A stretch of DNA of 60,241 nt, counting the filler, from Stramenopiles sp. TOSAG23-3 (Eukaryota): NCBI GenBank assembly GCA_900128585.1. It is 6 parts of 6 records of this genome, joined end to end, with 100 filler letters (N's around TTAATTAATTAA, not from the genome) between each part and the next. Parts side by side here need not be neighbours in the genome. Positions count along the whole stretch, not along the records: positions 18,189 to 36,195 come from LT642435.1; 5 more parts are not named here. The stretch is one strand, 5' to 3'. The notes under the pieces were generated by a model. It was not told where the DNA came from. It saw only the letters and a list, made by a program, of their open reading frames with translations, and did not search any database. Position numbers and translations under genes: made by a program. Positions 1 through 60,241 of the stretch are shown here, in pieces. Numbering within the stretch: position 1 is the stretch's first letter; every line of letters begins with the position of its first letter.

Positions 1-1
1 T

Positions 2-1243
2 AGAGTACTAGTGTGCGGGCAGCACTCTGGCGATAGCGTTACAAAGTACTTAGCGTACGAGCCTTACTGGGGGTGGTCGAACCAGCTGGAGGAATTGAAA
101 ACGATGGCGACGTTTGCAAAACTAACCAAGCGGACGCTGGTCCTGCCACGCTTTGCGCTGGGGAGAGAGTACAAAAGCAGCAACGAGTCCTATCAGCTGA
201 ATGTCAGAGACTGCGACTATGGATACGAAGACTACAAGGGATATTGCACGGACTTTGCCACCCTGATCGATGTTGAGCGCCTTCGAGAGTTTATCCCCGT
301 CATCTTGGAAAAGGACTTTCTGAAGATGAACGCAAACTCGAAACGCCTGAGCGATATCCCACGAATCTCTACGGTAAATTACGGTGTTGACTTCAGCAAC
401 AAAACCGTTCGAATGTCGAACCGGATTCGATGGGTCGATGAACACAGAAATTACTACGCGAAAGATTCAGCACAGGCTCCTGACAAGACCACGTGGTGCC
501 ACACAGGGGAACTCACCGGGGGCGTCTGCGAGCGGTCGATTTACGAACTGACGAACAGCGACTCATTGACGTACTTCTTTCCTGAGTACCACTCATTTGC
601 GGTGGCACGCATCAGAAGTAGAAGCCGCGGCAAACAATACGGGTATGACAACAACATAGCCCGCTTCATCGCCCCCTCTAAAGAAGTGAGGGAGGCTGCC
701 GAGGTGATCCGGACGAAACTGTCGGTGGACTACTACGCGGTGCACATTCGCCGAGGGGACTTCTTGACGGAGGAGTGGGCATCCAAGTTTCTTGTTGACA
801 TTGAAGAATTCACTATTTCGTTGATGAGAGACCCAGAAGTCGGGGGCAACGACCTTCGATCGGTTTACATTGCGACCGACGAAGTGGACCCAATGAAGCT
901 AATTCAGCTGCAGCTTTTGAACTCCTCCTCCCTCCCGGACTACTTTACTATCCCATCATTAAATTTCACGTTAAAGACCGGCCAACTGTTTCGCAGTTAC
1001 GTCGACCAGCAGATTTGTATTGGTGCCTTGGAATTTGTGCCGCAGAGAGGGTCCACCTTTAGCCGGTACATTCAAACCGTCCGAGACAAGCAATGGAACA
1101 TGGAAAGCCATGGCTATTCTTTAGATCGCTTCAATGCTCAGAAACGTGTGGAGAAGGAGAGGAAGAAGAAAGAGAAAGAGCTCCAAGAAGAGGCTCAGAA
1201 AGTAAAAGACAAAAGGGTGCACAGACAAATGACCGACCTCTGA
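2..1243 (+). CDS. GDP-fucose protein O-fucosyltransferase family (POFUT/O-FucT), 5'-partial
   Basis: Motifs GWSNQ...AKLTKRTLVLP, YYAVHIRRGDF, VYIATDE and VDQQICIGA..F....STFS. The frame is open back to the window start. Confidence 0.8.
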   Translation, partial: RVLVCGQHSGDSVTKYLAYEPYWGWSNQLEELKTMATFAKLTKRTLVLPRFALGREYKSSNESYQLNVRDCDYGYEDYKGYCTDFATLIDVERLREFIPVILEKDFLKMNANSKRLSDIPRISTVNYGVDFSNKTVRMSNRIRWVDEHRNYYAKDSAQAPDKTTWCHTGELTGGVCERSIYELTNSDSLTYFFPEYHSFAVARIRSRSRGKQYGYDNNIARFIAPSKEVREAAEVIRTKLSVDYYAVHIRRGDFLTEEWASKFLVDIEEFTISLMRDPEVGGNDLRSVYIATDEVDPMKLIQLQLLNSSSLPDYFTIPSLNFTLKTGQLFRSYVDQQICIGALEFVPQRGSTFSRYIQTVRDKQWNMESHGYSLDRFNAQKRVEKERKKKEKELQEEAQKVKDKRVHRQMTDL

Positions 1244-1992
1244 GAAAAGTATATAAAGACGTCCGCGTCCCTATCAAATAATCTTTTAATTCAGTACGAA
1301 CTTTTGTATAATAATCATTAAAAAACGTTTTACATAAACACAGCATCCAATATAGGGAGGTGAAGATTTACGAGAAGTAAGTATCTTTGGCGCGGAATTG
1401 GAAAATGGCAAACGACTTTGTGTTAACAATTTCAAACGAAGAGATCTTTACGAAAACAGGATAATTTTTTTAAATTTAACACATCAAAAGTATTTTCAGA
1501 TACACAAAAGTATGCCCGTACGGTTCATTTTTCTAACACACACAAAGGAATCAGAGTTTGTTCGGGCGGCGTTTGGTCTAAATCGCCCATTTCACAACAA
1601 ATTGTCCCTAGGAACCACATTTCCAAGTCATTTGAGGGCAAACAATTTATAAACGTTCGTTCAGGGGCGGACATCGCGCCAAGAGCGATCGCCTCGTGTA
1701 GACTTGTGTAGTTACGCATCCTCCTTGCTTTCTTTTGTCATTTTCTGTCCGAACGCTTCCATACTTTGAAAATCGAGTCGGATTTTTTTTCGCGCCAAGG
1801 ACATTGAACACTTTCTAAAAAAATAACGACGGTTGTCTTTGAAAGAGGAGGAAAAAAGAACATCGAATAGCATTAACTAATAATTATCGAAAAAAATGTA
1901 CAAAATCTATAAAAAAATCGAAAAGTTACCTCCTCGACGATGCTTCGGAGTTTTGTAATAAAGTAAAGAAGATTACCTTCTTCTGGCACACC

Positions 1993-3711
1993 TCAAAGCC
2001 TGGAACGAAAAGACTGAATCGCAGCTGCTTGAACTGGCAGTTCTACATCCTCTAGGTTCCACAGTGCGTCCAAGTTTTGGTCTGCTCGATCAAGCCGTTC
2101 CATGTGTTCGATGGCATTCTTGGGCTCCACCAGAGGCGCGAACAGGTTTTTTGGAACACTGAAGTTAATGCTAGGTATGATGCTCCCGTCAAAGCTGCGA
2201 GCATTTGAAGTGACGACGCCTATCAGCTTGCCCTCGTCGTCCAGTAGCATCCCGCCGCTGTCACCGCGATAGACCCGCGCGGTGGACTGGACTATCGCCG
2301 GCTCCCCGTCGAAGTACGTGACCTTCGACACAACCCCTTTTGACACACTCGGCAGAAACCCAAAGGATGGGTCAAAGATGGCATGCCCGAGGACTATTGC
2401 AGCTTGCCCCGGCAATGTTGGACCGGGCGAGAAGGTTACGGGGTGCAGCATCTCTGGATTCGGAGCCGCTATCTTTACAAGGGCCAGGTCTATCGTGTGA
2501 GTGCAAACATACACAAGCTTCGCCCTTTCCCAGCCTCCCCTGGTGCCCCCCCCACTCTTCACGATGATGCTGTACTCGCGTTTCAGCTTCAGGCTCTTGG
2601 TCAAAAAGGGGACAAACAGGTGGGCACAGGTTAGTATGTACCCACTTTTGTTCAGGACGATGCCGCTGGCCCATGACCTCCCTACCTTGATGCATGACAA
2701 AGACCGATTTGCATGTTCTAGCGCTCTGCGGGACGACTTTACAATCTCGAAACTGTTGTGGTCTCGCGGAATGCTCGAAACGGAATGGGTCGAGGCGCGC
2801 GGAAAGGTTCCCACTGTCGTGTTTCTAGAAACACCGGTCAAAAATTGTCTGTACATTTGGGGGCGACTCGTTCCAACGAAGCCCCTCTGGCGCATTTTCT
2901 TCCAGCACTTTTCGATAGGAAGAACCACGGTCAGCTCAAAACTTTCCTTCCCTGCTCCCTTACGAACGAGGCTGGGGGCGACAAGGCCTACGAGGCGCCC
3001 GTGGACGTCCGAGACCCCCCCTCCCTCACTCCCGGGGTGCAGCACGGAGTCGGTCAAGACCAACGACGGGTCGTCGTTGTTGTCTTCGTAAAATACATTG
3101 CTGACTATTCCACTGGACAAACTGTTTCGAAAGACTTTCGAGGACACCAGGCCGAACGGAGAAGACACTACAACCAAAGGATCGCCGCGGCGCAGTCCCT
3201 GTTCCACAACGTTGACTTGGCGGTGAGCAGGCCATACCAACGACATTGGGTTCCTTATTTTCAGCACGGCAATCGACGCGAAGCCGAGGTCCGACAACCG
3301 GTAGGTATCTCGCTCTAGTAACATTTGGGAAGCCACACGGGTCGCACTCGACAGTTCAAAAATACCCAAGAAATCAGCTTGGTACCAAGCCGGGGTGGTA
3401 GGGTCGAAACGACCGCCTTCTATTTTTCTGCGTTTTCTAGCCTCTTCGTGCTCGTTACTATACAGTTCCGTAGAAATTACAAGGTTCGTCCCCGCAACGA
3501 TCTCCAAAAACGGTGTAACAGTATTCCCAGGTATTAAAACCATCCCGTTACCCAACAGAACCCCTGACGCCGCCAACGTCGTGATTCCTTCATCCACCAA
3601 AACGATTTTTCTACCTTCAGTCCTGCTTTCGTCAGCAGGGCCTTCCACATGAACCAAGCACCCGTCCCACAGCATCGTTAACCTCCGCACGTACCCAACG
3701 GCCCTTGGCAA
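1993..3711 (-). CDS. TYSND1: Peroxisomal leader-peptide processing protease (DEG15/TYSND1), two trypsin-like domains
   Basis: Degenerate first domain (LHPGSEGG). Catalytic second domain (ILTCAH, DLALVK, GDSGG). C-terminal PTS1 -SRL. First ATG is at 3675. Confidence 0.85.
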   Translation of the reverse strand: MPRAVGYVRRLTMLWDGCLVHVEGPADESRTEGRKIVLVDEGITTLAASGVLLGNGMVLIPGNTVTPFLEIVAGTNLVISTELYSNEHEEARKRRKIEGGRFDPTTPAWYQADFLGIFELSSATRVASQMLLERDTYRLSDLGFASIAVLKIRNPMSLVWPAHRQVNVVEQGLRRGDPLVVVSSPFGLVSSKVFRNSLSSGIVSNVFYEDNNDDPSLVLTDSVLHPGSEGGGVSDVHGRLVGLVAPSLVRKGAGKESFELTVVLPIEKCWKKMRQRGFVGTSRPQMYRQFLTGVSRNTTVGTFPRASTHSVSSIPRDHNSFEIVKSSRRALEHANRSLSCIKVGRSWASGIVLNKSGYILTCAHLFVPFLTKSLKLKREYSIIVKSGGGTRGGWERAKLVYVCTHTIDLALVKIAAPNPEMLHPVTFSPGPTLPGQAAIVLGHAIFDPSFGFLPSVSKGVVSKVTYFDGEPAIVQSTARVYRGDSGGMLLDDEGKLIGVVTSNARSFDGSIIPSINFSVPKNLFAPLVEPKNAIEHMERLDRADQNLDALWNLEDVELPVQAAAIQSFRSRL

Positions 3712-4353
3712 ATCAAATCTTTTTCAAGCAACCACTGATTAGAAAGATAAAAGCTTAAATGTGCAACATCAAGTGAAGATGGGACCATTCTCACTGCAAA
3801 ATCTTTCTTCCTTGATTATTAGGATTATTGACAACTTACGAAACGAAAGACCGAATGTTGAATGAACGAACTCAATTAACTGTCCAACTTGATTATTTAA
3901 TAAATTACCAGAGGAGGGGGGGTGGTATGTATTTATACTACCGTACGGTAGAATAGTAATAGCGCTAGAATACTACTCTCTAATAGAACGACTAATAATT
4001 ATCCGGTAAAAAAAATACATATCACAGCATCATCGAATATTAATAATAATATCCAATTATTACATATTGTTCATACAAAGACACAACACTATTATTATTG
4101 ATGTTGTTGATGATGAGCGTGATGACGACGCAGACGACACTAAGAACAAATACGATCGAGGTTTTCTTGCAGTTTTTAGTCCTTCCTAATCATGCCATGG
4201 TCAACGATTTTCGTTTCCAGATAAATGATGTATGATTCAAATGAGAGAGAAGGTGTAGTAGAAAATTTGGCATCGTTCAAGAATCAGGACTTTATAAAAA
4301 CAATTACCCGGGGAGTGAAAACCGTCCAAGAAAGGTTTTAAAAACGGTACAGA

Positions 4354-4716
4354 ATGCCCGCAGATACGGGCAACAGTGACGCAGAGTATCATGAACATAA
4401 GAAAAAAATGAGGCACGAGAAGATTGCGAAACTGTTGGTGCAGCAGCATGCACACACGCGAACAAAAAATGTTTTTGCTAGTAATAAAGTGCCCAAAAAT
4501 TGGTCGGAAAAAGAATTGTTAAGTACAGAAAAACGAGTCCGACGTCGAGATAGCATTCATCACATTGTTACAGAAAAGTTAGAAGAGGAAGGGCCGTTAG
4601 ACGAAGTAGACCCGGTAGATGTAAAAAAAAAAAAGGAGGGCACCCTTGGGAGAGCAATGGCGACAGTCTTTGAACATATTTTCGTGTCGCCAGAAACTTT
4701 CAATGATCTTTCCTGA
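4354..4716 (+). CDS. Hypothetical charged protein, possibly the 5' part of the same gene as 4743-5360
   Basis: ATG-initiated ORF with coding-like composition. No recognisable domain. The join to the next ORF is unresolved. Confidence 0.35.
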   Translation: MPADTGNSDAEYHEHKKKMRHEKIAKLLVQQHAHTRTKNVFASNKVPKNWSEKELLSTEKRVRRRDSIHHIVTEKLEEEGPLDEVDPVDVKKKKEGTLGRAMATVFEHIFVSPETFNDLS

Positions 4717-4742
4717 CCACTATAAAGACTACCCAAGAGTCT

Positions 4743-5360
4743 GTGCAGCGAAGGGAAGTGCCCGTTGCGACATATGTAAGAAACTCCACACCTCTGACGC
4801 GGTCGTACCCAAGGCTTGGTAATACCATAAAACCAGAGGAGATTTTGGCCAGTTATTCTCGGAAAAGTAACATTGTACAAATAGCAGAGAATTTTACAGA
4901 AACAACAGCCAAGGGGAAGAAGCGTCGGAACAGGATTCTGCGCCGCCGCCACAGAGTCGACAAACATTTGGAAGCGGCCCTAAAGAACATCGAGTTCGAA
5001 ACATTTAGCCTAAGCAACGCAGAAAAGGCCATTGCATTCCCAAAAGACTTTGCAAGACCCTTTATAGGAAATTCATCGATAGGTTTACCCCCAGTAGGCA
5101 CTGTCCGCAGACGAAAGAAAAAGAAGAAACGGAAAGACACCAGGGTAGATTTAAACGCAGAATACAAGCTAAAGCACTCCACATCGCAAAAGACACTTCG
5201 GTCGCTACAGCGGGAACTATTAACAAAGTTAGAAATAGAAAAACAACAGGAAAAAGAAGAGGCTGCGAAAGAGAAAAAGCACCACCACCACCACCACCAC
5301 CACCACCACAAACAAACCTTGGGGAAGGTGGACGAGGATGAACCAATCGGCACTTTATGA
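4743..5360 (+). CDS. Hypothetical basic protein with a His10 tract
   Basis: Open frame with K/R clusters and (CAC)10 at 5280-5309. The predicted start is non-ATG, so this is probably a downstream exon or fragment. Confidence 0.4.
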   Translation: MQRREVPVATYVRNSTPLTRSYPRLGNTIKPEEILASYSRKSNIVQIAENFTETTAKGKKRRNRILRRRHRVDKHLEAALKNIEFETFSLSNAEKAIAFPKDFARPFIGNSSIGLPPVGTVRRRKKKKKRKDTRVDLNAEYKLKHSTSQKTLRSLQRELLTKLEIEKQQEKEEAAKEKKHHHHHHHHHHKQTLGKVDEDEPIGTL

Positions 5361-5816
5361 GTGTTTGCAAAAGGCTGAAACATTTCTTTTTACTAAAAAT
5401 ATTGGAGCCGAATAGATAGAGCTGCTGACAAAGGAGTTTTTTGTATACTAAGAAAGGGATATAAGTACAAAAGTAGCGAGATAAAAATAGATTAATTTTG
5501 TAACGACTCGAAATGAGAATTTTAATTACCTGAATGCTGCGTGTATGTACTGTAAAAAAAAAAGAAGAGGAGGAGGAAGAAACAAATAAATTTCTTCCCT
5601 ACTAAAATGTATAAATGAAAAAAAAAAGAAGCAGCAAGTGAACTAAGAAGGTAATAAAAAAACACGACGACATTGTTAAAACAATTAATTTTATCCCTCT
5701 TTTTGTCCAATGAAAAGGTACATTCGCAATTACGTAGAAAGTAAAACCGTGTTTAAAACTCTTTCCATAAACAAATTTACCGTGCACCACAGAGCCCTTT
5801 TGCTAATTTCTAACTG

Positions 5817-6209
5817 ATGCCAAAAAATTGCATTTCGACTGTGTTCGAACACAGCAAAAGGAAATGGGAAAACACTTCCATTGACGATTTCAATGAAGTC
5901 CTTGAAAAAGAAGGGGGCAAAACCACACTTAAGAAGCTTGATATGTTTGGAAGATTTCCTTTGATGTGGGCATTGCGTTACAATGCATCCGATAGATTGA
6001 TTGCGAAAATTATTAATATTATGGCTGAAAACGAGATGGCTCAGATAATCAAGGACCCTGATTACGAAAACATGAGATGCATGACATTTGCGCACGAGTA
6101 TAATGCATCCGCGAAGGTAATTGAGATGTTAAAGTATCCCAAAACTGCGGCTGATTTCCTGGAGACACTCCAGACCGCAGGCGAAGATGACGTTAATGTG
6201 GCACTTTAA
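5817..6209 (+). CDS. Small hypothetical protein with ankyrin-like repeats
   Basis: DMFGRFPLMWALRYNAS and DYENMRCMTFAHEYNAS resemble two degenerate ankyrin units. Confidence 0.5.
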   Translation: MPKNCISTVFEHSKRKWENTSIDDFNEVLEKEGGKTTLKKLDMFGRFPLMWALRYNASDRLIAKIINIMAENEMAQIIKDPDYENMRCMTFAHEYNASAKVIEMLKYPKTAADFLETLQTAGEDDVNVAL

Positions 6210-6270
6210 ATCTGAAACGATTTCTTAACCCTGGCCTAATTCAGTTTATCTTAGAAATTACTTATAAAGA

Positions 6271-6331
6271 AAAACAAGAAAATTGGCTGTTATTTAAGTG
6301 ATTAAATTTAGCTTCCTCATACCCTAATCCT
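6271..6331 (+). repeat. Dispersed repeat family AAAACAAGAAAATTGGCTGTTATTTAAGT, copy 1
   Basis: Near-identical copies at 36421-36668 (several, mostly inverted) and 59475-59513, on different contigs. Confidence 0.8.
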
Positions 6332-6507
6332 ATTAAAGATTCGTAACAAACTTAAATGTGATTGTAACTAAAAATTAATTGGGAGAAATTTCAGTATAAT
6401 TGTACGAAGTAGTCATATATCTTTGAGTCTTAAAACATACTATATAATTTGTTTTTTTAACTTAGAAGATATTTATGTGAAATATTTTTTGGTTTTGTTT
6501 TAAAACT

Positions 6508-9500
6508 TCAATCGTCAAGTTGGGTCAGCATCGCAACCCCTGCTTGGATCCACGTTGAAGGGTTGCAATTCGTTGGCATGTCTATCATGATAACAAAATT
6601 AGTAGAATGCCCTGTAGTAGATAATGTACCTCTTCGTTCGCTGGTCTTGTAGACAGGGCAAGAATAGACTTGCTTCTGAACCCTGTCAGAACCACGTATC
6701 GGTTTAAACCATATAGCAGGGGCTTCAGAATACAGTTTTTTGGGCTCGGAATATGTAACACATTTCTCGTCAAAGTCCCATTTAGCACCGTCAAAAAATA
6801 GTCCGTAGACGTACGCACCATCTTCTGGACCATCTTTATACTCGTTCCAGGGCTGATCTAGCGGTTCAAAGTCGTATTGCAACGCATCTATTGGGATTGT
6901 GTGTTTTCGTGCATAATTCTGCATTGTACCAGTCAGAAATGCTTGGGTGAAGTAAAATCCAGAAATCCAGAAAGATGGAGGAGCCCCATTGCTGAGCCAC
7001 TCATCAAAGAAATCCAAACGCTTCAAAAAGTCAGCAACGTAACTACCCATTGGGCACAGGGAAGGATAAGAAGCATCTAGCCACATTTTCGGCGTCTTAT
7101 TGTAAAGCAAGCCGTCTGCAACTTCTTCCAATTGTTTCGACATCACTACGACCCCTTTGACTGCCTTCATCACGTTGCTCAGGCTATCGGTAATAACCGC
7201 ATTCAACTTATTGAACCGTTCCAATTCTTGTACCAAAACGGTATTCATACTGTTTTCCCAAGTAATTTTGAACTTCTTTTGGGCAGCATACATATCGTAC
7301 AACGGCTTCATTTTAGCCAACGTTGCTTCTGCTACCATGTAAATCGTTGCTTCCGCAGACACAGTCTCAGCGCCGTCAGATTCGTCATCAGCAGACGCAG
7401 TGGTACCGCTGGTGGCCCGAATATGCAGAAGGGTCGCCAAAGACTTATTTGTTTCCTGTTCATCTTTTGCAATGTTCGCGTTTTCATGCAGGCCAAACAC
7501 TTCTGGTGCCGCGCGCAATGGCAAAGACTGAACATATTCAATAAAGTCCGACATGGACCCATCGGCAGGAGCATAATATATCCCGGACGGGGAAAATACG
7601 GAAGCGTCCCGAAGAATCGATGAATTAAAATAATTTGCAAGAATTGACGTAATTGCTCGGCGATCTTTATCGTCAGTAACACGACCACCATAGTTGCACT
7701 GGCCAATAATGTACTGCAAAGCTTCAAACGGCACCTTTCCATCGCTGTCGGTATCATCCAGAAAGAATCGCAACTGGCGAACACTAATGATAAGATCTGA
7801 TGCTGTAAATTCGTATGGTATGTTCCATCCGATGGGGCCAAATTCACATCGCTCTTGTACAATAGCGTGAAAAAAGCAGAGACCAAACACCATCTTTTTG
7901 AATGATCGCGATTGCAAGCAGCCTTCAAAAAACTCCTGTTGTGAAATTGGTTCCATACTTAGAGATCCAAGGAGATTGGCACGAATACCCTTCGGGGGTT
8001 CATTTGTGAGCTTAACTCCGTTCCTTAAAATTGCGACAGGAAAGTCATTTGAAGGATAAGAAGTGAGCCAGAGCCGAAAATTTTGATGGGTCAACTTCGG
8101 TTGCATATTCTCAACAATTTCGTCCAAGCGAGGCATCCAGCTGGGAAACAAGTGGCAATTCTGAAGAACTACCCACGAGCCTTCAATCATGGCCTCTTTC
8201 ATCATTCTCTCTGCTATTGGACCTTGTCCCTGTCCTAAAGACAAACTATCCAACCGTCGGTTTGAAACAGCAGAAAAAGTCGTTATTGCCCCTATTGGAT
8301 CGGTTCCAGGAGACAGAATGAAGACTAATGGCGTCAGGTTACTTGAGTCTTTAAACGTTGATGCTAAATCGAACGCAGGAGGTTCTGTGTACTTGTCACC
8401 ACGATACGCAGCAACGAATCGAGTCATAGCTGGAACTAATCGATCGGGACGAATACATCGAAGCAAGCACAGGAATTGGAATGGCGTCACAAGCCCACTT
8501 CCCCATAGTCCAGGTGCCTCCATCGTTTCTGGGGTCAATGCATCGTACATTTCCCTCCACTCGAGCTGAAGGTCGACAAAAGTTTCACTCAGGTCTTCTT
8601 CAACACCACTTTTTTTCAACAAGTTTGATAGATAGCATATATCTCGCCAGCTACCGACTCGCAACCACTCTGGGCAAGGATTTTCGGGCAAAGAGTCGTC
8701 CCCTCCAGCAGTGCTTCCGGCAAGCAGAAATTGCTCTTCTAAATCTGTTATTCTTGTTACCTTTTCTCCACGTAAGGCATGCATTTTGACCGTTTTTCTT
8801 TTCTGTTTCGGCTTAACTGTTCGTGGCAGTCGAACAGGGGCTGGCTCACCATTGGCTTCTGCTTCCAAATCTTCAGCCGCCTGTCTCTCCTCCTCTTCTT
8901 CACGCATTTTTTGCTCTAGTTCTCTGCGCATTTTTTCTGCCTTCGCAGCTTCGATTGCATCGTACAAATTTTTGACAATCTTCGTAGTCAAAAGAAAGGA
9001 GAACAGCAACTTGTCCTTTTCAAACAATGACTGACACACATTTCGGTAAATCGCATACGTAAAGTATTCGTTTAACTTGAATATTCGCTCTCGTATGTTC
9101 TTGCTCTGTTCACTGTCAGCAATACTTGTGACAAACTGGTTGTTGAACCACGTCAATGAATATTGGTACATTGGTTCCACGACGGATAATGATGATACAA
9201 CGAAAAACAAGATAGTCGACCGCACGGCAACAGGGATATATACTTCTCGGGCCAAGTCAATGCGGACCTCTGTTTGCTCTGCAATCGTCTGTTTCTCTGA
9301 AATTTCATCTGAAATTGTTTTGGACACAGTTAGCACATCGATAGCCGCAGAATCTTCTAAAATGTTCCCCTCTGAAGATGACAATATGTGTAAAATCTTA
9401 TCCTCAATCTCTTTCAACTTTCTCTTGTTTTCTGCACCCTCAATAATAAGTTGGTTTTTCTGCTCCTCCAGCTCTGGTTTTTCTTTTGCCACAACGATAC

Positions 9501-12500
9501 CCAACAGTTGGTCTTGAAGCCCCTCTGCCGTTATCATAAAATTAATAATGGTAACTTTGACACTTGTTTCAGGCAAATAGTGGGGATTGGCAAGCATTGT
9601 GGTCATGAAAAACCTAAATTTTTCCGAGTATTCAACGGTTTTGTCTCCCAATCGCAAACAGTTCACGCCGCCACTTTTGAAAACTTGCCGGAGCAACAAA
9701 GGTTCTAGCGACGCATCTAAAGATTCTCCAATGTTTTCAAGCAAGACAGGGTGTCCAAATTGAATGGCAGCTTCAAGAGTTCTCAAATAATTTTCTTCAG
9801 ACAATTTAATTACTTTCAGCTGGTTCTCCTTTTCCAAGTTACGAATCCACTTGTTTGCTTGGCCCTGTGGGTCTATCATCAAGGGCCAACGGCTTGATTG
9901 ACTCATAATTAAACCATTTTCGACCGAGAAGCTATCGACCGGTAACCCAGAGATGTTCCAGCTTCTAATTTTAACTGGATCACCAATTGTCGACACCAAA
10001 CTATACCCCTTTTCTCCTTCAGTAGAATAGGAAATGTTTAGTATGTCCATTTGCTGAAGCCAATTTTTGGTTATTTTTTGTCTGAATGCAGCTGTAAAAG
10101 CGCCAGAATAAGCGATTGACGCTGAAGCAATCAGCATATCCCCAACTACACGACCGAGCTGTTCACCGAGATCAATAGCATATTGCTTCCATCTGGCCTT
10201 TTCACCACCCAGGCCTCCAAGTAATTTTTCTGCTCTGTCAATTTTTTCTACACAAAGCCTCGCATTTTCTTCCAGGTCTTCCTTCTTCTGTTCCATTCGC
10301 TTTAGTTCTTGGTCGAGTGCGTCTAGTTTATCCTCAACTGCTTGTAGTTCTGCTTGTTTTAGCCGAAGACCTTTCATGACAACCTCAAGATCATCTTCTG
10401 CTTGCTTCAACGCAATTTTTTTTGGCTTAACAACTTTTGCCACACGATCGTACGACACCATTGCCCTGACCCAGCAGCATAAACCGTGGGCTGCTACTGA
10501 AGCCTTTTTTACAACGTCCGGCATAAACTCAGGTTTAGCAACGAATGGTTTTACTTTGTTGACTATTTTCTCTTCAATATTATCTTTATCGTAGTCGATC
10601 AAACGCTGAAGAAATTTGGTATCTCCGAGTAACTCCTTCTTTGCAGGCTCCCAGTAGTCCCATTGGACCTTCCCTCGATCGTCCCTGGACTTGTTCGGCT
10701 TGACTCCCATCATGTGGCATACGGCTTCCATGGTCAGCAGAACTCCTGCTGGCGGGCTTTTCATTGCCTTAACTTCAGTAATATCATTCTTACTTAAAGT
10801 ATTCAGGGCTTTCAGCGCTTTTTCAAGAATAGGCATGGCCTCAGCAAGGTCCGCCTCGCACTCAGATTTTATCGCTTGCGCTCCTTTCGCTTGCTCTGCC
10901 GCTTTTGCTTCATCTGCCGCGACAGTTTCCCGTATCACTTGAGCATCAGCAGTCTCTTTTTCTACTACAATCATCATCTCCGCAGTTTCTTTTGCTGTCT
11001 GTATTAGTTGTGGTTGCAACTCTTCGAGTTCTTCTTGCATTATCCCAACAGATTTTTCGGTTGTTTCGATCTTTTCCAATCCGACTTCATACCGCATTTT
11101 TGCGGACGAAACTTCGTTGTTTTTCCAGAGAAGCATTTCTTTAAAGGTAGTGATAAGGGATAAGTACGACGTTGGAGTCACATGATAGTGCCGTTTTAGT
11201 TGCTTCAGAAACAATGCTGACATTGTAACAGTGCTGCTATGAAAATGCATACACATCTGTACGGCACTGTTTTTTTCGTCAATTTGTGAGTCTTGCAAAA
11301 AGCTATTTGCGGTTGCCATAAGTGCGTCGTCCGGCCATACACTAAACCAATCAATCGTACAGCAATTGACAAGAGAAGGAAATTTCCGCAATCTCTCTCG
11401 AAAAGTGTCACCAATAGGACTAAATGCCAACACGACATGCAAATATCGTTTAATACGGTCAACAAAATATCCATAGAAGTCTTCTGTAGTTTGAAGATCT
11501 TTTCGCTTTTCTTTGGCCGCTGCTTTCCTTACAAGCTCCATAATTGCGCCAAGCTCGTCCGCTGCATATATATTTGGAACGTCTCCAGTGTTTAACAGAC
11601 TCGAAATATTCTCCACAAAGGTTTCATCAGTTATTTGTGTGTCACTCAACAGGAAGACGCTAGGTTGTCCTTCTCCACCAGCTGCAATCATTACGCTTTT
11701 CAAATCTTCTTGAAATTCTCCTACACCATAGCCCTTAGAAATTTCAATTTGTTTCAGTTCGTAATCACCAATAAAAGCGGCCAGCCTCGTCAAACTCTGT
11801 CTACCACTACCTCCTACACCTACAAGCAAAGCATGCCCACCAGGAGTTTTAAGAACACGCGAAATACGTGCAGTGTGTTCAACAGCAAACATAAACATGA
11901 CAAGATTCATTGGTTTTGTACTCATTGCATTGTAGTCATCTAAATAGGCCGTCATTACCCCCATGACGCTTTCTGCATCTACAGGAACTTCATCATACAA
12001 ACTTGACGCCGCTTTCGGGTTCATGAAATCCCCGTAAATAATTTGCCTAGATTCGTCAATGGTGTTTACTTTCCCGTCTTTGTTAATATCGTACATTTTA
12101 AGGCATTTGTCAAAATTACCACCAGTGGCAGCACTTAAATGTCTGTCAGCGGAAGTCCGAGCCATTTCTAAAAGTTTTGTCCTGTCCTCATCATTGACTA
12201 AACGATCGCTAAAAACTCGAAGTACTTCATGAGTCCACAACCTGGTAATTTTATTTTTGTCTTTTCCAAATTCTTTTGGACCAACCATTGTCATGCCAAA
12301 AATTACACGGGCAAAGTCGCGCAAATTGAAGGTATAGTGAGATTTGGAGGGTGTTGGGAGCAAAGAGGACATTGCAGAATCGTAAATGTGAGACGTTGCC
12401 TTCACAATTGGCCAAGCAGCTGCTTTCAGTTCTTGGGCATAACCATTTCCTAAGTGCCAATCCATTATAGTTCCAAATATCCGTTCCATAACGGAAGAAG

Positions 12501-15500
12501 ACAATGGAGTCATTCCAAACACTTGGAATCTAGTCAATATTCTGGGGGTTATGTGATTCCGACCGCCTCCAGGGGGGCCCATTGCTGATATAAACATTGT
12601 GTCTACGATGTTTCTGAAGGCGCTAGTCTTGCTGTCATACCATCCGCCATCGGTTATCGCTTGCCGAATGAGCTCAAGCGGGGGCTGGGCGCCATATGTT
12701 TCTACCATCGGCATGTTTAGATCGTCAATAAATATAATACATCTTTTATTAACTGGGGGACCATAAACATTTTTTCGTCGTTTATCAAGTTTGCTGTCAA
12801 TAATACTTTGCGTTGCTGCTGAGCTGGTCTGCGCCGAAAATCCGAGCGAGATGACTTTGAATTTTGATCTATCAAGATCCTTCATTATTTTAGCATTTAC
12901 GTAAATCGTTTTGCCGGTTCCAGTTGGACCAACGAATAACAAATGTTCCTGATGATCAATAGCACGGTTCAACAAGTAAGTGTAACGGACGGTATCAATT
13001 GTTGGAATTACAATTTCCGACACACGGGCAGTTTTCGGTATTTCAAATTTTTTGTCAATCAAATCTTGCCATTGTTGCCATTTCCCTTGGTCACTTTTAT
13101 CCCAAACACAGTCAAATACGCTCCCTTGACGGGGAAGCGGAGTGTGGATTTTTCTTTGCCGGGGATAACTCGCGTTTTCTCCCTTGATAAGAGAACGAAT
13201 AAAAGAATCAAACTTCTCTCTTCCAGCTGCATTGAGGATTCCACCAAAAGACCAGACAATAGAAAATATAACAATAGATTCGATCCAACTATTTACTTTT
13301 TTCTGATCCAACCTTTCTGTCACATTATCTTCTCTGGACGAGTCGAATTCGTCCATAAGATTCGCTGCCAACGACATTACAGTTTGGACAAGCATTGTGT
13401 GTTCCATTGGCACCATCAACTTGCCTTTCTGCACACGAAATATAAAATGTATACATGGAGGAATTAACCATGTAAACATTTGCTTCAGTACCTTCCGAAA
13501 GCCCTCATCTTTCGAAAGAAAGGCCGGCAGGGTATTCATCCATGAGACTAAGCGAGTTTCCATTCCAATATTTTCGGGCTCCAGATATACCATACCACAT
13601 CGACTCACAGTTGCCGGGCTAGCAGCGTCTAAGTCGAGAGTTTCAAAAATCATACTCATAGTCTCATTCATTTGAAGCATTTCTCCGGTCATCAAGCATA
13701 ACTTTTTATTATCGTCCAACACAGTGTTCATGTTTTCAATCCAGATGGCATCCACAGGACCATCAAAAAGAGTCCATTTTCTAGTTGCTTTTGTACTGGA
13801 GGCGAAAGCACGGTAGTAAATAGCTAAAACACCATCTGACCATTCATGAGTAATATCATCGAAGCAACCATACAGACGATCCATACTAATAGATTTTGGA
13901 TTTATCGTGGTTATCTCCGTTTCTAGCTCATGTTGGGGGTTAAGGGAGCAAGGCATTTTTCCTCGTTTGCACAAATCATTTAAACTTGAAGCGAGCACCT
14001 TCAGGCATGCTGTTTTCCCCCCTGATGCTTTCCCAACGATCATGAACCCATGGCGCACAACCATCATTTCATAAGTTTGAATAATTTTTTCAATAAATGC
14101 TTCGTCAGGCTGCAAATTTCTTGCCGCAATATTTTCATTTATGGATTCCATTAAGTCTGTATAATCAGGCGTAGGGAGCTGCACTCCAGGAAAAAGATCG
14201 GAAGTAATACCTGCAAACAGATCCAAATCTTGACTTAAGAATTTAGCTTTGTTCACATCGTTAATTGCTCGAAGAGCCACTACGTCTTCGCTTTCATCTG
14301 GAAATGGCCCGCAGCACAGACATGACCGCCCTCATACCATAATCGTAGTGGCTTTGTGAACTTAGCTGTTCAGAGCACAAAGTAAAAGTGGTAACAATTT
14401 TTGTGGCAAGGTCTCTCGAATTTCTAAATCCAAACGAGTAGAGGATAATTTCTGCAATCATAGCATAATCTGGAACCATCATTGCGACGGTTCGGAACAA
14501 TGATTTTAAGTTATCTGGTAATTCAGCACGCCCTGCGTACCCTGGGTTCATTGTGATAAAAACGTTGCAGGTCCACTTTAAAGTCAGTTCTGTTCCATAA
14601 AAGACAAACGAATTTTTTTTTGCGGCGACAGCCTGTTGAATTGTAGTAATTTGCTGAGCAACAACAGACAATACCTCTAGTACGATTCGGTTAAACTCGT
14701 CAAAACAAGCCCAGGCACCTGCTGATGCAAGCCCCTTAAAAAATTTAGCCATCGCAAGGTAATCCAAACCATCGGAACAATTGTAAACCACACACTGTCT
14801 AGCTAAAGCTTTTGACAAATCTTTTGTGGTTTCGGTTTTTCCAGTACCCGCCGGCCCTTCAGGAGCACCTCCATATTGCAAGTGTATTGCTCCCATCAGT
14901 GTCCGATAACAGCGGTCGGTCAGTGGGGTAATCACGAGTCTCCCAGAATTTCCTAAATATTCATAGCCGTATTCTAAATCGGAGACGATCATCCTGACAT
15001 GCAAGGTTCCCTCTTCCCAATAGTAACGTAGTTGACTTTGCCACCCAAAATCACTCGTTTTACCGACCTTTTGATCCCTAAGTATTGCTACAGTATCACG
15101 AGCATGCACATCCATAATGATCAAAGCAGACAGAGTTTTTCTGAGCATTTTTGTTAGTTTTCCCCGCACTAGATCTACAATATCATCAATATACCCAGTA
15201 AGTGTCTCTGTGTAATCAGATAGACTTTTGGCTCCATTCTCTTTGACTCCCTCTTCAAAGTACCTTGTCCAATAAAGTTGGCTGACGCATAGAACGACCT
15301 GACCAGGCCAATTTTGCACCCACTCAATACGTTCCTTCTGAGGGTAGTCTTCGATCCCCTTTTCGACGACATGTCGTACTGTTAACCGCATTACATCTTC
15401 GAGTTGCAAAAGCCATTTTTCAACAGCACCCTGTGCTTCAGCAGGGCTGACAGACTGTATCAGAGCAACCTCTTCTTTCTCTGCGGAGCCCATAGCTATA

Positions 15501-18088
15501 ACGTTGCCGTCCTCATTAAATTTAATGCTGTTCAAACCATCAAAACACTTTTTCAAGAACGGTTGAACCTTCGTCGGGTCTTTCGTTTCTGCAAGAATTT
15601 CTAAAAGCTCATCGTCACTAAGGAAGAAGAATCGTGGAAAGTGAATTCGTTTCACCATCAAATAATCACTCAGTCCTTTTTGTATAGTTTCTAAGAGTGA
15701 ATTGGCCTCTTCTAAGCGTTGAAGCAAACCATCGATTTTGTATACCTTTCGGCATCCAGGAGATTCATTGATTTGGTTCATCGTCAGTCTCCAACCACCA
15801 TCAACAGTGGAAAACTGTTCAGCTTCTTCCGGCATTTGGCGCACAATGTCTTCGGAGGTAAATATAGGCTCAAGGTATAACCAAGTTCCTTGAACCTGGA
15901 GCCACGCCTCCAGCAAACTGTCCATATACATTAAGTATTTTTCCCACTCCTTCATATCTTTTGCAAAAGGTTTGGCAAACTGAGAGCTTGACATTGTCTG
16001 CGTTTTCATTATTTGATCGTCAAGTATCATTTGAACTTCATCTATGGACGATCCTGTGACAATGTATGCCCCCGTATCTTTGTATGCTTTCGAACCGAAC
16101 TCGACACCCTCCCATTCTTCTTTCATTTTTTTCATGTTCTTTTCAATGGAAGATTCTTTTGTTGCAGATTCAGCACAGACCATAAGTTGCTTGACGTGTT
16201 TGTCAATGCCTTGGCCGAGTAGCTTTGAGAATGACGTGTGATCGTCGGGGGTTAAGGTAAAACCAATGACCGCACTCATCGCAGACCAATGCCTTGTCCT
16301 CAAGCCGGTATTGCATATTGCCGAAAGCAAATCGTAGTACTCTTTGAATGAAGAAACTCTTTCAAAAATTTCAGAGGCCAGTTTGGCGCACTTTTCCGAA
16401 TCTTCACTGAGGCTCTTAGATAGTTTTCTTACAGTTCGCCAAATGTCGTCCGCATCCTTTACAGTCTCTTCGTAGCTGAGATGATATATGGGTCCTTTCA
16501 TCCACTTTGCATAACTTCGTTGAAAACGACTCGCTGTTGACCATAGCAATAAATATGGCTCCAAAATCAACGACGCCTCTTCTAAAGTCGGGAACGAACT
16601 TGCCGAGAAGCCCAAACGCTCCTCCTCTTCGTTGATAGCAACCGCCTTTGCTTCGTAAGTGGCCACACGCGTCTTGAATTCTTCAACCTTTGCGTGCATT
16701 TCCCCAGCAGCTTTTATTGCTCCCGTGCGTGTGTCAACAAATCCACCCTGCTTATATAGCTCACTAACCTCATCGTGCAATTCTTGTACCTGATCTACGA
16801 ACGTGTTTCGCTCATCATTGAATTTCTCCTCCAATTTTTTCCTATCGTCTGCAATATCTACACGGGCCAGTTTAATGTGTTTACGAATATCTCTTCCCCA
16901 TGCAAATATGGCCCCAGCAGGAAACAGTACTGCTTCATCTACATCGTATTTATATTCGTACATGAAATCAACTTTGTCTTTTACAGCTCTGATTGCTTTC
17001 TTCTTTTGTGGCAAAGTTTCTTTGCTTAACTTTTTCATGTATGCCTCCGCATCTACAAGTTGATCCGACTTTCCCGACCTTTTATTTATAATTTCAACAA
17101 TTTCTTTGAACTCGTCCTTAATTCTAATGGAATCTTTTACGGTTTCGTGAGCTAGATGTTTCAACACTCGCTGGGCAAGGGTTTCGGATGTGCGATAGAG
17201 ATATGCATTTAGCACTGTGCAGTCAAGGCGCACCATGCGGGTGCAAGTAATGCCTTTCAACTTTTCATTCAGGGATTGCCCCATCTGTCTGTACTTTGCA
17301 ATTTCCACTCCGTACTCCTCTATTGTATGTTTTGCTTCAAAATATTTTTTCAGCTTTGGCCTATCGTTGATCAAAAAGTTGAACTCGTCGTAACATGAAA
17401 GAAAAGATTCTAGCGGTTCCATCGAGGTCGTTAGAACTTCGTTCAATCGGTGCCGCATGGCTCCGACGTCATGATCGTCCAGGTTAACGGTCATTAAGTC
17501 CATATTGGACTCAAAATTTAAAGACCCGATTCTGTGCTCTACCCTAGTTAGGCTATTTAAGCTTCGTGCCATGGTATCAAAAATGTCCAAGAGTTTCGTA
17601 TGGATTTCATCCCGCGATGTTTTAAATCGGAGGAAGGAATCTCTTGCGGGGGGTCTCTCAATGGCTTCAAAATACTCACTCTCTTCCTCACTTTCGTATT
17701 CACCATCAGGGTGTTCGACTATTACTTCTAGAAGCAGCGCACATCGCTGTTCAGCAGTTTCATCTGTTGAATATACAAACTCTTGCTCGCTGCTCGCTTG
17801 CTGCAAATCCACGGCAAATCGTTCAAAAAAGCTGACAAACAACTGAAGAGATTCTACAACTAATTCTCGCGCTTTTGTGGACATCAGAGTTGCAACCGAG
17901 TTAAAAAAACGCTTCAAGGTAATTTCAGGAACATTCACAAACATTCCATTCTTGTCTGCTTCTTGGAAAATTTCAATTACTTGCGGCATCCACTCGTCCA
18001 TAATTGTAGTCTTTACCAAGTTAATCCTTTGGAACTGAATGGTTGAAAATTCTTCTATCGTCATGGGCCGCCATTCCTGACTCTGGGC
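6508..18088 (-). CDS. Axonemal inner-arm dynein heavy chain (DNAH3/7/12-like), 5'-truncated by the contig edge, frameshifted at ~14305
   Basis: P-loops GPAGTGKT (AAA1), GKASGGKT, GPTGTGKT and GVGGSGRQS. Also CFDEFNR, WIENMNTVLDDNKKLCL, stalk/MTBD and C-terminal [23 protein letters not shown]. ORFs 14294-18064 and 6508-14280 are consecutive parts of one protein. Confidence 0.95.
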
Positions 18089-18188
18089 NNNNNNNNNNNN
18101 NNNNNNNNNNNNNNNNNNNNNNNNNNNNNNNNTTAATTAATTAANNNNNNNNNNNNNNNNNNNNNNNNNNNNNNNNNNNNNNNNNNNN
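18089..18188. other. Artificial contig linker (N-TTAATTAATTAA-N)
   Basis: Identical 100-nt spacer with stops in all six frames, present five times in the window. Confidence 0.98.
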
Positions 18189-18267
18189 AATGGTAACAAT
18201 ATTAGAACCCTTATTCAAATTTGACACCACAAAAACTTTCGTCAAACCAGGAAAAACTACCTCTTTA
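18189..18267 (+). repeat. Left terminal inverted repeat (inner 79 bp; rest missing at the contig edge)
   Basis: Exact reverse complement of 23714-23792. Confidence 0.92.
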
Positions 18268-18271
18268 CAAA

Positions 18272-19783
18272 ATGACTAGTCTAACTACCCCATCAAAAAA
18301 CAACATGGACGAAACTAACTATCAGACTCCAACACAACCTACAAACCCTGTAAAACAAGGTGATAGTGGTCGTCTACTTAAAATAGAGTTTAAACAAAGA
18401 AAAGTCTTAGCACAAAGAGATTTTATTAATTTTGTGGCAAATGAAAAACGAGTTCCAAAACACGTTTTAAACAAACGACCAAAAACAGTCGATATGTATG
18501 ATTGTTCTTCTATTGAACTAGAAGACGAATATGACGAAGAATACCTGAAAAGGTTGGCAGTAAAATGCAACTTACCACGAAAACCTGCGTTTTATGAATG
18601 GCGAGAAAGTATTTCCAACAGATATCTATGGCGCTTATTTTCAGAAAAAAGAAACGACGAAATATTCAGTCTTTTCCGAACGTGTAATGAAATACGTAAT
18701 CCACCTTCTAACGTCCCAGCAAAAAAGTGGTTTGAAAAAATTAAAACAATCAAATTAATTAAAATGAACGACAACTCCTTTAAGTTGGAAGGGTGCGAAG
18801 AAACAAAGAAAATGATACGTGGTTTTACACATCCACAGTCTTTGTTGCTTCTTCTAAAATCTTGTTTTGATACCCACGTTAACAATTGGAACGAATTTGT
18901 TGATAATTGCTTTAAACTTGAAACGTTTGATTTTAACGATTATAATTGGTTTGACTTTACATCACACGAAGAAAGAATAAAAACATTTCTTGATTGGTAT
19001 AAAACACACCAAAGAAAACCCAAAGCAAAACCTTATTGTAAAACCGAAGAAGACGATGTGGAGCATCGTTTTTATTATTGGTTACAATATAACAAAGACA
19101 AACAAGAAGAATCATTCAAGACAGCGTTTGATGAAAACTTTGGTAAAGGAGAATACGACAAAGCAAATAAAAAGCATAAGTTTTTTGTATTTAATCGAGA
19201 ATCTGACTTGTCAAAGTATTTTGATTGGTATAAAACACACCAAAGAAAACCCAAACGAAAACTAAATCGTAAAACCAAAGAAGAAGTATTTGAAAATGGT
19301 TTTTATGAGTGGTTGAATAGTCACAAACACAAAGAAGAACAATTCAAGACAGCGTTTGATGAATACTTTGGTGAAGGAGAGTACGACAAAGCAAATGAAA
19401 AACATAAGTTTTTTGTGTTTCGCCGATCAAATAACTTCTCAAAGTATTTTGATTGGTATGAAACACACCAAAGAAAACCCAAACGAAAAAAAAATCATAA
19501 AACCGAAGAAGAAGAAGTGGAAAATAGTTTTAAGATCTGGTTGCAAAATAACAGAAACAAAGAAGAACAATTCAAGACAGCGTTTGATGAATACTTTGGT
19601 GAAGGAGAGTACGACAAAGCAAATGAAAAGCATAAGTTTTTTGTTTTTAGAAAAAGAACAAAGAAACCTATCGAAGGTGCTATTGAGGAAAAAGTAGGAG
19701 AATGCAGTTGCTGTTTTTCCAATTCTTCACTTGTAAGGTTTGAATTTAACAATTGTTTTAAGTGCTTTTCTTGTTGCTTTTGA
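18272..19783 (+). CDS. Element-encoded protein with three ~76-77-aa tandem repeats (helicase-associated/HA-domain-like)
   Basis: Repeats FDWYKTHQRKPKRK...E..FY.WLQ.NK.KEEQFKTAFDEYFGEGEYDKANEKHKFFVF start at 18991, 19222 and 19450. ATG at 18272 lies just inside the TIR. The last ~35-45 aa look like antisense read-through. Confidence 0.7.
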   Translation: MTSLTTPSKNNMDETNYQTPTQPTNPVKQGDSGRLLKIEFKQRKVLAQRDFINFVANEKRVPKHVLNKRPKTVDMYDCSSIELEDEYDEEYLKRLAVKCNLPRKPAFYEWRESISNRYLWRLFSEKRNDEIFSLFRTCNEIRNPPSNVPAKKWFEKIKTIKLIKMNDNSFKLEGCEETKKMIRGFTHPQSLLLLLKSCFDTHVNNWNEFVDNCFKLETFDFNDYNWFDFTSHEERIKTFLDWYKTHQRKPKAKPYCKTEEDDVEHRFYYWLQYNKDKQEESFKTAFDENFGKGEYDKANKKHKFFVFNRESDLSKYFDWYKTHQRKPKRKLNRKTKEEVFENGFYEWLNSHKHKEEQFKTAFDEYFGEGEYDKANEKHKFFVFRRSNNFSKYFDWYETHQRKPKRKKNHKTEEEEVENSFKIWLQNNRNKEEQFKTAFDEYFGEGEYDKANEKHKFFVFRKRTKKPIEGAIEEKVGECSCCFSNSSLVRFEFNNCFKCFSCCF

Positions 19784-19983
19784 GCGTCTACCTGTTTCTT
19801 AAGTAAACTCTTAACATCTTTACGAAGTTCTTTGTCTGGTGTTGATTCGCTCTTGGCTTGTTTCCCAGCGGTCGTGAGCCTTCCTTCCAGCCACGATGCA
19901 TCGTTTTTATACTTATTAGGTGCGTTGTTGCCGAACACCACTTTGTAGGTATCTTGTAAAGTTTTTAATCGTTTCGTTGCCAT
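19495..19983 (-). CDS. Element-encoded coiled-coil protein, probably 3'-truncated
   Basis: ATG start and K/Q/E-rich helical N-terminal ~100 aa. The rest is antisense of the repeat gene. Confidence 0.5.
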   Translation of the reverse strand: MATKRLKTLQDTYKVVFGNNAPNKYKNDASWLEGRLTTAGKQAKSESTPDKELRKDVKSLLKKQVDAQKQQEKHLKQLLNSNLTSEELEKQQLHSPTFSSIAPSIGFFVLFLKTKNLCFSFALSYSPSPKYSSNAVLNCSSLFLLFCNQILKLFSTSSSSVL

Positions 19984-20739
19984 GTTGATAAGATGTTGAA
20001 ATTGTTTTGAGTTTTGTTTGTTTCCACTCTTCCTTTTCGTTTTCTTTCCTTCTTTTCCCTTTTCTCTTTTTACTAACTTTTTACAAAGAAATCCATTTAA
20101 CCTTTGGCATTTTTACTTTTCTAAAATAAATTGGGGAGAGAAAAGTTAATGCTATTTCACCCTATTCGATGTAAAACCAAAATAAATAATCTTCTTCTTA
20201 ATAACCCTACGACTCAGCTTCCTTGCTATTCCATGTTAACATAATTTTCTAACACTAACAGAAACGAGTATCCAAAGGTAAGAAGATAGTTTAACATAGC
20301 AATAGCACTACAGATTAATAGAATTAAACGAGTGGTGATTGATTAGATGCCCCCCTCTATTTTACTAGAAGACTCCTACCTCTACTACAGGATTTTCTTA
20401 ATACAATCGAGCGTTTCAGGACTTACTACAGGATTTCTTTAGTAAGATTCACCTCCTCCATTTTTACTAAAAAATTATTTTAGTAAGATTTGCTATGGTG
20501 TGTGTATGGACGAATTATTTAGTGTACGATACCATGTAAGAAATAGCACCAGTATACGATTGAATAAAATCCAATTTTCTTAATAAATCATTTGGTTTAG
20601 TAAGAAATCGATACAAAATCTTGCTAACCCCCATGATGCTTACCTGTTATTTTGGGTAGTAGGTTAATAGTATAGAATCATTAAATAAGAGGAAGATACA
20701 ATAGTTTTCTATGGTGCTATTATATATATAAAAAGAAAA

Positions 20740-22098
20740 ATGGAAAAAAGTAAAATTGACAAAGTGTTAACCGAAATTTATTACAATCCGTTGGAGGGTT
20801 TAGTCGGAGTAACCAATCTGTATAGAAAAGCAAAAAAGAAATTAAAGTCTATCACGATGAAACAGGTAAAGGAGTGGTACAAGCGACAATCAACAACCCA
20901 AATCCATTATCGAACCAAGAAGAAAATAAGTTATTTGCCTATCTTCTCTTACAAGTCAGGTGCATTTCAGATGGATCTGACGGAGATGAAACGGCTGAGT
21001 TCGAAGAACAAGGGGTTTAAATATATCCTCACCGCAATAAATGTAAATACCAGAAAATTGTACGCTTATAAATCCAAAACAAAAAATGCTTCTGCTATAA
21101 AACAATTGTTAAAACAGTTTAAAGACGATGTTATAAGTCATAATGAAACTTTCAAAACTAAGAACAGAGTAGATGTACCGTTAACCAGCGTGACGACGGA
21201 CGCTGGATCAGAATTTCTAGGAAACAAAAAGTGGTTTGAGGACAACGAGGTTCAGTTGATTATTGTCAACCCATCGAACAAAAAGTATACCACATCAAAA
21301 ATAGAACGAGTCCATCGCACTTTAAAGGAACTATTTAACAAATACTTTACTGCTTTTCAAACGGCAACATGGTATGATATTCTGGACGACTTTGTTTCCA
21401 ACTACAACAACCGCTACCATGCAACAATTAAACAAGAACCGAACCAGGTGGGTAAAAAGGAAGAGAAGGAAATAATAAAAACAGACTTTGCCCGTATGGT
21501 AAAGCATTTGAATAGAAGGATGTTTCAGGTTGGAGATAAAGTTCGAATACGAAATGTTAAAAAGATGTTTGAGAAAGGGGAGATTCTATACTCGACAGAG
21601 GTGTATACCGTAGCCGAAACCAACCCTCTTTTTACCTTTCGAGTAAGGGATGACGACGGAGATTTGCTTAAGAAGACCTTTAAAGATTATGAGTTGTTGT
21701 ATGTTGGGGAAGATGTTGAAAATGTTAAAAGCCGAACTGTGGTGGAAGAAGCAGATCGTGAAGCATCTAGCAGGAATCGTTTTGCCAGAACAGGTTTAGA
21801 TAGAAGCACTATTCGAAGCGACCAGATGAGAGCCAGTAGAAGGATAGGGGACGTGATGCGACCTAAGACAAAAAAGAAAGTGAAGCGGATAAAATGGAAG
21901 TTTAGAAGGGGTGATAGAGTTAAAGCCAAAGCCTCCTTTTTTAAAGACACGGAATTGTCTGAAATAAGACGAACTGGAAAGGTAAGCCAAACCATCAATT
22001 ACAAAGGAACGCCAGCGTATAATATAAAATGGTCTCGAGAACCCAAAGGATTATACTACGACCAAGAATCGGTAGAAAATGAACTAGAAAAAATATAA
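20740..22098 (+). CDS. Retroviral-like (rve, DDE) integrase of Polinton/Maverick/PLV type
   Basis: N-terminal IYYNP..G..G..NLY...VKEW..RQ. Catalytic triad FQMDL / TTDAGSEF / IERVHRTLK. Also YNNRYHATIK..P, FQVGDKVRI...FEKG...YSTEVYTV and an extra C-terminal SH3/chromo-like beta domain. No stops or frameshifts. Confidence 0.93.
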   Translation: MEKSKIDKVLTEIYYNPLEGLVGVTNLYRKAKKKLKSITMKQVKEWYKRQSTTQIHYRTKKKISYLPIFSYKSGAFQMDLTEMKRLSSKNKGFKYILTAINVNTRKLYAYKSKTKNASAIKQLLKQFKDDVISHNETFKTKNRVDVPLTSVTTDAGSEFLGNKKWFEDNEVQLIIVNPSNKKYTTSKIERVHRTLKELFNKYFTAFQTATWYDILDDFVSNYNNRYHATIKQEPNQVGKKEEKEIIKTDFARMVKHLNRRMFQVGDKVRIRNVKKMFEKGEILYSTEVYTVAETNPLFTFRVRDDDGDLLKKTFKDYELLYVGEDVENVKSRTVVEEADREASSRNRFARTGLDRSTIRSDQMRASRRIGDVMRPKTKKKVKRIKWKFRRGDRVKAKASFFKDTELSEIRRTGKVSQTINYKGTPAYNIKWSREPKGLYYDQESVENELEKI

Positions 22099-22117
22099 AT
22101 ATCATCGGTTATATATA

Positions 22118-22468
22118 ATGCCATTAATTAAACTCGATTCTTCAGCAACGAATGGAAAGCCAGAAAATTTTACCACAACCTTTAGCAATTTTGTTTTGGA
22201 AGACAATACTGAATACGAAGTAGCGATGGTTGCTTTAAGTATGAATTACAGTTACCCAAATGTTAGTGTTAAAAATGCAAACAACACCGTAGAATATTCG
22301 CCAAACAACGGTACAAATTTTTACACCCGTAAAGGAACGAAGCAAAAGGGCGGAGCAATATTTGGATTGGCGGCTTCAGTTTTAACGCCGATGGCTGTAG
22401 AAGTTATTGGGACTTCCATAGCCAAAAAGAAACCTGTCACTTCAGTAATGCGTGATTTTTTTAAATGA
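22118..22468 (+). CDS. Chimeric ORF: N-terminus of a PLV/Polinton minor capsid (penton) protein fused to a QKGG-hydrophobic core-protein-like tail
   Basis: aa 1-70 NFTTTF...L....EYEVAMVALSMNYSYPNV...NNTVEYS match the penton N-terminal pattern. Abrupt switch at ~22327 to RKGTKQKGGAIFGLAASVLTPMAVEVIG. Confidence 0.6.
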   Translation: MPLIKLDSSATNGKPENFTTTFSNFVLEDNTEYEVAMVALSMNYSYPNVSVKNANNTVEYSPNNGTNFYTRKGTKQKGGAIFGLAASVLTPMAVEVIGTSIAKKKPVTSVMRDFFK

Positions 22469-22503
22469 TTAACTTTTAAATATAAAATTTAATTATTATA
22501 TAC

Positions 22504-22632
22504 ATGTTTAAAAAGCATTTTGAAGATGCTATGAATCGGTTCGATAAGTTAAAAGCCTTGTTGCTACAATTGATTTCTATGCTTCAGAAAACTATTGCAT
22601 TTCTACAGCAAGTCGTTCGTGAAATTGAATAA
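22504..22632 (+). CDS. Small 42-aa amphipathic-helix ORF of the element (not in the ORF track)
   Basis: MFKKHFEDAMNRFDKLKALLLQLISMLQKTIAFLQQVVREIE*, preceded by TTATATAC-ATG like the two upstream genes. Confidence 0.45.
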   Translation: MFKKHFEDAMNRFDKLKALLLQLISMLQKTIAFLQQVVREIE

Positions 22633-23463
22633 TAATTTTGTCAATAAAGCGTTTAATGTTTTTAATTTTTTCTTCGCCATGACGATTCCTTTCTGACTGT
22701 AATCGTTATCGAACAGATTTTCTCCTTTTAAACTATCTGCCAAAGATTTTTTAAAAATTCTTATATTTCCATTTTCATATTTTATATCTTCCTTTATAGA
22801 TTGTATTAGTTTTTCGCCCTGAAGTTCTTCTTTGTCTAACAGTACAAGGCAATAAATACATTTGTTTGAACTATGGTTTGTTTTCACTCGCCATCCACAA
22901 CTGATACATCTATTGTTCTTTTCAAGAAACTCCCACCCTTCCTTTTCTTTTTTTTGTATCAACATGGATGTAATTTTTTGTGGGTTTACAAAATCCTGAA
23001 ATATCTGTTTTTCATAGTCGTAGTCCTGAATAAAATTTGTTGGTTCTTCTAGATCGAAAAATTTGTCTAACATTCTATCATTCCAGACAAGACAATATAT
23101 ACATTTGTTTGAAATATGCTTTGTTTTCACTAGCCTTCCACAACTGATACATCTATTGTTTTTTTTAAGAAACTCCCACCTTTTCTTTTCTGTTTTTTGT
23201 ATCGGCATGCATGTAATTTTTTGTGGCTTTATAAAATCCTGATATATATGTTTTTCATAGTCGTCTTTTAAAAAATTTGTTGGTTCTTGTTCTGTTTCTT
23301 CGTCTGTCTCTTCGTCTATTTCTATGTCGCTTTCATCAGAGTCTGTTTCATAATACAAAATAGGTTTCGTTTCTCTTTTCATTCTTTTCCTACACACATA
23401 ATATTTTTCCTCTTCATGTGCATGTATAGAAAAACATTTTCTGTAGATTCTACTCTTCTTCAT
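22603..23463 (-). CDS. Element-encoded protein with two 80-aa repeats, each ending in a CxxC-x12-CxxC zinc finger
   Basis: EPTNF...YEK.I.QDF..PQKIT.M.IQK.EK..WEFL.KNNRCISCG..VKT.H.SNKCIYCLV occurs twice with a DNA period of 240 nt. Acidic tract near the N-terminus. Confidence 0.7.
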   Translation of the reverse strand: MKKSRIYRKCFSIHAHEEEKYYVCRKRMKRETKPILYYETDSDESDIEIDEETDEETEQEPTNFLKDDYEKHIYQDFIKPQKITCMPIQKTEKKRWEFLKKNNRCISCGRLVKTKHISNKCIYCLVWNDRMLDKFFDLEEPTNFIQDYDYEKQIFQDFVNPQKITSMLIQKKEKEGWEFLEKNNRCISCGWRVKTNHSSNKCIYCLVLLDKEELQGEKLIQSIKEDIKYENGNIRIFKKSLADSLKGENLFDNDYSQKGIVMAKKKLKTLNALLTKLLFNFTNDLL

Positions 23464-23695
23464 GTTTTTCTTTGTACTTGTTAACTTGGTGTTGTAACTC
23501 TTTGTTTATATCTCGTAACGATTTGTTTGCCTCTTCTAATGCGTCGTTTACCTCTTGAAATGTGTCGTTAACTACGAGGGCCTTGTTAAGTGCTTTTTGT
23601 GTTGTGTCGTTAACTACGAGGGCCTTGTTAAGTGCTTTTTGTAACTGTCTGTTATGCCTCTGTAGAGTCTCAATAAAGGTTTCTTCTTCTTGCAT
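23450..23695 (-). CDS. Element-encoded short coiled-coil protein
   Basis: MQEEETFIETLQRHNRQLQKALNKALVVNDTTQKALNKALVVNDTF... with a 42-nt internal duplication. ATG at 23695 lies just inside the right TIR; the ORF track extends it into the TIR. Confidence 0.55.
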   Translation of the reverse strand: MQEEETFIETLQRHNRQLQKALNKALVVNDTTQKALNKALVVNDTFQEVNDALEEANKSLRDINKELQHQVNKYKEKHEEE

Positions 23696-23713
23696 CTTCG
23701 TCCTAAAAAAAAC

Positions 23714-24234
23714 TAAAGAGGTAGTTTTTCCTGGTTTGACGAAAGTTTTTGTGGTGTCAAATTTGAATAAGGGTTCTAATATTGTTACCATTTAAAAAAA
23801 GTTCTAAATTTATGAAATAAACTCGAGCGAAAGTTAGTTCATTCTTTTTTATTTTAAGACGGCTTGCCGTCTTAAAATAATAATTGTCCGTCCGTCTCAA
23901 TTTTTTAAAAAAAATTGTTGGGTTTGTGACCTGTTACCGTCTTGTTATTTTAACTACCGCTTCTTTGTGACCTAATTCATAACTCGAGCGAAAGTTGATT
24001 TTTTTTAAAATGAAATAAGACCATTCCCCGTGCTAATTCTATATATTTATTTTTGAGCTCAGAAGTGGTAGTTGAAAAAAAAAGAAATTTGGATTTGTTA
24101 AGGTTTTTTTAGGAAAGAGATTTTAAGGTTAAAATATTTTGTGATGGTATACCGTGCTAAAATGAAATATTTTTTTTAAATTTTTGGATTTGAGATTTTA
24201 CCAAAAATCCCCCCATTACTACTCCATTACTACT
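23714..24234 (-). repeat. Right terminal inverted repeat (~520 bp inferred)
   Basis: The inner 79 bp are confirmed by the left copy. The outer limit is inferred from 5'-AGTAGTAATGGAGTAGTAATGG on the minus strand. Contains a hairpin at 23849-23880 and 16-bp direct repeats at 23820 and 23981. Confidence 0.65.
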
Positions 24235-24556
24235 GATTAAATAAATTTGATCTTTAAAATAATTGTTTTAAAGAGTGATTTATTAATTTGAGGATGCAAT
24301 TTAAATGAAAAATGCTCGCTCCGCCGCCTACGGCCTCTTTTTCTTCCCTTCATATTTTTACTAACATAAAAAAAAATTTATTATTATTATTTTTTTTTTC
24401 ATTCACCCGGCTGGATTGTTTCCATGTCGTGTTGTTGTGACCAAATAAACATATACGCACAGCCCAAAGAGATAATTTTTCTCTCCTCCAGTCCAACGTA
24501 GGAAAATCCTATGGGCATTGCTTGACACCAACCTCTGCAAGTGTTAGTTCTTTGCC

Positions 24557-25099
24557 ATGGACGCTGGTGATTTTGACGATGGCACACTTCTGGAGTGGTG
24601 GGTGAGTTTGGGGGCGTCTTGCAAATGGCACAGCTGTTCACCGACGTGGCCTTGGGAGTGGAAGATTGTTGCACCTCAAGGGTTCGGGCGCTACCTTGCG
24701 CTGTCTTACCAGATTCCCGTGAACAGCGGCACTCATTTTGTAAATATAGAAATTCATATCGTGTTTCACCCAGTGTACCAAGTTCCTACTCTGTACTTTA
24801 ACATCTACCGGCCAAACGGAACTCGTGTGACACCGAATGAGGGCAAAGAGTTTCTGAGTTTTTTCCCGGAGAAAGACTTCGGCTCTTTCGTGACGCAGGC
24901 CGAGCATGTGTGCGCCCAGAAACCCTTTCTTTTTATACACCCGTGCCGAACGCACGAGTTTATGCAACAGTTCAAAACGAGCGGGGCGACGTCTGGGGCG
25001 CACCAGTACCTCTTGACTTGGTTCAACGTGTACGGAGCATTTTTGAAACTGGGCGTACCCCCAGCGTTTTTTCAGTCAGCGCTTCAAGGGCTGCAGTGA
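24557..25099 (+). CDS. ATG10: Autophagy E2-like conjugating enzyme ATG10
   Basis: HIVFHPVYQVPTLYFN, VTQAEH, catalytic FIHPCRT and YLLTWF..YG motifs. Confidence 0.88.
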   Translation: MDAGDFDDGTLLEWWVSLGASCKWHSCSPTWPWEWKIVAPQGFGRYLALSYQIPVNSGTHFVNIEIHIVFHPVYQVPTLYFNIYRPNGTRVTPNEGKEFLSFFPEKDFGSFVTQAEHVCAQKPFLFIHPCRTHEFMQQFKTSGATSGAHQYLLTWFNVYGAFLKLGVPPAFFQSALQGLQ

Positions 25100-25301
25100 G
25101 CAAAACCCACCTCTGTGGAATTGAAAAGCTTTTGGGGATTGCCCGGAGGGGTAATTTGAAGTGTTGCAATAGAAAGGGCAGAAACAATAATAAATGTAAA
25201 TATACTCTTACGTCTTTGCTACCAACACCAAACTCTAAACTTATTGATTGCGCACGCGTAGATTTTTCTGTGCTGGCGACTCTGCGGCCTCCCGGGCCTT
25301 C

Positions 25302-27569
25302 TTACTGTGCCTCGTGGATTGGGCGCCCAACGAGGAAGCTAAAGCTGTTCGCCGATTCGCCGTACGTGCGAGCTCCGTGCTGCGCCATGGACATCCTATA
25401 CGTCGGCATTCTAGCAGTGTCCGTGGGAAGTTTGTGCCTTATCTGCATTTCCTGCAAAATCTTGTCAGCCGCAAAGGATTTGGAAAATGCGGGACGAGTC
25501 AGGTTCGGGTAAAAGTTTAAATCACCGTCCCGGGGCAGCCATCTGCTTTTCCCGATGAACGGTTCCACATCCTCTTCCATGACTTCCTCCGGGGGAAGGC
25601 CGCGACCGTCACGTTTGATTTTATGGTCTTCGTCTTCCATGGCCCTCTCTGCGACAGACACTGGGGCTGGCATGGTGCCCATGTGTGGGTACCACCCAGA
25701 CTCCATTTCGCGCCCTTGGGCGTTGAGTATTCGAGGTTTCCCGGTCGCGGTCCAAGGCGTTTGGCGCCTCCCATTGGACGAGCCAAACGTTTCTGCCGTG
25801 CTGCCGCTGCAGGTACTGTCTCCGCGGGACGGCGCATTCAGGGACCCGAAGTATTTGCCGCGGTGCAAGTTTCTAAAGTCGTCGGCTGCATGCTGTTTCG
25901 CGACCATTTTGTCGAAATCATTTACGTCTTGCTCCAACAGAAGCGCCCGGTAATTTTTGTACAGCAAGGCCCGCCCGCGCCGCGACAACGGGCCGTTGGG
26001 GATTTTGCTCTTCGGCAAATCCCGGGGAGAGCCCTGCGGGGACGCCGTCGCCCCCGCGGTGGACCCGAACGAACCATGGTGCGCCGACATCTCGGCCCTG
26101 GACGACGAACTCGTCGGATCTCGAAAGCCAAGGTCGGTCACGATTCCCTGGTTGTCCATAACGATGGGCGCGAACCGCCCCCGTGGCGTCTTCATAACAG
26201 CAGGGGTAGACGAGCGAGGCCCTTGGCCAGCGCTGCTCAGCAGGCTCCCACGGCTGGCCATGCGCATCCCAGCGCTCGGGGTGGTGGCCATCCGCAGGCG
26301 GCCCATCGTGGTGGTCGGGGCGGACGCGGGCACCAAGTCGTTCGGATCGAAGACAGCGTTTATCATGTTTCCCGTCATGGACGCCGACCGCCGAACCCCC
26401 CCCCCGTTCAACCCCCCCCCGTTCCTCCCAAACCCGACGGGAACGGTCGCACCGCCCCCCGTGCTGACCCTTCGGCCTTTCCTTCTCGACTTGGCGGCTG
26501 CCGTGCTCAACCGTTCGCTACTGCCCATGGCGATGTCGTCCCCACCGAACTGCATGGTCTCCTCCCCTTCCTCAAAACCATTCAACGTTTGCCCGGAGAG
26601 CGACGCCGTGTACAGGGCCGCGGCGTCCGTCGGGGCACGGGATATCTGGTGCAGCGTGCGCTGCAAATACGCCGCCATTTGCCCACCGGAGACCAGATCG
26701 TAGTCTTGCAGGATTCGCATGATCCTGTCTGCGGCATCCGCCCGTTCTTCCAGAACTTTGGATATTCGACTCCGCCGGGCCCTCGCGTTGTTTCTATCTT
26801 TGCCTTCCCCAATAATCCTAATCTCGCGCGCAATCTCCGCCTTTTGCTCCGTCTCCAGCAAGTTCAGCAAATGCTCGAACCTGTCAATTTCTTGGGCCTG
26901 CGCGGTGGTCTGCTGCTTCACCCAGAGGCCTTCCATCTTCAGCGTGTTTGCGACCTGCTTGGTTTGGCCCACGGCCAACTCGTTCTTTTTCTTCCGTATT
27001 TCCACTTCCTTCTCGTTTGCAGCGTTCGCTATATAATTCCCGGACGTCCTGTCAAACGCATAGCGCTGCTTGTCCGCGCTGGCATAGTGGATCTGGCGCG
27101 CCACCAGCTCTTCCGCCAGCCTGTCCTCTTTTCGCAACCGTTTGTGGTTTTTCTCTACAAAGTAGTCCCGGGTCTCGTCGTACACCGTGTCCGGGTAGTA
27201 CTTTTTATCGATCCGTTTCGGGGGCAAAAATACTTTCGAGTACGAGCTCGGGCGATTGAGTTCGCGCTTTATGATTTCCGTCAATATTTTCAAAACTTTT
27301 CGAAGCGTAACTTTGTCGTCCAGCGCCGACGTGGACCCGTGCAACCCGCTCCCACCGCCTTCGCCGACCGAGGACAAAATAGACCCGGCCGTCGACAGCG
27401 CGCTCCGCCTCGAAGAGTGCGACGTTCCAAGGCCACCCCTGGACAGTTGCCGCGCACGGGCCTCTATACCCCTTGCCTTGTTCCTAGCGTCCTGCACGGC
27501 CCGTTCCTGGGCTTTCTCTACCCCCTCGGCACCCCAAAAGAATGCACCCGCCGAGGCCGACTTTCTCAT
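25302..27569 (-). CDS. Hypothetical protein, coiled-coil plus disordered G/S-rich regions
   Basis: Long GC-rich ORF (track 25302-27680). Likely ATG at 27569 (MRKSASAG). No recognised domain. Confidence 0.7.
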   Translation of the reverse strand: MRKSASAGAFFWGAEGVEKAQERAVQDARNKARGIEARARQLSRGGLGTSHSSRRSALSTAGSILSSVGEGGGSGLHGSTSALDDKVTLRKVLKILTEIIKRELNRPSSYSKVFLPPKRIDKKYYPDTVYDETRDYFVEKNHKRLRKEDRLAEELVARQIHYASADKQRYAFDRTSGNYIANAANEKEVEIRKKKNELAVGQTKQVANTLKMEGLWVKQQTTAQAQEIDRFEHLLNLLETEQKAEIAREIRIIGEGKDRNNARARRSRISKVLEERADAADRIMRILQDYDLVSGGQMAAYLQRTLHQISRAPTDAAALYTASLSGQTLNGFEEGEETMQFGGDDIAMGSSERLSTAAAKSRRKGRRVSTGGGATVPVGFGRNGGGLNGGGVRRSASMTGNMINAVFDPNDLVPASAPTTTMGRLRMATTPSAGMRMASRGSLLSSAGQGPRSSTPAVMKTPRGRFAPIVMDNQGIVTDLGFRDPTSSSSRAEMSAHHGSFGSTAGATASPQGSPRDLPKSKIPNGPLSRRGRALLYKNYRALLLEQDVNDFDKMVAKQHAADDFRNLHRGKYFGSLNAPSRGDSTCSGSTAETFGSSNGRRQTPWTATGKPRILNAQGREMESGWYPHMGTMPAPVSVAERAMEDEDHKIKRDGRGLPPEEVMEEDVEPFIGKSRWLPRDGDLNFYPNLTRPAFSKSFAADKILQEMQIRHKLPTDTARMPTYRMSMAQHGARTYGESANSFSFLVGRPIHEAQ

Positions 27570-28148
27570 CCTCGCACCTGCCTGCTGCACCCACACCGAA
27601 CCAAAAACTAGACCACTACCACCCACTAACTCACTCAACTCAAGAATACTTTCAAAACGCCTTGGAGAAGGGTCATGCAAAGTTTTTTCTTCTTCTTCTC
27701 GTCTTGACTTGCTACTTTCTTCAACACGTCTTCTTTCTACAATAGAATAGTAGATAAATGATTTTCTTAATTCGTTATTATTATTACTACTACTACGAGC
27801 GAGAGTATATTAAAAAAAAAGTTGTTCTAAAACTTTTTTATTTTAATATTGTTGAGTGATAATATTAAGGAATTAAACCAACATTATACAACCAACATTT
27901 AAACCAACATAATACAAATACAATTGTACACGCATTGAAAATAGTTAAACCATTATCCTTAACGTTTCGAAGTAGAATAACGGTTATGGAATGAAGAATG
28001 AATGGGATTGATGAAGAGAATTGTTGTCCACCAAAGAGTCGGGAACGGAGAGACAGTTTGCACGTTGTTCATTTACTTACGGATTATCCACCACCTTCAG
28101 TTTATATATGTAAGCAACCTGTTTCTTAAAGTTATATTTAATTTTTTT

Positions 28149-29759
28149 TTAGTTTGACCCTTTGCATCTCAAAATGCCGCAGGGCTGTTTCAAACAACCC
28201 CATTGATCTTTCTCTTCGTTGAGTTCACGCTCGCACCCTTCCTTGAGCTCGTTCAACGGCGGGCATTTGATGGTGGGGCACTTGGCTGCTGCTCCTGTAA
28301 TTGCAATCCCCGCCCTCCCCCCCGTACTACTCCGCCCGCCCGTCGCCCCGGTGGAAAACACGTTCCGGGCTTCGGCATCTTCTAATTGCTCAGCTTCCGG
28401 GCCACTGGCCCCACTATCTTCGTCTTCCTCGTCCTTTTTCGTTTTATTCTCGGCCGAGCGCGCCAAGGTCACCTCCTCGTCTTCCATCATGTTTTTAAAG
28501 CCCTCGGGCAACGGCTTCTGGTTCTTGCTGTACTTGGGGTCGCCTAGTCGACACAAGTGGTAGCTTTTGTGCGCGTCCGCGGCGGCCTTACTAATGACGC
28601 CGCAGTACTGCTCGGTGGACTTGAGCTTGTCCAAATGCGGCTGCACCGCTTTCTTCATCTTCCCCAACTGCGTGTTCTCCGCTTTCCTCAACGCTTCCAC
28701 CGAGGCGTCCTTGGTGACCTTGGCGTCCCGGGTGGCGTTTTGCGCCGCATGGCAACCCTTTCTAGCGTGGCGCAAGGCGCGCAGTATGCCTGGCCCCGCA
28801 ACCTCGGCATGTTCGGCTTGCATTTCAAACTTGCCCCACTTCTCGTCGGCCTGGCTCTTCGCTTTCAACGCACGGTGGACGTCTTTCTCCAACCCCTCGA
28901 TGTCCATCCCTTTACTAATGTACCACTTTTCCCCAGACGACAAGGCTCCCATTTGGGCGTTCGTCAGGTGCTCCTTCGCGGCCGACAAGGTCTTTGTCGC
29001 CTTGGCCGCGACCGTCTTTGCCTTGTCCGCGTACGCCTCTAGGGTCAGGATGGGGCCCGCCATGTGCTCCCAATGGGCCTTCTTCAGGCACGCGTCCTTC
29101 TCCGCTTCGACGGCCTCCTCGTACTCCTGCACGGCCACCGAGTGGTTCTTGACCTTCTCGTCGGAGACGCCCAGCCCCCCCGTGAACCAGGCCTCGAACG
29201 GCGAGAGTTTCGTGGTTTTCCTTATCTTGGCCTCGATGTTCTCCGCCGCTTTGTCGCACAAGCTTTCCTTCTCCATGGCCTCCTTCCACGCAAAATAGTC
29301 CGACGCGCACCTGTGCTTGGAGAGGCACTGCCAGCGGTGGTACCCCTCCGGGATGTGCTCCACGTCCTCCGGTAGGTACGGCTTTGACACCATCCCGTGC
29401 TTCTCGTCGAAGCACTCGTAATCACCCGCGGTGACCATGACGACGCCGGCGTGGTCCGCCGAGAGGTTCGGGGTCATCCGCTCCCGAAGGCAGGAAGTCG
29501 TCGGGCAGACCAGGAACATTTCTGGCATAGGCTTGTGGCGCTTCATTCGCTGCTGTTCGTGGCCGTTTCCAAAGTCCTGGCGCATCCCCGTTATGCTGTG
29601 GGGGGCGGGCATGCCTAGCAACGGGGCCAGGGGCTTACCCAGGTCCGTCGCGTTGCCGTCGCCGCGGCGGGAGGCGCGTAGCCGGGAGGCACGCGCACTA
29701 ACAAAAACTATGGCTAACAAGATAGCCGCAAACGTGGCGGCAGCGCTCTGGAGTTTCAT
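28149..29759 (-). CDS. Secreted hypothetical protein (signal peptide, helical repeats, Cys-rich C-terminal module)
   Basis: MKLQSAAATFAAILLAIVFVSARA signal peptide, A/K/E coiled coil, and C-terminal CPTIKCPP...GC...D.WGC....CGILRC. Confidence 0.75.
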   Translation of the reverse strand: MKLQSAAATFAAILLAIVFVSARASRLRASRRGDGNATDLGKPLAPLLGMPAPHSITGMRQDFGNGHEQQRMKRHKPMPEMFLVCPTTSCLRERMTPNLSADHAGVVMVTAGDYECFDEKHGMVSKPYLPEDVEHIPEGYHRWQCLSKHRCASDYFAWKEAMEKESLCDKAAENIEAKIRKTTKLSPFEAWFTGGLGVSDEKVKNHSVAVQEYEEAVEAEKDACLKKAHWEHMAGPILTLEAYADKAKTVAAKATKTLSAAKEHLTNAQMGALSSGEKWYISKGMDIEGLEKDVHRALKAKSQADEKWGKFEMQAEHAEVAGPGILRALRHARKGCHAAQNATRDAKVTKDASVEALRKAENTQLGKMKKAVQPHLDKLKSTEQYCGVISKAAADAHKSYHLCRLGDPKYSKNQKPLPEGFKNMMEDEEVTLARSAENKTKKDEEDEDSGASGPEAEQLEDAEARNVFSTGATGGRSSTGGRAGIAITGAAAKCPTIKCPPLNELKEGCERELNEEKDQWGCLKQPCGILRCKGSN

Positions 29760-31176
29760 CGTGTAGAAGGACGGTGTACTACCAGCGAGTGTGTGTGTGG
29801 TGTCCCAACAAGATGTCCGTCAAAACAACAAACAAGACACGTACACGCAAAACAAACGAACGTATACAAAACAATCGAACGCGCGCAGGAGCAAACAGAG
29901 ACAGGCAAACGTTTCCCTACTACGGCCAATCATCCCCTCGTTCCTTCCCTTTTTCATGTGCATTGCACTCCGTACCGTTCCCTTCCCGTATTTTTCTTCT
30001 TCGTTTCTTTCCCTTTTCCAATTTACTTACATAAAACTACCAAAGGAAAACAAAAATAAAAGGAAGGTGTAACTATAAGTCTACTATGTATTATACTTAT
30101 TACAATATATTTTCTTCCTATCAAATCACCTACCCCCTCTTTTCACCAGAAGAGAAGTCTTTGAAAGAAGAAATGCTTCCTTCTTTTTTGATAGGTATTA
30201 ACATAAAGAAGTATACGAATTATACGTAGTAATTATAGAAATGCTTCCTTCTGTACGTGACGATGATAATAAAAGAGACTGTATCGAATGGTTGGTATGA
30301 TCGTTTTTTTTTTTTTTTTTTTTTTTTTTTTCCTTTTTTTTTTTTTTTAAAATTTTAATAAAAAAAAAAAAAAAAAGAAGAGATGAGGAGAGGAGAGGAG
30401 AGGAGAGGAGAAGAAAAAACAATTGAAGATTATATGAAATAACTATCAACAAACGTCGCTCACGCGTCAAACCTGAGAGCTACGTGTAGTCATCCATGGT
30501 TGAAAATTTGTATCTTACTTTAGGAAAAGCAAGAAGAAGATTATACTACAGAACTGATCCTGTTGAGTACTGTTATAAAGGAAGGAAGGAAGTTGTTAGT
30601 ATTTTTGTAATTGGAATTAAGGATATTTTTTTAATTAAGGAAAAGCAAAAGGATTCAAATGACCCTCTACGCTTGAACGTTAATTAAGAAAGTAAGGTAC
30701 TTACTAGTCAGGGCAGAAATGGTATTATTTAACTATATATACTAATATAAATTATTCAAAATTCAAAATTCAAAGTTCAAAGAAGATAGAAGAAGAAAGA
30801 AGAAAGAGAAGAAGAAGAAAAAAAAAAAAGATAATATATTACTGTATATTATTATTATTCTTTTTTGTTTCAATCACAAAATCCTCCCTCTCTTCTTCCC
30901 TTCCTTCCTATTTGAATTCCAAATGTGGAAAGTAGCTCAGATGTGTAAATGCATCAAAGACGTTAAGTTGTATGAAATGAAATGAAATGAAACTGAGGTG
31001 ATTATTAGATGATTCCCATCCTGTTTTTTGTTGGGTCTCTTTCGTTCAGTTGTCTAACTCACTACACACAAAACAACAATATTTGAACACTCTGTATCTG
31101 TCTATTGCGAGGTTTGTGTGTGTATTTGGGACCGAGGGATTGAGTAAGGTAGGCAGGTAGGTAGGCAGGCAGTTGG

Positions 31177-34100
31177 TTGCTTTGCTTTTCGTGTTTTCTG
31201 GTGTGTTTCGGCAGTCTTTGTCTTTGTTTACGTCTCCGTATGTCTACGTCAGTTTCAACGCTTCTCGAGCGGGCCGTGTACACGAACGAGGCGGATGTCA
31301 TCGTGGAGTCCTTTGCGTGCCTGCGGGGGTTCCCTGGGGACATGTACACGACGCCCGAGAGGCTAGTCGCGCAGGAAACGACGGGGTACGTGGACGCGCA
31401 CAGCCCGTCGGCGGCGGCCGACGATAGCGGCGAGCCAAAGTTTCAACCAAACCGGGACCTGCGGCTGTCGCACGTCTCCGCCGAGGCGCTCTTGGAGGCC
31501 ATGGCCTTTGTGTCCACCCTCGCGGCCGCCTTGGACAGGTTGCGCCAGTTCAGCAAGAACTACTCCCAAGGTGACGTTTCCAGGGGAATCGTCTGGCAAA
31601 CGTTCGCGTACGCCATCGGACTGTACATATTTGACATAGAGGGACGGCTGATCGGCCTGGAGCGGGAATTCCACGCCTCGGCAAGCGAATCCAACGGGTC
31701 CCAGCCGACGCTGCTGAAGCTCCGGGGGTGCCTGCAGCCCGTTCGGGACAGCGTGGCCTTCGTCGAGAACATCGTCGAGACCGTCGTTGCCGAGGTGAAG
31801 CACGACCGCATCGACGCAACGCTGCACGCTTCCAAGACGCTGTCGGTGCTGTACGGCTTTCTGGGCGAGGCTACCCTGCTCTTCAACGGGGACGACGGGC
31901 TGAAGGGCAAGTACGAGACGCTGTACCCGCTCTGCAGGAAACACGACGGGGGGGCGTCCCAAGAACCTTGCTTTCGGCCCGTCGACGTGCTGGCCGACCT
32001 GAACGTTGCCCTCTCCATCTTTGCGACCACCCTGAACCCGTACATACACTTGCTCCAGTCGTGGCTGCACTCTGGGCTGCTCGTCGATGTCCATGGCGAC
32101 TTCTTCGTCACGCCCGGCCGAGCCGAAGGCACCGACGGTGCCCACGGCCGCCGTCGGCGCAGGGGCAAGGTTGTCCGTGGGGCGTTCAGCCCGCTGCCCA
32201 AGGCGCACCAGTTCCAGGACGGTCCGGGGGGGGAACCCGCACGTTGCGGCGCGGCGGGCCCGAACGCGCCCGCGATCGATGAAGCGTTTTGGGACGAAGG
32301 GTACATTTTTGAAGAAGCCTTTGTACCGTCCTTTTTGAAGCCGATCGCGCGGGAGATTTACCTGGCCGGGAAGTCCATCGCAGTCATGCGGACCATGTCG
32401 ACCACGACGTTCGCCACGGCCGCGCAGAATACCGTCGCGTCGTCAAAGCTTAACATTTCCCTGCACGCCACCGCCACGAACGGCGCGCGCGCTGCGCCCG
32501 GCGGCGACGAACGGTCCAACATATTCGAGGTTTTTGCCGCACACATGTCGAAGTTTTTGCCAGACGAGCACCAGTTCGCACGCCACCGCCACGTTGCCTC
32601 CCTGTCGACCACGGGGCACCCGGGGTCAGAGGGGTTCCGGAAACGGCGCGTTGAAGTGAACGAGATGTTCTTTAACGATGAGGGCCCGCGGTTCCAACAC
32701 TTCCAAGTCGACGACATGCGGAACAACGGGTGGCTGACGGCCGCAGAGGAGAACATGTATGGCCGGGGGGGCAACCTGTTGAACGACGATACCGGGTCGT
32801 TCCTTGGACGAACCGTTGATTTTTACATGCGCGACGGGGAGCTGCAGGGACGGATCCCTGCCCACCCGGTGCGCGCTGCACGAGGGCGCGAGGACGGGCC
32901 CGCACCGACCGACAAAAGTCCGGACCCGGGCGGAGAGCAGGGCCCGGCCCTATTCGAAAGCGTCCACAGCGTGCTGATCGGTGGCCCGTTCATTTCCGAG
33001 CTGAGCGTAAACCACCTGTGGACGGGCGCCGCGACGCGAACGTCGGAGGACATGCTTGGAAGCTTCAACGCCACCGAAGTACTGAAGGTCTCCCTGACCC
33101 GCCCGGTCCGCCGGTTGTGCTTCCAGGAAAACTTTGCCTTTGTCAAGATGTTCCGCGAAGAGCTGAGCTTGATCCCAGTCCTGGACTCCCTGCGCGTATG
33201 CTACTTTTTCTCGGACGTGCAAGTCATGGAGCCGTTTCTGTTGAAACTCTTCGGCCAAGTGGACACCGCAGTCACCGACTGGGTGCGCACGTTGACGATC
33301 AATTTCCGAGACAACCTGGAGGCCCACGGGGCCGCCAAACTAAGCTTTGATCCGGACCACTGGGACGCTACCATTTTTTCCGAGGGCGGCGACGGGCCAG
33401 AGAATGGAGATCAGCGTGCCCACGACAGCTACGACGGCATTGGCGCGCTCGACAACCTCAAGCTGACCTACCACGCGCCGTGGCCGTTGAACATCGTCAT
33501 CGGGCGGGAGTCGCTGCAGTTCTACAACGACATCATGCGGACCTTGATCCAAGTGAAGCGCGTGAAGTACCAGCTCGACAATTTGCACCATGAACTTCGC
33601 CATGAGATCATAACGTTGGAGAAAGAAGCTGCGGGAGAGGTGTACTTTCTTCCCCGGGACGCGGAATTTAGGAGCCACGCGCACTCAAACATGCTGTTCA
33701 TCGGAAGGCTGATGCATTTCATCAACAACCTTCACAATTATTTAATGGAACGGTGCGTGTACGGCGAGTGGGACGACATGACGCAGGCGATGATGGAGGC
33801 CGCGAGCGTCGACGACTTGCGGGAGGTGCACCTGAGCTACCTCCGCCGTTTGCACGAGCAGTGCTTGCTGAACCCGAAGGCAAAGGTCGTCGCCATTCAA
33901 ATCCGAAAAATATTGAACATCTCGTTGCAATGCGTGGGGGCCATCAAGCGCTGGATCCGTCTGGGGAGCCAGCGCGTGGAGTGGGAAGGGGACCAGGTGC
34001 GCCGGCAAGAGCACGTGCCCTATTCTGCGATGCCCATCGAGGAAAACCGTGGGTTGACGCAGTCCCTCATACACCTAGATGATCTGCAGCTAAGGTTCAA

Positions 34101-34230
34101 GAAAACTAATGAATTCTTGCACATCCTTCTTGCGACCCAGATCAAGCGAGCGCACGATTCAGTGCAGCACATCACGGACGTCCTTTTGAGGCTTGACTAT
34201 AACCATTTTTACAAGAACAGTCTGGCGTGA
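31177..34230 (+). CDS. TUBGCP5: Gamma-tubulin complex component, GCP5-like (Spc97/Spc98 family); true 5' end uncertain
   Basis: PYIHLLQSWLHSGLLVD.HGDFFV, VPSFLKPIAREIYLAGKS, LKLTYHAPWPLNIVI...YNDI...LIQVKRVKY.LD, LMHFINNLHNYLM and LLRLDYNHFY. Confidence 0.85.
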   Translation: MLCFSCFLVCFGSLCLCLRLRMSTSVSTLLERAVYTNEADVIVESFACLRGFPGDMYTTPERLVAQETTGYVDAHSPSAAADDSGEPKFQPNRDLRLSHVSAEALLEAMAFVSTLAAALDRLRQFSKNYSQGDVSRGIVWQTFAYAIGLYIFDIEGRLIGLEREFHASASESNGSQPTLLKLRGCLQPVRDSVAFVENIVETVVAEVKHDRIDATLHASKTLSVLYGFLGEATLLFNGDDGLKGKYETLYPLCRKHDGGASQEPCFRPVDVLADLNVALSIFATTLNPYIHLLQSWLHSGLLVDVHGDFFVTPGRAEGTDGAHGRRRRRGKVVRGAFSPLPKAHQFQDGPGGEPARCGAAGPNAPAIDEAFWDEGYIFEEAFVPSFLKPIAREIYLAGKSIAVMRTMSTTTFATAAQNTVASSKLNISLHATATNGARAAPGGDERSNIFEVFAAHMSKFLPDEHQFARHRHVASLSTTGHPGSEGFRKRRVEVNEMFFNDEGPRFQHFQVDDMRNNGWLTAAEENMYGRGGNLLNDDTGSFLGRTVDFYMRDGELQGRIPAHPVRAARGREDGPAPTDKSPDPGGEQGPALFESVHSVLIGGPFISELSVNHLWTGAATRTSEDMLGSFNATEVLKVSLTRPVRRLCFQENFAFVKMFREELSLIPVLDSLRVCYFFSDVQVMEPFLLKLFGQVDTAVTDWVRTLTINFRDNLEAHGAAKLSFDPDHWDATIFSEGGDGPENGDQRAHDSYDGIGALDNLKLTYHAPWPLNIVIGRESLQFYNDIMRTLIQVKRVKYQLDNLHHELRHEIITLEKEAAGEVYFLPRDAEFRSHAHSNMLFIGRLMHFINNLHNYLMERCVYGEWDDMTQAMMEAASVDDLREVHLSYLRRLHEQCLLNPKAKVVAIQIRKILNISLQCVGAIKRWIRLGSQRVEWEGDQVRRQEHVPYSAMPIEENRGLTQSLIHLDDLQLRFKKTNEFLHILLATQIKRAHDSVQHITDVLLRLDYNHFYKNSLA

Positions 34231-34435
34231 GGACGAAACACGATGGACTCGGTCCCAAAAATGTGTGGGTGTGGTGTGGAAAGCGTGCGTGTAATAAAAT
34301 TAACCCTAAAAAAACAATTTAATTGTTACAAGATAAATTCAAAACGAGCGACGTACGCGTGTGCTGCGTTAGCTTATGCAAATTCTTGGTCCCCCTTTAC
34401 GTATAGATACGAGAGGCCCCGCCCCCCAACCCCCC

Positions 34436-35416
34436 TCACTGATCCTCAAACCCATCTTTCGTTATTTCGAATAGGTTTTCATTCTCTACTTCGCCGGATG
34501 TATTTACAAACGTCGCCTTTCTTTTCTTGTGAACTTCGCCCCGGGATAGTTTCAAGCGGTAGAACTGGTCCGATTTTGAACCTAACTTGACGACTGGTTT
34601 GACTGCATTCTTTCGTGCACTACTGACAAAGCTGTTGCCCCCAGCGCTGGACCCTTCGCCATCGTATTTTCTACCCCCTTGCTGCTTTTTCTTTGCGCCC
34701 ATGTCCGCTACAACGTCGTTGACGAGAATGACCGTGCACTTCTTCATCTCTTGGAACGCTTTTACATCATTCAAAACGTTCGAAAGCAACAGCTTTGCCG
34801 ACGCCCCCGTCGGTTTTGCACCATTCCCACCGTTTTTGCCGGGCCCATCTTCGCCTTCTTTTCGTGCCGAAAATTTCCCGTCCTTGATGTTCGACCGGGT
34901 GGTCTTGAAGGCGCATCCTAAGCTATCGATCAGCAAGAGCTTCACGTTCGAAAACTGGCGGGCACGATTCAACAATCTCTGGACTTCTTCCAACGTCTTG
35001 CTCCGTACCGGGGCAACTCTTACTTGGTCCGTACACAAGTTTTCGTTGTAACCCTTCGATCGCGCGATATCTGTAATTCTCGTCGCTCGAAACGAACCGC
35101 TGACGTCGATCCAGACGACTGTAGAGTTTCGTTTGGACGCGGTCTCTGTCGCAAAGTTGAAGCAAAGCTGTGTCTTCCCGGTCGCCGCCTTTCCGAAAAT
35201 TTCAAGAGTTTTCCCATCGATGCCTTCGTTCGGCAGCAGCGAGTCAATGCAGTCGCACCCTGCAAGAACGTGTTTGTGCCTTGTGAGCGGTGTTTCTGAA
35301 GCGGGCGTTTCCGCCTTACGTTTTCTGCTCGAACCACCGGATGATGTCGCAGCGGCAGTATTTGGTGGGATCTCGCCCAACGCCGAACGGCGTGTTTTGG
35401 TGTCTGAATTTGGCAT
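34436..35416 (-). CDS. RAD51 paralogue / RecA-family ATPase
   Basis: GCDCIDSLL..GI....LEIFGKAATGKTQLC (Walker A), VVWIDVSGSF...RI, LLLIDS (Walker B), VILVN.V. Confidence 0.85.
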   Translation of the reverse strand: MPNSDTKTRRSALGEIPPNTAAATSSGGSSRKRKAETPASETPLTRHKHVLAGCDCIDSLLPNEGIDGKTLEIFGKAATGKTQLCFNFATETASKRNSTVVWIDVSGSFRATRITDIARSKGYNENLCTDQVRVAPVRSKTLEEVQRLLNRARQFSNVKLLLIDSLGCAFKTTRSNIKDGKFSARKEGEDGPGKNGGNGAKPTGASAKLLLSNVLNDVKAFQEMKKCTVILVNDVVADMGAKKKQQGGRKYDGEGSSAGGNSFVSSARKNAVKPVVKLGSKSDQFYRLKLSRGEVHKKRKATFVNTSGEVENENLFEITKDGFEDQ

Positions 35417-36195
35417 TTGTGAAGCAACTAATGGTTCAATATGGTTCGTTTTCCTCGTGCGTGGTTTTGAATAGGAAAATAGTTTAAAATAGGAAATCGT
35501 TACGCTTACACAACGCTTTCAATTTGAAAAAGATTTCTCTTAATCTTGTTTTCATTATTTTTCTTTTCTTGAATTGTTGAATTGTGAATATAATAATAAT
35601 AATAAAAAAAATATTATAATAATAATCACAATATGGGGAAGAAGATATCCCTCTCCTAGGCATAACAGACAGCTGAACTGTCTGTTAATTTATATAGAAT
35701 GAACTATACTTAGAGTATACGTGGTATACGTGGTGGTAAATTATTTCGACCTCAAAATTAACAGACAGTAAAACAGACAGCTGAATGCTATTGCACCCTA
35801 GATCAATTAAGTATTTAGGTGTCCTACGAGGTGTGTTCATCTTTTATTATTATATAATTCTTTGTGTTATTTTGGATTTGTTTTCGCGCCACGGACACTG
35901 AACACTTTATAACAGCTGTCTACGATAGCAATTAACTTATTAAAAAAAACATCGGTCGTGTTTTTATTTTTCTAAAACGAGGGACCTATTAGCATAGGAA
36001 GAGCATTAAGTATTTTTTTAACTAAATTAGACGATTATTTCGTTAGCGATTATAGCCATTATAGTACATATGAAGTATCCAATCTTTTAGATACATTATT
36101 TACATGTTGAAAATGGATATTATTCTTTGAAAATACTGGGTTACCAGATTTGATATGTATTATTAAACATACAAAAAACTCAAGGATCGACTCTT

Positions 36196-36295
36196 NNNNN
36201 NNNNNNNNNNNNNNNNNNNNNNNNNNNNNNNNNNNNNNNTTAATTAATTAANNNNNNNNNNNNNNNNNNNNNNNNNNNNNNNNNNNNNNNNNNNN
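36196..36295. other. Artificial contig linker
   Basis: N-TTAATTAATTAA-N spacer. Confidence 0.98.
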
Positions 36296-36420
36296 TAGTC
36301 AACACTAAGTGACAAGGGGACCAAAAAGAGCGAAGATAAGTTCGCAGTACATGAAGGAATGTAAACCTCGAATGTCTAAATCTAGAGTTCAGTTCGCAAT
36401 AATATTAATTTCAATTGTAA

Positions 36421-36668
36421 AAAATTGGCTGGTTATTTAAGTAAACTTAAATAACAGCCAATTTTCTTGTTTTAAAATTTATCTGGTCGTCGCAGTAAAT
36501 TAATTTTAATTACTACTTAAATAACAGCCAATTTTCTTGATTTTAATTTATCTGTCTATCAATGAGACGAAATTACAGAATCAAGTTAGGATTAGGGTAC
36601 GACGAAGCTAAATTTAATTACTTAAATAACAAATAACAGCCAATTTTCTTGTTTTTAATTTATCTGTC
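36421..36668 (-). repeat. Cluster of the dispersed AAGAAAATTGGCTGTTATTTAAGT repeat (three minus-strand copies plus one inverted copy)
   Basis: ACTTAAATAACAGCCAATTTTCTTG-type units at ~36445, 36515 and 36620-36650. 36588-36630 is the near reverse complement of 6289-6331. Confidence 0.8.
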
Positions 36669-36800
36669 TTCGTATACCGCGAAAGTGAATCTGCTCCGTT
36701 TGTCCATTAAAGGTTAAGTAAAATTACTATTAATTTAGTAAACTCCCTGTTAACATAAATTCATCGCTTTTGATACACACAAAATGTCCTTACTGGTGCT

Positions 36801-38333
36801 TCAAACCGCATTGCTCTCCCGTGCTTCGATGACAACGCGCCGAGCTAATGTGTGCATGTCCAGTACAGTTTTCTCACGTAATACGCCGGGCTCAATTTTT
36901 GCTTGGAACCTTCCGCCCTTTCCTCCTCCACGAGCGTTCCCGAGAGCGGCAGCCAAGGCTTTGCCGACTAGAGGTACAATGCCTGCGGCTCCCTCAAGCA
37001 TGAACGCTCCCGGCTTTTGATTGCTTCCGATGGAAACCAAGTACACAAAGCCGTCTTCTGGCAAACAGTCAAAAGTTTTTGACGTGTACTCTTTCACCGC
37101 TTCTTTTGCAGCCCTCAGGAAGGATTTCATGAAATCTGGCGTTCCTTCCTCCAAGTGAAAATATACAATTCCATCTACTAGCTCTGGATGATGGGTAACG
37201 TTTGCATTCAGAGACGCTATAGTTCGCAACAAGTTTTTCTCCGTTCTCCCAGACTCCTTTACCCCACCAAGAATTTCTTCAACACGAGATGCATGCTGCT
37301 GGCTTGGACACGTTAGCACAGATGTAAGTTTTCTAGAGGTTTCGTTCAGCTCCCCTAATCTTTGAAGCACGCGAGACCCGGCGACAAACCAAACCCTTGT
37401 ACTGTTTTGCTCTTTTCCTTTTTCTGTGTACAGTAGTTTTATGGCTTGTAAGTGCCCCGTGGATTGCATGTGTGTCCCGCAGCACGCATTTTTGTCTACG
37501 CCGTCAATCGTTACAACACGCATAGGCATTTCATTGCTTGCATTAATGCCTTTCGCATGGTGTCTTACACCCCCATCTGCGAAGTCTTCCCGTTCCATTA
37601 TGGAGGGCGTAACGCTATGGGATTCCAGAATTTGCTCATTAATAGCTTGCTCCAACCCACCGAGCTGTTCGCTGTTGATTTTGTTAGCGGCAAGGTCCAG
37701 GTAACATGGCTTCGGAAACGCTGTAAGATTCCACGAAAGCGTTTTCCACGAATATTCTTTCAATGCTATGGCAGTAATTAAATGTTGGCCAGTGTGCTGG
37801 CTCATGTGGTCTTTTCTTCGGTTTTGGTTCACCTCACAAGTCACTGGCACTGGGTCACACGGTACTGGCAAGGTTGTATAATGCAGTACAATTTTACCCC
37901 CGGGGCCGATGCGTTGCACATTTACTACCGGGACTTTTTGCGCAGACCCCTCGTTATCGATATAAGAAAGGTGACCTGTGTCGTGGGGTTGTCCACCACC
38001 CGTAGGAAAAAATACCGTGTTGGACAGAACAACCCCAAATTTGGCTGCTTCCACGTCTCCAGTCTTCGCGCTTTCTTCTTCGGCCTGGACTTTCTTCTTT
38101 TTCTTCTTCTTCTTCTTTTTTGCTCCTTCGTCGTCTCCCTCAGGTTTACCGATTGAATACAATTTTGCCCATTCGCTTAAAGGCATACACTTTACCACAG
38201 TTGTATCAAAATCGAAAAGATACGAATCTTGTTGGCATGCTAGTATCCAAGGTAACGTCGAGACATATTCTTCGTCTGGGTGGGCGGCTTCTTGGTGCAT
38301 ACCTTCACTCGCAACGGCTGCCATCATGGACAC
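36801..38333 (-). CDS. AARSD1: Alanyl-tRNA editing protein (AlaX/AARSD1)
   Basis: LACQQDSY, NTVFFPTGGGQPHDTG, zinc ligands HMSQHTGQH and CCGTH, C-terminal GGGKGGRFQAK. Confidence 0.92.
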   Translation of the reverse strand: MSMMAAVASEGMHQEAAHPDEEYVSTLPWILACQQDSYLFDFDTTVVKCMPLSEWAKLYSIGKPEGDDEGAKKKKKKKKKKVQAEEESAKTGDVEAAKFGVVLSNTVFFPTGGGQPHDTGHLSYIDNEGSAQKVPVVNVQRIGPGGKIVLHYTTLPVPCDPVPVTCEVNQNRRKDHMSQHTGQHLITAIALKEYSWKTLSWNLTAFPKPCYLDLAANKINSEQLGGLEQAINEQILESHSVTPSIMEREDFADGGVRHHAKGINASNEMPMRVVTIDGVDKNACCGTHMQSTGHLQAIKLLYTEKGKEQNSTRVWFVAGSRVLQRLGELNETSRKLTSVLTCPSQQHASRVEEILGGVKESGRTEKNLLRTIASLNANVTHHPELVDGIVYFHLEEGTPDFMKSFLRAAKEAVKEYTSKTFDCLPEDGFVYLVSIGSNQKPGAFMLEGAAGIVPLVGKALAAALGNARGGGKGGRFQAKIEPGVLREKTVLDMHTLARRVVIEARESNAV

Positions 38334-38709
38334 AATCCAATATACGAGTATATATACAGCTTATTTTTCACTGTGTAAATCGTTTGGTCGTAAAAAGAAA
38401 TTGCTCTGAACTGTTCATCAAAATTAAAATAATCACGTATGACATCATGTTCGGTTTGACTGTATGACTGTGACACAGGTATGATGTCTTCGTCGACACA
38501 CTTCTTTTTTTGTCGTTGTTGACTATTAATAGACTAGTATGCGATGATGTGTACCTGGTACCAGGTACAGGTACCGTACCTGGTACCGGTACCGATAAAA
38601 TCCACCGTACCGGTACGGAATAATAATACCTTGGTAGTAGAAGAAGTAAGATGAATAATTTTTAATAATATAATTTTATTTTATAATTTGTTCATCCGCG
38701 GAGCGAACC

Positions 38710-39918
38710 TCACAAGGCGTCCTTTGCGCTACCACCTTCGTTTCCCCCTTCTTCTTCCGCTTTGTTCATGACCGCCAAAGACACCTCAACTGGCGCAACA
38801 TCATGGGCTTCGAGGACAGTGTTCTGCACGGGTTTCCCGTCGGTAATCCCATATTTTTTATTCTTTAAATACTTTTTGTACCCCACAAGAAATCCTGCAA
38901 AGAAAATGATCAGAATTCCAAAGACAGTAAACGGATTAATTGCTTCATGGAACAAGAAGAGCTGCCAAAACGGCGCAAAGACCAAATCGACAAGTCGCAT
39001 CATACTTCCTGGCCCTGCATTTTCGATCTTCAACCCTATGGTTTTAAACATTTGCCCGAAATACCCCAGCAATCCCATCGCAAGAAGTGTAAATACATCC
39101 CCTGCTGATTCCGGCCACAAAAACACTTGCCGTTCGGGCATGAACAGTGCAAGGATCGAGGAGCCAATGATGGCAGCCACCATCAACCAGAAGACAGTGA
39201 CCATGGCGTCAATGTGCTTCAATTTTCGCACGAGCAAGTTTGTTCCGGCGCTGGCAATGGCACCAAATATTCCAATCATAACCACAAGGCCTCGCGGGAT
39301 CCCATCAGTAGTTTCTCTTTTGTTACCTTCCTTTTGCTCAAACCCCAAAAATGATGGTCGCGACACTAAAATCAACCCTACCATGCCGCAAAAGAGCGCC
39401 AGGGCGTCGATTCTGCCAAAGTGCTCGCGAAGTAAGCAAAACGCCAGGGCGGACGTCCAGAAAGGCGCGGTAAACACGATGACCGTGGCATCACTAAGCG
39501 GAATCTCTGAGACAATCATCCAGTTGCAAAGCATTCCAGTGACACCCACGGTGCTTCGTGAAAAAAGCAGCAGGCGGGTGTTTCTATCGGTCGGGAATAG
39601 GTCAGACCCTTTTCGCTTGACGTACAAGTACGCACAAATAACACACAAAATGCCTCTGATCAGCACGAGCTGGGAGAACGGAAAATGGTCACCGCCTTTG
39701 GAACGCGCAAGCAAAGCCACCAGCATGCTCATGGTCGAAAAGCACACTGCACTCATAAACATGTAAAACAACCCCAAATACGTGCCGCAGACGGAACTGC
39801 ATGGCATGTCCATATTGGAATTGTGGTAGTTGTACTTTGGTTTTGGCTTTGTTGGGACCACCACCGCACTGCCCTCCCCCTCCGCCTTTTCTAAATTTTC
39901 ATACTTCTCTGCTGCCAT
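38710..39918 (-). CDS. EamA/DMT family transporter (SLC35G-like)
   Basis: About 10 hydrophobic segments. IPLSDATVIVFTAPFWT...LLREH, G.ILVSRP.FL and GQ...T.GLK.E.AG motifs. Confidence 0.88.
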   Translation of the reverse strand: MAAEKYENLEKAEGEGSAVVVPTKPKPKYNYHNSNMDMPCSSVCGTYLGLFYMFMSAVCFSTMSMLVALLARSKGGDHFPFSQLVLIRGILCVICAYLYVKRKGSDLFPTDRNTRLLLFSRSTVGVTGMLCNWMIVSEIPLSDATVIVFTAPFWTSALAFCLLREHFGRIDALALFCGMVGLILVSRPSFLGFEQKEGNKRETTDGIPRGLVVMIGIFGAIASAGTNLLVRKLKHIDAMVTVFWLMVAAIIGSSILALFMPERQVFLWPESAGDVFTLLAMGLLGYFGQMFKTIGLKIENAGPGSMMRLVDLVFAPFWQLFLFHEAINPFTVFGILIIFFAGFLVGYKKYLKNKKYGITDGKPVQNTVLEAHDVAPVEVSLAVMNKAEEEGGNEGGSAKDAL

Positions 39919-40925
39919 TGCTTAAATACGGAAAAATAGGCAAACGGAAGATTCACAGATTTCGAATACCTTCTCTGACTTTCTACGGGATGTATTAGAT
40001 CATTATTTTGCAGTGGATACCTTTAAAATCGCTTTCATTCAATGAATGGTCCAACCTTGATAATTGATATTATTGTATTCCATTGGATGGAGGTCATCTC
40101 TTCTTTTCTTCTCTCCTTGCAGTAGCACCAGTAATGTAGGATATTTTTTCCTTTTTGTTTTTTGTTTGTTTTATTATTGTAGTATTAATAGTTATTTATA
40201 ATAAAATATCTTTTTTTTCTTCTTTTTTTTTCTTTCTGTTGTCTGTTGTTGTGTTGTTTTCTAAAAATTCATTTCTTCTTTTCTTTCTTCTTCTTTCTAA
40301 AAAATTTATAATAATAATAAAAAAATAATAAAATAATGTAATACTGTATTATACAGTGTAATAATAATGAATTTTCATTGTTTTTTTAAAATATTAGACT
40401 ATTAATAATAAATTGAGATGATGATTATTGATGATGAATAATGTGAAAACTATATAAAGATGAAAACCTTATGCTAATGCTGTGTATATATATATAGTGT
40501 ATATAATAATAGTATTAATATTATTCCAACCACCCATTGTGTCACTCATAATTATTTGTTTTGTGCACAGGCAAATAACAACAATGCAAACAAACACAAC
40601 ATTTTCTAATTTTCTTTGTAGGTAGATCGTCGGAATATAAATTATTATTTTTATTTTAATAACGATTTTATGAGAGCATAATACATACTACCGGACACAC
40701 TGTTGTAGTATTAATAATTAAACGAACTTTAATAATAATACATTTGATCATAACAAATAAGTCATTGCATCATAATTGTATCAATGGTGGTAACTATCCT
40801 CGTGTGAATGATTGCAGTGCGAATTTTCTTCAGTCGATAGGATAGGAATAGAAAAAGCACCAGGTGCAACAGCTCATCAAAAATATTTGAAGAAACAAAA
40901 AAGGGTAGAGAGAGAGAGAGACGTG

Positions 40926-41693
40926 ATGTCGTTCTTGTGCAATTACTTTACGGCGAAAACATGTGTGCGGTTTGTGGAACTGTCCGGTTGCTTGGTAGCG
41001 CTCGTCATGTTTTTGCATGATGTTGGTGCGGGCGAATGGTTCACATGGCATCCCGTGTTCATGACGTTGGGGTTTTTATTTTTCATGACGGAGGGGATAT
41101 TGACGTATTATCGCGGAGTCGCGGCGAGAGAGAACAAGGCGTCCTCAAGAAGAACGCACATGAGGTTTCAGGGCTTAGGTTTTGTGTGCGTTCTTCTTGG
41201 TTTTATAAGCATATGGCGATCCCACCAACTGATGGGCCATGAGAACTGGCCAGATGACGACCACCCGGTAATAGTTAGGTACCATATGTACATTGGCTAC
41301 CTGGTGTGCCTGTTAGTAGTGCTTCAAGTACTTGTCGGGCTGTCTAAATATTTTTGTGTGGGGGCGAGGCTGAAATGGCATGGGAAAATAGGCCCATGGA
41401 TTTGGTGGGCAGGAATGCTGAACATTATTATTGGTGCCATTTTTTGGCACGGAAAATTGATCGGGCTTCGCGTGCTCTTAAGCGCTCTGGTTGTTTGTGT
41501 GATGGGGGTCGTCGCATTTTACTTCAGAAAAGTCCAGGTTTTGCGAGCAAACGATCGTTATTCGGAGGTGGTTGGAAGCACTGAAATTGTCGACATGTTG
41601 GATGACGTTGACTTGGGGGGCTTGGAGCAAACGCACCTGGGCAGTAAGTACAAAGACGTGTTAGATAATGAAGATTTTGACGCCAAGATTTAA
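40926..41693 (+). CDS. Cytochrome b561 family protein
   Basis: Heme-ligand His motifs FTWHPVFMTLGF, TH..FQ, YH..IG and WH..IG across transmembrane helices. Likely ATG at 40926. Confidence 0.82.
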   Translation: MSFLCNYFTAKTCVRFVELSGCLVALVMFLHDVGAGEWFTWHPVFMTLGFLFFMTEGILTYYRGVAARENKASSRRTHMRFQGLGFVCVLLGFISIWRSHQLMGHENWPDDDHPVIVRYHMYIGYLVCLLVVLQVLVGLSKYFCVGARLKWHGKIGPWIWWAGMLNIIIGAIFWHGKLIGLRVLLSALVVCVMGVVAFYFRKVQVLRANDRYSEVVGSTEIVDMLDDVDLGGLEQTHLGSKYKDVLDNEDFDAKI

Positions 41694-41980
41694 AGTTTGA
41701 AAAATTTGGGCTCAAGACGTTTGTAAAAAATATGGGCCGAGTCAAATTTCATAATTAACAAGGGAAATTAATGAACACTAGTTTTTTACTTTTTAAAGGA
41801 TTGACGGAGTTCTTTTAGATCTTTCTATGCAGTTCGTTCCATTCATTTTGTCTCCCCCTCGGTGGTGAGACTTTCCTGAGAGAAAATACTTTGTTTAAAA
41901 CTTTTCCCTATCATATCATACTAGAAGATATGGGCTTTCCCCCGATGCAATATTTTGCCACGCTTGTTTTTCGGGTTTCG

Positions 41981-42685
41981 TCATCGCAACAATGGGCTAA
42001 TGTCGAAATGCTGCGCGAAAGATTCGAATGGCTCTGACGAAGGCACGCACTTGACACCTTTGGGCACAGAAAACTTGGAAGGCGCTGGATTCCTTTTATA
42101 ATTTTTCTGGAAGTTTCGAGATCCTTCCGTGTTTCCTTCACGTGGGACGGTCTCAAAGCAAGCTGTCCCAAAAACGTCAAATTTCTTTTCCACCGCAGAC
42201 TGGGAAAGGTACCAGTTCATGTTTTCTGCAGGAAATTTGAAGGGGCCCTCCTGTTTCGCTGGGCGAAGATGTTGATAGTCCGTGCTTTCCTTGCCGCCAA
42301 TTTTAATTGTGCCGTTTTTAGTAGCTTGGGCATCAAGTTGGACAAACACGAAGGGTGGATCTGCCTTGACGGTTGGAGATTTTGGTGTAATAGTAGTACA
42401 ATTAATCGGATCATTCTTGCTGTCAAAAAGAACTTTGTACACAAGATTTTCTGTCGAGTTGAAGATGCTTGAACCTGTGAAACCTTCTGGCAACGAATCA
42501 TCCCTTCTCCAGCTCAATGTTGGTGTATCCAAGCACAGGTTGTACGCGCGGGAAGAATGCACTGACCCGTTTACTTTTAGGGTCTCGACCACGTCGGCAC
42601 AGAAGGAGTCTTCGACCACGGGGGTATCAGACGCCACTAGAGCCCCGTGCAAAGCAACGCATAAAACAGCAAGATATTTTTTCAT
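41981..42685 (-). CDS. Secreted protein, possibly ependymin-related (LolA/EPDR-like fold)
   Basis: Signal peptide MKKYLAVLCVALHGALVA, beta-rich body with spaced Cys, and PSKFSVPKGVKC near the C-terminus. The family call is tentative. Confidence 0.55.
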   Translation of the reverse strand: MKKYLAVLCVALHGALVASDTPVVEDSFCADVVETLKVNGSVHSSRAYNLCLDTPTLSWRRDDSLPEGFTGSSIFNSTENLVYKVLFDSKNDPINCTTITPKSPTVKADPPFVFVQLDAQATKNGTIKIGGKESTDYQHLRPAKQEGPFKFPAENMNWYLSQSAVEKKFDVFGTACFETVPREGNTEGSRNFQKNYKRNPAPSKFSVPKGVKCVPSSEPFESFAQHFDISPLLR

Positions 42686-43369
42686 TCTGTTCAGGTTGTT
42701 TTTACTAAACTCTTTGGGTAGTATAGGTACATGTATATTCAATGAAAAGAATCCGTTGTTCATCTTTCTCTTCCCTTTTTATTTAAGTTTGTATTTTGTT
42801 AGACATTTTACCAAGGTGTGGTTGAGTGAGAAATGACTAATTATTAAATAAATAATAATTTATACTTGGTAGTATAATAATATTAATACCAGGTAGTCTG
42901 TCTGTCTCTATAAAAATAAGAAGAAGGAAGATCGATGTATATAATATTCTCACAACCTTTTATTTTACAGTCACACAGTGAGGAATTTTAATAATATCAC
43001 TACGCCTCGTATACCACTAACGAATTGAAATCAGTATGGGCACCAGTAGTTATAATTTTATCCGAAGTAGTTGTAGACGACTTCGTTTACCTCTTACAAT
43101 TAACGAAAGCTTTTGGCAGACGCTAGCAATAAATTTCCTGCATTAATTCACAAACCTTTAAGAAAACGAACTGGGGATTCCTACCTTCCCCATTTCTATA
43201 GTATACCAGAACTCGGCCTTCCTTGTCCTGCTAAACACGTTGAATTGCATCCCGGCTGTCGTCAAAATGTCCGCTCAATAGACCAGCATTCTAAAATAAC
43301 GGTTTGTAAATTAGCCATAACAACGGGGTTTTCTTTGGGCAAAGGATACCAGGCTGGAGGCTCTGGCGG

Positions 43370-43597
43370 TCATTTCCCATTTCCTAACTCTACTGAAAGC
43401 TTTTTACTCTCTTTTCTCAGCTTTTTGCTCTCTTTCCTAGCTTTTTTTTCCGCCATTTGTTTTTTTCTCAGCGCTGCCCCCTCTGCTGTGAAAAACTCAA
43501 CGTAAATTTTTCTAAAGTAAGGAGTCACGAACGCCAACCCATATACTATAATAAGCATTAGGGATGACGTGTCCATTGCTTCTTCCTCCTCCGCCAT
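43370..43597 (-). CDS. Small single-pass membrane protein with a basic tail
   Basis: ATG start, one hydrophobic segment and a K-rich helix. Confidence 0.45.
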   Translation of the reverse strand: MAEEEEAMDTSSLMLIIVYGLAFVTPYFRKIYVEFFTAEGAALRKKQMAEKKARKESKKLRKESKKLSVELGNGK

Positions 43598-44744
43598 GAT
43601 TACCGGGCTGGATCAGTAACTATACCAACAACAATGAAACCTGTACAAGCTCGCGGCTGTGTACTAATAAAATTATATTTCCCTAACGAGGGAATGAACG
43701 GCGTACTCGTCAGTGCACCTTCTTTCAAAAACACGTCCCTGTGATCTGTTAGCTTTCGGTTTCTCTGTAGCCAAGAGAGGCGCAATGAAGAGAAATATAC
43801 TTCCTGGTCTTACAAAGTTCTGAACATTTTCTAAAGTACACTTTTGTAAAAACTGCAGCAGCAATTTATATTCCACCGTGGTGTATAGACTGACAACAAT
43901 AACACCGTTGCCGTTAAGATAAATGCCTGGAGGATGGATGATGTTTTTTTAGTCTACATCGTACATCATGATAATATTATAAGCCTAATATATAAATATA
44001 CATTGTATTTTATTACTAGATTCCTTCTTCTCAATATTTATAACAACAACTTCTGCTGCGGTATTATTACCGGTACCGTAGGTATTCACGCTGTTTTCAT
44101 CCCCGTCGTTATTATTTTATTATTTATAATGTAATGGCATTAATACTGGTATAATACACCTCCTATCTAGTCTATTATTTAGATAATACAATTTCCCCGG
44201 CCCTCTGGTTGGCTAATCGTCTACTCGTACTTGAAATGAGCTTGCTTTTCTGGATGTAAACATTATAAAATCAAAGCAGTCGTCCTCGTACAGTTCGTAT
44301 TTCTTCTTCTTCTATTCTTCGTTTCTTCTGTAATTAAATTAAGGTAAATTTAACAAATTATGATGTGAACCAACGATTTATAATATCAACACAGCATATA
44401 ATATTCTCATCGTACGCCATGCGCCATTGTTATTATATACAAAAATATAAATCATCGACGGAAAATTTTTTCTCCGAAGGACCACCACCTGTACAGGTTT
44501 ATACCAGGTACGGTATATGGCAACACCACAGGGAACAGGGACAAGACAGAAGAAGTAATAAAACAAAAAAGAAGGGGGGGGGGGACAAATAAACAAACTG
44601 TACAAGAACTGAACGAGAAAATAAATATAATTCGAAATGAAAAATGATTTAGTGAAATCAAGATTGCATGGTTAAATTCTATTTTCATTCTTTCTCTTCC
44701 CAAAGACAGCGTATTTGTAATCGGCCAATCGTGAAATAATCACC

Positions 44745-45308
44745 ATGTCTACCCCCCTTCGAGGAAAGATCAAAAGTGACCTACGTGCCCTGGATCAACT
44801 CGCAGCCGTGCATTGCTGGACCCCATCCTCCGCAAACATTCGCCCGGGTGAAAAGATTATTGTACAAAAGCAACATTTACTGGAGCAGGTAAATACATTT
44901 TATGAGTCCTTTAAAGATTATATTCATGATAGTATTTTTCAGTTTCAAATGACCTTGAATGAAAATGGGAAACTCAAGTCGATCGTTGAACCGGGGCAGC
45001 AATCAAAAACTTTGTCGCCAAATTTGTTCCCTTACAAATTGCCAGAAGGAACCTCGCACTATGTTTTGTGGTACACTGATGGGTTTGGGGAATTGCAAAC
45101 GCCCAGTGATTCTCAAATAACAGCGGATATAGACCAGGAATTAAAGCGTATATACAATGTGACAGCAAGCCTTACGGATGAAGTCGAGGTGCCGGAGTTC
45201 GTATGGTACGAAAATCCAAAAATAAACAGAGAAATTTATCACGTCCAAGTCTTCGTACGAAGTCCAGAAAAGAGCATGGTTGTTGAGGAGTGTAAATATT
45301 GTTCGTAA
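44745..45308 (+). CDS. DUF3605-like hypothetical protein
   Basis: PNLFPY.LPEG..HYVLW and FVWYENP......YHVQVF motifs. Confidence 0.6.
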   Translation: MSTPLRGKIKSDLRALDQLAAVHCWTPSSANIRPGEKIIVQKQHLLEQVNTFYESFKDYIHDSIFQFQMTLNENGKLKSIVEPGQQSKTLSPNLFPYKLPEGTSHYVLWYTDGFGELQTPSDSQITADIDQELKRIYNVTASLTDEVEVPEFVWYENPKINREIYHVQVFVRSPEKSMVVEECKYCS

Positions 45309-45414
45309 AAGGCATCCTCTCTGAAAATCCATTTTAATGCCAGTAAATTAATTACATAGTGTACCTTCACTTTCCTAATTCTCCTTCGGGCGGGTTACCC
45401 TTTCGCTTTTATTC

Positions 45415-47124
45415 TCAGTACTCCAACACCTGCAAAACGTGCTTCAACATACTGCCCATTTCTCTAAGAGACTGGTCGCTCAACCCTTCTGCACGATGGC
45501 CAGCGTTCTCGTAGCTTCTCGCAATCATTGCCTCAAACTCCCTTAGTTTAGGTACAAGAACCGTTTTATCAAAGTCTTCCCGAGCTCCAAAATCGTCAAT
45601 AACAATCGCAACGGTGGGCAAACAGTACTCTAAAATGTTTCTCGAGGGCCCCTTGACTTCGCAGTGAACAACGATCGTCTCAAGCGACCCTATTATGTTT
45701 AAGACGTGATCTAAAATAGACCCTGCGTCAACGCTCATCCAGGTACTGATCAATCGAAAGCACACGGACAACGCCTCTACAAGCCCTAGATTCGGCCCAT
45801 CAAAAGAGCACCCGTTCGCCTTCAACGCCTTTCCAGCGTAGTCAACAATATCTAAACTAGCATTCACCACGTCAACAAAGGAGTCACGAAGCATCAACAA
45901 CTTATCTGCTGGTAAATCTTTCCACATCATGCTCGCCTCTTTGTTGCTGGAATCTTCCTCTGTGGCCAACAGGTGCACAACGGAATGTTCCACTATACCG
46001 TAACACGAAGCCATGGTGTCCAACGATTTCCTAGCTGCCGCCTTATCTTTACTGCCATCATCGACTACAACCCGAGCAATGTCGTCTGAATTAACCCTGG
46101 ACTCAATCATTACCAATTTGGCCATAAGAACACAGAAATCGCTTGGTTTTCGATTGGCACGAGCCAGCCCGCGGCTAATGCACCAGCTGGATTGCTGCGA
46201 TGAAACCATGTAATTGAGCAAACGAAACAGGTTCGGCCGGTGCTTCATTGGTATCTTGTTGCGCATCATACGGAATAGACCTTCGTGAATAAAATCTTCC
46301 CAGCCCGACTTTCCTGGAGACGTGGCCTCCAATGCATTGCTCCCATTTTCGAAAAAGAGCGCAAGCGCAGCCATTGCATCAAACACCAGGGAACTTTCCG
46401 TTATGGTCGCAAATGCGATAGACAGCGCTTCAACACAAGCCTTGGCATCGGGCTGTTGCAAATCACCTTTCGAATCGCTCCTGCACAGTTGAGTTAAAAG
46501 ATACATTGCGCACACCTTCGACGTATGAGAGCTCGCGCTGGACTTTAATTCTGCCGCAAGAGCTTGAGTAGTGCGCACAGATCCATTAAGAGACGAGGCG
46601 AGAGCCTTGGTCACAATTGTGGGGTTTGCACGGCAAAGTGCCACTAAGCACTGCGCCGTCTCTTCTCTATTTCGGGCATTTACGGAGCAAAAGTGGGAAA
46701 GTAGCTGGTCGTTTATGTCCAAAAACGTTTTTGCTACTTCTTGGTCTTCAAAAAGGTACGATAAAATGACAAGTGCGAGGTCTCTATATGTTTGGGAAGC
46801 GGTGGCTTTTTCGTTGCCCCCAGGAGGCGTTGCAACAAACAGGCGGCGCAGAAAGTCCCCCCCTAATGCCTCAAAAATCAGTTTCCGCGCGTCCTTTATC
46901 CCAAAGCAACCTCCATCTGTGCTGTTCGCTTCCGTGCCACTGCCGGCGGCAACGTTTGAGTCCTGACTAGGGGCTCTATTTTGTAGAGTCTTGGCTAAGA
47001 AAAGGAGACCGACGAATCGGTGTTCATCCGACGGCCCCTTCAACAGTTTCAAGCACTCACCGAACGAGTCAGTCGAGGCTGCTAGGGACGACTTCGACGT
47101 GGGCGGCGGGCCTGTCCCTGCCAT
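45415..47124 (-). CDS. NCDN: Neurochondrin family (ARM-like) protein
   Basis: N-terminal CLKLLKG.SDEHRFVGLL.LAK and IFEALG.DFLRRL signature; helical repeat composition. Confidence 0.78.
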   Translation of the reverse strand: MAGTGPPPTSKSSLAASTDSFGECLKLLKGPSDEHRFVGLLFLAKTLQNRAPSQDSNVAAGSGTEANSTDGGCFGIKDARKLIFEALGGDFLRRLFVATPPGGNEKATASQTYRDLALVILSYLFEDQEVAKTFLDINDQLLSHFCSVNARNREETAQCLVALCRANPTIVTKALASSLNGSVRTTQALAAELKSSASSHTSKVCAMYLLTQLCRSDSKGDLQQPDAKACVEALSIAFATITESSLVFDAMAALALFFENGSNALEATSPGKSGWEDFIHEGLFRMMRNKIPMKHRPNLFRLLNYMVSSQQSSWCISRGLARANRKPSDFCVLMAKLVMIESRVNSDDIARVVVDDGSKDKAAARKSLDTMASCYGIVEHSVVHLLATEEDSSNKEASMMWKDLPADKLLMLRDSFVDVVNASLDIVDYAGKALKANGCSFDGPNLGLVEALSVCFRLISTWMSVDAGSILDHVLNIIGSLETIVVHCEVKGPSRNILEYCLPTVAIVIDDFGAREDFDKTVLVPKLREFEAMIARSYENAGHRAEGLSDQSLREMGSMLKHVLQVLEY

Positions 47125-47767
47125 TGGTTTGTGTTTCTAAGTGGCAAATTGTTTTCAGATCACAGTCAAAGCTGTCTCGTTTCACAATGGCCCTTACCCT
47201 CTCTTAAAATAGTTCACTGTTTGGTCTGATACTACATTGAGAATGTGCTATCGTGACGCATAAATTGTTATTAGTGCATCTCAAGTAATAAGGTCTCATT
47301 ATTAAACAAAACTTGGTATTTAATTTGAGACCGTCCGCCGTCGTTCGTTCCTATTATATTTATATTATTATTTCACAAAAATTCATTCGTCTCTTCATCA
47401 TTCTGTTGTAGTATACCTGTACCGTATTAATACCTGGGAACCGGTACCTGTACCTTTTCTTCACTCGAATTATTCCGTACGGTAATAGTAATACTATGGA
47501 AAAATTAATTTTAATACCCCCCCCCCTCTTCTCTCTATTATTGTATTATTATTGCTATTATTATATTACACCCAATGACGACTAAAAAAATGAAATAAGG
47601 AGGTGGTGAGCAAAGTAAAATGATGATATTGAATACGGCATGTATTGTGTTACGAGATTTCGTACTGCACAGGCACAACACACCTATTAACTCTTTTCTT
47701 AACGATCAGATTTTGCACATTTGATGACAGATTCCGACGACGAGGGGTCTTCTTCATTGCTGGTGGG

Positions 47768-48422
47768 TTATGATTCCCCAAGAGGCTTTAATTGGACAGC
47801 GTATTTGTTTTTGCTTGGTGTACTGGTCGGGGTATTTGCGGCATCCTTTTCCTCCTCCAAGAGCTCAGTGTTCATGAAACTGGCCTTCATCTTTTTTCGG
47901 ATGAGCTTGCCCCTCAGTTTGTGCTTCAATCCTCCCCACCCTTTTATCTTGTTCTTTTCATAAAAATGCGCCTTCATTCCGTTTAAAAACGACGTGGCCC
48001 AATGAGGGTATGTGGAAATCAACCACTCGACGTCCGACCAATGCAATGTACAGCATAATCAGAAACGTGAAAAAGCAACGAAAGCAACTTTTCGATTTTT
48101 TTTCTGGAGATTGCGCGGGTTCATTACCATTCAAGGACGTTCTTTCTGTTGTTCCACTCTGCTGTTCTTTTAATAATGGCTCCGAGTCAGTGTCATAATT
48201 CAACAGTTTGCTGGACATATTCGTCCTCTTGAGCAAGGATTTGATGGCATGGTCGTTTCCAGATTCAACTGCTTTTAACAATTCCCTTTCAGACGTTATG
48301 AAATAGTGGGGAGACGTTGATGGTTCGACCATTCGTATCGTTCGATCCTTCTTACAAATTTTTGCCTGTTCTGGTTTCACAATTATGCACATTTCCAAGG
48401 AAGGGCTGAAGCATTTCAACAA
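47768..48422 (-). other. Possible fragmented or spliced gene (two overlapping ORFs in different frames)
   Basis: Coding-like composition between AT-rich spacers, but no single continuous ATG-initiated frame and no recognisable domain. Confidence 0.3.
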
Positions 48423-49191
48423 AACAAAAATCGATTGTCGCTTACTGGCGTTCGTCGGTAACGTTTTTGATATAAAATATGCATATATGCATATATATAT
48501 TTTAAATTAATTTATAACTAAATTTTCTTTCTTATTTTTATTATATGTTGTTATTATTATTAATTAATTAATTATTTTATACTTTTACTTCTTACTATTA
48601 TTATATAATTTAATACTCATCTCTCTCATCATATTTTTTTAATTTTTTATTATATTTTTAACGACGCGTCTTCTTCTTACTTCTACTGTTATAATAATAA
48701 ATAATTGTATAATAAAATAATAAATACCAAATTGGTACAAAATACATTATTTTGTTAGATAGAGGAACATAAGTATAACTTCTCGTATTAGTATTTATAA
48801 GTAATATTATTACTATGAATGAACGGAACTTCTTTTGAAAAAAAAAAAAGAAATTATAATTTAATAATACCATCATGATGATGAGAGTCTTCTCATCTCA
48901 TATTATTTTTTAATGATTTTGAATTACCGTTCCCTTGGTACAGATCATACTAGTAGTACCGGTATTAGTAGACGACGACGAGATTGAGATTGTGTTGAGA
49001 AAATTTTGGTGTTCTTGTCCACCGTATGCATGCCTTCCTAGAAAAATCCCTCCGAGAGTTTTGTTCAGCACAGACTGTGGTCAGTTAGGGTCACTTTTAC
49101 TCACAAATGTAAACGTGATTGGTACTTGTCGGACGCCCCACTTTATTATAGCAGCTTTGTGCTTCTTTTTTACCCAGTGTTGTTGGGCGAC

Positions 49192-50184
49192 ATGTCCAAA
49201 ATTGGGGCATTGCTTCAAACGTTTCCAGAGATGATTGTTCTGGATGGGGGATTGGCTACACAACTTGAGCATATGGGGTTTATCCTAGATACAGATCTTT
49301 GGTCGGCTGCTTTGCTGCATAGCAAGCCCGATGCAATTGTTGAGGCCCATAAACTATTTTTAATCGCAGGCGCTCAAATAATAATTTCAGCAAGCTACCA
49401 GGGAAGCACGAAAGGTTTTATGGACGTTTTAAAGTGTTCCAGAGACGAGGGAACGGCACTACTTTTGAAGTCTGTAAAACTTGCTCAGCAAGCAAGAGAC
49501 GAGTACATTGCGGAACGCACTGGGCAAACGACCGTGCCCATTGTTGCTGTGGCGGCCTCCTGTGGCCCTTATGGTGCGGTGCTTCACGATGGGTCAGAGT
49601 ACACCGGCGACTATAGCAAGCTAGGGTCACGCGTGAGAGACGTTCTGGAAGCTTTTCATCGCGAGCGCTTGTGCAACACATTGGATTCTACGGGCGCTGA
49701 CGTCATTGCCATAGAAACTATTCCAAGTTTTATTGAAGCTGAAGTGTTGCAAAGTTTGTGTCAACTTCTTAAAACGAATTTTTGGGTAACATTTTGCTGC
49801 AAGGACGGGTTTCATTTGTCGGATGGTTCAAAAGTTGCCGAGGCAGTACTTCTGTTTTCGAAGTTGGACCGCTGTGTCGCAGTCGGAGTAAATTGTGTAC
49901 ACCCCAAATTTGTGACTTCGTTGGTGAAAGAAATCAAAAGCACCGGTATCCATGGTCACAAAAGAATAATAGTTTATGCCAATTCTGGAGAGGTATGGAA
50001 TAGCGAGGATGCTTCGTGGTCGCCGGACCCGGAAACGGACGGGGCAGATTTTGTAGACTATACGAGTGAGTGGGCAGCAGAGGGGGTAAGCATGATTGGG
50101 GGTTGTTGTCGAGTCTTCGACGCATCGATACAGCAACTTTGTACAAAATTCAAAGCAAAAGATCTTGAGAGACTCTGCGTATGA
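49192..50184 (+). CDS. mmuM: Homocysteine S-methyltransferase (MmuM/HMT family)
   Basis: VLDGGLATQLE, LWSAALL, GPYGA.LHDGSEYTGDY, and Zn ligands GVNC and GGCC. Likely ATG at 49192. Confidence 0.92.
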   Translation: MSKIGALLQTFPEMIVLDGGLATQLEHMGFILDTDLWSAALLHSKPDAIVEAHKLFLIAGAQIIISASYQGSTKGFMDVLKCSRDEGTALLLKSVKLAQQARDEYIAERTGQTTVPIVAVAASCGPYGAVLHDGSEYTGDYSKLGSRVRDVLEAFHRERLCNTLDSTGADVIAIETIPSFIEAEVLQSLCQLLKTNFWVTFCCKDGFHLSDGSKVAEAVLLFSKLDRCVAVGVNCVHPKFVTSLVKEIKSTGIHGHKRIIVYANSGEVWNSEDASWSPDPETDGADFVDYTSEWAAEGVSMIGGCCRVFDASIQQLCTKFKAKDLERLCV

Positions 50185-50393
50185 CACCGCGGGCAGAATT
50201 TATTTTAATTCTTGATTCGCACTTTTAGGAATGAAGCATTTGGAGGAGGTGCCCCAAATATTAAATGCTATGATAAAGCTTTTTTGTTAATCTTCAGATT
50301 TTACCCATCTACACTACGTTACGATTTTAAACTTCTACCTCGTAAAAAGTTTAAACTTACGTATGTTTATATACTTCTAACAGAGTTGTGCAC

Positions 50394-50975
50394 CTAATTG
50401 TCCGGCGCAATTCTTGGTGGGCATGATCCTAAATCAATTGAATCCGGGACACGATATGCGACACCCTTTGAGCCATTTCCCCATTGCAACATTGGGGCGT
50501 CGCACAACATACCTTCGGAAGAGGTTCCCGCGACACTAGTTTTCTTCACCACAATCGTTCCTTCTTCTTCTGTGCTGGAGGCGGGTACACGCGCGCCGAT
50601 GCGGGCGACAATCAACCGGTCGCCCTCGCGCACTTTTGAATCATTTGTTACGACCGTAATGGCCTTTTCCTCCCCTTCTCCAACGTCGACCTTGCATTTC
50701 TTTAGTTTGTCTGATAATTTTTCTGAGGCTAAAACAAGACCACAGCAGTAGTTTTCGTACATTCGAACCCAAGGAAAATCCTCCGGCTCAATAACTTCTC
50801 CACAGTCCGCGCACATCGCTGCAGACGTGCACGAGTATATACTACGGAGTTTTTCGACGCCTTCAAAGCCATCATTATCCTCTTCGCCATCTTCCCTCAT
50901 AAACGTAGTCCCCTCACAAGATTCACACGTCAGCTTGTTCATAAAATAACACGTCTCTTCATCTTCGTCCGACAT
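50394..50975 (-). CDS. Stand-alone tRNA-binding OB-fold protein (PheT-B2/Trbp-like) with an N-terminal CxxC...CxxC region
   Basis: KLKKCKVDVG...ITVVTN...V..GD...VA.IGA.V...VKKTSVAG..SEGMLC. Likely ATG at 50975. Confidence 0.75.
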   Translation of the reverse strand: MSDEDEETCYFMNKLTCESCEGTTFMREDGEEDNDGFEGVEKLRSIYSCTSAAMCADCGEVIEPEDFPWVRMYENYCCGLVLASEKLSDKLKKCKVDVGEGEEKAITVVTNDSKVREGDRLIVARIGARVPASSTEEEGTIVVKKTSVAGTSSEGMLCDAPMLQWGNGSKGVAYRVPDSIDLGSCPPRIAPDN

Positions 50976-51982
50976 ATCTACAGCGCAGCGTAGTGCGGTT
51001 TGAAATGTTTGAACAAAAGTTTTACTGCTCTTCTGTTTTCGCTTTGTTATTTTAAACAATGGTGATAGAGAATGCTCAATTCTGAATTCTGATCGAAATA
51101 AGAAGTCGACAATTTAAAACTAAAATTATTAGTCTATGCATTGATAATAATATTATACATGTATTTACGTATGTATTAATATTTCCCCAATCAACTTCAA
51201 AAATACGGTGTAATAAATAATTGTTGCCTCTTCTTCTTCTTCTTCTAAATTTTTTCTAGTTAATAAAGCTAATTAATAATCCATTTAAAAAAAGAAGAAC
51301 GAACGTAAGATAATAAAACATTAAAAACAAATTAAAAAAATGACAATACGATCCTCCACGCTACACGCTGTAGTATTATAATAATAATAGACTAGTCAGT
51401 TCTAAGTAAATAAAATAATAATTTAATTTAATAATAATAGAGTAGTAGGCGGTGGTCTACGAACGCAATTGAAGTAAACTAATATAAACCTCGATTCATT
51501 CAATGCTGTGTATATATTTTTCTTCGGTCGGAGAGAGTCGTAAAGAAACGAAGAAAAAATAAAAAAGGCGAAGAACGACGACAGAAGACGACATTTTTTG
51601 GAGGAAGAAAAAAAAAAGAACAAACAAAAAAACTTTTCAATCGATCATCATGATATCATCATATATTATAATTATATTAGTCGTCTAATATTCGCGTCGT
51701 CTGAATAATAATAATAAAACATCATCACCATCTCATACTTGGTAATAAATCTTGTTTTTATCTGATATCGTAGATGACAATGAAGGAGAATAGATTCTGA
51801 AACAATTCGAGGGAATGGCGAAGAATGTTATAATGTGCCGGATGCAAAGAATATTGATCATACAACATTTTATTTAATAAAATCGGTCGATATTTGCCTG
51901 CGTGCCCCATAGAGTTTTCAATAAAAGTTTGCCTGGTCTTCCATTGTTTTTCAACTAAGCCTGTAACGTGGTAGCCCTCCCG

Positions 51983-53266
51983 ATGTCCAAAGTAACGTTC
52001 GACGCCGGTGGCACGGCAACCGTGCGCCTCCACAAGCGCGAGCGCGGCTCTTACTTCGGTCACCCTGGCATCTGCACCGTGACTTTTTGCCATGGCGATC
52101 CGAAGACCACCCACGCCGCCCTCAAAACTAAGTTTCTGGAGGTGCTCCGTTCCAACCCCTGGATCGGCGGGCGCTTTGACAAAAATAAAGACCTCGTCTT
52201 CAAGAACACCGACATCTCGGACACAGACGTGAACGAGATTTTAGTCCCAGTCCGCAAGAACGCCGCGGTCAACCGTGCTCAGCCGTACCCCGCACTCGTT
52301 TCTGCTGTCGCTAAGGACGCGAGCATGTCCGTGGTGCAGGGGAACAAGCTGCTAAAGTCCGCAGGTTGCATTACCAAGTGCGTCGTGGTCGAGCCCGAGC
52401 AGCCCGGGGGTGAGTTCGTGATCGTGTTCTCGATGTCTCACGCCGCCGCGGATGGACATGATTACTACCGCATTCTCAACATGGTATGCGGAACTGATCC
52501 CGTAGAGGCCATGAACCCGAAGCGAGTCGAAGAGTACGAAACACGAGAGCCTGAGTGGACTGGCAAGAAGGATTTCAAGTTTCTCTCCGGCGGGGGTCTG
52601 ATGAAGGGCATGCTCACCGGGATGTGTTGCGGTCCAAAGGCCCAGTGGTGTTGCTATACGGTGGACGATGCCAAGGTCGCTGCCGCAAAGGAGAAAAGCG
52701 TGGCCGGGGCCGCGAAGATCGGAGCGAAGGGCGTCGAATACGTCTCCACGAACGATGTGCTGACGTCCCACTTTTGCCGCGCGACTGCGGCCCGCGTGTG
52801 CATGATGGTAATCAACTTTCGGGGCAAGATTCCCGGGCTCCCGCTCACCGAAGCAAACTCCGGGTGCTACGAGGGGTGCCTTCTCCTGGACCCTGAGAAC
52901 TACGCCGACCCCGCCTTCGTTCGAATGTCGCTGAACGCTGGTCTGCCGTACACCAGGCAAATGCCCTCGCCGAAGCTTCCCGGCTGCTGTGGCAGCTGCC
53001 CAATGGCGTTTATCACGAGCTGGGCGAACGGCGCCGTGGGAGGGGGCCGGTTCGACGCATGCAACGTCGAGGGTGTGGAGAAGCAGAATTTGCATCTCCC
53101 GTGTATGGATATGCCGGACATGATGGACGTCGCTATAGTGTTCAAGCCGACGCCGGACAAGTACGGTGTGATCTACTTGGCGAAGCGGGCCAAACCCGAC
53201 GTCCTCTTCGGGGAGGGCACGGTTCTCGGGGAGCCCCTGGGCGGCATGCTGTTCCCTTTGCTCTGA
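51983..53266 (+). CDS. CoA-dependent acyltransferase superfamily protein (HxxxD)
   Basis: NPWIGGR, FSMSHAAADG, VSTNDVLTSHF, INFR and FITSW motifs. Confidence 0.72.
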   Translation: MSKVTFDAGGTATVRLHKRERGSYFGHPGICTVTFCHGDPKTTHAALKTKFLEVLRSNPWIGGRFDKNKDLVFKNTDISDTDVNEILVPVRKNAAVNRAQPYPALVSAVAKDASMSVVQGNKLLKSAGCITKCVVVEPEQPGGEFVIVFSMSHAAADGHDYYRILNMVCGTDPVEAMNPKRVEEYETREPEWTGKKDFKFLSGGGLMKGMLTGMCCGPKAQWCCYTVDDAKVAAAKEKSVAGAAKIGAKGVEYVSTNDVLTSHFCRATAARVCMMVINFRGKIPGLPLTEANSGCYEGCLLLDPENYADPAFVRMSLNAGLPYTRQMPSPKLPGCCGSCPMAFITSWANGAVGGGRFDACNVEGVEKQNLHLPCMDMPDMMDVAIVFKPTPDKYGVIYLAKRAKPDVLFGEGTVLGEPLGGMLFPLL

Positions 53267-54256
53267 AGAAAAGGTTCTGGTTGACGAGAAGACCCTTACT
53301 GCAATTTTCATTCTGTATTTTTAAAATTCGGTTCGTTCTTGGTTCTCGAAAATGTATAATAGAACCCTATAATTATAGACTACGTAATCCAAGTGATAAA
53401 TGTCGCATTTTAAAATTATTTTGGAAATCTACCCAATGATATGCCTATGTAATAAATATCCCTAGTATTATTATTTGGAAGAAGTACAAAGTGTAATCAC
53501 AATAATAAAAAATGATCATGCTGTGTCGTCGTCATCACAATAATAAAAAATGATGAATTTAATGTTTACGTAATCCTCCTTTCTAGGGATAATAATATTG
53601 GATTCTTTCATCATTCTTTTCTTTCTTCTTCTTTTTTTAATTTTTTTCTTCTTTTTTCCGTTATTATTTCGATTTATTTCATACTAGACTAAATAAAAAA
53701 TTGGTTCGTGGTATTTTTTTAAATTATATCGGTGAGTATGAGTATGGTACGGTACGATCGAAACGTTTCAAATCATACATAATATTCCAATAATACTAGG
53801 TACCAGGAGGTATCCTCGTACTGGTTTCTATTAAAATAGACTAGGAACCTGTAGAAACAATTAGAAAAAGAATTGTTTTTTTTTTTAAACTTGAGTGAAA
53901 ACCATTATATAGGCAACATGTACTTGTATTATCTCTTAGAGATAAAGGAAAGCAACATCAAACACTTGTTTTTCTTCTAATAATTCTAGTGTAGAGTACT
54001 TTACAAGTACGTAAATAAGCATATATTAGATAGGAAAATATGTTCGGACAACACAAATTCAAAATAATAACAGGTAATAGCAGGAAAAATAAGAAGAAAA
54101 ACAAAATATTTTTTTTTCTTTTTCCGACTGTCCGATTCGTATTATAATAATTTGACTTCCTTCTTCTCCTCCCTTGGTCACTTGGTATTAATAACGTACC
54201 GGTAACCAGGTACGGTACTAATACTACTACTTCTCAATATCCTAAAAAAAAAAAAA

Positions 54257-54356
54257 NNNNNNNNNNNNNNNNNNNNNNNNNNNNNNNNNNNNNNNNNNNN
54301 TTAATTAATTAANNNNNNNNNNNNNNNNNNNNNNNNNNNNNNNNNNNNNNNNNNNN
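54257..54356. other. Artificial contig linker
   Basis: N-TTAATTAATTAA-N spacer. Confidence 0.98.
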
Positions 54357-54595
54357 TAATATTAAATATAGACTATGATGTTTTAAACTTTTACTACTAC
54401 TACTACTAATCACATTGTTCTTCAACAATTATTGGTTTTCTCTACTAGTAAAAAACAAAGAAACATTTTTCAGTACTACGGAAAATCAATTATTTGCTGT
54501 TGCTTGTAGATTTTATATTCAATTATTAGTAGATTATATAGAGTAACCGTTTTAAAAGTAGAACCGTGGTCCGAAAATAGAGTTGTTTAGAAGCG

Positions 54596-55447
54596 ATGGT
54601 TTCCATACGTTGTTTGGCTCTGAAACTGTATTCTTGGGCAGCTGTGCTTTGTTTTCTCCTGGTAGAGAGCAACGTTGGTGTGTTCGCGTCCCTTACATAC
54701 GACGGTCCCAGGAGACTCGGGTGGAAAGTGCCTACTAAGATCATCGACGATCCTAATCGTGGGTTTGTGCGTGTGCCAGATCCGTCCAAACGTCGCCCAA
54801 TATGGAGTTCCGACAGCCCCGACCCATACGCCCAGAAACCGCTTGACGGGCACGACTCACGGTACTCAAAAGGTCACAGTCGACCTTACTTCCTTCCCCC
54901 GTTGAACGACGAGGTTCAACAAGAGGATTACCGTGATGTGTACGATGATGAGTCAACCGATATGTTAGATGACGATATGCTGGATGTCATGGAGGATGCT
55001 TACGATACGCAAGGTGGTCCCAAAATACGAAAAAAGCGCAAACGCACAAAGTATTTGAAACGTAGCGTAAGCGATGCGATTGCTTGGGCCACGCGACAAA
55101 TACGAAGGCCAAGCCAATCCTGGTACAAATTGTGCCAATCATTTGTTCGCCAAGCCTACGGCGTTCCCGGTTGGGCCGATAGCGCGCAGCTCGCTTGGGA
55201 CAAGATTCCAAATCACAAAAAAACGATCGGCGGGAGCCCTTTTAGTGCACCAAGGGGCGCAGCTTTGTATTACAGCGGGGGGGAATTTGGGCACGTAGCA
55301 TTGGCCACCCGCACCAAATGCCTGTCGAATGACTACAGAAGGTCAGGAAAAATCAATTTTGCGCCTAGAAATTTTCCAAAATGGAATCAGAAATACTTGG
55401 GGTGGAGCATGTGGACGCCATTCGGGGAGATGAGGCCATACTCTTAA
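54596..55447 (+). CDS. Secreted protein with a C-terminal CHAP/NlpC-P60-like cysteine peptidoglycan hydrolase domain
   Basis: N-terminal hydrophobic signal and acidic linker, then AIAWA...W..LCQSFVRQAYG...SA..AW...APRGA.LYY.GG.FGHVALA...YLGW with a Cys/His dyad. Confidence 0.75.
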   Translation: MVSIRCLALKLYSWAAVLCFLLVESNVGVFASLTYDGPRRLGWKVPTKIIDDPNRGFVRVPDPSKRRPIWSSDSPDPYAQKPLDGHDSRYSKGHSRPYFLPPLNDEVQQEDYRDVYDDESTDMLDDDMLDVMEDAYDTQGGPKIRKKRKRTKYLKRSVSDAIAWATRQIRRPSQSWYKLCQSFVRQAYGVPGWADSAQLAWDKIPNHKKTIGGSPFSAPRGAALYYSGGEFGHVALATRTKCLSNDYRRSGKINFAPRNFPKWNQKYLGWSMWTPFGEMRPYS

Positions 55448-56008
55448 TTTCTGAAGAAGACCACAAAAATGTATGTGTGTGTGTGTGCATAAAATACTGT
55501 GTGTATTTTTTAAAGAAACTTTTTTAATTTCTAAATAACGGTACGGGAAAAAGGAAATATGATGGAAAAAAATAAAACCAGCGCGAAGTAATAGTTCAAA
55601 CGCGCTCCTCAGAAAAATCGGAATCATCATCCCCATTTTAAATAGTTTGGTTTTAACATAAACACAGCATTAATATTATTACAATGTATATAATCGCCTT
55701 AAAACAGTGCTAGGATAATGTATTTATTTGTATTCTTATAGACACTACTATAAGAAAGACTAAATATTCTTCTTTTTTCTCCATTTTTTAAGGCTTTATA
55801 TAACTTCTACGGTCTCTCATTCCTATAATATTTATACCTATAATTTGGAATAATACGCACGTCGTACGTCGTAGTACCGATTGATTTTATTTATTCATCA
55901 GCAGGTTAATAAGGGAAGAAAGGGACCGAAGAACGGTTGGATTGATCATCCGGTATGGGATTTTTTGTGAATACACCCGTACGTACTTCTTCTTAATGTA
56001 AAAAAACC

Positions 56009-56252
56009 ATGTTCGGTTTACAAAGTAATAAGTCCAAAGGTATCGGTACTCTCACTCAAAATTTGAGCAGTCACGATTTCCTCGGCGGAAAGGCTGGAGG
56101 AGGCCTAGGTAAGAGAGTGATGGCCGGAAGAAAGTTTCGTTTTGAAATAATCAAGCAGTCGACCAAAAGCAGGGCCAGGGTTGGCCGGATCGTCACGCCG
56201 CACGGGTCGATCAAAACGCCAGCCTTCGTCCCAGTAGGAACAAATGGGGTAT
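56009..56252 (+). CDS. tgt: Queuine tRNA-ribosyltransferase (TGT), N-terminal fragment
   Basis: FRFEII..STKSRARVGRIVTPHGSIKTPAFVPVGT; cut by the contig end. Confidence 0.85.
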
Positions 56253-56352
56253 NNNNNNNNNNNNNNNNNNNNNNNNNNNNNNNNNNNNNNNNNNNNTTAA
56301 TTAATTAANNNNNNNNNNNNNNNNNNNNNNNNNNNNNNNNNNNNNNNNNNNN
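56253..56352. other. Artificial contig linker
   Basis: N-TTAATTAATTAA-N spacer. Confidence 0.98.
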
Positions 56353-56568
56353 CGACCACTCGACGACGAGGAGAAGTCGTTTTGGAGCCATGCCCTGGGG
56401 AGGGCCGAGGACGACCCAAACGGTCGAAGCCCCCAAGGACGACGACGTGCGGGGTTCGGGCGCCCCCCCCCGCCCACCGACCCCCAGAATGGACGACCAT
56501 TCCGACCGCCCAAAGCACCACGTCAACCCCGCCAACGACGACGGCACCGGGGCAGGCGCTCGGAGCCC

Positions 56569-58247
56569 ATGGGAACGGGTCTCTGCCTCCTCATGATCAT
56601 GGCAATGAGCTGGCGCGACTGTCAACGAGTCGGAGTTACCGGAACTCGACCAAAACTTTGGCACGACAGGTTCTTTGGCACATTTACCAAGGAAACACCC
56701 GAACGTCAAACACAGGAGAGACCCAAACAACCCGCGACACCACACACCATTGGAAACCAAGAAACCCAACTTCGGACTGCTTGGTACGACGAAAGCGACA
56801 GTTATAATAACGACAAAAAAAAGAAAAGAAAAAGAAATCGACTTTCAGTACTGACGCTACCGACAACGCGCTCCGCAAACCAGAAAAAAAGAAAAAAAAG
56901 ATGGATCAAACCAAGAACTCAAGGGAGGTACGGTACCGATCCTCCCCAAAAACCCGACAAGACCCAAGGAACAACAAAAAAAAGCCCGAAAAAAAGCGCG
57001 AAAAAAAGCCCGACAACGCACCTTCGCGATGGCATACAAATTTTCGTAAAGACCCTGACCGGTAAGACGATTACTTTGGACGTGGAGCCGAGCGACACGA
57101 TCGTGAACGTCAAGCGAAAGATTCAGGACAAAGAAGGTACCCAACACGACAAACAGCGGCTGATCTTCGCCGGTAAGCAGCTGGAAGACGGGCGAAACCT
57201 GAGCGACTACAACGTTCAGAAAGAAGCCACGCTGCATCTGCTACTCCGCCTTCGGGGAGGCGGAGGAGGCAACGGCGACGCCGGCCGACCAGCAATCCCA
57301 AGGCGGAGTGCCCGGCTCCGTAGACTTGAAGCCGAAGGGGTGCAGCGGAGTAGAAGGAACGGAGGGGGCCCGAGCACCCAAAGGAGACAAGGCTGCAGGA
57401 ACCCCCGCAGAAGACCCGAAGGTGAAAGCCCACCAGGACCAAGCCCGGAGAAGGCGGAGGACACGGTCAATCCCCGACAGCTCCGGCCTAGCACGGGCCC
57501 ACCAAGACCAAGCCCGGAGGAAGCGGAGGACCCAGTCGAGAGAATCCAGAGGGCACACGCGGAACTTCTCGAAGGAAGACCCGTAATGTCCCTGGCGGGC
57601 CACTTCGTATTCGTCCACAAAAGTAACTTTGCGGACACGAGGGACCACCAACAATACGAAGGCACCCAGCCCACAAACGAAGAAACACGACGAATGGACG
57701 TATCACAAGCCTTCAGCGTGGCACGAATAACAAGAGTATTCCGCGAAAGAGGAAAAATCATGGCAAACCTCCAATGGGAGGACGCAAGAAACGTCTCAGA
57801 ACCAATCGAGCTGACAAAATGGCTGGAAATCATCGCAAAAATTAGCCGTCGCCGGGAACTAATGTCAGCCTCACGACTCCAAGGAACCATCGAAGACCAG
57901 GAATGGCTACGCGGAATATACAGCACGAACCACCCCCCATCCTTCACCGACTACCGAGCGCTCCCACGCTTCAACAACAAAACGGGGAAGCACCACAAGC
58001 TGACCGGGGAAATATTTGCCTGGCTTGGCAACGAGATGATCCCGAACAAAGGTCAAATCCACTGGATGACGATGCCGATCTCATTCATGATCACCCTGGC
58101 CTCCATCAAGATACCCGCGAAGCTGGACGACCCGAGGAATTCGAAGAAAGACCTAACGCCCAAGCGGGCATGGATAAAGCAATTACAAATGGTACAGTCG
58201 GGCAAATGGCGGGACCTATACGACGACGTCACAAGATGGAAAAACCA
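56569..58247 (+). CDS. Ubiquitin-containing polyprotein, probable non-LTR retroelement ORF (3'-truncated)
   Basis: Complete ubiquitin unit at 57034-57261 inside a long open frame. Strongly A/C-rich sense strand. Ends ...[11 protein letters not shown], like the pre-RT region of RLE-type non-LTR elements. The RT itself is not visible. Confidence 0.6.
57034..57261 (+). other. Embedded, slightly diverged ubiquitin domain (76 aa)
   Basis: [76 protein letters not shown]. Confidence 0.95.
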
Positions 58248-58347
58248 NNNNNNNNNNNNNNNNNNNNNNNNNNNNNNNNNNNNNNNNNNNNTTAATTAAT
58301 TAANNNNNNNNNNNNNNNNNNNNNNNNNNNNNNNNNNNNNNNNNNNN
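58248..58347. other. Artificial contig linker
   Basis: N-TTAATTAATTAA-N spacer. Confidence 0.98.
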
Positions 58348-58348
58348 C

Positions 58349-59464
58349 GGCAAGTCGACCGTTTCCTTAGGGATAGTGTCGGCCCTGCAGCAGAAGGGGG
58401 TAAACGTTGGGTTTATAAAGCCGGTTGGGCAACAGCATGTTCCAGTTGAATTAGTTGACGAAGAAACGGGGGAAACCTCCGTATTGAGCGTTGACAAAGA
58501 TGTGCGGCTAATCAACAAATACTTTGGCCTGAACGGCAACTATAGAGATATGAGCCCGGTTGTGATGCCTAGCGGCTATACAAAGCAAATTATAGACAAT
58601 GCAAAGCCAGGGATGAAAGCGGAAATGAGGAAAGACATTATGAATGCCTATAAAAATTTGGAGCAGAAACACGACTTTTTAGTGTGCGAAGGCACCGGTC
58701 ATGTTGGAGTTGGAGATATCGGCGGCGTTTCTAACGCAGTGGTTGCTGCCAGCGTGGGCACGAACGTCATTCTAGTTGCGGAAGGGGGGCTCGGCTCCGC
58801 CTTTGACGAGCTTTCCATAAACAAAGCCGCCTGCGATGCGGCTGGCACCAATATTTTAGGCGTAGTATTGAACAAAGTGATTCCGTCAAAAGTCGATATG
58901 ATTACAGATTATTTTCAACGGGCGATTTCCCAATGGGATTTCCCACTTCTTGGGGTAATCCCTTATACCGAAGAACTGACGTTCAAGGCGAACTACGATG
59001 TCGAGAGGCTGTTCAATTGTTCGATGCACGAAGATCAACGCAGGAGCCATTTGTTGAACCACCCGTCGGGAATTCAAGTCGCAGCCAGCAGTCTAAACAC
59101 ATTCATTGAAGATTGCCTTAGTACAGAGGACAAACACAGCATTTTAAACCGGGCAATCGTCATCGACGAATCGCGCACGGACATCATCGAGTTTCTTTGC
59201 CATAACGCAGCAGTTTTGGGGAACAGTTTTAAGGGCATCATCATCGTTAGTAGCAAGGGCGAACGAGCGTATAGATCCGATGTGGAATCACTGTACTCAA
59301 ATTACCCGTGCATCGTTGTACCGGACCCGATAGAGAAAGTCGTGTCAAAGTACGTGAATAATACAGCAAAATTTAACGAAGTAGATCTCGAACGCACAGG
59401 GATGGCCACGCAGGTTGTAAACGACAACTTTGATTTTGACTTGATGATGAGGCTGCTGAAGTAA
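58349..59464 (+). CDS. BioD-like (AAA_26) plus DRTGG-like protein resembling the phosphate acetyltransferase N-terminus, 5'-partial
   Basis: GKSTVSLG, VGFIKPVGQ, DFLVCEGTGH, SNA.VA, GGLGSAFDEL and GVVLNKV. No Pta catalytic domain follows. Confidence 0.8.
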   Translation, partial: GKSTVSLGIVSALQQKGVNVGFIKPVGQQHVPVELVDEETGETSVLSVDKDVRLINKYFGLNGNYRDMSPVVMPSGYTKQIIDNAKPGMKAEMRKDIMNAYKNLEQKHDFLVCEGTGHVGVGDIGGVSNAVVAASVGTNVILVAEGGLGSAFDELSINKAACDAAGTNILGVVLNKVIPSKVDMITDYFQRAISQWDFPLLGVIPYTEELTFKANYDVERLFNCSMHEDQRRSHLLNHPSGIQVAASSLNTFIEDCLSTEDKHSILNRAIVIDESRTDIIEFLCHNAAVLGNSFKGIIIVSSKGERAYRSDVESLYSNYPCIVVPDPIEKVVSKYVNNTAKFNEVDLERTGMATQVVNDNFDFDLMMRLLK

Positions 59465-59474
59465 ATTAAGAGAA

Positions 59475-59513
59475 AAATTTAAAACAAGAAAATTGGCTGT
59501 TATTTAAGTAATT
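59475..59513 (+). repeat. Dispersed AAAACAAGAAAATTGGCTGTTATTTAAGT repeat copy
   Basis: Identical core to 6271-6299. Confidence 0.8.
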
Positions 59514-60241
59514 ATAAAATTAACAAGAGCAATCATAAACTTAAGAGTTTTACCAGTTCCTCCCTGGCTTTTAGAAACATAATTTAATAACCAACACCCT
59601 CTGGGGAACATTATTACTAAGTACTTTTTTTTTTAGTATTTTGTACATTTTTTCTTATTTTTGGCACTTGATTTACTTTGAGTGTCACTAAACTCTAAAT
59701 GGATCAATATGTTATAATCCAAAAAAGTATATTAAAATAGCCAGTATTTTGTTTTAAAAATATATTCATAGAGCAGTACAACAGAAAACGAGCGCGTTTA
59801 AAACATTTATGCCGCTGTTTACTTGCCAATTGGAATCTTGACCAGAACTCGGGGAAGGTCTGCAACATAACATATGTTATTGTTCTTGAACTGACACCTT
59901 CTTTTTTCTTTATATTTAAAAAACAAACTAATGATATAGTATGTTTTAAGACTCTCAAGATTATCCCAATTGTAGAACTGATCTAAATTTGCAACTGCTA
60001 AAATTCATATCACTTTAAGTCGGTCGGTACCTCCTTTGTCGTTCCTACAATATTGTATCATTCGACCCAGGATTTCGTCTTTAATATTTTAAACACATAA
60101 ATTATTTTGTTTCTAAACTCTTTCCCCCCAGATTTAAACGTAAAAAAGTAAACATAGGGAGTCCATTACTATCATACTGATAGAATTGTGCACCCTGGGG
60201 AAAGGGTAAAATGTTTAAGAGGATTTTAAAATAAAACGTTC

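Follow-up and report, generated by a model that had tools for sequence, protein, structure and literature searches.

Among the systems described so far, Polintons/Mavericks are the closest to the locus reported here. They are 15 to 20 kb long with terminal inverted repeats (TIRs) of roughly 100 to 1000 bp, show a 6-bp target-site duplication, and encode pPolB, a retrovirus-like (rve, DDE) integrase with a canonical chromodomain and no N-terminal zinc finger, and a morphogenetic module of DJR major capsid protein (MCP), penton, A32-type ATPase and adenain protease. The set typical of Polinton-like viruses (PLVs) consists of the DJR MCP, a minor capsid protein (mCP) and a packaging ATPase. Maverick ends are described as 5'-(AGT)2...(ACT)2-3' or (AG)3...(CT)3, in a source that also gives 96% of vertebrate Maverick loci as degraded (PMC8097293). 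Endogenous protist PLVs are reported by Bellas et al. (2023, PMC10120064) as AT-rich insertions that are bounded by TIRs and encode an rve integrase and an mCP; they were detected via their MCP genes, and such insertions in unicellular eukaryotes are described there as often fragmented in short-read assemblies. Transpovirons, as presented in PMC5499653, are TIR-bearing elements of about 7 kb thought to derive from PLVs through gene loss, with a Zn-ribbon gene and a fusion of an SF1 helicase with an inactivated pPolB, and with neither morphogenetic module nor integrase. Ginger1 and Ginger2 are characterized in PMC2836005 as small TIR elements with a Gypsy-like integrase as sole enzyme, TGTNR termini, an H2C2 zinc finger and 4- to 5-bp target-site duplications.

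Six contigs, separated by N spacers, make up the window, that is, the whole 60,241-nt stretch of DNA analyzed; the second of them, contig 2 (18189-36195), opens with an element of about 6 kb (Table 1). We consider it probable that this element, at 18189-24234, is an integrated PLV of the Polinton/Maverick lineage, residing in a marine protist nuclear genome and reduced by internal deletions. The element shares with Polintons/Mavericks the type of integrase, a penton gene of the same fold, a putative long TIR, an (ACT)2 3' terminus, relatives in which pPolB lies directly upstream of the integrase, and the decay seen in most integrated copies. In contrast to them, it is only about 6 kb long and lacks pPolB, ATPase, protease and MCP, its host is a marine protist, and its integrase clade carries an additional C-terminal beta domain where they have the chromodomain. 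A candidate target-site copy (GATTAA, 24235-24240) follows its right end; the left flank lies outside the window. It resembles transpovirons in size, TIRs, loss of the morphogenetic module and a Zn-ribbon gene, the last being a likeness of gene type, and differs from them in having an integrase and no helicase.

Table 1. Features of the element and its right flank (positions along the window)
Feature	Position	Strand	Remarks
Left TIR, inner 79 nt	18189-18267		Exact reverse complement of 23714-23792; arm cut by contig start
ORF1, 503 aa, function unassigned	18272-19783	+	C-terminal half is three tandem repeats of ~76 aa
Leftward ORF	19495-19983	-	About the first 98 codons gene-like; remainder antisense to ORF1 repeats
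AT-rich non-coding stretch upstream of integrase	19984-20739		Three 27-nt repeats, 41-nt spacing, 20382-20490
DDE integrase, retroviral-type, 452 aa, uninterrupted	20740-22098	+	Pfam, profile search, catalytic residues, model, tree
Penton (minor capsid) gene, first 70 codons, truncated	22118-22327	+	80 to 83% identical to residues 1-70 of P0115-P0118
Small basic protein tail, ~46 codons, fused in frame to penton stub	22328-22468	+	Similarity to P0123-P0126
42-aa ORF	22504-22632	+	No Pfam family
Zn-ribbon-like protein, 286 aa	22603-23463	-	Two CxxC...CxxC units from a 243-nt internal duplication
Coiled-coil ORF, 113 aa	23450-23791	-	Start within right TIR; perfect 42-nt tandem duplication 23561-23642
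Right TIR	23714-24234		Inner 79 nt verified as repeat; outer 442 nt putative TIR; terminus ACTACT
Host intergenic flank	24235-24556		Same-species metagenome contigs start matching here, 6 mismatches in 2147 nt
Host ATG10-like gene	24557-25099	+	Pfam Autophagy_act_C, E = 3.5e-28

The 79-nt inverted repeat noted by the first-pass annotation at the start of contig 2 was reproduced with 100% identity (BLAST E = 2e-35). The right-hand terminal gene has its first 26 codons in this segment, which is all of the left TIR within the window. If the right arm extends to 24234, it is 521 nt long. Its outer boundary was located with contigs from two marine metagenomes, X4 and X5: X4 record 23 and X5 record 29 follow the host flank up to exactly 24235, beyond which the similarity is lost, and ACTACT (24229-24234) immediately precedes this boundary, in agreement with the Maverick end motif at the right end. 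The terminus at 24234 proposed earlier was therefore retained, as was the position of the host ATG10 gene, which begins 323 nt beyond it. Two further details stood only in part. The element has a GC content of 33% against 51% for the rest of contig 2, yet the AT-rich block said to run to 24234 continues past it, with 34% GC at 24235-24556. The doubled 11-mer at 24213-24234 is present in the window but occurs in one copy in the Logan contigs of X1 and X3, which represent the same organism in two samples that were sequenced separately and assembled with another assembler.

The latter contigs bear on whether the short element is an artefact, in which a full-length endogenous virus or near-identical copies collapsed to a short false consensus and the 79-nt repeat is a graph or amplification chimera. 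Short-read protist assemblies are described as fragmenting PLV insertions and yielding false consensus sequences (PMC10120064). In addition, the window differs from the X1 and X3 contigs, those of the likely source run included, by 19-nt and 11-nt indels in the TIR, the former being 19 extra nt after 23790, and the Logan contigs are broken within the tandem repeats (18990-19600), which leaves the number of repeat units unsure. However, the X1 and X3 contigs reproduce 20821-24997, with both the join at 22327 and the junction to the host, except for gaps at 22389-22406 and 23591-23612 and the two TIR indels. The first-pass annotation had raised 22327 as a possible assembly join, but this position is bridged with 0 mismatches by X1 record 5 (19601-23483) and X3 record 10 (21708-22388). 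X3 records 12 to 14 lead from the TIR into the ATG10 gene, interrupted by 10 nt at 24184-24193, and record 13 spans 24234/24235. The inner boundary of the right TIR coincides with a contig break in X1, and the X1 contig for the left interior starts k-1 = 30 nt within the repeat, at 18238. The left (depth, 1165) and right (depth, 5213) interiors reach the repeat at one and the same base and at high depth, which a rare chimera would not give. Because two separate samples share an identical element and junction, the internal joins cannot be put down to the assembler, and we regard an artefact as quite improbable. In X1, one contig leads without branching from 23714 past 24235 and on into the host; the left arm and the left flank are consequently invisible in these data.

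The integrase bears on the lineage. Its Pfam rve match is weak (E = 7e-5, under the gathering score), but a profile built from it and 17 relatives matched foamy-virus (PFV) integrase cores with an E value of 3e-16. The catalytic residues D79, D154 and E189 are all in place in an RNase H-like core, which is followed by an SH3-like barrel and the C-terminal beta domain and preceded by an N-terminal helical domain seen in the structure model. The uninterrupted DDE integrase named by the first-pass annotation was accordingly found as described. In diverged metagenome copies, 12 of 13 integrase differences in X4 and, among those listed, 13 of 19 in X5 fall at third codon positions, a bias which indicates that the gene is under constraint; to judge from its sequence, it looks like a working integrase. 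The small size (Ginger1, 2.6 to 7 kb in PMC2836005), the TIRs and a Gypsy- or retrovirus-like integrase as the only enzyme would also suit a Ginger-type cut-and-paste DNA transposon carrying a capsid-like fragment by chance. This is highly improbable: the terminus reads ...ACTACT (AGTAGT... on the complementary strand) and not TGTNR, integrase residues 1-75 contain no Cys and a single His and hence no H2C2 zinc finger, the integrase groups with integrases adjoining pPolB and capsid genes, and a viral penton remnant lies downstream of it.

In a FastTree phylogeny of 86 integrases, the window integrase fell in a 15-row clade (support, 100) with that of L007, whose neighbor is an adenain protease (Peptidase_C5). 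This clade is part of a 26-row group (support, 93) in which the next clade holds L001, L008 and L009; L002 and L004 are placed further out within the same 36-row half (support, 97). In these five loci the integrase lies directly 3' of a homologous ORF of 1200 to 1300 aa (5'-cut in L008 and L009), which shows weak similarity to the Pfam-confirmed pPolB of L006, a locus that is not a row of the tree. L001 additionally carries an A32 ATPase and weakly matches the penton, and L003 combines integrase, A32 ATPase, penton and DJR MCP. Across these distant relatives, the genes adjoining the integrase are those for pPolB, protease, A32 ATPase, DJR capsid and penton. The Polinton lineage assigned by the first-pass annotation was upheld, as were the inverted repeat, the intact integrase and the penton remnant. 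No full-length relative of the element's own sublineage was recovered, and nothing close was found in IMG/VR.

The penton-like fragment reported downstream of the integrase belongs to a 116-aa ORF (22118-22468). Residues 1-70 correspond to the N terminus of pentons of about 250 aa and residues 71-116 to the tail of a basic protein of about 60 aa, with 65 to 76% identity to the C-terminal parts of the 59- to 78-aa proteins P0123-P0125 and 74% to the 42-aa P0126. Among 32 protein matches to this ORF, 24 cover only residues 1-72, 6 cover only residues 69-116, and the remaining 2 are repetitive proteins crossing the junction; none is colinear across it. The penton match stops exactly at 22327, the break position given by the first-pass annotation. 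Relatives with 80% identity have a full 251-aa penton, and one of these shares a 5038-nt contig with a 461-aa integrase. The full-length relative P0118 (80% identity over the 70 retained residues; predicted fold pLDDT, 91) matched penton proteins of a PLV (TVS1), an adomavirus (LO5), mavirus and adenovirus, with 51 matches at E ≤ 0.001. In L003, the penton homologue sits between an adenain-type protease ORF, assigned by eye with no Pfam hit, and the DJR MCP (PF21738). The protein alignments indicate that the 116-aa ORF is a deletion scar. Two other copies carry different deletions, P0119 (98% identical, then divergent at residue 54) and P0145 (integrase SH3 region fused to the same small-protein tail), which points to a family of decaying copies.

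The remaining core genes were not detected, in line with the first-pass annotation. The seven main element ORFs showed no polymerase, ATPase, protease or MCP by Pfam, nor did any element ORF show an SF1 helicase or polymerase domain. In tblastn searches with 103 ORFs of nine related loci, only integrase ORFs matched below an E value of 1e-3, and six pPolB-type ORFs from related loci gave nothing below 0.46. Thus, 70 penton codons are left of the Polinton/Maverick morphogenetic module, and an mCP stub is left of the PLV set. The stretch at 19984-20739 held no pPolB or other core-gene remnant by tblastn, no Rfam family and no tRNA. ORF1, whose repeat units begin at 18990, 19221 and 19449, had no Pfam family, no atlas match and no homologue for residues 1-260, and the leftward ORF gave only Pfam noise and no usable atlas match. 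The Zn-ribbon ORF has a 287-aa homologue with 91% identity and the same duplication on another contig (P0164), as well as a 204-aa variant (P0165).

Without these genes the element cannot build a particle or replicate itself; the integrase and the ends could at most permit excision and reintegration, or mobilization by an intact relative. The insertion appears to be polymorphic in natural populations, which together with the intact integrase indicates recent activity. The intact integrase and the 91% conserved Zn-ribbon ORF with its duplication fit a still-functional reduced element and a young remnant equally. On the former reading, the locus would be a genuine capsid-less and polymerase-less Polinton derivative of about 6 to 7 kb that propagates itself via integrase and TIRs or acts as a satellite, with an intact relative supplying packaging and replication. 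The third-position bias, the kept TIR and canonical terminus, the polymorphic insertion, the Zn-ribbon gene conserved on another contig, and the precedent of the transpovirons (PMC5499653) agree with it. The contigs carrying the closest integrase relatives, at 5038, 6260 and 6499 nt (ENA), are also of sizes compatible with a naturally small element; however, metagenome contigs are mostly fragments, and their length hence carries little information. Moreover, a penton stub with a foreign gene tail is a scar and not a design, its junction was observed only in the two samples of this organism, 80%-identical relatives retain the full-length penton beside the integrase, other copies show different deletions, and a second insertion site of the same architecture was not found. 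We therefore judge this reading unlikely, and the distinct "mini-Polinton" kind, satellite or integrase-driven transposon, put forward by the first-pass annotation was not borne out. It is likewise unlikely that the locus represents an undescribed class of reduced Polinton TIR derivatives of about 6 to 7 kb in marine protists, transposons or satellites without capsid and polymerase and with integrase, Zn-ribbon and ORF1. If it did, the class would parallel the transpovirons but with an integrase, and the 5.0- to 6.5-kb contigs of the relatives would be near-complete elements.

For the preferred reading, an integrated PLV reduced by deletions, we infer the following course. A linear dsDNA virus genome with long TIRs would have been inserted some 320 bp upstream of ATG10 by its own DDE integrase. 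That one or more internal deletions followed is shown by the scar, in which penton codon 70 is joined to the tail of the small basic protein gene. Further losses probably removed the MCP, packaging ATPase, maturation protease and replication gene, all presumably present in the ancestral sublineage. What remains is the intact integrase, both ends (the left as 79 nt) and a number of lineage-specific genes in which tandem duplications have recently arisen. Read in this way, the element is a deletion derivative of a known kind, which is an ordinary outcome and a common fate of such elements.

Polinton-lineage viruses whose termini are of the Maverick (ACT)2 type and whose integrases are linked to pPolB would accordingly range as far as marine heterotrophic protists, with a sublineage that has no close match in IMG/VR. 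Since this copy has no MCP, an MCP-based screen such as that of Bellas et al. (2023) would miss it, and remnants of this type would escape capsid-based screens. The locus is a natural test case for the decay of a virus or, possibly, its turn into simpler mobile elements.

The element at the start of contig 2 is probably a Polinton-like virus that became integrated and was stripped of most of its genome by internal deletion. Contig 2 is one of the six contigs joined with N spacers in the window of 60,241 bases, and no nucleotide copy of the element was found in the other five. The element has a GC content of 33% versus 51% for the remaining part of contig 2, and seven ORFs lie between its two arms. 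Only the integrase was recognized by Pfam, weakly and under the gathering score (rve, E 7e-5), and it alone matched at E < 1e-3 when 103 ORFs from nine related loci were compared with the element by tblastn. These searches upheld the inventory of the first-pass annotation, which had listed an integrase and a penton-like fragment without polymerase, ATPase, protease or major capsid genes. The six nonintegrase ORFs showed no tblastn match at E <= 0.01 against all 76 loci. Residues 1 to 260 of ORF1 had no homologue among proteins of 276 to 879 aa, and an atlas search gave no usable match; the atlas scores of the leftward ORF at 19495-19983 were unusable (<=0.77). Rfam and tRNA scans of 18189-24600 gave no matches.

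Features of the element and its surroundings (window coordinates)
Feature	Position	Description
Contig 2	18189-36195	
Left arm	18189-18267	79 nt at the start of contig 2; identical to 23714-23792 in reverse complement (BLAST E 2e-35); truncated by contig start
ORF1		503 aa; three ~76-aa tandem repeats
Duplication in ORF1	18990-19676	Three units of 228-231 nt, 79-92% identity
Leftward ORF	19495-19983	Precedes ORF-poor stretch
ORF-poor stretch		756 nt upstream of integrase, without an ORF of at least 60 aa
Noncoding duplication	20382-20490	Three repeats at 41-nt spacing
Integrase ORF	20740-22098	452 aa; followed by the 116-aa ORF, then the 42-aa ORF
116-aa ORF	22118-22468	Penton stub and small-protein tail
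42-aa ORF		
TTATATA-type boxes	20715-20742, 22106-22120, 22493-22506	At integrase, penton stub and 42-aa ORF
Zinc-ribbon ORF		286 aa, leftward; duplicated zinc-ribbon-like unit
Duplication in zinc-ribbon ORF	22844-23264	243 nt, 88-90% identity
Coiled-coil ORF		113 aa, leftward; start codon within right arm
Duplication in coiled-coil ORF	23561-23642	42 nt, perfect
Right arm	23714-24234 (presumed beyond 23792)	
ATG10-like gene	24557-25099	Autophagy_act_C, E 3.5e-28
Dynein heavy chain	6508-18064	Contig 1, minus strand

The element is rich in recent internal tandem duplications, and the reading frame stays open in all three that are coding. The internal duplication of the zinc-ribbon ORF recurs in a relative with 91% identity, and there is also a variant of 204 aa. 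In addition, a TTATATA-type box lies 1 to 15 nt 5' of the ATG in all three rightward genes, and the leftward genes have no such box. The window has 46 TATATA start positions, of which only nine fall in the element, six of these nine within the three boxes. The box could serve the element as a common promoter or initiator motif.

Matches to the 116-aa ORF were mainly of two types. Twenty-four of the 32 covered residues 1 to 72 alone, including the proteins P0117 (237 aa) and P0118 (251 aa) at 80 to 81% identity, and six covered residues 69 to 116 alone, namely the tails of the basic proteins P0123 to P0125 (59 to 78 aa), of P0126 (42 aa) and P0127 (141 aa), and of the fusion protein P0145; the remaining two were repetitive proteins. 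The model of P0118, folded with 13 relatives, had a pLDDT of 91 and matched penton or minor capsid proteins from TVS1, adomaviruses, mavirus, adenovirus and giant viruses (51 at E <= 0.001). Judged from this pattern of matches, the penton fragment is a deletion scar, and the join suspected by the first-pass annotation was located at 22327/22328, where the penton-type and small-protein-type matches meet. P0118 is on a 5038-nt contig, and the same length is recorded for the contig of the 461-aa integrase P0084; this equal figure therefore indicates that intact relatives have the integrase and full penton together. The contigs of the relatives P0003, P0002, P0150 and P0186 are 6260, 6499, 12,015 and 10,787 nt long. 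Other copies are broken in different ways: P0119 was 98% identical and diverged after residue 54, and in P0145 the SH3 region of the integrase is fused to the small-protein tail found in the 116-aa ORF. A reduced element that still propagates, comparable to the transpovirons described in one report (PMC5499653), is unlikely. The closest relatives do lie on contigs of only 5.0 to 6.5 kb, as such an element would have it, but the scar is private to this element, the penton is full-length in near relatives, and the deletions differ in other copies. Internal deletion of an integrated virus remains the preferred reading. Nonautonomous Polinton families are listed in Repbase.

Short-read assemblies are described as able to mimic degradation of Polinton-like viruses in protists (PMC10120064), a caveat that is answered here by a second sample. 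We compared Logan contigs of four sequencing runs with 18189-27000: X1 and X3, separate samples of a single coded organism, and X4 and X5, marine metagenomes. X1 record 5 covered 19601-23483 with no mismatches. X3 records 9 to 14 covered 20821-24997, also with no mismatches, with short gaps between contigs at 22389-22406, 23591-23612 and 24184-24193, and they included the 22327 join and the host junction. Thus, the joins were not made by the assembler of the window, and the 22327 join, bridged without mismatch in both X1 and X3, is real DNA. The stretch 18189-20820 was uncovered in X3, and cover of the element in X4 and X5 was only piecemeal; such holes are not evidence. Breaks in the X1 contigs fell at 23714 and, 30 nt within the left arm, at 18238; a k = 31 graph behaves in this way at a true repeat boundary. 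The two entries into the repeat were both deep (1165 and 5213), figures which are contig means from apparently amplified libraries and were not taken as copy number. Compared with the window, X1 and X3 carried 19 additional nucleotides following position 23790. They also had a single copy of the 11-mer CCATTACTACT at 24213, where the window has two; this 11-mer has no other occurrence in the window. Both indels lie within the presumed terminal inverted repeat (TIR), and for the first an 18-nt version is present in X4. The indels may be arm-to-arm differences or assembly errors; arm-to-arm differences would account for the contig stopping exactly 79 nt into the repeat.

The right boundary was examined in the metagenome contigs. 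Positions 284 to 2427 of X4 record 23 (2427 nt) matched 24235-26381 except for 6 mismatches, and nothing in the stretch matched the initial 283 nt of this contig. X5 record 29, from a different study, matched 24235-24637 and carried 21 unlike nucleotides beyond the 24235 end of this match. The boundary base was identical in both and immediately follows ACTACT. Vertebrate Mavericks are reported to have 5'-(AGT)2...(ACT)2-3' end motifs as well as target site duplications of 6 bp (PMC8097293). The common divergence base together with ACTACT indicates that the element ends at 24234, the right end proposed in the first pass. Judging from these two contigs, the population also appears to have alleles in which the insertion site is empty or otherwise occupied. 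X4 and X5 further contained pieces of related elements with 88 to 99% identity, in which divergence from the window set in at differing internal positions.

Among 5031 candidates, 82 integrase relatives were found at E <= 0.001, with identity up to 70%. Nearly all come from marine metagenomes, and one cluster member bears the label of a MAST-4 stramenopile protein. D79 and D154 were invariant in an 18-row alignment, and E189 is present in the window protein. Three distant rows (P0014, P0017 and P0020), otherwise well conserved, have N at the E189 position. The integrase profile matched integrase cores of retroviruses, foamy viruses among them (best E 2.8e-16), and the AlphaFold model (pLDDT 73) has a helical domain at the N terminus, an RNase H-like core, an SH3-like barrel and, at the C terminus, an additional beta domain. 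Distant relatives have canonical chromodomains, and seven distant relatives (P0044, P0054, P0064, P0065, P0067, P0071 and P0075) combine rve with a parvovirus-coat-type PLA2 (PF08398), mostly with a chromodomain. Two criteria, termini and zinc finger, led to the rejection of membership in Ginger. Between the copies and the window, 12 of the 13 listed integrase differences in X4 and 13 of the 19 in X5 were at third codon positions, and this bias therefore argues that the integrase gene evolved under constraint between copies.

In IMG/VR, nothing close was found with the single integrase, a 4-row penton alignment or the 24-nt TIR end. A scan of JGI metagenomes gave 70 loci, of which only L007 (1985 nt, 52% identity) was close; in it an adenain-type protease adjoins the integrase. 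Related loci with enough flank showed Polinton anatomy. L006 has a Pfam-confirmed pPolB immediately upstream of the integrase, and L001, L002, L004, L008 and L009 have, in the same place, mutually homologous ORFs of 1200 to 1300 aa weakly similar to it; L001 additionally has an A32 ATPase, as well as a weak match to penton. The IMG/VR contig L003 (1-9417) is compact and Maverick-like, with the order chromodomain integrase, A32 ATPase, PLA2-motif protein, protease-like ORF (assigned by eye, without a Pfam match), 240-aa penton, DJR MCP and repeat-rich fibre-like ORF. Its PLA2-like motif is in a separate 195-aa ORF, unlike the relatives with rve and PLA2 in one protein. In an unrooted FastTree of 86 rows, which held neither L006 nor named Ginger, LTR or virophage references, the window integrase fell in a 15-row clade (support 100) including L007. 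The neighboring clade has three pPolB-linked integrases (L001, L008 and L009), and L002 and L004 were more distant in the same 36-row half as the window.

Apart from the element, the genes on the contigs are ordinary eukaryotic ones, including dynein heavy chain, gamma-tubulin complex protein, Rad51 and cytochrome b561, and Pfam identified no viral genes there in 24 of the 91 long frames (at least 110 aa). The dynein heavy chain reads as a pair of long ORFs (1256 and 2590 aa) that lie 13 nt apart and have no introns. The host is thus a flagellate, and introns are few in this gene.

The simplest account is that the insertion is recent enough for the integrase to be intact and the ends to be kept. 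Insertions of Polinton-like viruses are reported to be widespread in protists (PMC10120064), and 96% of vertebrate Maverick loci are reported as degraded (PMC8097293). Loss by internal deletion is the usual fate of such insertions.

Follow-up and report, generated by a model that had tools for sequence, protein, structure and literature searches.

The window, by which we mean the whole stretch of DNA analysed (60,241 nt), consists of six contig pieces joined by five linkers of the form N44-TTAATTAATTAA-N44. One of these linkers ends at 18188, and the open reading frame studied here lies in the second piece, at 18189-36195. GC content over the first ~6.2 kb of this piece is 0.31-0.38 (~0.32), compared with 0.54-0.63 at 25001-27000. 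On the plus strand, 22118-22468 is an open frame of 116 aa, in agreement with the first-pass annotation of this DNA. It is one of six ORFs between the two arms of an inverted repeat, in a block of ~5.6 kb, and eukaryotic host genes are contiguous with this AT-rich block on the same contig piece. The features are given below. P0012 and P0069 are intact proteins of 252 and 59 aa, respectively, and L002 is a near relative of the element, one of three loci (L001, L002 and L003) obtained from one metagenome scan.

18189-18267, no strand: left arm of a 79-nt perfect inverted repeat, 100% complementary to 23714-23792
18221-19783, plus strand: 520-aa ORF with three 228-nt tandem repeats and no family match
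19495-19983, minus strand: 162-aa ORF, its N-terminal 94 residues 84% conserved in L002
20740-22098, plus strand: intact 452-aa rve-type integrase (Pfam rve 7.4e-5, below the curated cut-off; PHROG transposase 2e-8)
22099-22117, plus strand: retained upstream region of the penton gene, with a TATATAATG-type AT-rich motif abutting the start codon (comparison with L002)
22118-22327, plus strand: codons 1-70 of a penton gene, the other 182 codons missing (P0012, 98.6% identical)
22328-22468, plus strand: codons 14-59 and the stop codon of a separate ~60-aa virion-type gene, fused in frame (P0069)
22343-22357, plus strand: QKGGA (aa 76-80), a candidate maturation-protease site G-G/A retained in the chimera (family motif counts; putative cleavage)
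22352-22408, plus strand: hydrophobic segment, aa 79-97, transmembrane-like and not amphipathic (Kyte-Doolittle, helical moment)
22603-23463, minus strand: 286-aa ORF with a 243-nt internal duplication and CxxC pairs, its N-terminal 112 residues 78% conserved in L002
23450-23791, minus strand: 113-aa coiled-coil-like ORF, its first 26 codons within the inverted repeat; aa 49-113 are 100% identical in the L002 copy
23714-23792, no strand: right arm of the 79-nt inverted repeat (inverted-repeat match)
23793-24400, no strand: AT-rich tract between the repeat arm and the first host gene (GC ~0.32 to ~24400)
24557-25099: ATG3/ATG10-type autophagy enzyme, host gene
31177-34230: gamma-tubulin complex component, host gene
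34436-35416: Rad51-like protein, host gene

The left repeat arm begins at the first base of the contig. Consequently, the assembly has probably truncated it, and the junction with the host on this side cannot be seen. The tract at 23793-24400 may be the outer part of a longer terminal repeat, the left copy of which would lie beyond the contig start. The coincidence of the element's left end with the contig end falls under the caution on short-read artefacts expressed in part of PMC10120064.

The ORF at 22118-22468 is a clean in-frame chimera with its junction at 22327/22328. When the retrieved homologues were compared with the window by tblastn, residues 1-70 of the penton family mapped to 22118-22327, and residues 16-63 of the small protein P0010 mapped to 22328-22465. 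The switch after the residues NFYT (22327) described in the first-pass annotation is therefore exact. P0012 agrees with chimera aa 1-70 at 69 of 70 residues, and aa 71-116 are identical, in a by-eye comparison, to residues 14-59 of P0069. Both matches are far stronger than chance would give, with E-values of 1e-29 to 1e-35 on the N-terminal side and ~1e-9 to 1e-14 in the tail. A tblastn search with all retrieved proteins gave no further penton or small-protein pieces in the whole 60-kb window, and a remnant of penton residues 71-252 was absent throughout it.

We also searched for proteins related to the ORF over its full length. In a word-indexed search, 11 matches were of similar length, nine of them on the N-terminal ~60% or less and two on the tail only; the seven longer matches (237-252 aa) were all confined to the N-terminal 60%. 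An exhaustive HMMER search of 1.84 billion representatives at E<=0.001 gave 32 matches, of which 23 lay on residues 1-72 only and 6 on residues 69-116 only. The remaining three (P0032, P0034 and P0039) are long tandem-repeat proteins, and the match to P0039 is at 28-34% identity to a repeat unit rich in T, S, V and A. These three were rejected as whole-length relatives and taken as compositional matches; P0034 and P0039 were read, and P0039 was compared. No protein related to both halves was found among 5.8 billion clusters and the 1.84 billion representatives, and the 116-aa ORF matched no family in Pfam or PHROGs. Since the breakpoint is at 22327/22328 and every true homologue covers one half only, the earlier proposal of an in-frame fusion of two different structural-type genes is confirmed: penton similarity is present in the N-terminal half, and a full-length homologue of the 116-aa product was not found. 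Two other proteins carry the same small-protein tail, fused to an integrase fragment in P0043 and to an aminotransferase fragment in P0025, and these fusions fit repeated accidental breakage. Protein searches of this kind are able to detect in-frame fusions only.

The first parent was characterized from an alignment of 18 penton-family members of 243-265 aa, in which the intact parent is 250-252 aa long. Pfam gave nothing meaningful for the 18 members, and a PDB sequence search with the penton profile gave just a weak ThreeFoil match (E 0.007). Using the 18-sequence alignment, AlphaFold modelled P0012 as a beta-rich fold with a pLDDT of 90.7 and a pTM of 0.79. Comparison of this model with BFVD by Foldseek yielded 52 matches at E<=0.001. 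The best was the Tetraselmis viridis virus S1 protein M4QZG2 (1.5e-15), followed by adomavirus LO5, the 'minor capsid' of mavirus, Qinghai Lake virophage and several giant viruses; adenovirus, virophage and MELD-virus pentons were also among the matches. Against the PDB there were 41 matches at E<=0.001, with the mavirus penton (6g41/6g42) first at 1.4e-9 and adenovirus penton bases, the Sputnik penton (3j26_N) and the PBCV-1 capsid after it. By its predicted fold, the first parent is a penton, the minor capsid, single jelly-roll protein of the vertex. The assignment of aa 1-70 to the minor-capsid type, made originally from the sequence pattern, is thus upheld by the length of the parent family and by the match of its model to solved and predicted pentons. 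The family shares the single jelly-roll vertex fold with the named pentons in the AlphaFold and Foldseek comparisons, but its sequence identity to any of them is 7-17%. Compared with the pentons of polinton-like viruses (PLVs), virophages and adenoviruses, the window ORF keeps residues 1-70 only. These 70 of 252 residues hold 5 of the 18 strand segments (of at least 3 residues) in the P0012 model, and a complete jelly roll of ~250 aa is not found in the 116-aa product.

As the first reading had it, the tail belongs to a different protein, which is small and basic and has a hydrophobic helix. A profile search seeded by six small proteins gave 61 proteins at E<=0.01, mostly of 55-66 aa and from marine and other metagenomes, none of which is named. 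We aligned 55 of the 61, omitting P0011, P0021, P0024, P0025, P0043 and P0097, which are extended, chimeric or truncated. The members consist of a basic head, an invariant Gln, a glycine motif and a hydrophobic segment, in that order. The head has a median of 24 residues, with 13 Lys/Arg and no Asp/Glu, and an AT-hook-like GRP or GPK motif occurs in 45 of 53 heads. The conserved hydrophobic segment reads G-L-A-A-S-V-L-T-P-x-A-[IV]-[ED]-V-I-G and is followed by K-K-K-P-V...D-Y-F-K; in the chimera tail its maximum Kyte-Doolittle 19-residue mean is 1.77 and its hydrophobic moment 0.1-0.2. A scripted reading of five residues from the Gln in the 55 members gave QxGG-x in 33, QxGx-G in 17 and another pattern in 3, while 2 were missed by the pattern. 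Inspection by eye showed QRGGA and QKGGA in the two missed members and a register shift of QRGS-G in one of the three others. One Gly position is fixed in this motif, and the second Gly is adjacent or one residue later.

The glycine pattern agrees in 50 of the 55 members with the two modes of the adenain motif, (M/I/L)XGG-X and (M/I/L)XGX-G, as set out in an excerpt of PMC7998265, but P4 is an invariant Gln rather than Met, Ile or Leu. The same excerpt describes pMu as a basic precursor that yields three pieces after cutting at two adenain sites. A non-consensus site, QRGF-G, in the adenovirus terminal-protein precursor is cut by adenain, probably less efficiently, according to a portion of PMC4246237. 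Sections of PMC8502044 have already reported 'pX-like' C-terminal domains in the PLA2X and gasdermin-like (GasderminX) proteins of adintoviruses, as well as a protein VI-like gene in protist MELD viruses. The ~60-aa parent is like adenovirus pMu/pX and the adintovirus pX-like domains in its small size, basic segment, adenain-type Gly motif and hydrophobic peptide. It differs from adenovirus pMu/pX in the Gln at P4, in having one candidate site instead of two and in the lack of detected sequence similarity. Five small-protein members gave no match to adenovirus-family Pfam entries at E<=10; Pfam presumably includes an adenovirus pX family. The PDB profile search with the family returned a single ribosomal protein (E 0.78) and nothing else, and the best ESM Atlas score with P0069 was 0.84, below threshold. 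Of the description of the tail as adenain-type and pX-like, the glycine pattern stands, while the residue at P4 and the missing Pfam pX match do not fit. By analogy, we believe that a pX-like maturation site is plausible and makes a reasonable working model for the parent protein. Relative to that parent, the chimera has lost the AT-hook-like head, of which RKGTKQK remains, and has kept QKGG-A and the helix.

Both parent families were placed in a wider context with the metagenome loci. The penton and integrase of L001 are 59% and 60% identical, respectively, to those of the window. In this locus the integrase lies on one strand, and the opposite strand carries the penton, a 153-aa protein and a 432-aa ORF in the capsid-gene position; neither this ORF nor the polymerase-like fragment beyond it has a Pfam match. 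L003, with a penton 32% identical to the window family, encodes in order an A32-like ATPase, the penton, a 101-aa protein, a double jelly-roll capsid protein (Pfam 5e-22), two small '...GG + hydrophobic stretch' proteins, an adenain-like protease, a PLA2-like protein and an rve integrase. The penton genes of both loci are located just upstream of the position of the double-jelly-roll major capsid protein (MCP), with one small gene between. This gene content indicates that relatives of the penton family do occupy full morphogenetic modules. The ~60-aa family is absent from L001-L003, and its profile showed no significant similarity to the small proteins of L003 and L001. Its likeness to the 'GG + hydrophobic' proteins of these loci is one of layout only. 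An adenain-like protease was found only in the distant relative L003 (Peptidase_C5 3.5e-4, 20.8 bits against a cut-off of 21.3); at E<=0.01 the window gave no adenain-like cysteine protease.

A morphogenetic module with a double jelly-roll MCP is found in the relatives L001 and L003 and not in the window, where the L001/L003 capsid, ATPase, protease, polymerase and small proteins gave no match at E<=0.01. The loss of the capsid module asserted in the first-pass annotation is therefore correct in that the MCP, ATPase, protease and polymerase are absent, but removal of the module by this single deletion is not demonstrated. The annotation had also suggested looking for the parental element, and this search did not yield an intact one in IMG/VR, in prokaryote contigs or in the metagenome loci. 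Specifically, IMG/VR gave no relative with the chimera, the integrase, the penton alignment, the small-protein alignment or the L001 capsid protein, scanning of prokaryote genome contigs found no relative, and none of the three metagenome loci is an intact element of the window's own lineage. Since the parental element was not recovered, we infer both that there was one deletion and how large it was; it could have been as small as ~0.6 kb if the penton and the small gene were adjacent.

The near relative L002 has an integrase 97% identical to that of the window, and its DNA is 94% identical over 19702-22285. Codons 1-56 of its penton adjoin the integrase as in the window, codons 57-202 are inverted ~220 nt away, and the small-protein tail is absent. 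Between the window and L002, 13 codon differences are synonymous and 2 non-synonymous in penton codons 1-56, and the corresponding numbers for the integrase are 59 and 13. This synonymous excess indicates that the two copies diverged under purifying selection, presumably as viruses, and then broke independently. The comparison shows that the capsid gene was disrupted differently in each copy, with the integrase frame remaining open.

The window contains several features of an endogenous PLV, namely a penton remnant, an rve integrase, an inverted repeat, a shift in GC content and contiguity with host genes. The best reading of the surrounding element is that it is a decayed relic of such a virus. 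Fragmented and degraded PLV insertions in protist genomes are described in portions of PMC10120064 and PMC12220804, and the window block is like the degraded endogenous PLV and virophage insertions treated there in being AT-rich and host-linked and in having inverted repeats, an integrase and a capsid remnant. It is much shorter, with ~5.6 kb between the arms compared with the 14-40 kb stated for PLVs in PMC12220804. It also differs from the degraded PLV insertions in having an in-frame two-gene chimera, both intact parents of which can be named.

The presence of the junction in the genome was examined in sequencing runs. The stretch 21900-22700 is complete in two runs of one sample, S1, which is the probable source, and 91% complete in a run of a second sample. 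The latter run, X3 (sample S2, from the same organism and distinct from S1), contains a 681-nt contig over 21708-22388 with 0 differences. Runs X1-X3, all from one organism, were the only ones to show the junction. Similarity to the L002 penton DNA ends at 22326, and the small-protein match starts at 22328; on the penton side, nothing thus points to shared sequence of the length that a graph mis-join would require. We take the junction to be genomic, with both supporting samples belonging to one study. A metagenome contig of run X4, with 13 differences, has its own last base at 22326, one base short of the junction. This end was considered as a branch point shared with relatives and set aside, as at a depth of 2 it may be a coincidence.

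We also asked whether the chimera could be expressed and fold. Upstream of the start codon, the window and L002 have the same 50 nt, ending in the TATATAATG-type motif, and similar AT-rich motifs are found ahead of other ORFs in L001, L003 and the window element. Consequently, the chimera probably keeps the promoter of the penton gene, and the open frame together with the intact upstream region makes expression possible. Metatranscriptome contigs of X17 and X18 are confined to 21882-22233, that is, the 3' end of the integrase gene and the start of the penton; the X18 contig, with 12 differences, comes from a relative. None of the metatranscriptome contigs maps to 22234-22700, so that these data speak neither for nor against expression of the chimera. 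From an alignment that included homologues of both halves, AlphaFold gave the chimera a pLDDT of 45.8 and a pTM of 0.24. Of residues 1-55, 54 were below 50, compared with ~89-94 for the same residues in the full-length model, and a helix was predicted in the tail at 81-102 with low confidence. The models point weakly but consistently to a penton fragment that would be unable to fold alone. A poor AlphaFold model of a 116-aa chimera is in itself weak evidence of non-function. With just 5 of the 18 jelly-roll strand segments left, the polypeptide is most likely without function, and any protein that is produced would be short and membrane-prone.

Taken together, we consider it very likely (probability about 0.85) that the ORF is a chimera left by a recent deletion in an endogenous PLV, now decayed, of an uncultured marine protist, and that it is most likely non-functional. 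A PLV would have integrated into the nuclear genome of this protist, and illegitimate recombination would then have joined penton codon 70 to codon 14 of the ~60-aa virion-type gene. Because the join happened in frame, the reading frame runs from the start codon and upstream region of the penton to the stop codon of the small gene. The deletion is probably recent, because both halves are ~99-100% identical to intact marine-metagenome genes. The surrounding relic keeps its inverted repeats, an intact integrase and a few orphan genes, with the capsid, packaging, protease and replication genes gone. In this account, the chimera, its two parents, the junction in two samples, the missing capsid genes and the connection to host genes are direct observations, while deletion as the mechanism, the recent date and the lack of function are inferred. 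The open frame, the intact upstream region and the retained QKGGA motif and helix are features that count against a relic.

Could the junction instead be an artefact, that is, a short-read or single-cell mis-join or an amplification chimera at a locus where both genes are in reality intact? The contigs that make up the window are short, and the start of the element coincides exactly with the end of one. The source runs are tiny (11-16 million contig letters), which suggests amplified low-input DNA, and an inverted penton segment such as that of L002 can likewise result from amplification chimeras. Part of PMC10120064 documents assembly artefacts for endogenous viruses and states that short-read assemblies make such viruses look more degraded than they are. 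However, the X3 contig crosses the junction, reaching 320 nt beyond it in one direction and 61 nt in the other, and has 0 differences, random amplification chimeras should not recur across separate samples, and the L002 penton DNA gives no sign of a long shared stretch at the breakpoint. We therefore regard an artefact as very improbable. The possibility that intact viruses naturally carry the 116-aa frame as a short conserved gene, with no fusion involved, can be practically discounted. The homologues cover one half only in 11 of 11, 7 of 7 and 29 of 32 cases, the other three being the repeat proteins, both halves exist within longer or separate intact genes, and we found no point in favour of a natural short gene.

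A deletion chimera could nevertheless have acquired a function. The first-pass annotation proposed that it might interfere with helper virion assembly, and more broadly it might be expressed and disturb the assembly or maturation of a related PLV or a helper virus, either because the tail brings the penton fragment to the assembly site or because it acts as a decoy for the maturation protease. Such a role would be served by the open frame with its native start, AT-rich upstream motif and native stop, by the conserved QKGG-A motif and hydrophobic helix, and by an element that still has inverted repeats and an intact integrase. On the other hand, one random deletion in three is expected to be in frame, and the protein searches find the in-frame cases only. 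The 70 of 252 penton residues left give no folded model, the small protein has lost its AT-hook head, the junction is confined to runs of one organism, and none of the 5.8 billion clusters and 1.84 billion representatives holds a protein with both halves. Interference is unsupported by these data, including the poor model of the chimera, and we rate it as very improbable. As generally understood in virology, defective interfering genomes are deletion derivatives that keep their terminal repeats, and the window element is likewise; it differs from them in that there is no evidence of replication, packaging, copy-number gain or interference. A more elaborate proposal, built on the analogy with adenovirus, is that the ~60-aa parent is the PLV counterpart of pMu/pX, in which a protease preferring Gln at P4 (Q-x-G-G/x or Q-x-G-x/G) would free an AT-hook, DNA-condensing peptide from a membrane-seeking one, and that the chimera, with the penton promoter, the cleavage site and the helix retained, would be produced when related viruses reactivate and act as a decoy or poison of maturation or vertex assembly, thereby protecting the host. 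We consider this speculative and extremely improbable; if it were true, the host would have gained an antiviral factor derived from a capsid gene.

We return to the deletion chimera as an ordinary product of the decay of an endogenous virus, which is unlikely to matter biologically. Its value lies in the fact that both intact parents of a chimeric ORF from an endogenous virus can be named and the breakpoint fixed to the codon, which makes it a worked example of how endogenous PLVs decay in an uncultured marine protist. Of greater use, as a by-product, is the small-protein family itself, which is abundant in marine metagenomes, is unnamed and has a strictly conserved Gln-x-Gly-Gly/x between a DNA-binding head and a hydrophobic peptide. 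If the Gln motif is a maturation site, it would provide a testable handle on virion maturation in a PLV lineage without a known protease or isolate.

A small protein gene lies directly 3' of the penton gene in two related metagenome loci, L001 and L003, the latter a distant relative.

L001:2125-2586, small protein gene directly 3' of the penton gene, two canonical adenain-type sites
L003:2581-2886, small protein gene directly 3' of the penton gene, two canonical adenain-type sites

The predicted site in the N-terminal region is M-M-G-G|N in L001 and I-I-G-G|S in L003, while the second putative site, six residues from the C-terminus, reads L-S-G-K|G and I-A-G-S|G, respectively. This two-site layout resembles that of adenovirus pVI, from which a C-terminal peptide is released (PMC4246237). 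L003 also carries an adenain-like protease gene beside one for a phospholipase-A2-like protein, just upstream of the rve integrase.

Within L003:5156-6137, adenain-like protease (Peptidase_C5 match, 3.5e-4)
Within L003:5156-6137, parvovirus-type phospholipase-A2-like protein (match 7.3e-9)

The same small-protein tail as in the window chimera ends two further chimeric database proteins, P0043, which opens with a piece of integrase (corresponding to window 21622-21717), and P0025, which starts with an aminotransferase (PF00155) fragment. It seems that the tail of this gene often outlasts breakage, or that a frequent breakpoint lies nearby. A 191-nt contig from the marine metagenome run X4 was 93% identical to window 22141-22326, and its own last base falls one position short of the chimera junction. 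This end may be a coincidence at depth 2 or may reflect a branch point in the X4 assembly graph.

Beside the related element in L002, a near relative, lies a long ORF containing a Y-V-D-D motif; its N-terminus may carry a GIY-YIG-like nuclease motif. The ORF may be a retroelement inserted beside or inside the viral relic.

L002:4177-7077, minus strand, 966-aa ORF that weakly matches reverse transcriptase (RVT_1, E 0.0029)

Two ORFs of the viral block contain internal repeats, and neither matched any family. The 520-aa ORF has three 228-nt tandem repeats, 79-92% identical (window 18990-19649), and the 286-aa ORF has a 243-nt duplication, 90% identical (window 22844-23264), with C-x-x-C pairs in each copy. 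An AT-rich motif resembling TATATA(A/T)AATG was found directly 5' of many ORFs in the window element, L001 and L003, and is possibly a promoter or initiator signal common to these elements.

Window 20719-20742, 22105-22120 and 22490-22507, also L001 and L003 gene starts, AT-rich upstream motif

The window is an artificial join of six contig pieces, with five N44-TTAATTAATTAA-N44 linkers (18089-18188, 36196-36295, 54257-54356, 56253-56352 and 58248-58347). Genes on either side of a linker are therefore not physically linked, and this applies to the viral block and the dynein gene.

Window 6508-18064, minus strand, dynein heavy chain, split between long ORFs of 2590 and 1256 aa that lie 13 bases apart

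A short intron, a frameshift or an error in the assembly could each explain the 13-base gap.

Follow-up and report, generated by a model that had tools for sequence, protein, structure and literature searches.

The gene and its contig

The window, that is, the whole stretch of DNA that was analysed, comprises 60,241 nucleotides from Stramenopiles sp. TOSAG23-3 (assembly GCA_900128585.1), counted here as seven contigs with N..TTAATTAATTAA..N spacers between them. One contig, 54357..56252 (1,896 bp), carries a lysin-like open reading frame (ORF) and the beginning of a second gene. Its features are listed below.

54510..55511, + strand: transcript in metatranscriptome contigs, with a 5' UTR of ~86 nt, the ORF and a 3' UTR of ~64 nt; colinear with the DNA, no intron
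54596..55447, + strand: complete ORF for a lysin-like pre-pro-protein; an identical 283-aa protein (P0160) is found on 14 contigs, and L055 matches residues 1-283 at 100% identity
54596..54694, + strand: signal-peptide-like segment, about aa 1-33, with a basic n-region, a hydrophobic core (aa 13-23) and small residues VFA/S; recognised from hydrophobicity and a predicted helix at 4-27
54695..55039, + strand: eukaryote-specific pro-region, aa 34-148, with a hairpin, a disordered Pro-rich part, a QEDYRDVY motif and an acidic run; kept among 6 eukaryotic sequences
55040..55444, + strand: catalytic domain, aa 149-283 (135 aa), of papain-like NlpC/P60-CHAP fold, opening with the basic KRTKYLKR
55133..55135, + strand: codon of C180, which stands at the N-terminal end of helix 180-187 and is the predicted nucleophile; invariant in 105/105 and 21/21 aligned sequences and matched in alignment to the Cys of CSSFVR in CwlO
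55292..55294, + strand: codon of H233, which begins strand 233-237 and is the predicted general base; invariant and aligned with the His of the GHV motif in PcsB and CwlO
55331..55333, + strand: codon of D246, which lies in an S-N-D-Y motif and is the predicted third member of the triad; invariant
56009..56252, + strand: start of a queuine tRNA-ribosyltransferase (TGT) gene, cut by the contig end; PF01702, E 3.8e-6, 26.6 bits against a cut-off of 26.3

As the initial annotation had described, the ORF is intact and runs from an ATG through 283 codons to a stop. An in-frame TAG lies 15 nt 5' of this ATG, and no ATG was found between the 5' ends of the RNA contigs (54510-54564) and position 54596. 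The GC content is about 50% in the ORF, 27% and 32% in its flanks and 42% in the whole contig. The AT-rich flanks had been likened to those of the host contigs, and a match of the contig to the host had been named as a check. Both were borne out by the spacers, by the TGT neighbour and by a host-like GC3, which is 0.53 for the ORF and ranges from 0.28 to 0.79 in the ORFs of the window. The remaining contigs code for, among others, a dynein heavy chain, a gamma-tubulin complex protein and neurochondrin. Past position 56252, RNA and DNA contigs continue with the same letters, one contig from a DNA run reaching ~1.3 kb beyond the contig end. Longer contigs with the identical protein, among them ones of 30,102 (the longest), 19,965 and 17,303 bp, are on record. 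Full-length homologues (to E 2e-80) and 580 representative domain relatives (E<=1e-3) are far beyond chance.

Catalytic domain

The AlphaFold2 model of aa 149-283 has a pLDDT of 96.8 and a pTM of 0.91. It shows the features of the NlpC/P60-CHAP superfamily: an alpha+beta papain-like fold in which the Cys begins a helix and the following strand carries the His, together with a conserved Cys-His-polar triad. All ten profile matches to PDB entries at E<=1 are peptidoglycan hydrolases, among them CwlO and PcsB, with which the Cys and His align. Cys, His and Asp are invariant in all 105 family members. The triad role of D246 is suggested by its place in the model, 13 residues past the His and on the next strand. 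Profile and structure comparison with an intact Cys-His-Asp triad thus agree with the fold that had been proposed. The Cys and His motifs, LCQSFVRQAYG (aa 179-189, with C180) and GHVALA (aa 232-237, with H233), were found as described. The YLGW motif (aa 267-270), which had been called terminal, is followed by 13 further residues and is consequently only near-terminal.

Membership by curated models is a different matter. The domain scores 14.1 bits (E 0.066) against Pfam CHAP (PF05257), below the gathering threshold of 26, and Pfam NLPC_P60 (PF00877) does not match the window protein. The whole ORF matches no Pfam model at E<=1, and its scans against PHROGs, NCBIfam and PDB sequences returned only a chance-level 16-residue PHROG match (E 0.31). 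Foldseek against the PDB gave no match at E<=1e-3, the best being 1.8e-3; its matches include a CHAP-fold enzyme, the glutathionylspermidine amidase of E. coli. Because the Pfam thresholds for CHAP and NLPC_P60 are failed, the protein is assigned to the superfamily by modelled fold and profile and not by the Pfam family rule. Within the family, CHAP is matched by 44 of the 105 members (E<=0.1, best 1.6e-6) and NLPC_P60 by 11 (E<=0.1, best 1.3e-5). PG_binding_1 occurs in 13 of the 105 and is C-terminal in the 220-aa forms. The window protein ends directly after the catalytic domain, without a cell-wall-binding module.

N-terminal region

Upstream of the catalytic domain, the protein begins with R5 and K10, followed by the hydrophobic core SWAAVLCFLLV (mean Kyte-Doolittle value 2.45). 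The 268-aa orthologues have a clearer signal-like start, MGLKFN-VVLFILCAVLYTSTASA, with a predicted cleavage region of ASA-F or ARA-SW. From the basic and hydrophobic features and this clearer start, the N-terminus is read as a putative signal peptide. The pro-region that follows contains a conserved hairpin at aa 47-61, VPTKIIDDPNRGFVRV, with pLDDT values up to 89. Residues 67-122 have pLDDT values below 50 and are predicted to be disordered. The low-complexity acidic linker noted earlier is present as a run at aa 105-138, in which 16 of 34 residues are D or E. It is directly followed by a basic stretch at aa 139-156, in which 10 of 18 residues are K or R.

The signal-like N-terminus and the pro-region are common to all six aligned eukaryotic sequences and absent in the phage forms, whose N-termini are not signal-like (maximum Kyte-Doolittle value ~0.4). 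A word-based search with aa 30-148 returned only the protein itself, which is weak evidence because the search covered proteins of 155-496 aa. Neither this search nor BLASTP found relatives of the pro-region outside the eukaryotic clade. Derivation of the pro-region from the short N-terminal extension of P0006/L001-type phage forms was considered and rejected, as BLASTP gave only E 1.4-6.

Transcription and residence in a eukaryotic genome

RNA contigs of the gene come from three runs in three studies, two of them poly(A)-selected. One contig (X16) spans 54510-55511 (1002 nt), one from a poly(A) library (X18) spans 54564-55460, and two from another poly(A) library (X15) span 54532-54851 and 54835-55460. 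They show 0 differing letters and no joints relative to the DNA. The RNA check that had been suggested for the gene was thereby satisfied, the transcript being present in poly(A)-selected marine metatranscriptome libraries. This RNA evidence consists of assembled contigs, in which no poly(A) tail was seen. The RNA runs leave the spacers 54357-54509 and 55512-56084 uncovered, whereas a DNA run covers the spacer, a weak hint that the uncovered spacers mark the transcript ends. Overall, the stretch is present in 20 runs from 13 studies (2014-2025), including six RNA libraries.

A second DNA copy, L056, encodes an orthologue with 78% domain identity on an AT-rich, eukaryote-like contig. The orthologue is convergent with a gene for a 448-aa CTP_transf_1 protein (cytidylyltransferase), and the spacer between the two has 14-20% GC. 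Its GC3 is 0.29, compared with 0.28 in the adjoining gene. The two eukaryotic DNA copies thus differ in GC3 (0.53 versus 0.29), which implies saturated silent sites; the value is 0.66-0.82 in five of six sampled phage homologues. A EukProt gene model also includes an orthologue, and the adjoining fused protein is called a carboxylesterase by one source.

The gene is eukaryotic and not a contaminant, because its poly(A) transcript is limited to the gene, its GC3 is host-like, and orthologues are found in a eukaryote-like contig and in a EukProt model. The marks of a horizontally transferred gene in a eukaryotic genome are all present, namely mRNA, host-like composition and linkage, the last over a span of 1.9-2.9 kb only.

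Phage and Actinomycetota relatives

The nearest relatives outside eukaryotes are lysins of high-GC uncultured phage contigs and of one contig from an Actinomycetota metagenome-assembled genome (MAG). In IMG/VR, 53 viral contigs encode relatives with 39-64% identity, and the GC content is at least 0.55 in 52 of these 53 loci (55-71%). The scan for viral loci was seeded with the lysin family's own motifs, and its sampling is consequently biased to near relatives; the seed was the 21-sequence alignment, the 105-sequence alignment being too diverse for this use. With the nearest phage form, amino-acid identity is only ~60%. The best BFVD match is a CHAP protein of an uncultured Caudovirales phage (TM 0.95, 52% identity), and Viruses/Uroviricota make up 97-100% of the nearest Atlas clusters.

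The MAG contig (L001) carries tape-measure-like and tail genes, then a holin, then the lysin. Holin phrog_443 lies directly upstream of the lysin in L001 (E 6.9e-17) and in the viral contig L009 (E 3.3e-22). In PHROG scans of L003, L030 and L039, the lysin homologue had no holin next to it, so that two of five loci have one. A place in a phage genome and in a lysis cassette beside a holin, which typifies phage endolysins, is thus seen in L001 and L009 and not at the window gene, and the combination of a catalytic domain with a wall-binding module is absent from the window protein. Judged by sequence kinship, the gene would descend from endolysins and is not itself an endolysin.

Searched with tblastn against 50,697 cultured-phage records, neither the window domain nor its close relative P0013 gave a match. 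For P0037, a family member of bacterial type, 12 of the 16 records with relatives are Arthrobacter phages and three are Microbacterium phages, some of the relatives being named lysin A. No cultured-phage relatives beyond these 16 records were found, and 15 of them are thus from phages of Actinomycetota. In the sample of the MAG's phylum, the only phylum sampled, 7 of 301 genomes contain the domain (up to 12 candidates were scored in each); the domain is sporadic there, and restriction to the phylum does not follow. Uncultured phages appear to have been the immediate donors. The label "actinobacterial" carries the caveat that its basis is a single MAG, high GC and distantly related phages of Arthrobacter and Microbacterium.

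The eukaryotic copies group together in a single clade, with support of 97 in the quick tree (196 rows) and 98/99 in the careful tree (81 rows). This clade sits within clades whose other labelled members are viral or MAG sequences. The enclosing clade has support of 89 in the quick tree and 94/87 in the careful one and is not starred; the sister group is not resolved at these values and the donor is not pinned. Among the best 159 placeable relatives, only two clusters are eukaryotic, the rest being phage-like or bacteria-like. The initial annotation had predicted nesting among actinobacterial or phage sequences, and nesting among phage and Actinomycetota sequences is seen in the trees, in BFVD and in the Atlas clusters. 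A vertically inherited eukaryotic family of LRAT/PLAAT type was rejected, as there is no Pfam match and the relatives are mostly phage- or bacteria-like. LRAT-type proteins were not found among the 50 structural matches listed, although such absence is no proof.

Proposed origin and function

The locus probably holds a nuclear, intron-less, transcribed protist gene that derives from a phage endolysin and whose product is secreted and used against bacteria. The catalytic part would trace back to an endolysin from a lineage of tailed phages, those infecting high-GC Actinomycetota being the most likely source. After the transfer, the C-terminal peptidoglycan-binding module of the phage forms would have been lost, or was never present. 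An N-terminal signal peptide and a pro-region of ~115 aa with its conserved hairpin and acidic run would have been gained, and codon usage may have drifted towards that of each host. The product would then enter a secretory or endomembrane route, and its Cys180-His233-Asp246 centre would cut peptide or amide bonds of the stem peptides of bacterial peptidoglycan. Bacteria may thereby be lysed, either as prey to be digested in a food vacuole or, in defence, outside the cell.

Contamination, in which phage or bacterial DNA, for example from ingested prey, was co-assembled with the protist, is very improbable and is largely refuted. In its favour, the data set behind the assembly seems to be very small (16 million letters), a situation in which foreign DNA often turns up, and phage genes are the nearest relatives. 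However, the contig has 42% GC and its spacers 27-32%, against 55-71% in 52 of the 53 viral loci, and the phage forms have neither a signal-like N-terminus nor a long pro-region. The monocistronic transcript in poly(A)-selected libraries also speaks against contamination, as do the distance of even the nearest phage form (~60% identity) and the 78%-identity orthologue in an AT-rich, eukaryote-like contig. Quite improbable, too, is an origin of the contig from a large DNA virus of the protist or from another mobile element instead of a chromosome. In large DNA viruses, spacers are AT-rich, transcripts are polyadenylated and genes resembling those of bacteria or phages are numerous. The short 1.9-kb contig, the intron-less gene with its AT-rich flanks and the poly(A) RNA are compatible with such a virus. 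The same holds for the missing synteny, the neighbour being TGT here, a cytidylyltransferase in L056 and the fused "carboxylesterase" in the gene model. Against this, the adjoining genes serve ordinary cellular housekeeping, and composition and GC3 match the window contigs with dynein and gamma-tubulin complex protein. The 20 runs and 13 studies fit a widespread organism, although a widespread virus would fit as well.

It is also rather unlikely that the gene, while eukaryotic and of phage origin, serves a purpose other than prey digestion, such as controlling bacterial associates on the surface or inside the cell, remodelling peptidoglycan of an endosymbiont or plastid, or acting on an amide outside peptidoglycan. 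Localisation and substrate are predictions, an enzyme with a non-peptidoglycan amide substrate is represented among the Foldseek matches by the CHAP-fold glutathionylspermidine amidase, and loss of the wall-binding module could suit a new substrate. The ASA-F or ARA-SW region of the orthologues resembles the plastid-targeting signals of algae that have complex plastids, in which the +1 residue is aromatic. On the other hand, the closest relatives stand in phage lysis cassettes by holins, every invariant phage-lysin residue is retained, and the PDB profile matches are wall hydrolases without exception. Moreover, acidic sequence follows the signal, which is unlike a transit peptide.

Within the preferred reading of a secreted, phage-derived antibacterial enzyme, a narrower version is possible but unlikely. 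Actinomycetota cells resist digestion by flagellates. In small bacterivorous marine protists, the captured actinophage endolysin may have become a zymogen-like digestive enzyme whose acidic pro-piece silences the cationic lysin along the secretory route until it reaches the food vacuole, where it would open Gram-positive-type Actinomycetota. If this were true, phage lysin specificity would shape which bacteria marine grazers digest.

Significance

Much of the bacterial production in the ocean is turned over by protists that graze on bacteria. The tools for wall degradation known from these protists are mostly lysozymes of glycosidase type, according to the available part of one study (PMC8237690). 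The window gene adds a predicted wall hydrolase of peptidase/amidase type that is expressed in the field (six RNA libraries), and it offers a clean example of phage-to-eukaryote transfer of a putative antibacterial enzyme. The source phage lysin family has no curated model and no close cultured-phage representative. This uncharacterised endolysin family of 580 representative clusters merits its own study. Nothing is overturned by these results, as borrowings of such enzymes are already known from other eukaryotes.

Comparison with known systems

The phage CHAP endolysins (BFVD A0A6J5PPE7, IMG/VR L002-L054 and MAG L001) belong to the same domain family as the window protein and share its invariant residues. 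They have 130-230 aa, lack a signal peptide, often carry a C-terminal PG_binding_1 and reside in high-GC genomes, whereas the window gene combines a leader and pro-region of eukaryotic type with an AT-rich, monocistronic context. Gene 51 of Microbacterium phages Smarties/Ariadne, annotated as "lysin A", and gene 11 of Arthrobacter phage Qui, annotated as "peptidase", are distant members of the wider family; the 28-35% identity of these Arthrobacter and Microbacterium phage lysins is to P0037 and not to the window domain. BFVD also holds models of lysin A from Microbacterium phage Min1 and an Arthrobacter phage.

The tick and other "dae" genes are reportedly a eukaryotic co-option of type VI amidase effectors. 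GH25 muramidases are another case in which eukaryotes co-opted a bacterial or phage wall hydrolase (PMC4241558), and the transfer of phage lysozymes to bivalves is documented (PMC5303276), as far as the available parts of both papers go. All three involve other enzyme families and donors than the window gene. Transfers comparable to the present one are documented in Trichomonas, with candidates in Acanthamoeba, mites and fungi, in the available text of PMC6299479. In that text, the Trichomonas vaginalis enzymes NlpC_A1/A2 (PDB 6bim, 6biq) pass the Pfam NlpC/P60 model and have two bacterial SH3 domains and a Cys-His-His triad. Unlike these enzymes, with which it shares 8% sequence identity, the window protein falls below the Pfam thresholds, has no wall-binding domain, is predicted to use Cys-His-Asp and belongs to a phage-lysin clade; it lacks the combination of Pfam NlpC/P60 match, clan A SH3b and Cys-His-His that defines the Trichomonas NlpC_A/B type. 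The window gene is an acquisition independent of Trichomonas, in a free-living marine organism.

In the available parts of PMC8237690 and PMC8163842, "NlpC" has 0 occurrences, and the sole word beginning with "chap" in that of PMC8237690 is "chaperones". Functional counterparts are described in the same part of PMC8237690, where MAST-4 marine heterotrophic flagellates possess GH22, GH23 and GH24 lysozymes as highly expressed digestive degraders of peptidoglycan. These lysozymes share the presumed role of the window protein in small marine bacterivores. However, they are glycosidases that act on the glycan strand, whereas the window protein is a predicted cysteine peptidase/amidase that would act on the peptide part.

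Gene Structure and N-Terminal Regions

The window consists of seven small contigs separated by N..TTAATTAATTAA..N spacers, and the lysin gene is located on the sixth (54357..56252, 1,896 bp). The features of this contig are as follows:

54596..55447, + strand: lysin-like ORF, uninterrupted, 283 aa
56009-56252, + strand: start of the TGT (queuine tRNA-ribosyltransferase) gene (PF01702, E 3.8e-6), downstream of the lysin gene and truncated by the contig end

The ORF is as described in the initial annotation, and all of the motifs quoted there were found: LCQSFVRQAYG (containing C180), GHVALA (containing H233), and YLGW. The last, described as terminal, lies at aa 267-270, and 13 further residues precede the protein end. 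An in-frame TAG is located 15 nt 5' of the start, and inspection of the sequence between the 5' ends of the RNA contigs and 54596 revealed no ATG. At the N-terminus, two basic residues are followed by a hydrophobic core of 11 residues (mean Kyte-Doolittle 2.45). In the full-length model, aa 4-27 form a helix and aa 47-61 a confident hairpin (pLDDT up to 89), and aa 67-122 are disordered. An acidic run (aa 105-138, 16/34 Asp/Glu) and a basic stretch (aa 139-156, 10/18 Lys/Arg) are also present. The mature domain is basic (18 K/R vs. 6 D/E) and is preceded both by the acidic run and by a KIRKKRKR cluster found in this species only. The GC content of the ORF is ~50%, compared with 27% and 32% in its flanks.

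Ahead of its conserved core, the adjoining TGT gene has an N-terminal extension of ~50 aa. In three runs, RNA and DNA contigs extend past 56252 with identical letters; therefore, the TGT gene is merely cut by the assembly.

Fold and Family Placement

Searches with the ORF yielded no Pfam family at E ≤ 1, no match in NCBIfam or among PDB sequences, and a single, chance-level match in PHROGs. With aa 149-283 as the query, exhaustive HMMER searching recovered 580 representative proteins at E ≤ 1e-3, of which 120 pass 1e-10 and 6 pass 1e-30. The domain was then aligned with 104 relatives, namely the eukaryotic orthologues P0002 and P0003 and 102 others of at most 260 aa covering at least 100 domain residues. 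Cys32, Ala49, His85, and Asp98 of the domain (C180, A197, H233, and D246 of the ORF) are invariant in this alignment. When the 105 members were scanned singly against Pfam at E ≤ 0.1, CHAP was matched by 44 (best 1.6e-6), NLPC_P60 by 11 (best 1.3e-5), and PG_binding_1 by 13 (best 7.7e-12). Against CHAP, the window domain scores 14.1 bits, below the cut-off of 26.

The alignment profile matched ten PDB sequences (E 0.007-0.76), all of them peptidoglycan hydrolases (PcsB, CwlO, SagA, Cg1735, RipB, and MAP1204). In the alignment to CwlO, the family's Cys falls on the Cys of CSSFVR and its His on the His of GHV. AlphaFold2 modeling from the domain alignment gave a pLDDT of 96.8 and a pTM of 0.91. 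Foldseek against the PDB returned nothing at E ≤ 1e-3; the top matches were all NlpC/P60 and CHAP proteins, the best being E. coli Spr (1.8e-3). In the models, C180 begins a helix, H233 begins a strand, and D246 closes the next strand (242-246), which is a papain-like arrangement. On the basis of predicted fold, profile, and triad, the domain is placed in the NlpC/P60-CHAP superfamily. It is assigned to neither Pfam family, CHAP or NLPC_P60, because their thresholds are missed.

Phage and Bacterial Relatives

Close relatives (50-63% identity) are of two kinds. The first comprises three clusters of 264-283-aa proteins, in all of which the domain is preceded by a signal-like start and a conserved N-terminal region. 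The second includes proteins of 130-230 aa with the domain right from the start, many of them with a C-terminal tail weakly matching PG_binding_1.

A scan of prokaryotes (one genome per species) identified a single locus, a 17.5-kb Actinomycetota MAG contig, at 60% identity. It encodes, in order, a 783-aa ORF, tail-type proteins, two small ORFs, and the lysin homologue. The second small ORF is a holin (phrog_443, E 6.9e-17), and the 783-aa ORF, which has no PHROG match, is tape-measure-like in our own reading. The domain was found in 7 of 301 sampled genomes, all from the phylum of the MAG, and its distribution there is sporadic and mobile-looking.

In IMG/VR, 53 viral contigs carry relatives (39-64% identity), with a GC content of 55-71% in 52 of these loci. 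Four of them (L003, L009, L030, and L039) and the MAG contig were scanned against PHROGs, and a holin was recognized at two of the five loci. The order in L009 is tape measure, minor tail, holin (E 3.3e-22), and lysin; tail fibres lie upstream in L039, and terminase or portal genes lie downstream in L003 and L030. In L039, a beta-1,4-glycosyltransferase (3409-4515, +; phrog_13126, E 7.7e-109) is also encoded, placed between the tail fibres, which are collagen-like, and the homologue of the lysin.

Further support for the phage affinity of the domain comes from BFVD and the ESM Atlas. In BFVD, the best structural match belongs to an uncultured Caudovirales phage and is named "CHAP domain-containing protein" (E 2.7e-18, TM 0.95, 52% identity), with Microbacterium phage Min1 and Arthrobacter phage lysin A models at lower ranks. 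The nearest ESM Atlas clusters are 97-100% viral (Uroviricota), and farther ones are bacterial, commonly Actinomycetota. Among cultured phages, nothing close to the window domain was found; P0037, a member of more typical bacterial type, matched 16 records at 28-35% identity, including 12 from Arthrobacter phages and 3 from Microbacterium phages, some annotated as lysin A or peptidase. In five very long proteins of the representative library (P0083, P0134, P0136, P0152, and P0156; 2,093-2,513 aa), the domain lies near the C-terminus; they could be virion-associated lysins, of the tape-measure or another type, or else conjugation proteins.

Phylogenetic Position

For a quick IQ-TREE analysis, 220 domain rows were reduced to 196 by removing window duplicates (P0001, P0160, P0161, and L055), rows with <105 aligned residues, and identical rows. 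All eight eukaryotic rows group in a single clade (SH-aLRT 97). It is enclosed by a clade of 56 rows (support 89), the rest of which, where labelled, consists of 32 viral contigs and the MAG. The 56-row clade lies in turn within an 86-row clade (support 94) containing additional viral contigs. A careful tree was built from 81 rows: 69 hand-picked from the 86-row clade, with near-duplicates thinned, and 12 outgroup rows. Its bootstrap was not fully settled, and the outgroup was not monophyletic, 4 of the 12 rows falling inside. The eukaryotic clade is recovered at 98/99; the 65-row clade around it (94/87) also includes 25 viral rows, the MAG, and 33 metagenome proteins that carry no label. Branching within the 65-row clade is a polytomy and therefore points to no particular sister lineage.

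The nesting anticipated by the initial annotation is borne out in both trees, with a single eukaryotic clade among phage-type sequences. This implies one acquisition, predating the split of the two eukaryotic lineages.

Eukaryotic Residence and Transcription

The lysin gene is eukaryotic on five lines of evidence: transcripts, composition, a second lineage, the leader and pro-region, and the other contigs. These place it in a eukaryote, and contamination as its source is effectively excluded.

The stretch is present in 20 runs from 13 studies, marine or seawater wherever labelled, including six RNA libraries, three of them poly(A)-selected. Four runs were aligned to the contig; the RNA evidence consists of assembled contigs, in which the poly(A) tail itself is not visible. 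RNA contigs from three studies span 54510-55511, 54564-55460, and 54532-55460 with zero differences and zero joints. They leave the spacers uncovered, coverage restarting only within TGT, from 56085; spacer sequence from position 55687 on is covered by a DNA run. Since RNA coverage is confined to the gene, without differences or joints, the transcript is monocistronic and intron-less, with short UTRs. The proposed poly(A) RNA check is positive: contigs from poly(A)-selected libraries contain the gene. A (TG)n microsatellite occupies 55461-55496 in the 3' UTR; two of the three RNA contigs end there, and it was skipped as a repeat in alignment. At 55906, in the AT-rich lysin-TGT spacer, an independent contig from a marine metagenome carries three extra nucleotides (TAA), which is a population polymorphism in the spacer; the RNA contigs are without differences within the gene.

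The GC3 of the lysin gene (0.53) falls within the range of 20 ORFs on the window's other contigs (0.28-0.79), and with its AT-rich flanks the contig behaves like the host. Phage homologues have a GC3 of 0.66-0.82 in five of six sampled. The leader and pro-region are kept in all six aligned eukaryotic sequences (hairpin VPTxxI..GFxRVPxPS, QEDYRDVY, and acidic run) and are absent from the phage forms compared. The other contigs encode a dynein heavy chain, a gamma-tubulin complex component, and neurochondrin. Further features observed on these contigs are:

6508-18064, - strand: dynein heavy chain, split between two long neighboring ORFs (14294-18064 and 6508-14280), 13 nt apart
51968-53266, + strand: long GC3-rich ORF, 432 aa
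28149-29759, - strand: long GC3-rich ORF, 536 aa

The 13-nt gap reflects an intron of very small size, a frameshift, or an error in the assembly, and the dynein gene is otherwise strikingly intron-poor. The two GC3-rich ORFs (GC3 0.77-0.78) match no Pfam family at E ≤ 1e-5.

The second lineage is represented by L056, a 2,911-bp record encoding a 268-aa orthologue (78% domain identity). Convergent with the orthologue is a gene of the cytidylyltransferase family (448 aa; PF01148, E 1.3e-54), whose length and motifs suggest a eukaryote-type CDP-diacylglycerol synthase. The spacer has 14-20% GC, and GC3 is 0.28-0.29 in both genes. The EukProt model P0165 (407 aa) fuses the orthologue to an adjacent 178-aa protein, omitting the lysin signal peptide, and is probably a mis-predicted merger of two adjacent genes. 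The 178-aa protein has no Pfam match and is a carboxylesterase according to one source.

A location in a virus rather than in a chromosome is unlikely. The exact lysin protein is recorded on contigs of up to 30,102 bp; the linkage shown here spans only about 2-3 kb.

Proposed Function and Precedents

The leader would direct the protein into the ER as a pro-enzyme, in which C180, H233, and D246 may cut stem-peptide or amide bonds of peptidoglycan. The enzyme would act without a wall-binding module, which would suit a high local concentration in the food vacuole or attack from outside on exposed walls. It may alternatively serve in the control of associated bacteria or in endosymbiont or plastid wall remodeling, or act on a non-wall amide substrate. 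The overall interpretation of the initial annotation, a protist secreted protein with a horizontally acquired lysin domain, is supported by superfamily fold and triad, the phage-nested eukaryotic clade, and eukaryotic residence.

The lysin gene is a new, well-documented case of a known phenomenon; its source is an uncharacterised phage-lysin family, and it is expressed in the ocean. Tick dae genes are reportedly another precedent. A keyword search of open-access text, which was not exhaustive, found no report of this family in protists. Work on marine heterotrophic flagellates, in the portions of text available, emphasizes GH22/23/24 lysozymes (PMC8237690, PMC8163842); NlpC/P60 was not found in those portions ("NlpC" 0 occurrences; sole "chap" word-start in PMC8237690, "chaperones"). 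Other precedents include GH25 muramidases across domains (PMC4241558) and bivalves with phage lysozymes (PMC5303276); fungi, mites, and Acanthamoeba are listed as having candidate transfers of NlpC/P60 (PMC6299479). The nearest precedent is that of Trichomonas vaginalis, whose laterally acquired NlpC/P60 enzymes degrade peptidoglycan (PMC6299479).

Follow-up and report, generated by a model that had tools for sequence, protein, structure and literature searches.

A complete ubiquitin in the interior of a long open reading frame (ORF) raises the question of where it came from, what kind of genetic unit carries it and whether it has a task there. The ORF in question lies in a window of 60,241 bases, by which we mean the whole stretch of DNA that was analysed. 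This window is not one locus: it consists of six contigs (positions 1-18088, 18189-36195, 36296-54256, 54357-56252, 56353-58247 and 58348-60241) joined by N/TTAATTAATTAA spacers. The fifth contig, of 1,895 bp, is taken up by a single open frame of 631 codons on the plus strand (56353..58247), which runs without a stop from the first base to the last and is cut by the assembly at both ends. By comparison, mononucleotide shuffles of the same contig contained 21 stops on average and never fewer than 8 (n=500). What a first-pass annotation had stated about the sequence was found as described, and it is the context that has to be amended: the ORF occupies a contig of its own, and its frame is already open before the ATG at 56569. 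The other contigs of the window carry ordinary genes of a flagellated eukaryote (dynein heavy chain at 6511-18088, gamma-tubulin complex protein, Rad51-like protein), and these other 58 kb contain no second copy of the element.

The segment that precedes ubiquitin (56353..57033, plus strand), referred to below as the N-part, is basic (pI 11.4), of low complexity and enriched in K, R and P; Pfam returns no match for it. Its own frame is free of stops, compared with two to five stops in each of the five other frames; stop-free sequences made up 0.05% of its shuffles (n=2,000); and 8 of the 13 base changes seen among its variants in metagenomes are non-synonymous. Set beside the low stop counts of the other frames, the openness of the N-part is less remarkable, and its variation is nearly neutral; we regard it as probably coding and weakly constrained. 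It contains in-frame ATGs at 56569, 56593, 56599 and 56605, so that the nearest one lies 143 codons upstream of the ubiquitin unit, and the next in-frame ATG follows only at 57586. Just 5′ of the junction with ubiquitin, an A-rich motif of 16 nt that encodes KKSP/KKSA occurs three times, in overlapping copies spaced at 12 nt (56977..57016, plus strand).

The ubiquitin unit (57034..57261, plus strand) is a complete one of 76 codons, corresponding to codons 228-303 of the ORF. It starts with ATA (Ile), one base change away from ATG, and ends in LRLRGG. Pfam family PF00240 matches it with an E-value of 1.4e−25 over profile positions 1-72 of 72, and phmmer aligns its residues 1-76 with residues 1-76 of single-unit PDB ubiquitin chains (E-values 6.4e−38 to 1.4e−37). 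By the PF00240 test it is ubiquitin proper and not a ubiquitin-like domain, since a 76-residue beta-grasp unit is matched from end to end. It is identical to human ubiquitin at 64 of 76 positions, which corresponds to a drift of 16%, and the 12 substitutions are M1I, E16D, E24V, A28R, I36T, P37Q, P38H, Q40K, T55N, I61V, S65A and V70L. The alignment verified the earlier description of a full-length 76-residue ubiquitin that has undergone some changes and nevertheless keeps all seven lysines (K6, K11, K27, K29, K33, K48 and K63), I44 and LRLRGG. L8 and H68 are kept as well, and the patch position V70 is occupied by Leu.

A relative about 93% identical to the window sequence was found in a public marine metagenome (run X2, record 19), where it covers the last 34 ubiquitin codons and the first 19 linker codons in frame. 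Its insertions of 1 and 8 bases jointly preserve the frame. Six codons differ in its ubiquitin part, four of them synonymously and two conservatively (Y59F and V61I), and LRLRGG is identical. Small as this sample is, the pattern points to constraint on ubiquitin, which is seen in two close lineages only, namely, the window contig and X2 record 19.

Directly upstream of the unit, the five codons for HLRDG (57019..57033, plus strand) are what is left of a ubiquitin unit that once preceded this one, namely, of its 3′ end (RLRGG). These 15 bases match the unit's own last 15 (57247-57261) at 11 positions, a value that only 1 of the 1,621 other 15-base windows in the contig attains, and a weaker excess of similarity reaches out to 42-60 bases. 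The match shows that the unit was copied from a head-to-tail polyubiquitin, and the junction LRDG-IQ (CTTCGCGATGGCATACAA, 57022-57039) is most readily interpreted as a polyubiquitin junction that has decayed. The first-pass annotation had taken LRDG-IQIFV for just such a mutated junction and had proposed capture from a polyubiquitin gene; the second of these claims gains further support from the third-position composition of the unit, in which the frequency of A differs from that in the ORF outside the unit (Fisher p = 0.008). We also considered a second, degenerate ubiquitin further upstream and rejected it, finding no similarity above control offsets and shuffles beyond the last 5-14 codons. 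The 76 codons upstream match the unit at 72 of 228 nt (control offsets: 60 ± 6.6), shuffles score just as well at the protein level, and Pfam finds no match in them.

To see the locus in other samples, the stretch was compared with the contigs, not the reads, of public runs, namely, X1 (small), the marine metagenomes X2 and X4, and the oligo-dT RNA library X15. Part of the stretch is present in 20 of the 23 listed runs (13 studies), the four named here being the ones drawn upon for habitat and expression. The junction between the N-part and ubiquitin is crossed by X1 record 3 (56859-57160) without a difference. The junction between ubiquitin and the linker is crossed by X15 record 13 (57214-57364, no difference), by X4 record 26 (57229-57374, one difference) and by the diverged variant in X2 record 19 (57160-57318). 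Outside ubiquitin, the pieces from X2 and X4 differ at 0-11 positions, and one segment of 94 bases is present in X2 in two versions (records 15 and 16). The X1 copy differs from the window at 5 positions over 640 bases, and its contig, 2,836 bp long and overlapping 57608-58247, extends 2,196 bp past the 3′ end of the window contig; an 836-bp contig of X2 reaches 760 bp further. From X15 there are four 151-base pieces with 0-1 differences, distributed across the N-part, ubiquitin, the linker and the start of the downstream domain; given that DNA may occur in oligo-dT RNA libraries, they amount to a hint of transcription of the ORF. Two observations concern depth. In metagenomes, depth piles up over 57057-57248, and this pile-up says nothing about the locus because it stems from ubiquitin genes of other organisms, one of them a true polyubiquitin with a 228-base back-joint. 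In X1, depth is 13.5 over the 3′ part and 3-4 elsewhere, and it is not taken as copy number, since these are per-contig figures from a very small (8 million letters), probably amplified run.

Downstream of ubiquitin the frame continues into a linker (57262..57525, plus strand), which starts with a Gly run (GGGNG, 57262-57276) and goes on as an R/P/G-rich stretch. The in-frame P/R-rich linker with a duplicated motif reported earlier was recovered here, the motif being 41 nt long and its two copies (57428-57468 and 57497-57537) being 88% identical. The remainder of the contig, from EDPVERIQ to the contig end (57526..58247, plus strand), encodes an orphan C-terminal domain, which is basic (pI 10) and lacks cysteine. 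The idea that the N-part, the linker and the domain might be repeats of one another was rejected upon their comparison.

One relative is L002, a contig of 1,460 bp obtained by a scan of JGI metagenomes with alignment A4 (a scan with alignment A2 matched 71 stretches, none of them a relative). L002 is open from its first base and contains 3.1 copies of a 207-nt unit homologous to the linker of the window, followed by the domain. The homology ends abruptly in the middle of the domain, with unrelated AT-rich DNA beyond, so that L002 appears to be a broken copy. It is mute on an upstream ubiquitin because its contig begins inside the linker repeats. Over the 121 codons compared, the domains of the window and L002 share 74% amino-acid and 77% nucleotide identity, with dS of 1.27, dN of 0.16 and dN/dS of 0.13. 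The protein domain that had been proposed downstream of ubiquitin is therefore real and under selection.

Other relatives are few. An exhaustive HMMER search with the 328 residues that follow ubiquitin against 1.84 billion cluster representatives yielded four matches, all of them fragments of 122-148 residues with 46-60% identity, and no orthologue in any sequenced genome. P0006, a protein of 294 residues from a 3,216-bp contig, shares a 90% cluster with P0004, one of these four; it spans the whole domain at 55% identity and ends 75 residues beyond the end of the window contig. Both P0006 and P0005 start at a Met equivalent to that at 57586; some relatives may therefore encode the domain as an ORF of its own that includes no ubiquitin, which weighs against the explanation preferred below. 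P0005 and P0003 depart from the alignment before their ends, as if frameshifted. Together with L002, five short metagenome fragments make up the known relatives.

Further searches did not extend this set. Word-index protein searches were empty for the domain at near lengths, for P0004 against longer proteins and for the linker plus domain against shorter proteins. Outside ubiquitin, Pfam at E-values up to 10 gave chance-level matches only (the best being MAPEG, E = 0.07, and DUF4597, E = 0.27). Neither the relatives nor a profile made from them match Pfam. Profile A3 had no match among PDB sequences at E-values up to 10, a match of P0006 to a PDB sequence at E = 1.6 was set aside as chance, and the ESM Atlas returned no usable match for either the domain or P0006. 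A 29-residue match, L001, in a Bacteroidaceae MAG (prokaryote contigs), whose E-value of 4e−4 refers to candidates only, was likewise taken as chance. The AlphaFold2 model of the domain, built from five sequences, reached a mean pLDDT of 48 and a pTM of 0.36, values that make it unfit for a fold search. The domain is thus an orphan, selected and basic, so far found in marine metagenome fragments only.

Base composition bears on both the insert and its carrier. T accounts for 12% of the ORF contig and for 9% of its third codon positions. The A/C skew of this strand, noted at first pass, is real, but the poverty in T is not special, as GC-rich host ORFs contain 15-18% T; since the GC-rich host genes of the window are T-poor too, the skew carries little weight on its own. 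The relation of A to T at third codon positions is more telling. In the whole ORF the frequencies of A and T at these positions are 0.32 and 0.09 (ratio 3.6) and in the domain 0.33 and 0.04 (ratio about 8), compared with 0.10-0.35 and 0.10-0.31 in the 16 other ORFs of the window, where the ratio is 1.4 or less in 16 of 16. The ubiquitin unit, with A at 0.18, T at 0.13 (ratio 1.4) and both G and C at 0.34, is host-like, whereas the ORF outside it has A at 0.32-0.35 and T at 0.04-0.13. L002 has the skew in common with the window ORF (ratio 2.4-3). These values agree with an insert of host origin and a carrier whose mutational history is separate and strand-specific. Sense strands rich in A in this way are typical of retroelements.

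We consider it fairly probable that the carrier is a selfish or repetitive element. This view is based on the excess of A over T at synonymous sites, common to the ORF and its distant relative L002, on the contig being cut inside the ORF at both ends, on the relatives being only short and often damaged fragments (L002, P0005 and P0003 being the damaged ones), on sequence variants within samples (X2 records 15 and 16) together with the five differences of the X1 copy, and on the lack of an orthologue in sequenced genomes. It is possible that the carrier is a retroelement, but a non-LTR element specifically is, in our view, less likely than not. Within the 631 codons in view, Pfam detected no RT, APE, RLE, known ORF1 domain, integrase or other mobility domain, and none of the known ORF1 types (RRM, CCHC, Transposase_22, PHD, esterase) is present. 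The 75 further residues of P0006 contain no RT motif or mobility domain, and P0004 likewise has no RT motif past the contig end. Non-LTR retrotransposons characteristically leave many dispersed, 5′-truncated copies that share their 3′ end; the one broken relative, L002, has lost the 3′ part rather than the 5′ part. A motif ahead of the residues HP, towards the end of P0006, is reminiscent of one located upstream of RT in some protist retroelements, but no search result bears out the likeness and it is not counted as evidence.

The most serious rival is that the carrier is not mobile at all and that the ORF is an ordinary lineage-restricted gene, or a member of a small gene family, of the flagellate, encoding a basic protein with an internal ubiquitin. 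Just such a gene would explain why neither the 631 codons nor the P0006 extension contains a mobility domain, why the domain is under purifying selection and why pieces with 0-1 differences turn up in the oligo-dT RNA library X15; the close matches in marine metagenomes from several studies might do no more than reflect where the organism occurs, and GC-rich genes on other contigs are T-poor as well (15-18%). It would leave unexplained, however, that the synonymous-site excess of A over T occurs in no other ORF of the window, that no orthologue was found among the 1.84 billion representatives, that the relatives are truncated or frameshifted and that both contig breaks fall inside the ORF. On balance, we hold a host gene to be rather unlikely, and continue with a selfish or repetitive carrier.

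What might ubiquitin do in such an ORF? Polyubiquitin and ubiquitin-ribosomal protein fusions are processed by the cell's deubiquitinases, which cleave linear ubiquitin fusions unless proline follows Gly76. In the ORF, the tail LRLRGG is followed by Gly, the first of three consecutive glycines in the GGGNG run, and upstream nothing resembles ubiquitin beyond the last 5-14 codons. The earlier prediction that the unit is cleavable on one side only is supported by this anatomy. A ubiquitin unit, together with the last codons of the unit before it, was copied from a host polyubiquitin gene or transcript, and from there we infer the following course of events. During translation of the ORF or soon after it, host deubiquitinases would cut after Gly76; no cut would be made upstream, because there is no folded ubiquitin before the HLRDG remnant. 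One product would be the basic N-part, still fused to ubiquitin with its free GG end, and the other a protein made of the linker and the orphan domain, with glycine at its N-terminus. Two proteins would thus be obtained from one ORF, with no protease of the element's own.

The way in which the unit has changed is compatible with such a role. All that deubiquitinases require has been retained, namely, the residues that define the fold, the patch formed by L8, I44 and H68, and the tail LRLRGG. With 12 substitutions tolerated but the patch and the tail unaltered, the sequence fits a module preserved for folding and for recognition by deubiquitinases and not for all roles of ubiquitin. Taken together, the explanation that we prefer assigns the ORF to a rare and rapidly evolving element in an uncultured marine flagellate, probably a selfish or repetitive one, in which a captured ubiquitin serves as a cleavage site for host deubiquitinases, and we put its chances at about even. 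The broader proposition that a family of mobile elements in uncultured marine protists has domesticated the ubiquitin of the host, as a cleavage module of their own on which the host's deubiquitinases act, is put forward as a tentative one. If it is true, the element would be the first known case of a cellular transposable element whose polyprotein is processed by means of ubiquitin. The N-part would moreover stay joined to a ubiquitin whose GG end is free and competent for conjugation, and could then be attached to other proteins by host ligases.

Alternatively, ubiquitin may be a neutral passenger, that is, a piece of polyubiquitin cDNA copied in by template switching or recombination and tolerated, with no role in processing and perhaps slowly decaying. 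Twelve changes in a normally near-invariant protein, some of them in the I36/P37/P38 loop, could also signal decay of this kind, as could the loss of Met1 and the degenerate state of the upstream remnant, and the presence of ubiquitin in just two close lineages would be expected as well. Yet the frame has been maintained through 16% divergence, with no loss of any lysine, of the hydrophobic patch or of any part of the LRLRGG tail, and the changes between the two lineages are mostly synonymous. In addition, an intact fold with a GG tail would be cut regardless of "intent", so that even a passenger would not be functionally silent. A mere passenger therefore seems to us distinctly unlikely, and the captured unit is better viewed as a putative cleavage site.

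An origin of the ORF from a virus or a virus-like polyprotein, integrated into the genome or co-amplified with it, is less probable still. The layout is polyprotein-like and includes a captured ubiquitin, a combination also seen in cytopathogenic pestiviruses (PMC13517609, accessible part), the domains are orphans and the composition is unlike that of host ORFs. On the other side, scans of IMG/VR viral contigs returned no relative, the 631 codons include no viral hallmark domain, the stretch is present in DNA runs and, in L002, the homologous part is joined to AT-rich, cell-like DNA; we therefore rate a viral origin as very improbable and retain a cellular element as the carrier. Finally, an assembly chimera between a host ubiquitin gene and an unrelated sequence, which a short contig from a fragmented assembly and a ubiquitin that draws reads from many organisms (pile-up at 57057-57248) might bring to mind, is refuted as far as contigs can tell and hardly credible, because independent contigs from different runs and studies cross both junctions with 0-1 differences and the frame is unbroken across both.

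How does the locus compare with known systems? Among open-access papers and preprints we found no report of a ubiquitin unit within an ORF of a transposable element or of any other selfish DNA (subscription journals and Repbase may differ in this respect). The cell's own polyubiquitin, ubiquitin-eL40 and ubiquitin-eS31 resemble the ORF in that they, too, are linear fusions ending in LRLRGG and are processed by deubiquitinases. In these natural fusion genes, however, ubiquitin is N-terminal, whereas here it is internal, lacks Met and has at least 143 in-frame codons upstream. The partner in ubiquitin-eL40 and ubiquitin-eS31 is a ribosomal protein, and here it is the orphan domain. With its ATA start and no ribosomal-protein Pfam match downstream, the unit does not belong to the N-terminal ubiquitin fusion genes.

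The nearest parallel, by analogy, seems to be the ubiquitin insertions of cytopathogenic pestiviruses, at which the ubiquitin junction is cut by cellular ubiquitin hydrolases. In these viruses (BVDV strains such as Osloss), one or two copies of ubiquitin are found at the NS2/NS3 junction or before a duplicated NS3, as described in the accessible part of the source (PMC13517609). According to the same text, the captured host sequence, made of one or more ubiquitin units and sometimes of extra fragments, keeps the frame of the long polyprotein ORF and immediately precedes the protein that is to be set free, in a virus that contributes no ubiquitin-specific protease (PMC13517609). The ORF of the window has this layout, a host ubiquitin in frame inside a long ORF, with cleavage as a prediction. 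The differences are equally clear. Pestiviruses are RNA viruses of cattle in which, as far as the accessible text goes, the insertion arises anew in infected animals (PMC13517609), whereas here a ubiquitin diverged by 16% occurs in marine protist DNA, in at least two lineages and between flanks of no known virus family.

Mobile elements offer two further comparisons. Non-LTR retrotransposons of several clades (Ingi, L1Tc, APE-type) use 2A/StopGo peptides, as documented in the available portions of two papers (PMC3708506; PMC3894237). The likeness is one of function: a short module in the N-terminal region allows one ORF to give separate proteins without a protease (PMC3894237, in part). Unlike 2A, which spans 18-30 residues and acts by ribosome skipping (PMC3894237, same portion), the module here is a folded host protein that would presumably be cut by a host enzyme. 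The non-LTR retrotransposons NeSL and Utopia-1_TSP carry a domain of an Ulp1-like cysteine protease, which ties mobile-element polyproteins to the chemistry of ubiquitin-like protein processing (PMC4640811, accessible part). As described there (PMC4640811), those elements carry the protease, whereas the ORF of the window carries a substrate, ubiquitin, and no protease domain.

Pestivirus recombinants, which are short-lived, and the cell's fusion genes already provide examples of captured ubiquitin in use as a host-operated cleavage site. If the carrier described here is mobile, mobile elements would have, in ubiquitin, a third way to process their polyproteins, besides 2A skipping and proteases that they encode themselves. 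With 12 positions changed and the lysines, the hydrophobic patch and the tail retained, the locus would also constitute a natural experiment on which residues of ubiquitin are needed for recognition by deubiquitinases alone.

Growth and shrinkage by tandem duplication can be traced in the linker that follows the ubiquitin unit. In L002, a 1,460-bp metagenomic relative of the linker and the orphan domain, the linker (positions 1-635) consists of 3.1 copies of a 207-nt unit with 79% matches, and its reading frame is still open. The equivalent region of the window linker has one 207-nt unit, part of which (69 nt) is duplicated, so tandem duplication both lengthens and shortens this linker.

Past the breakpoint of this broken copy, L002 continues as AT-rich DNA (1006-1460) with a 60-codon ORF. 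This segment shares a 25-nt match (92%) with window positions 36296-36318, a weak hint that L002 comes from an organism related to that of the window.

AT-rich sequence recurs in the window as a 45-49-nt repeat, four copies of which (6288-6332, 36505-36553, 36587-36631 and 59471-59519), 88-93% identical and present in both orientations, lie directly past gene ends. The first base of one copy is 7 bases past the stop codon (59462-59464) of an AAA_26/CbiA-like gene. The repeat may be a retroposon tail, and it differs in kind from the T-poor, ubiquitin-carrying contig (56353-58247).

At the extreme start of its own contig, a region that looks like a DNA transposon (18189-23792) has at its two ends inverted repeats of 79 nt that match perfectly (18189-18267 and 23714-23792). 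The enclosed 5.4 kb is AT-rich and carries three ORFs, at 18221-19783 (plus strand), which includes 228-nt tandem repeats, 20740-22098 (plus strand) and 22603-23463 (minus strand). None of the three has a Pfam match at E 1e-5. Its neighbour is a GC-rich gene block (25305-34227) encoding a gamma-tubulin complex protein and two ORFs without Pfam match. Since this block and AT-rich DNA occur on one contig, genome composition is very uneven, and foreign DNA in TOSAG23-3 should not be called from composition alone.

Among the contigs of X1, a small public sequencing run, record 4 (260 bp) resembles the ubiquitin unit over just 38 bases (57176-57213, with 3 differences), flanked at either side by unrelated AT-rich sequence. 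This match may represent an exon from the ubiquitin gene of the organism itself; if so, that gene would be the natural donor with which to compare the captured unit.
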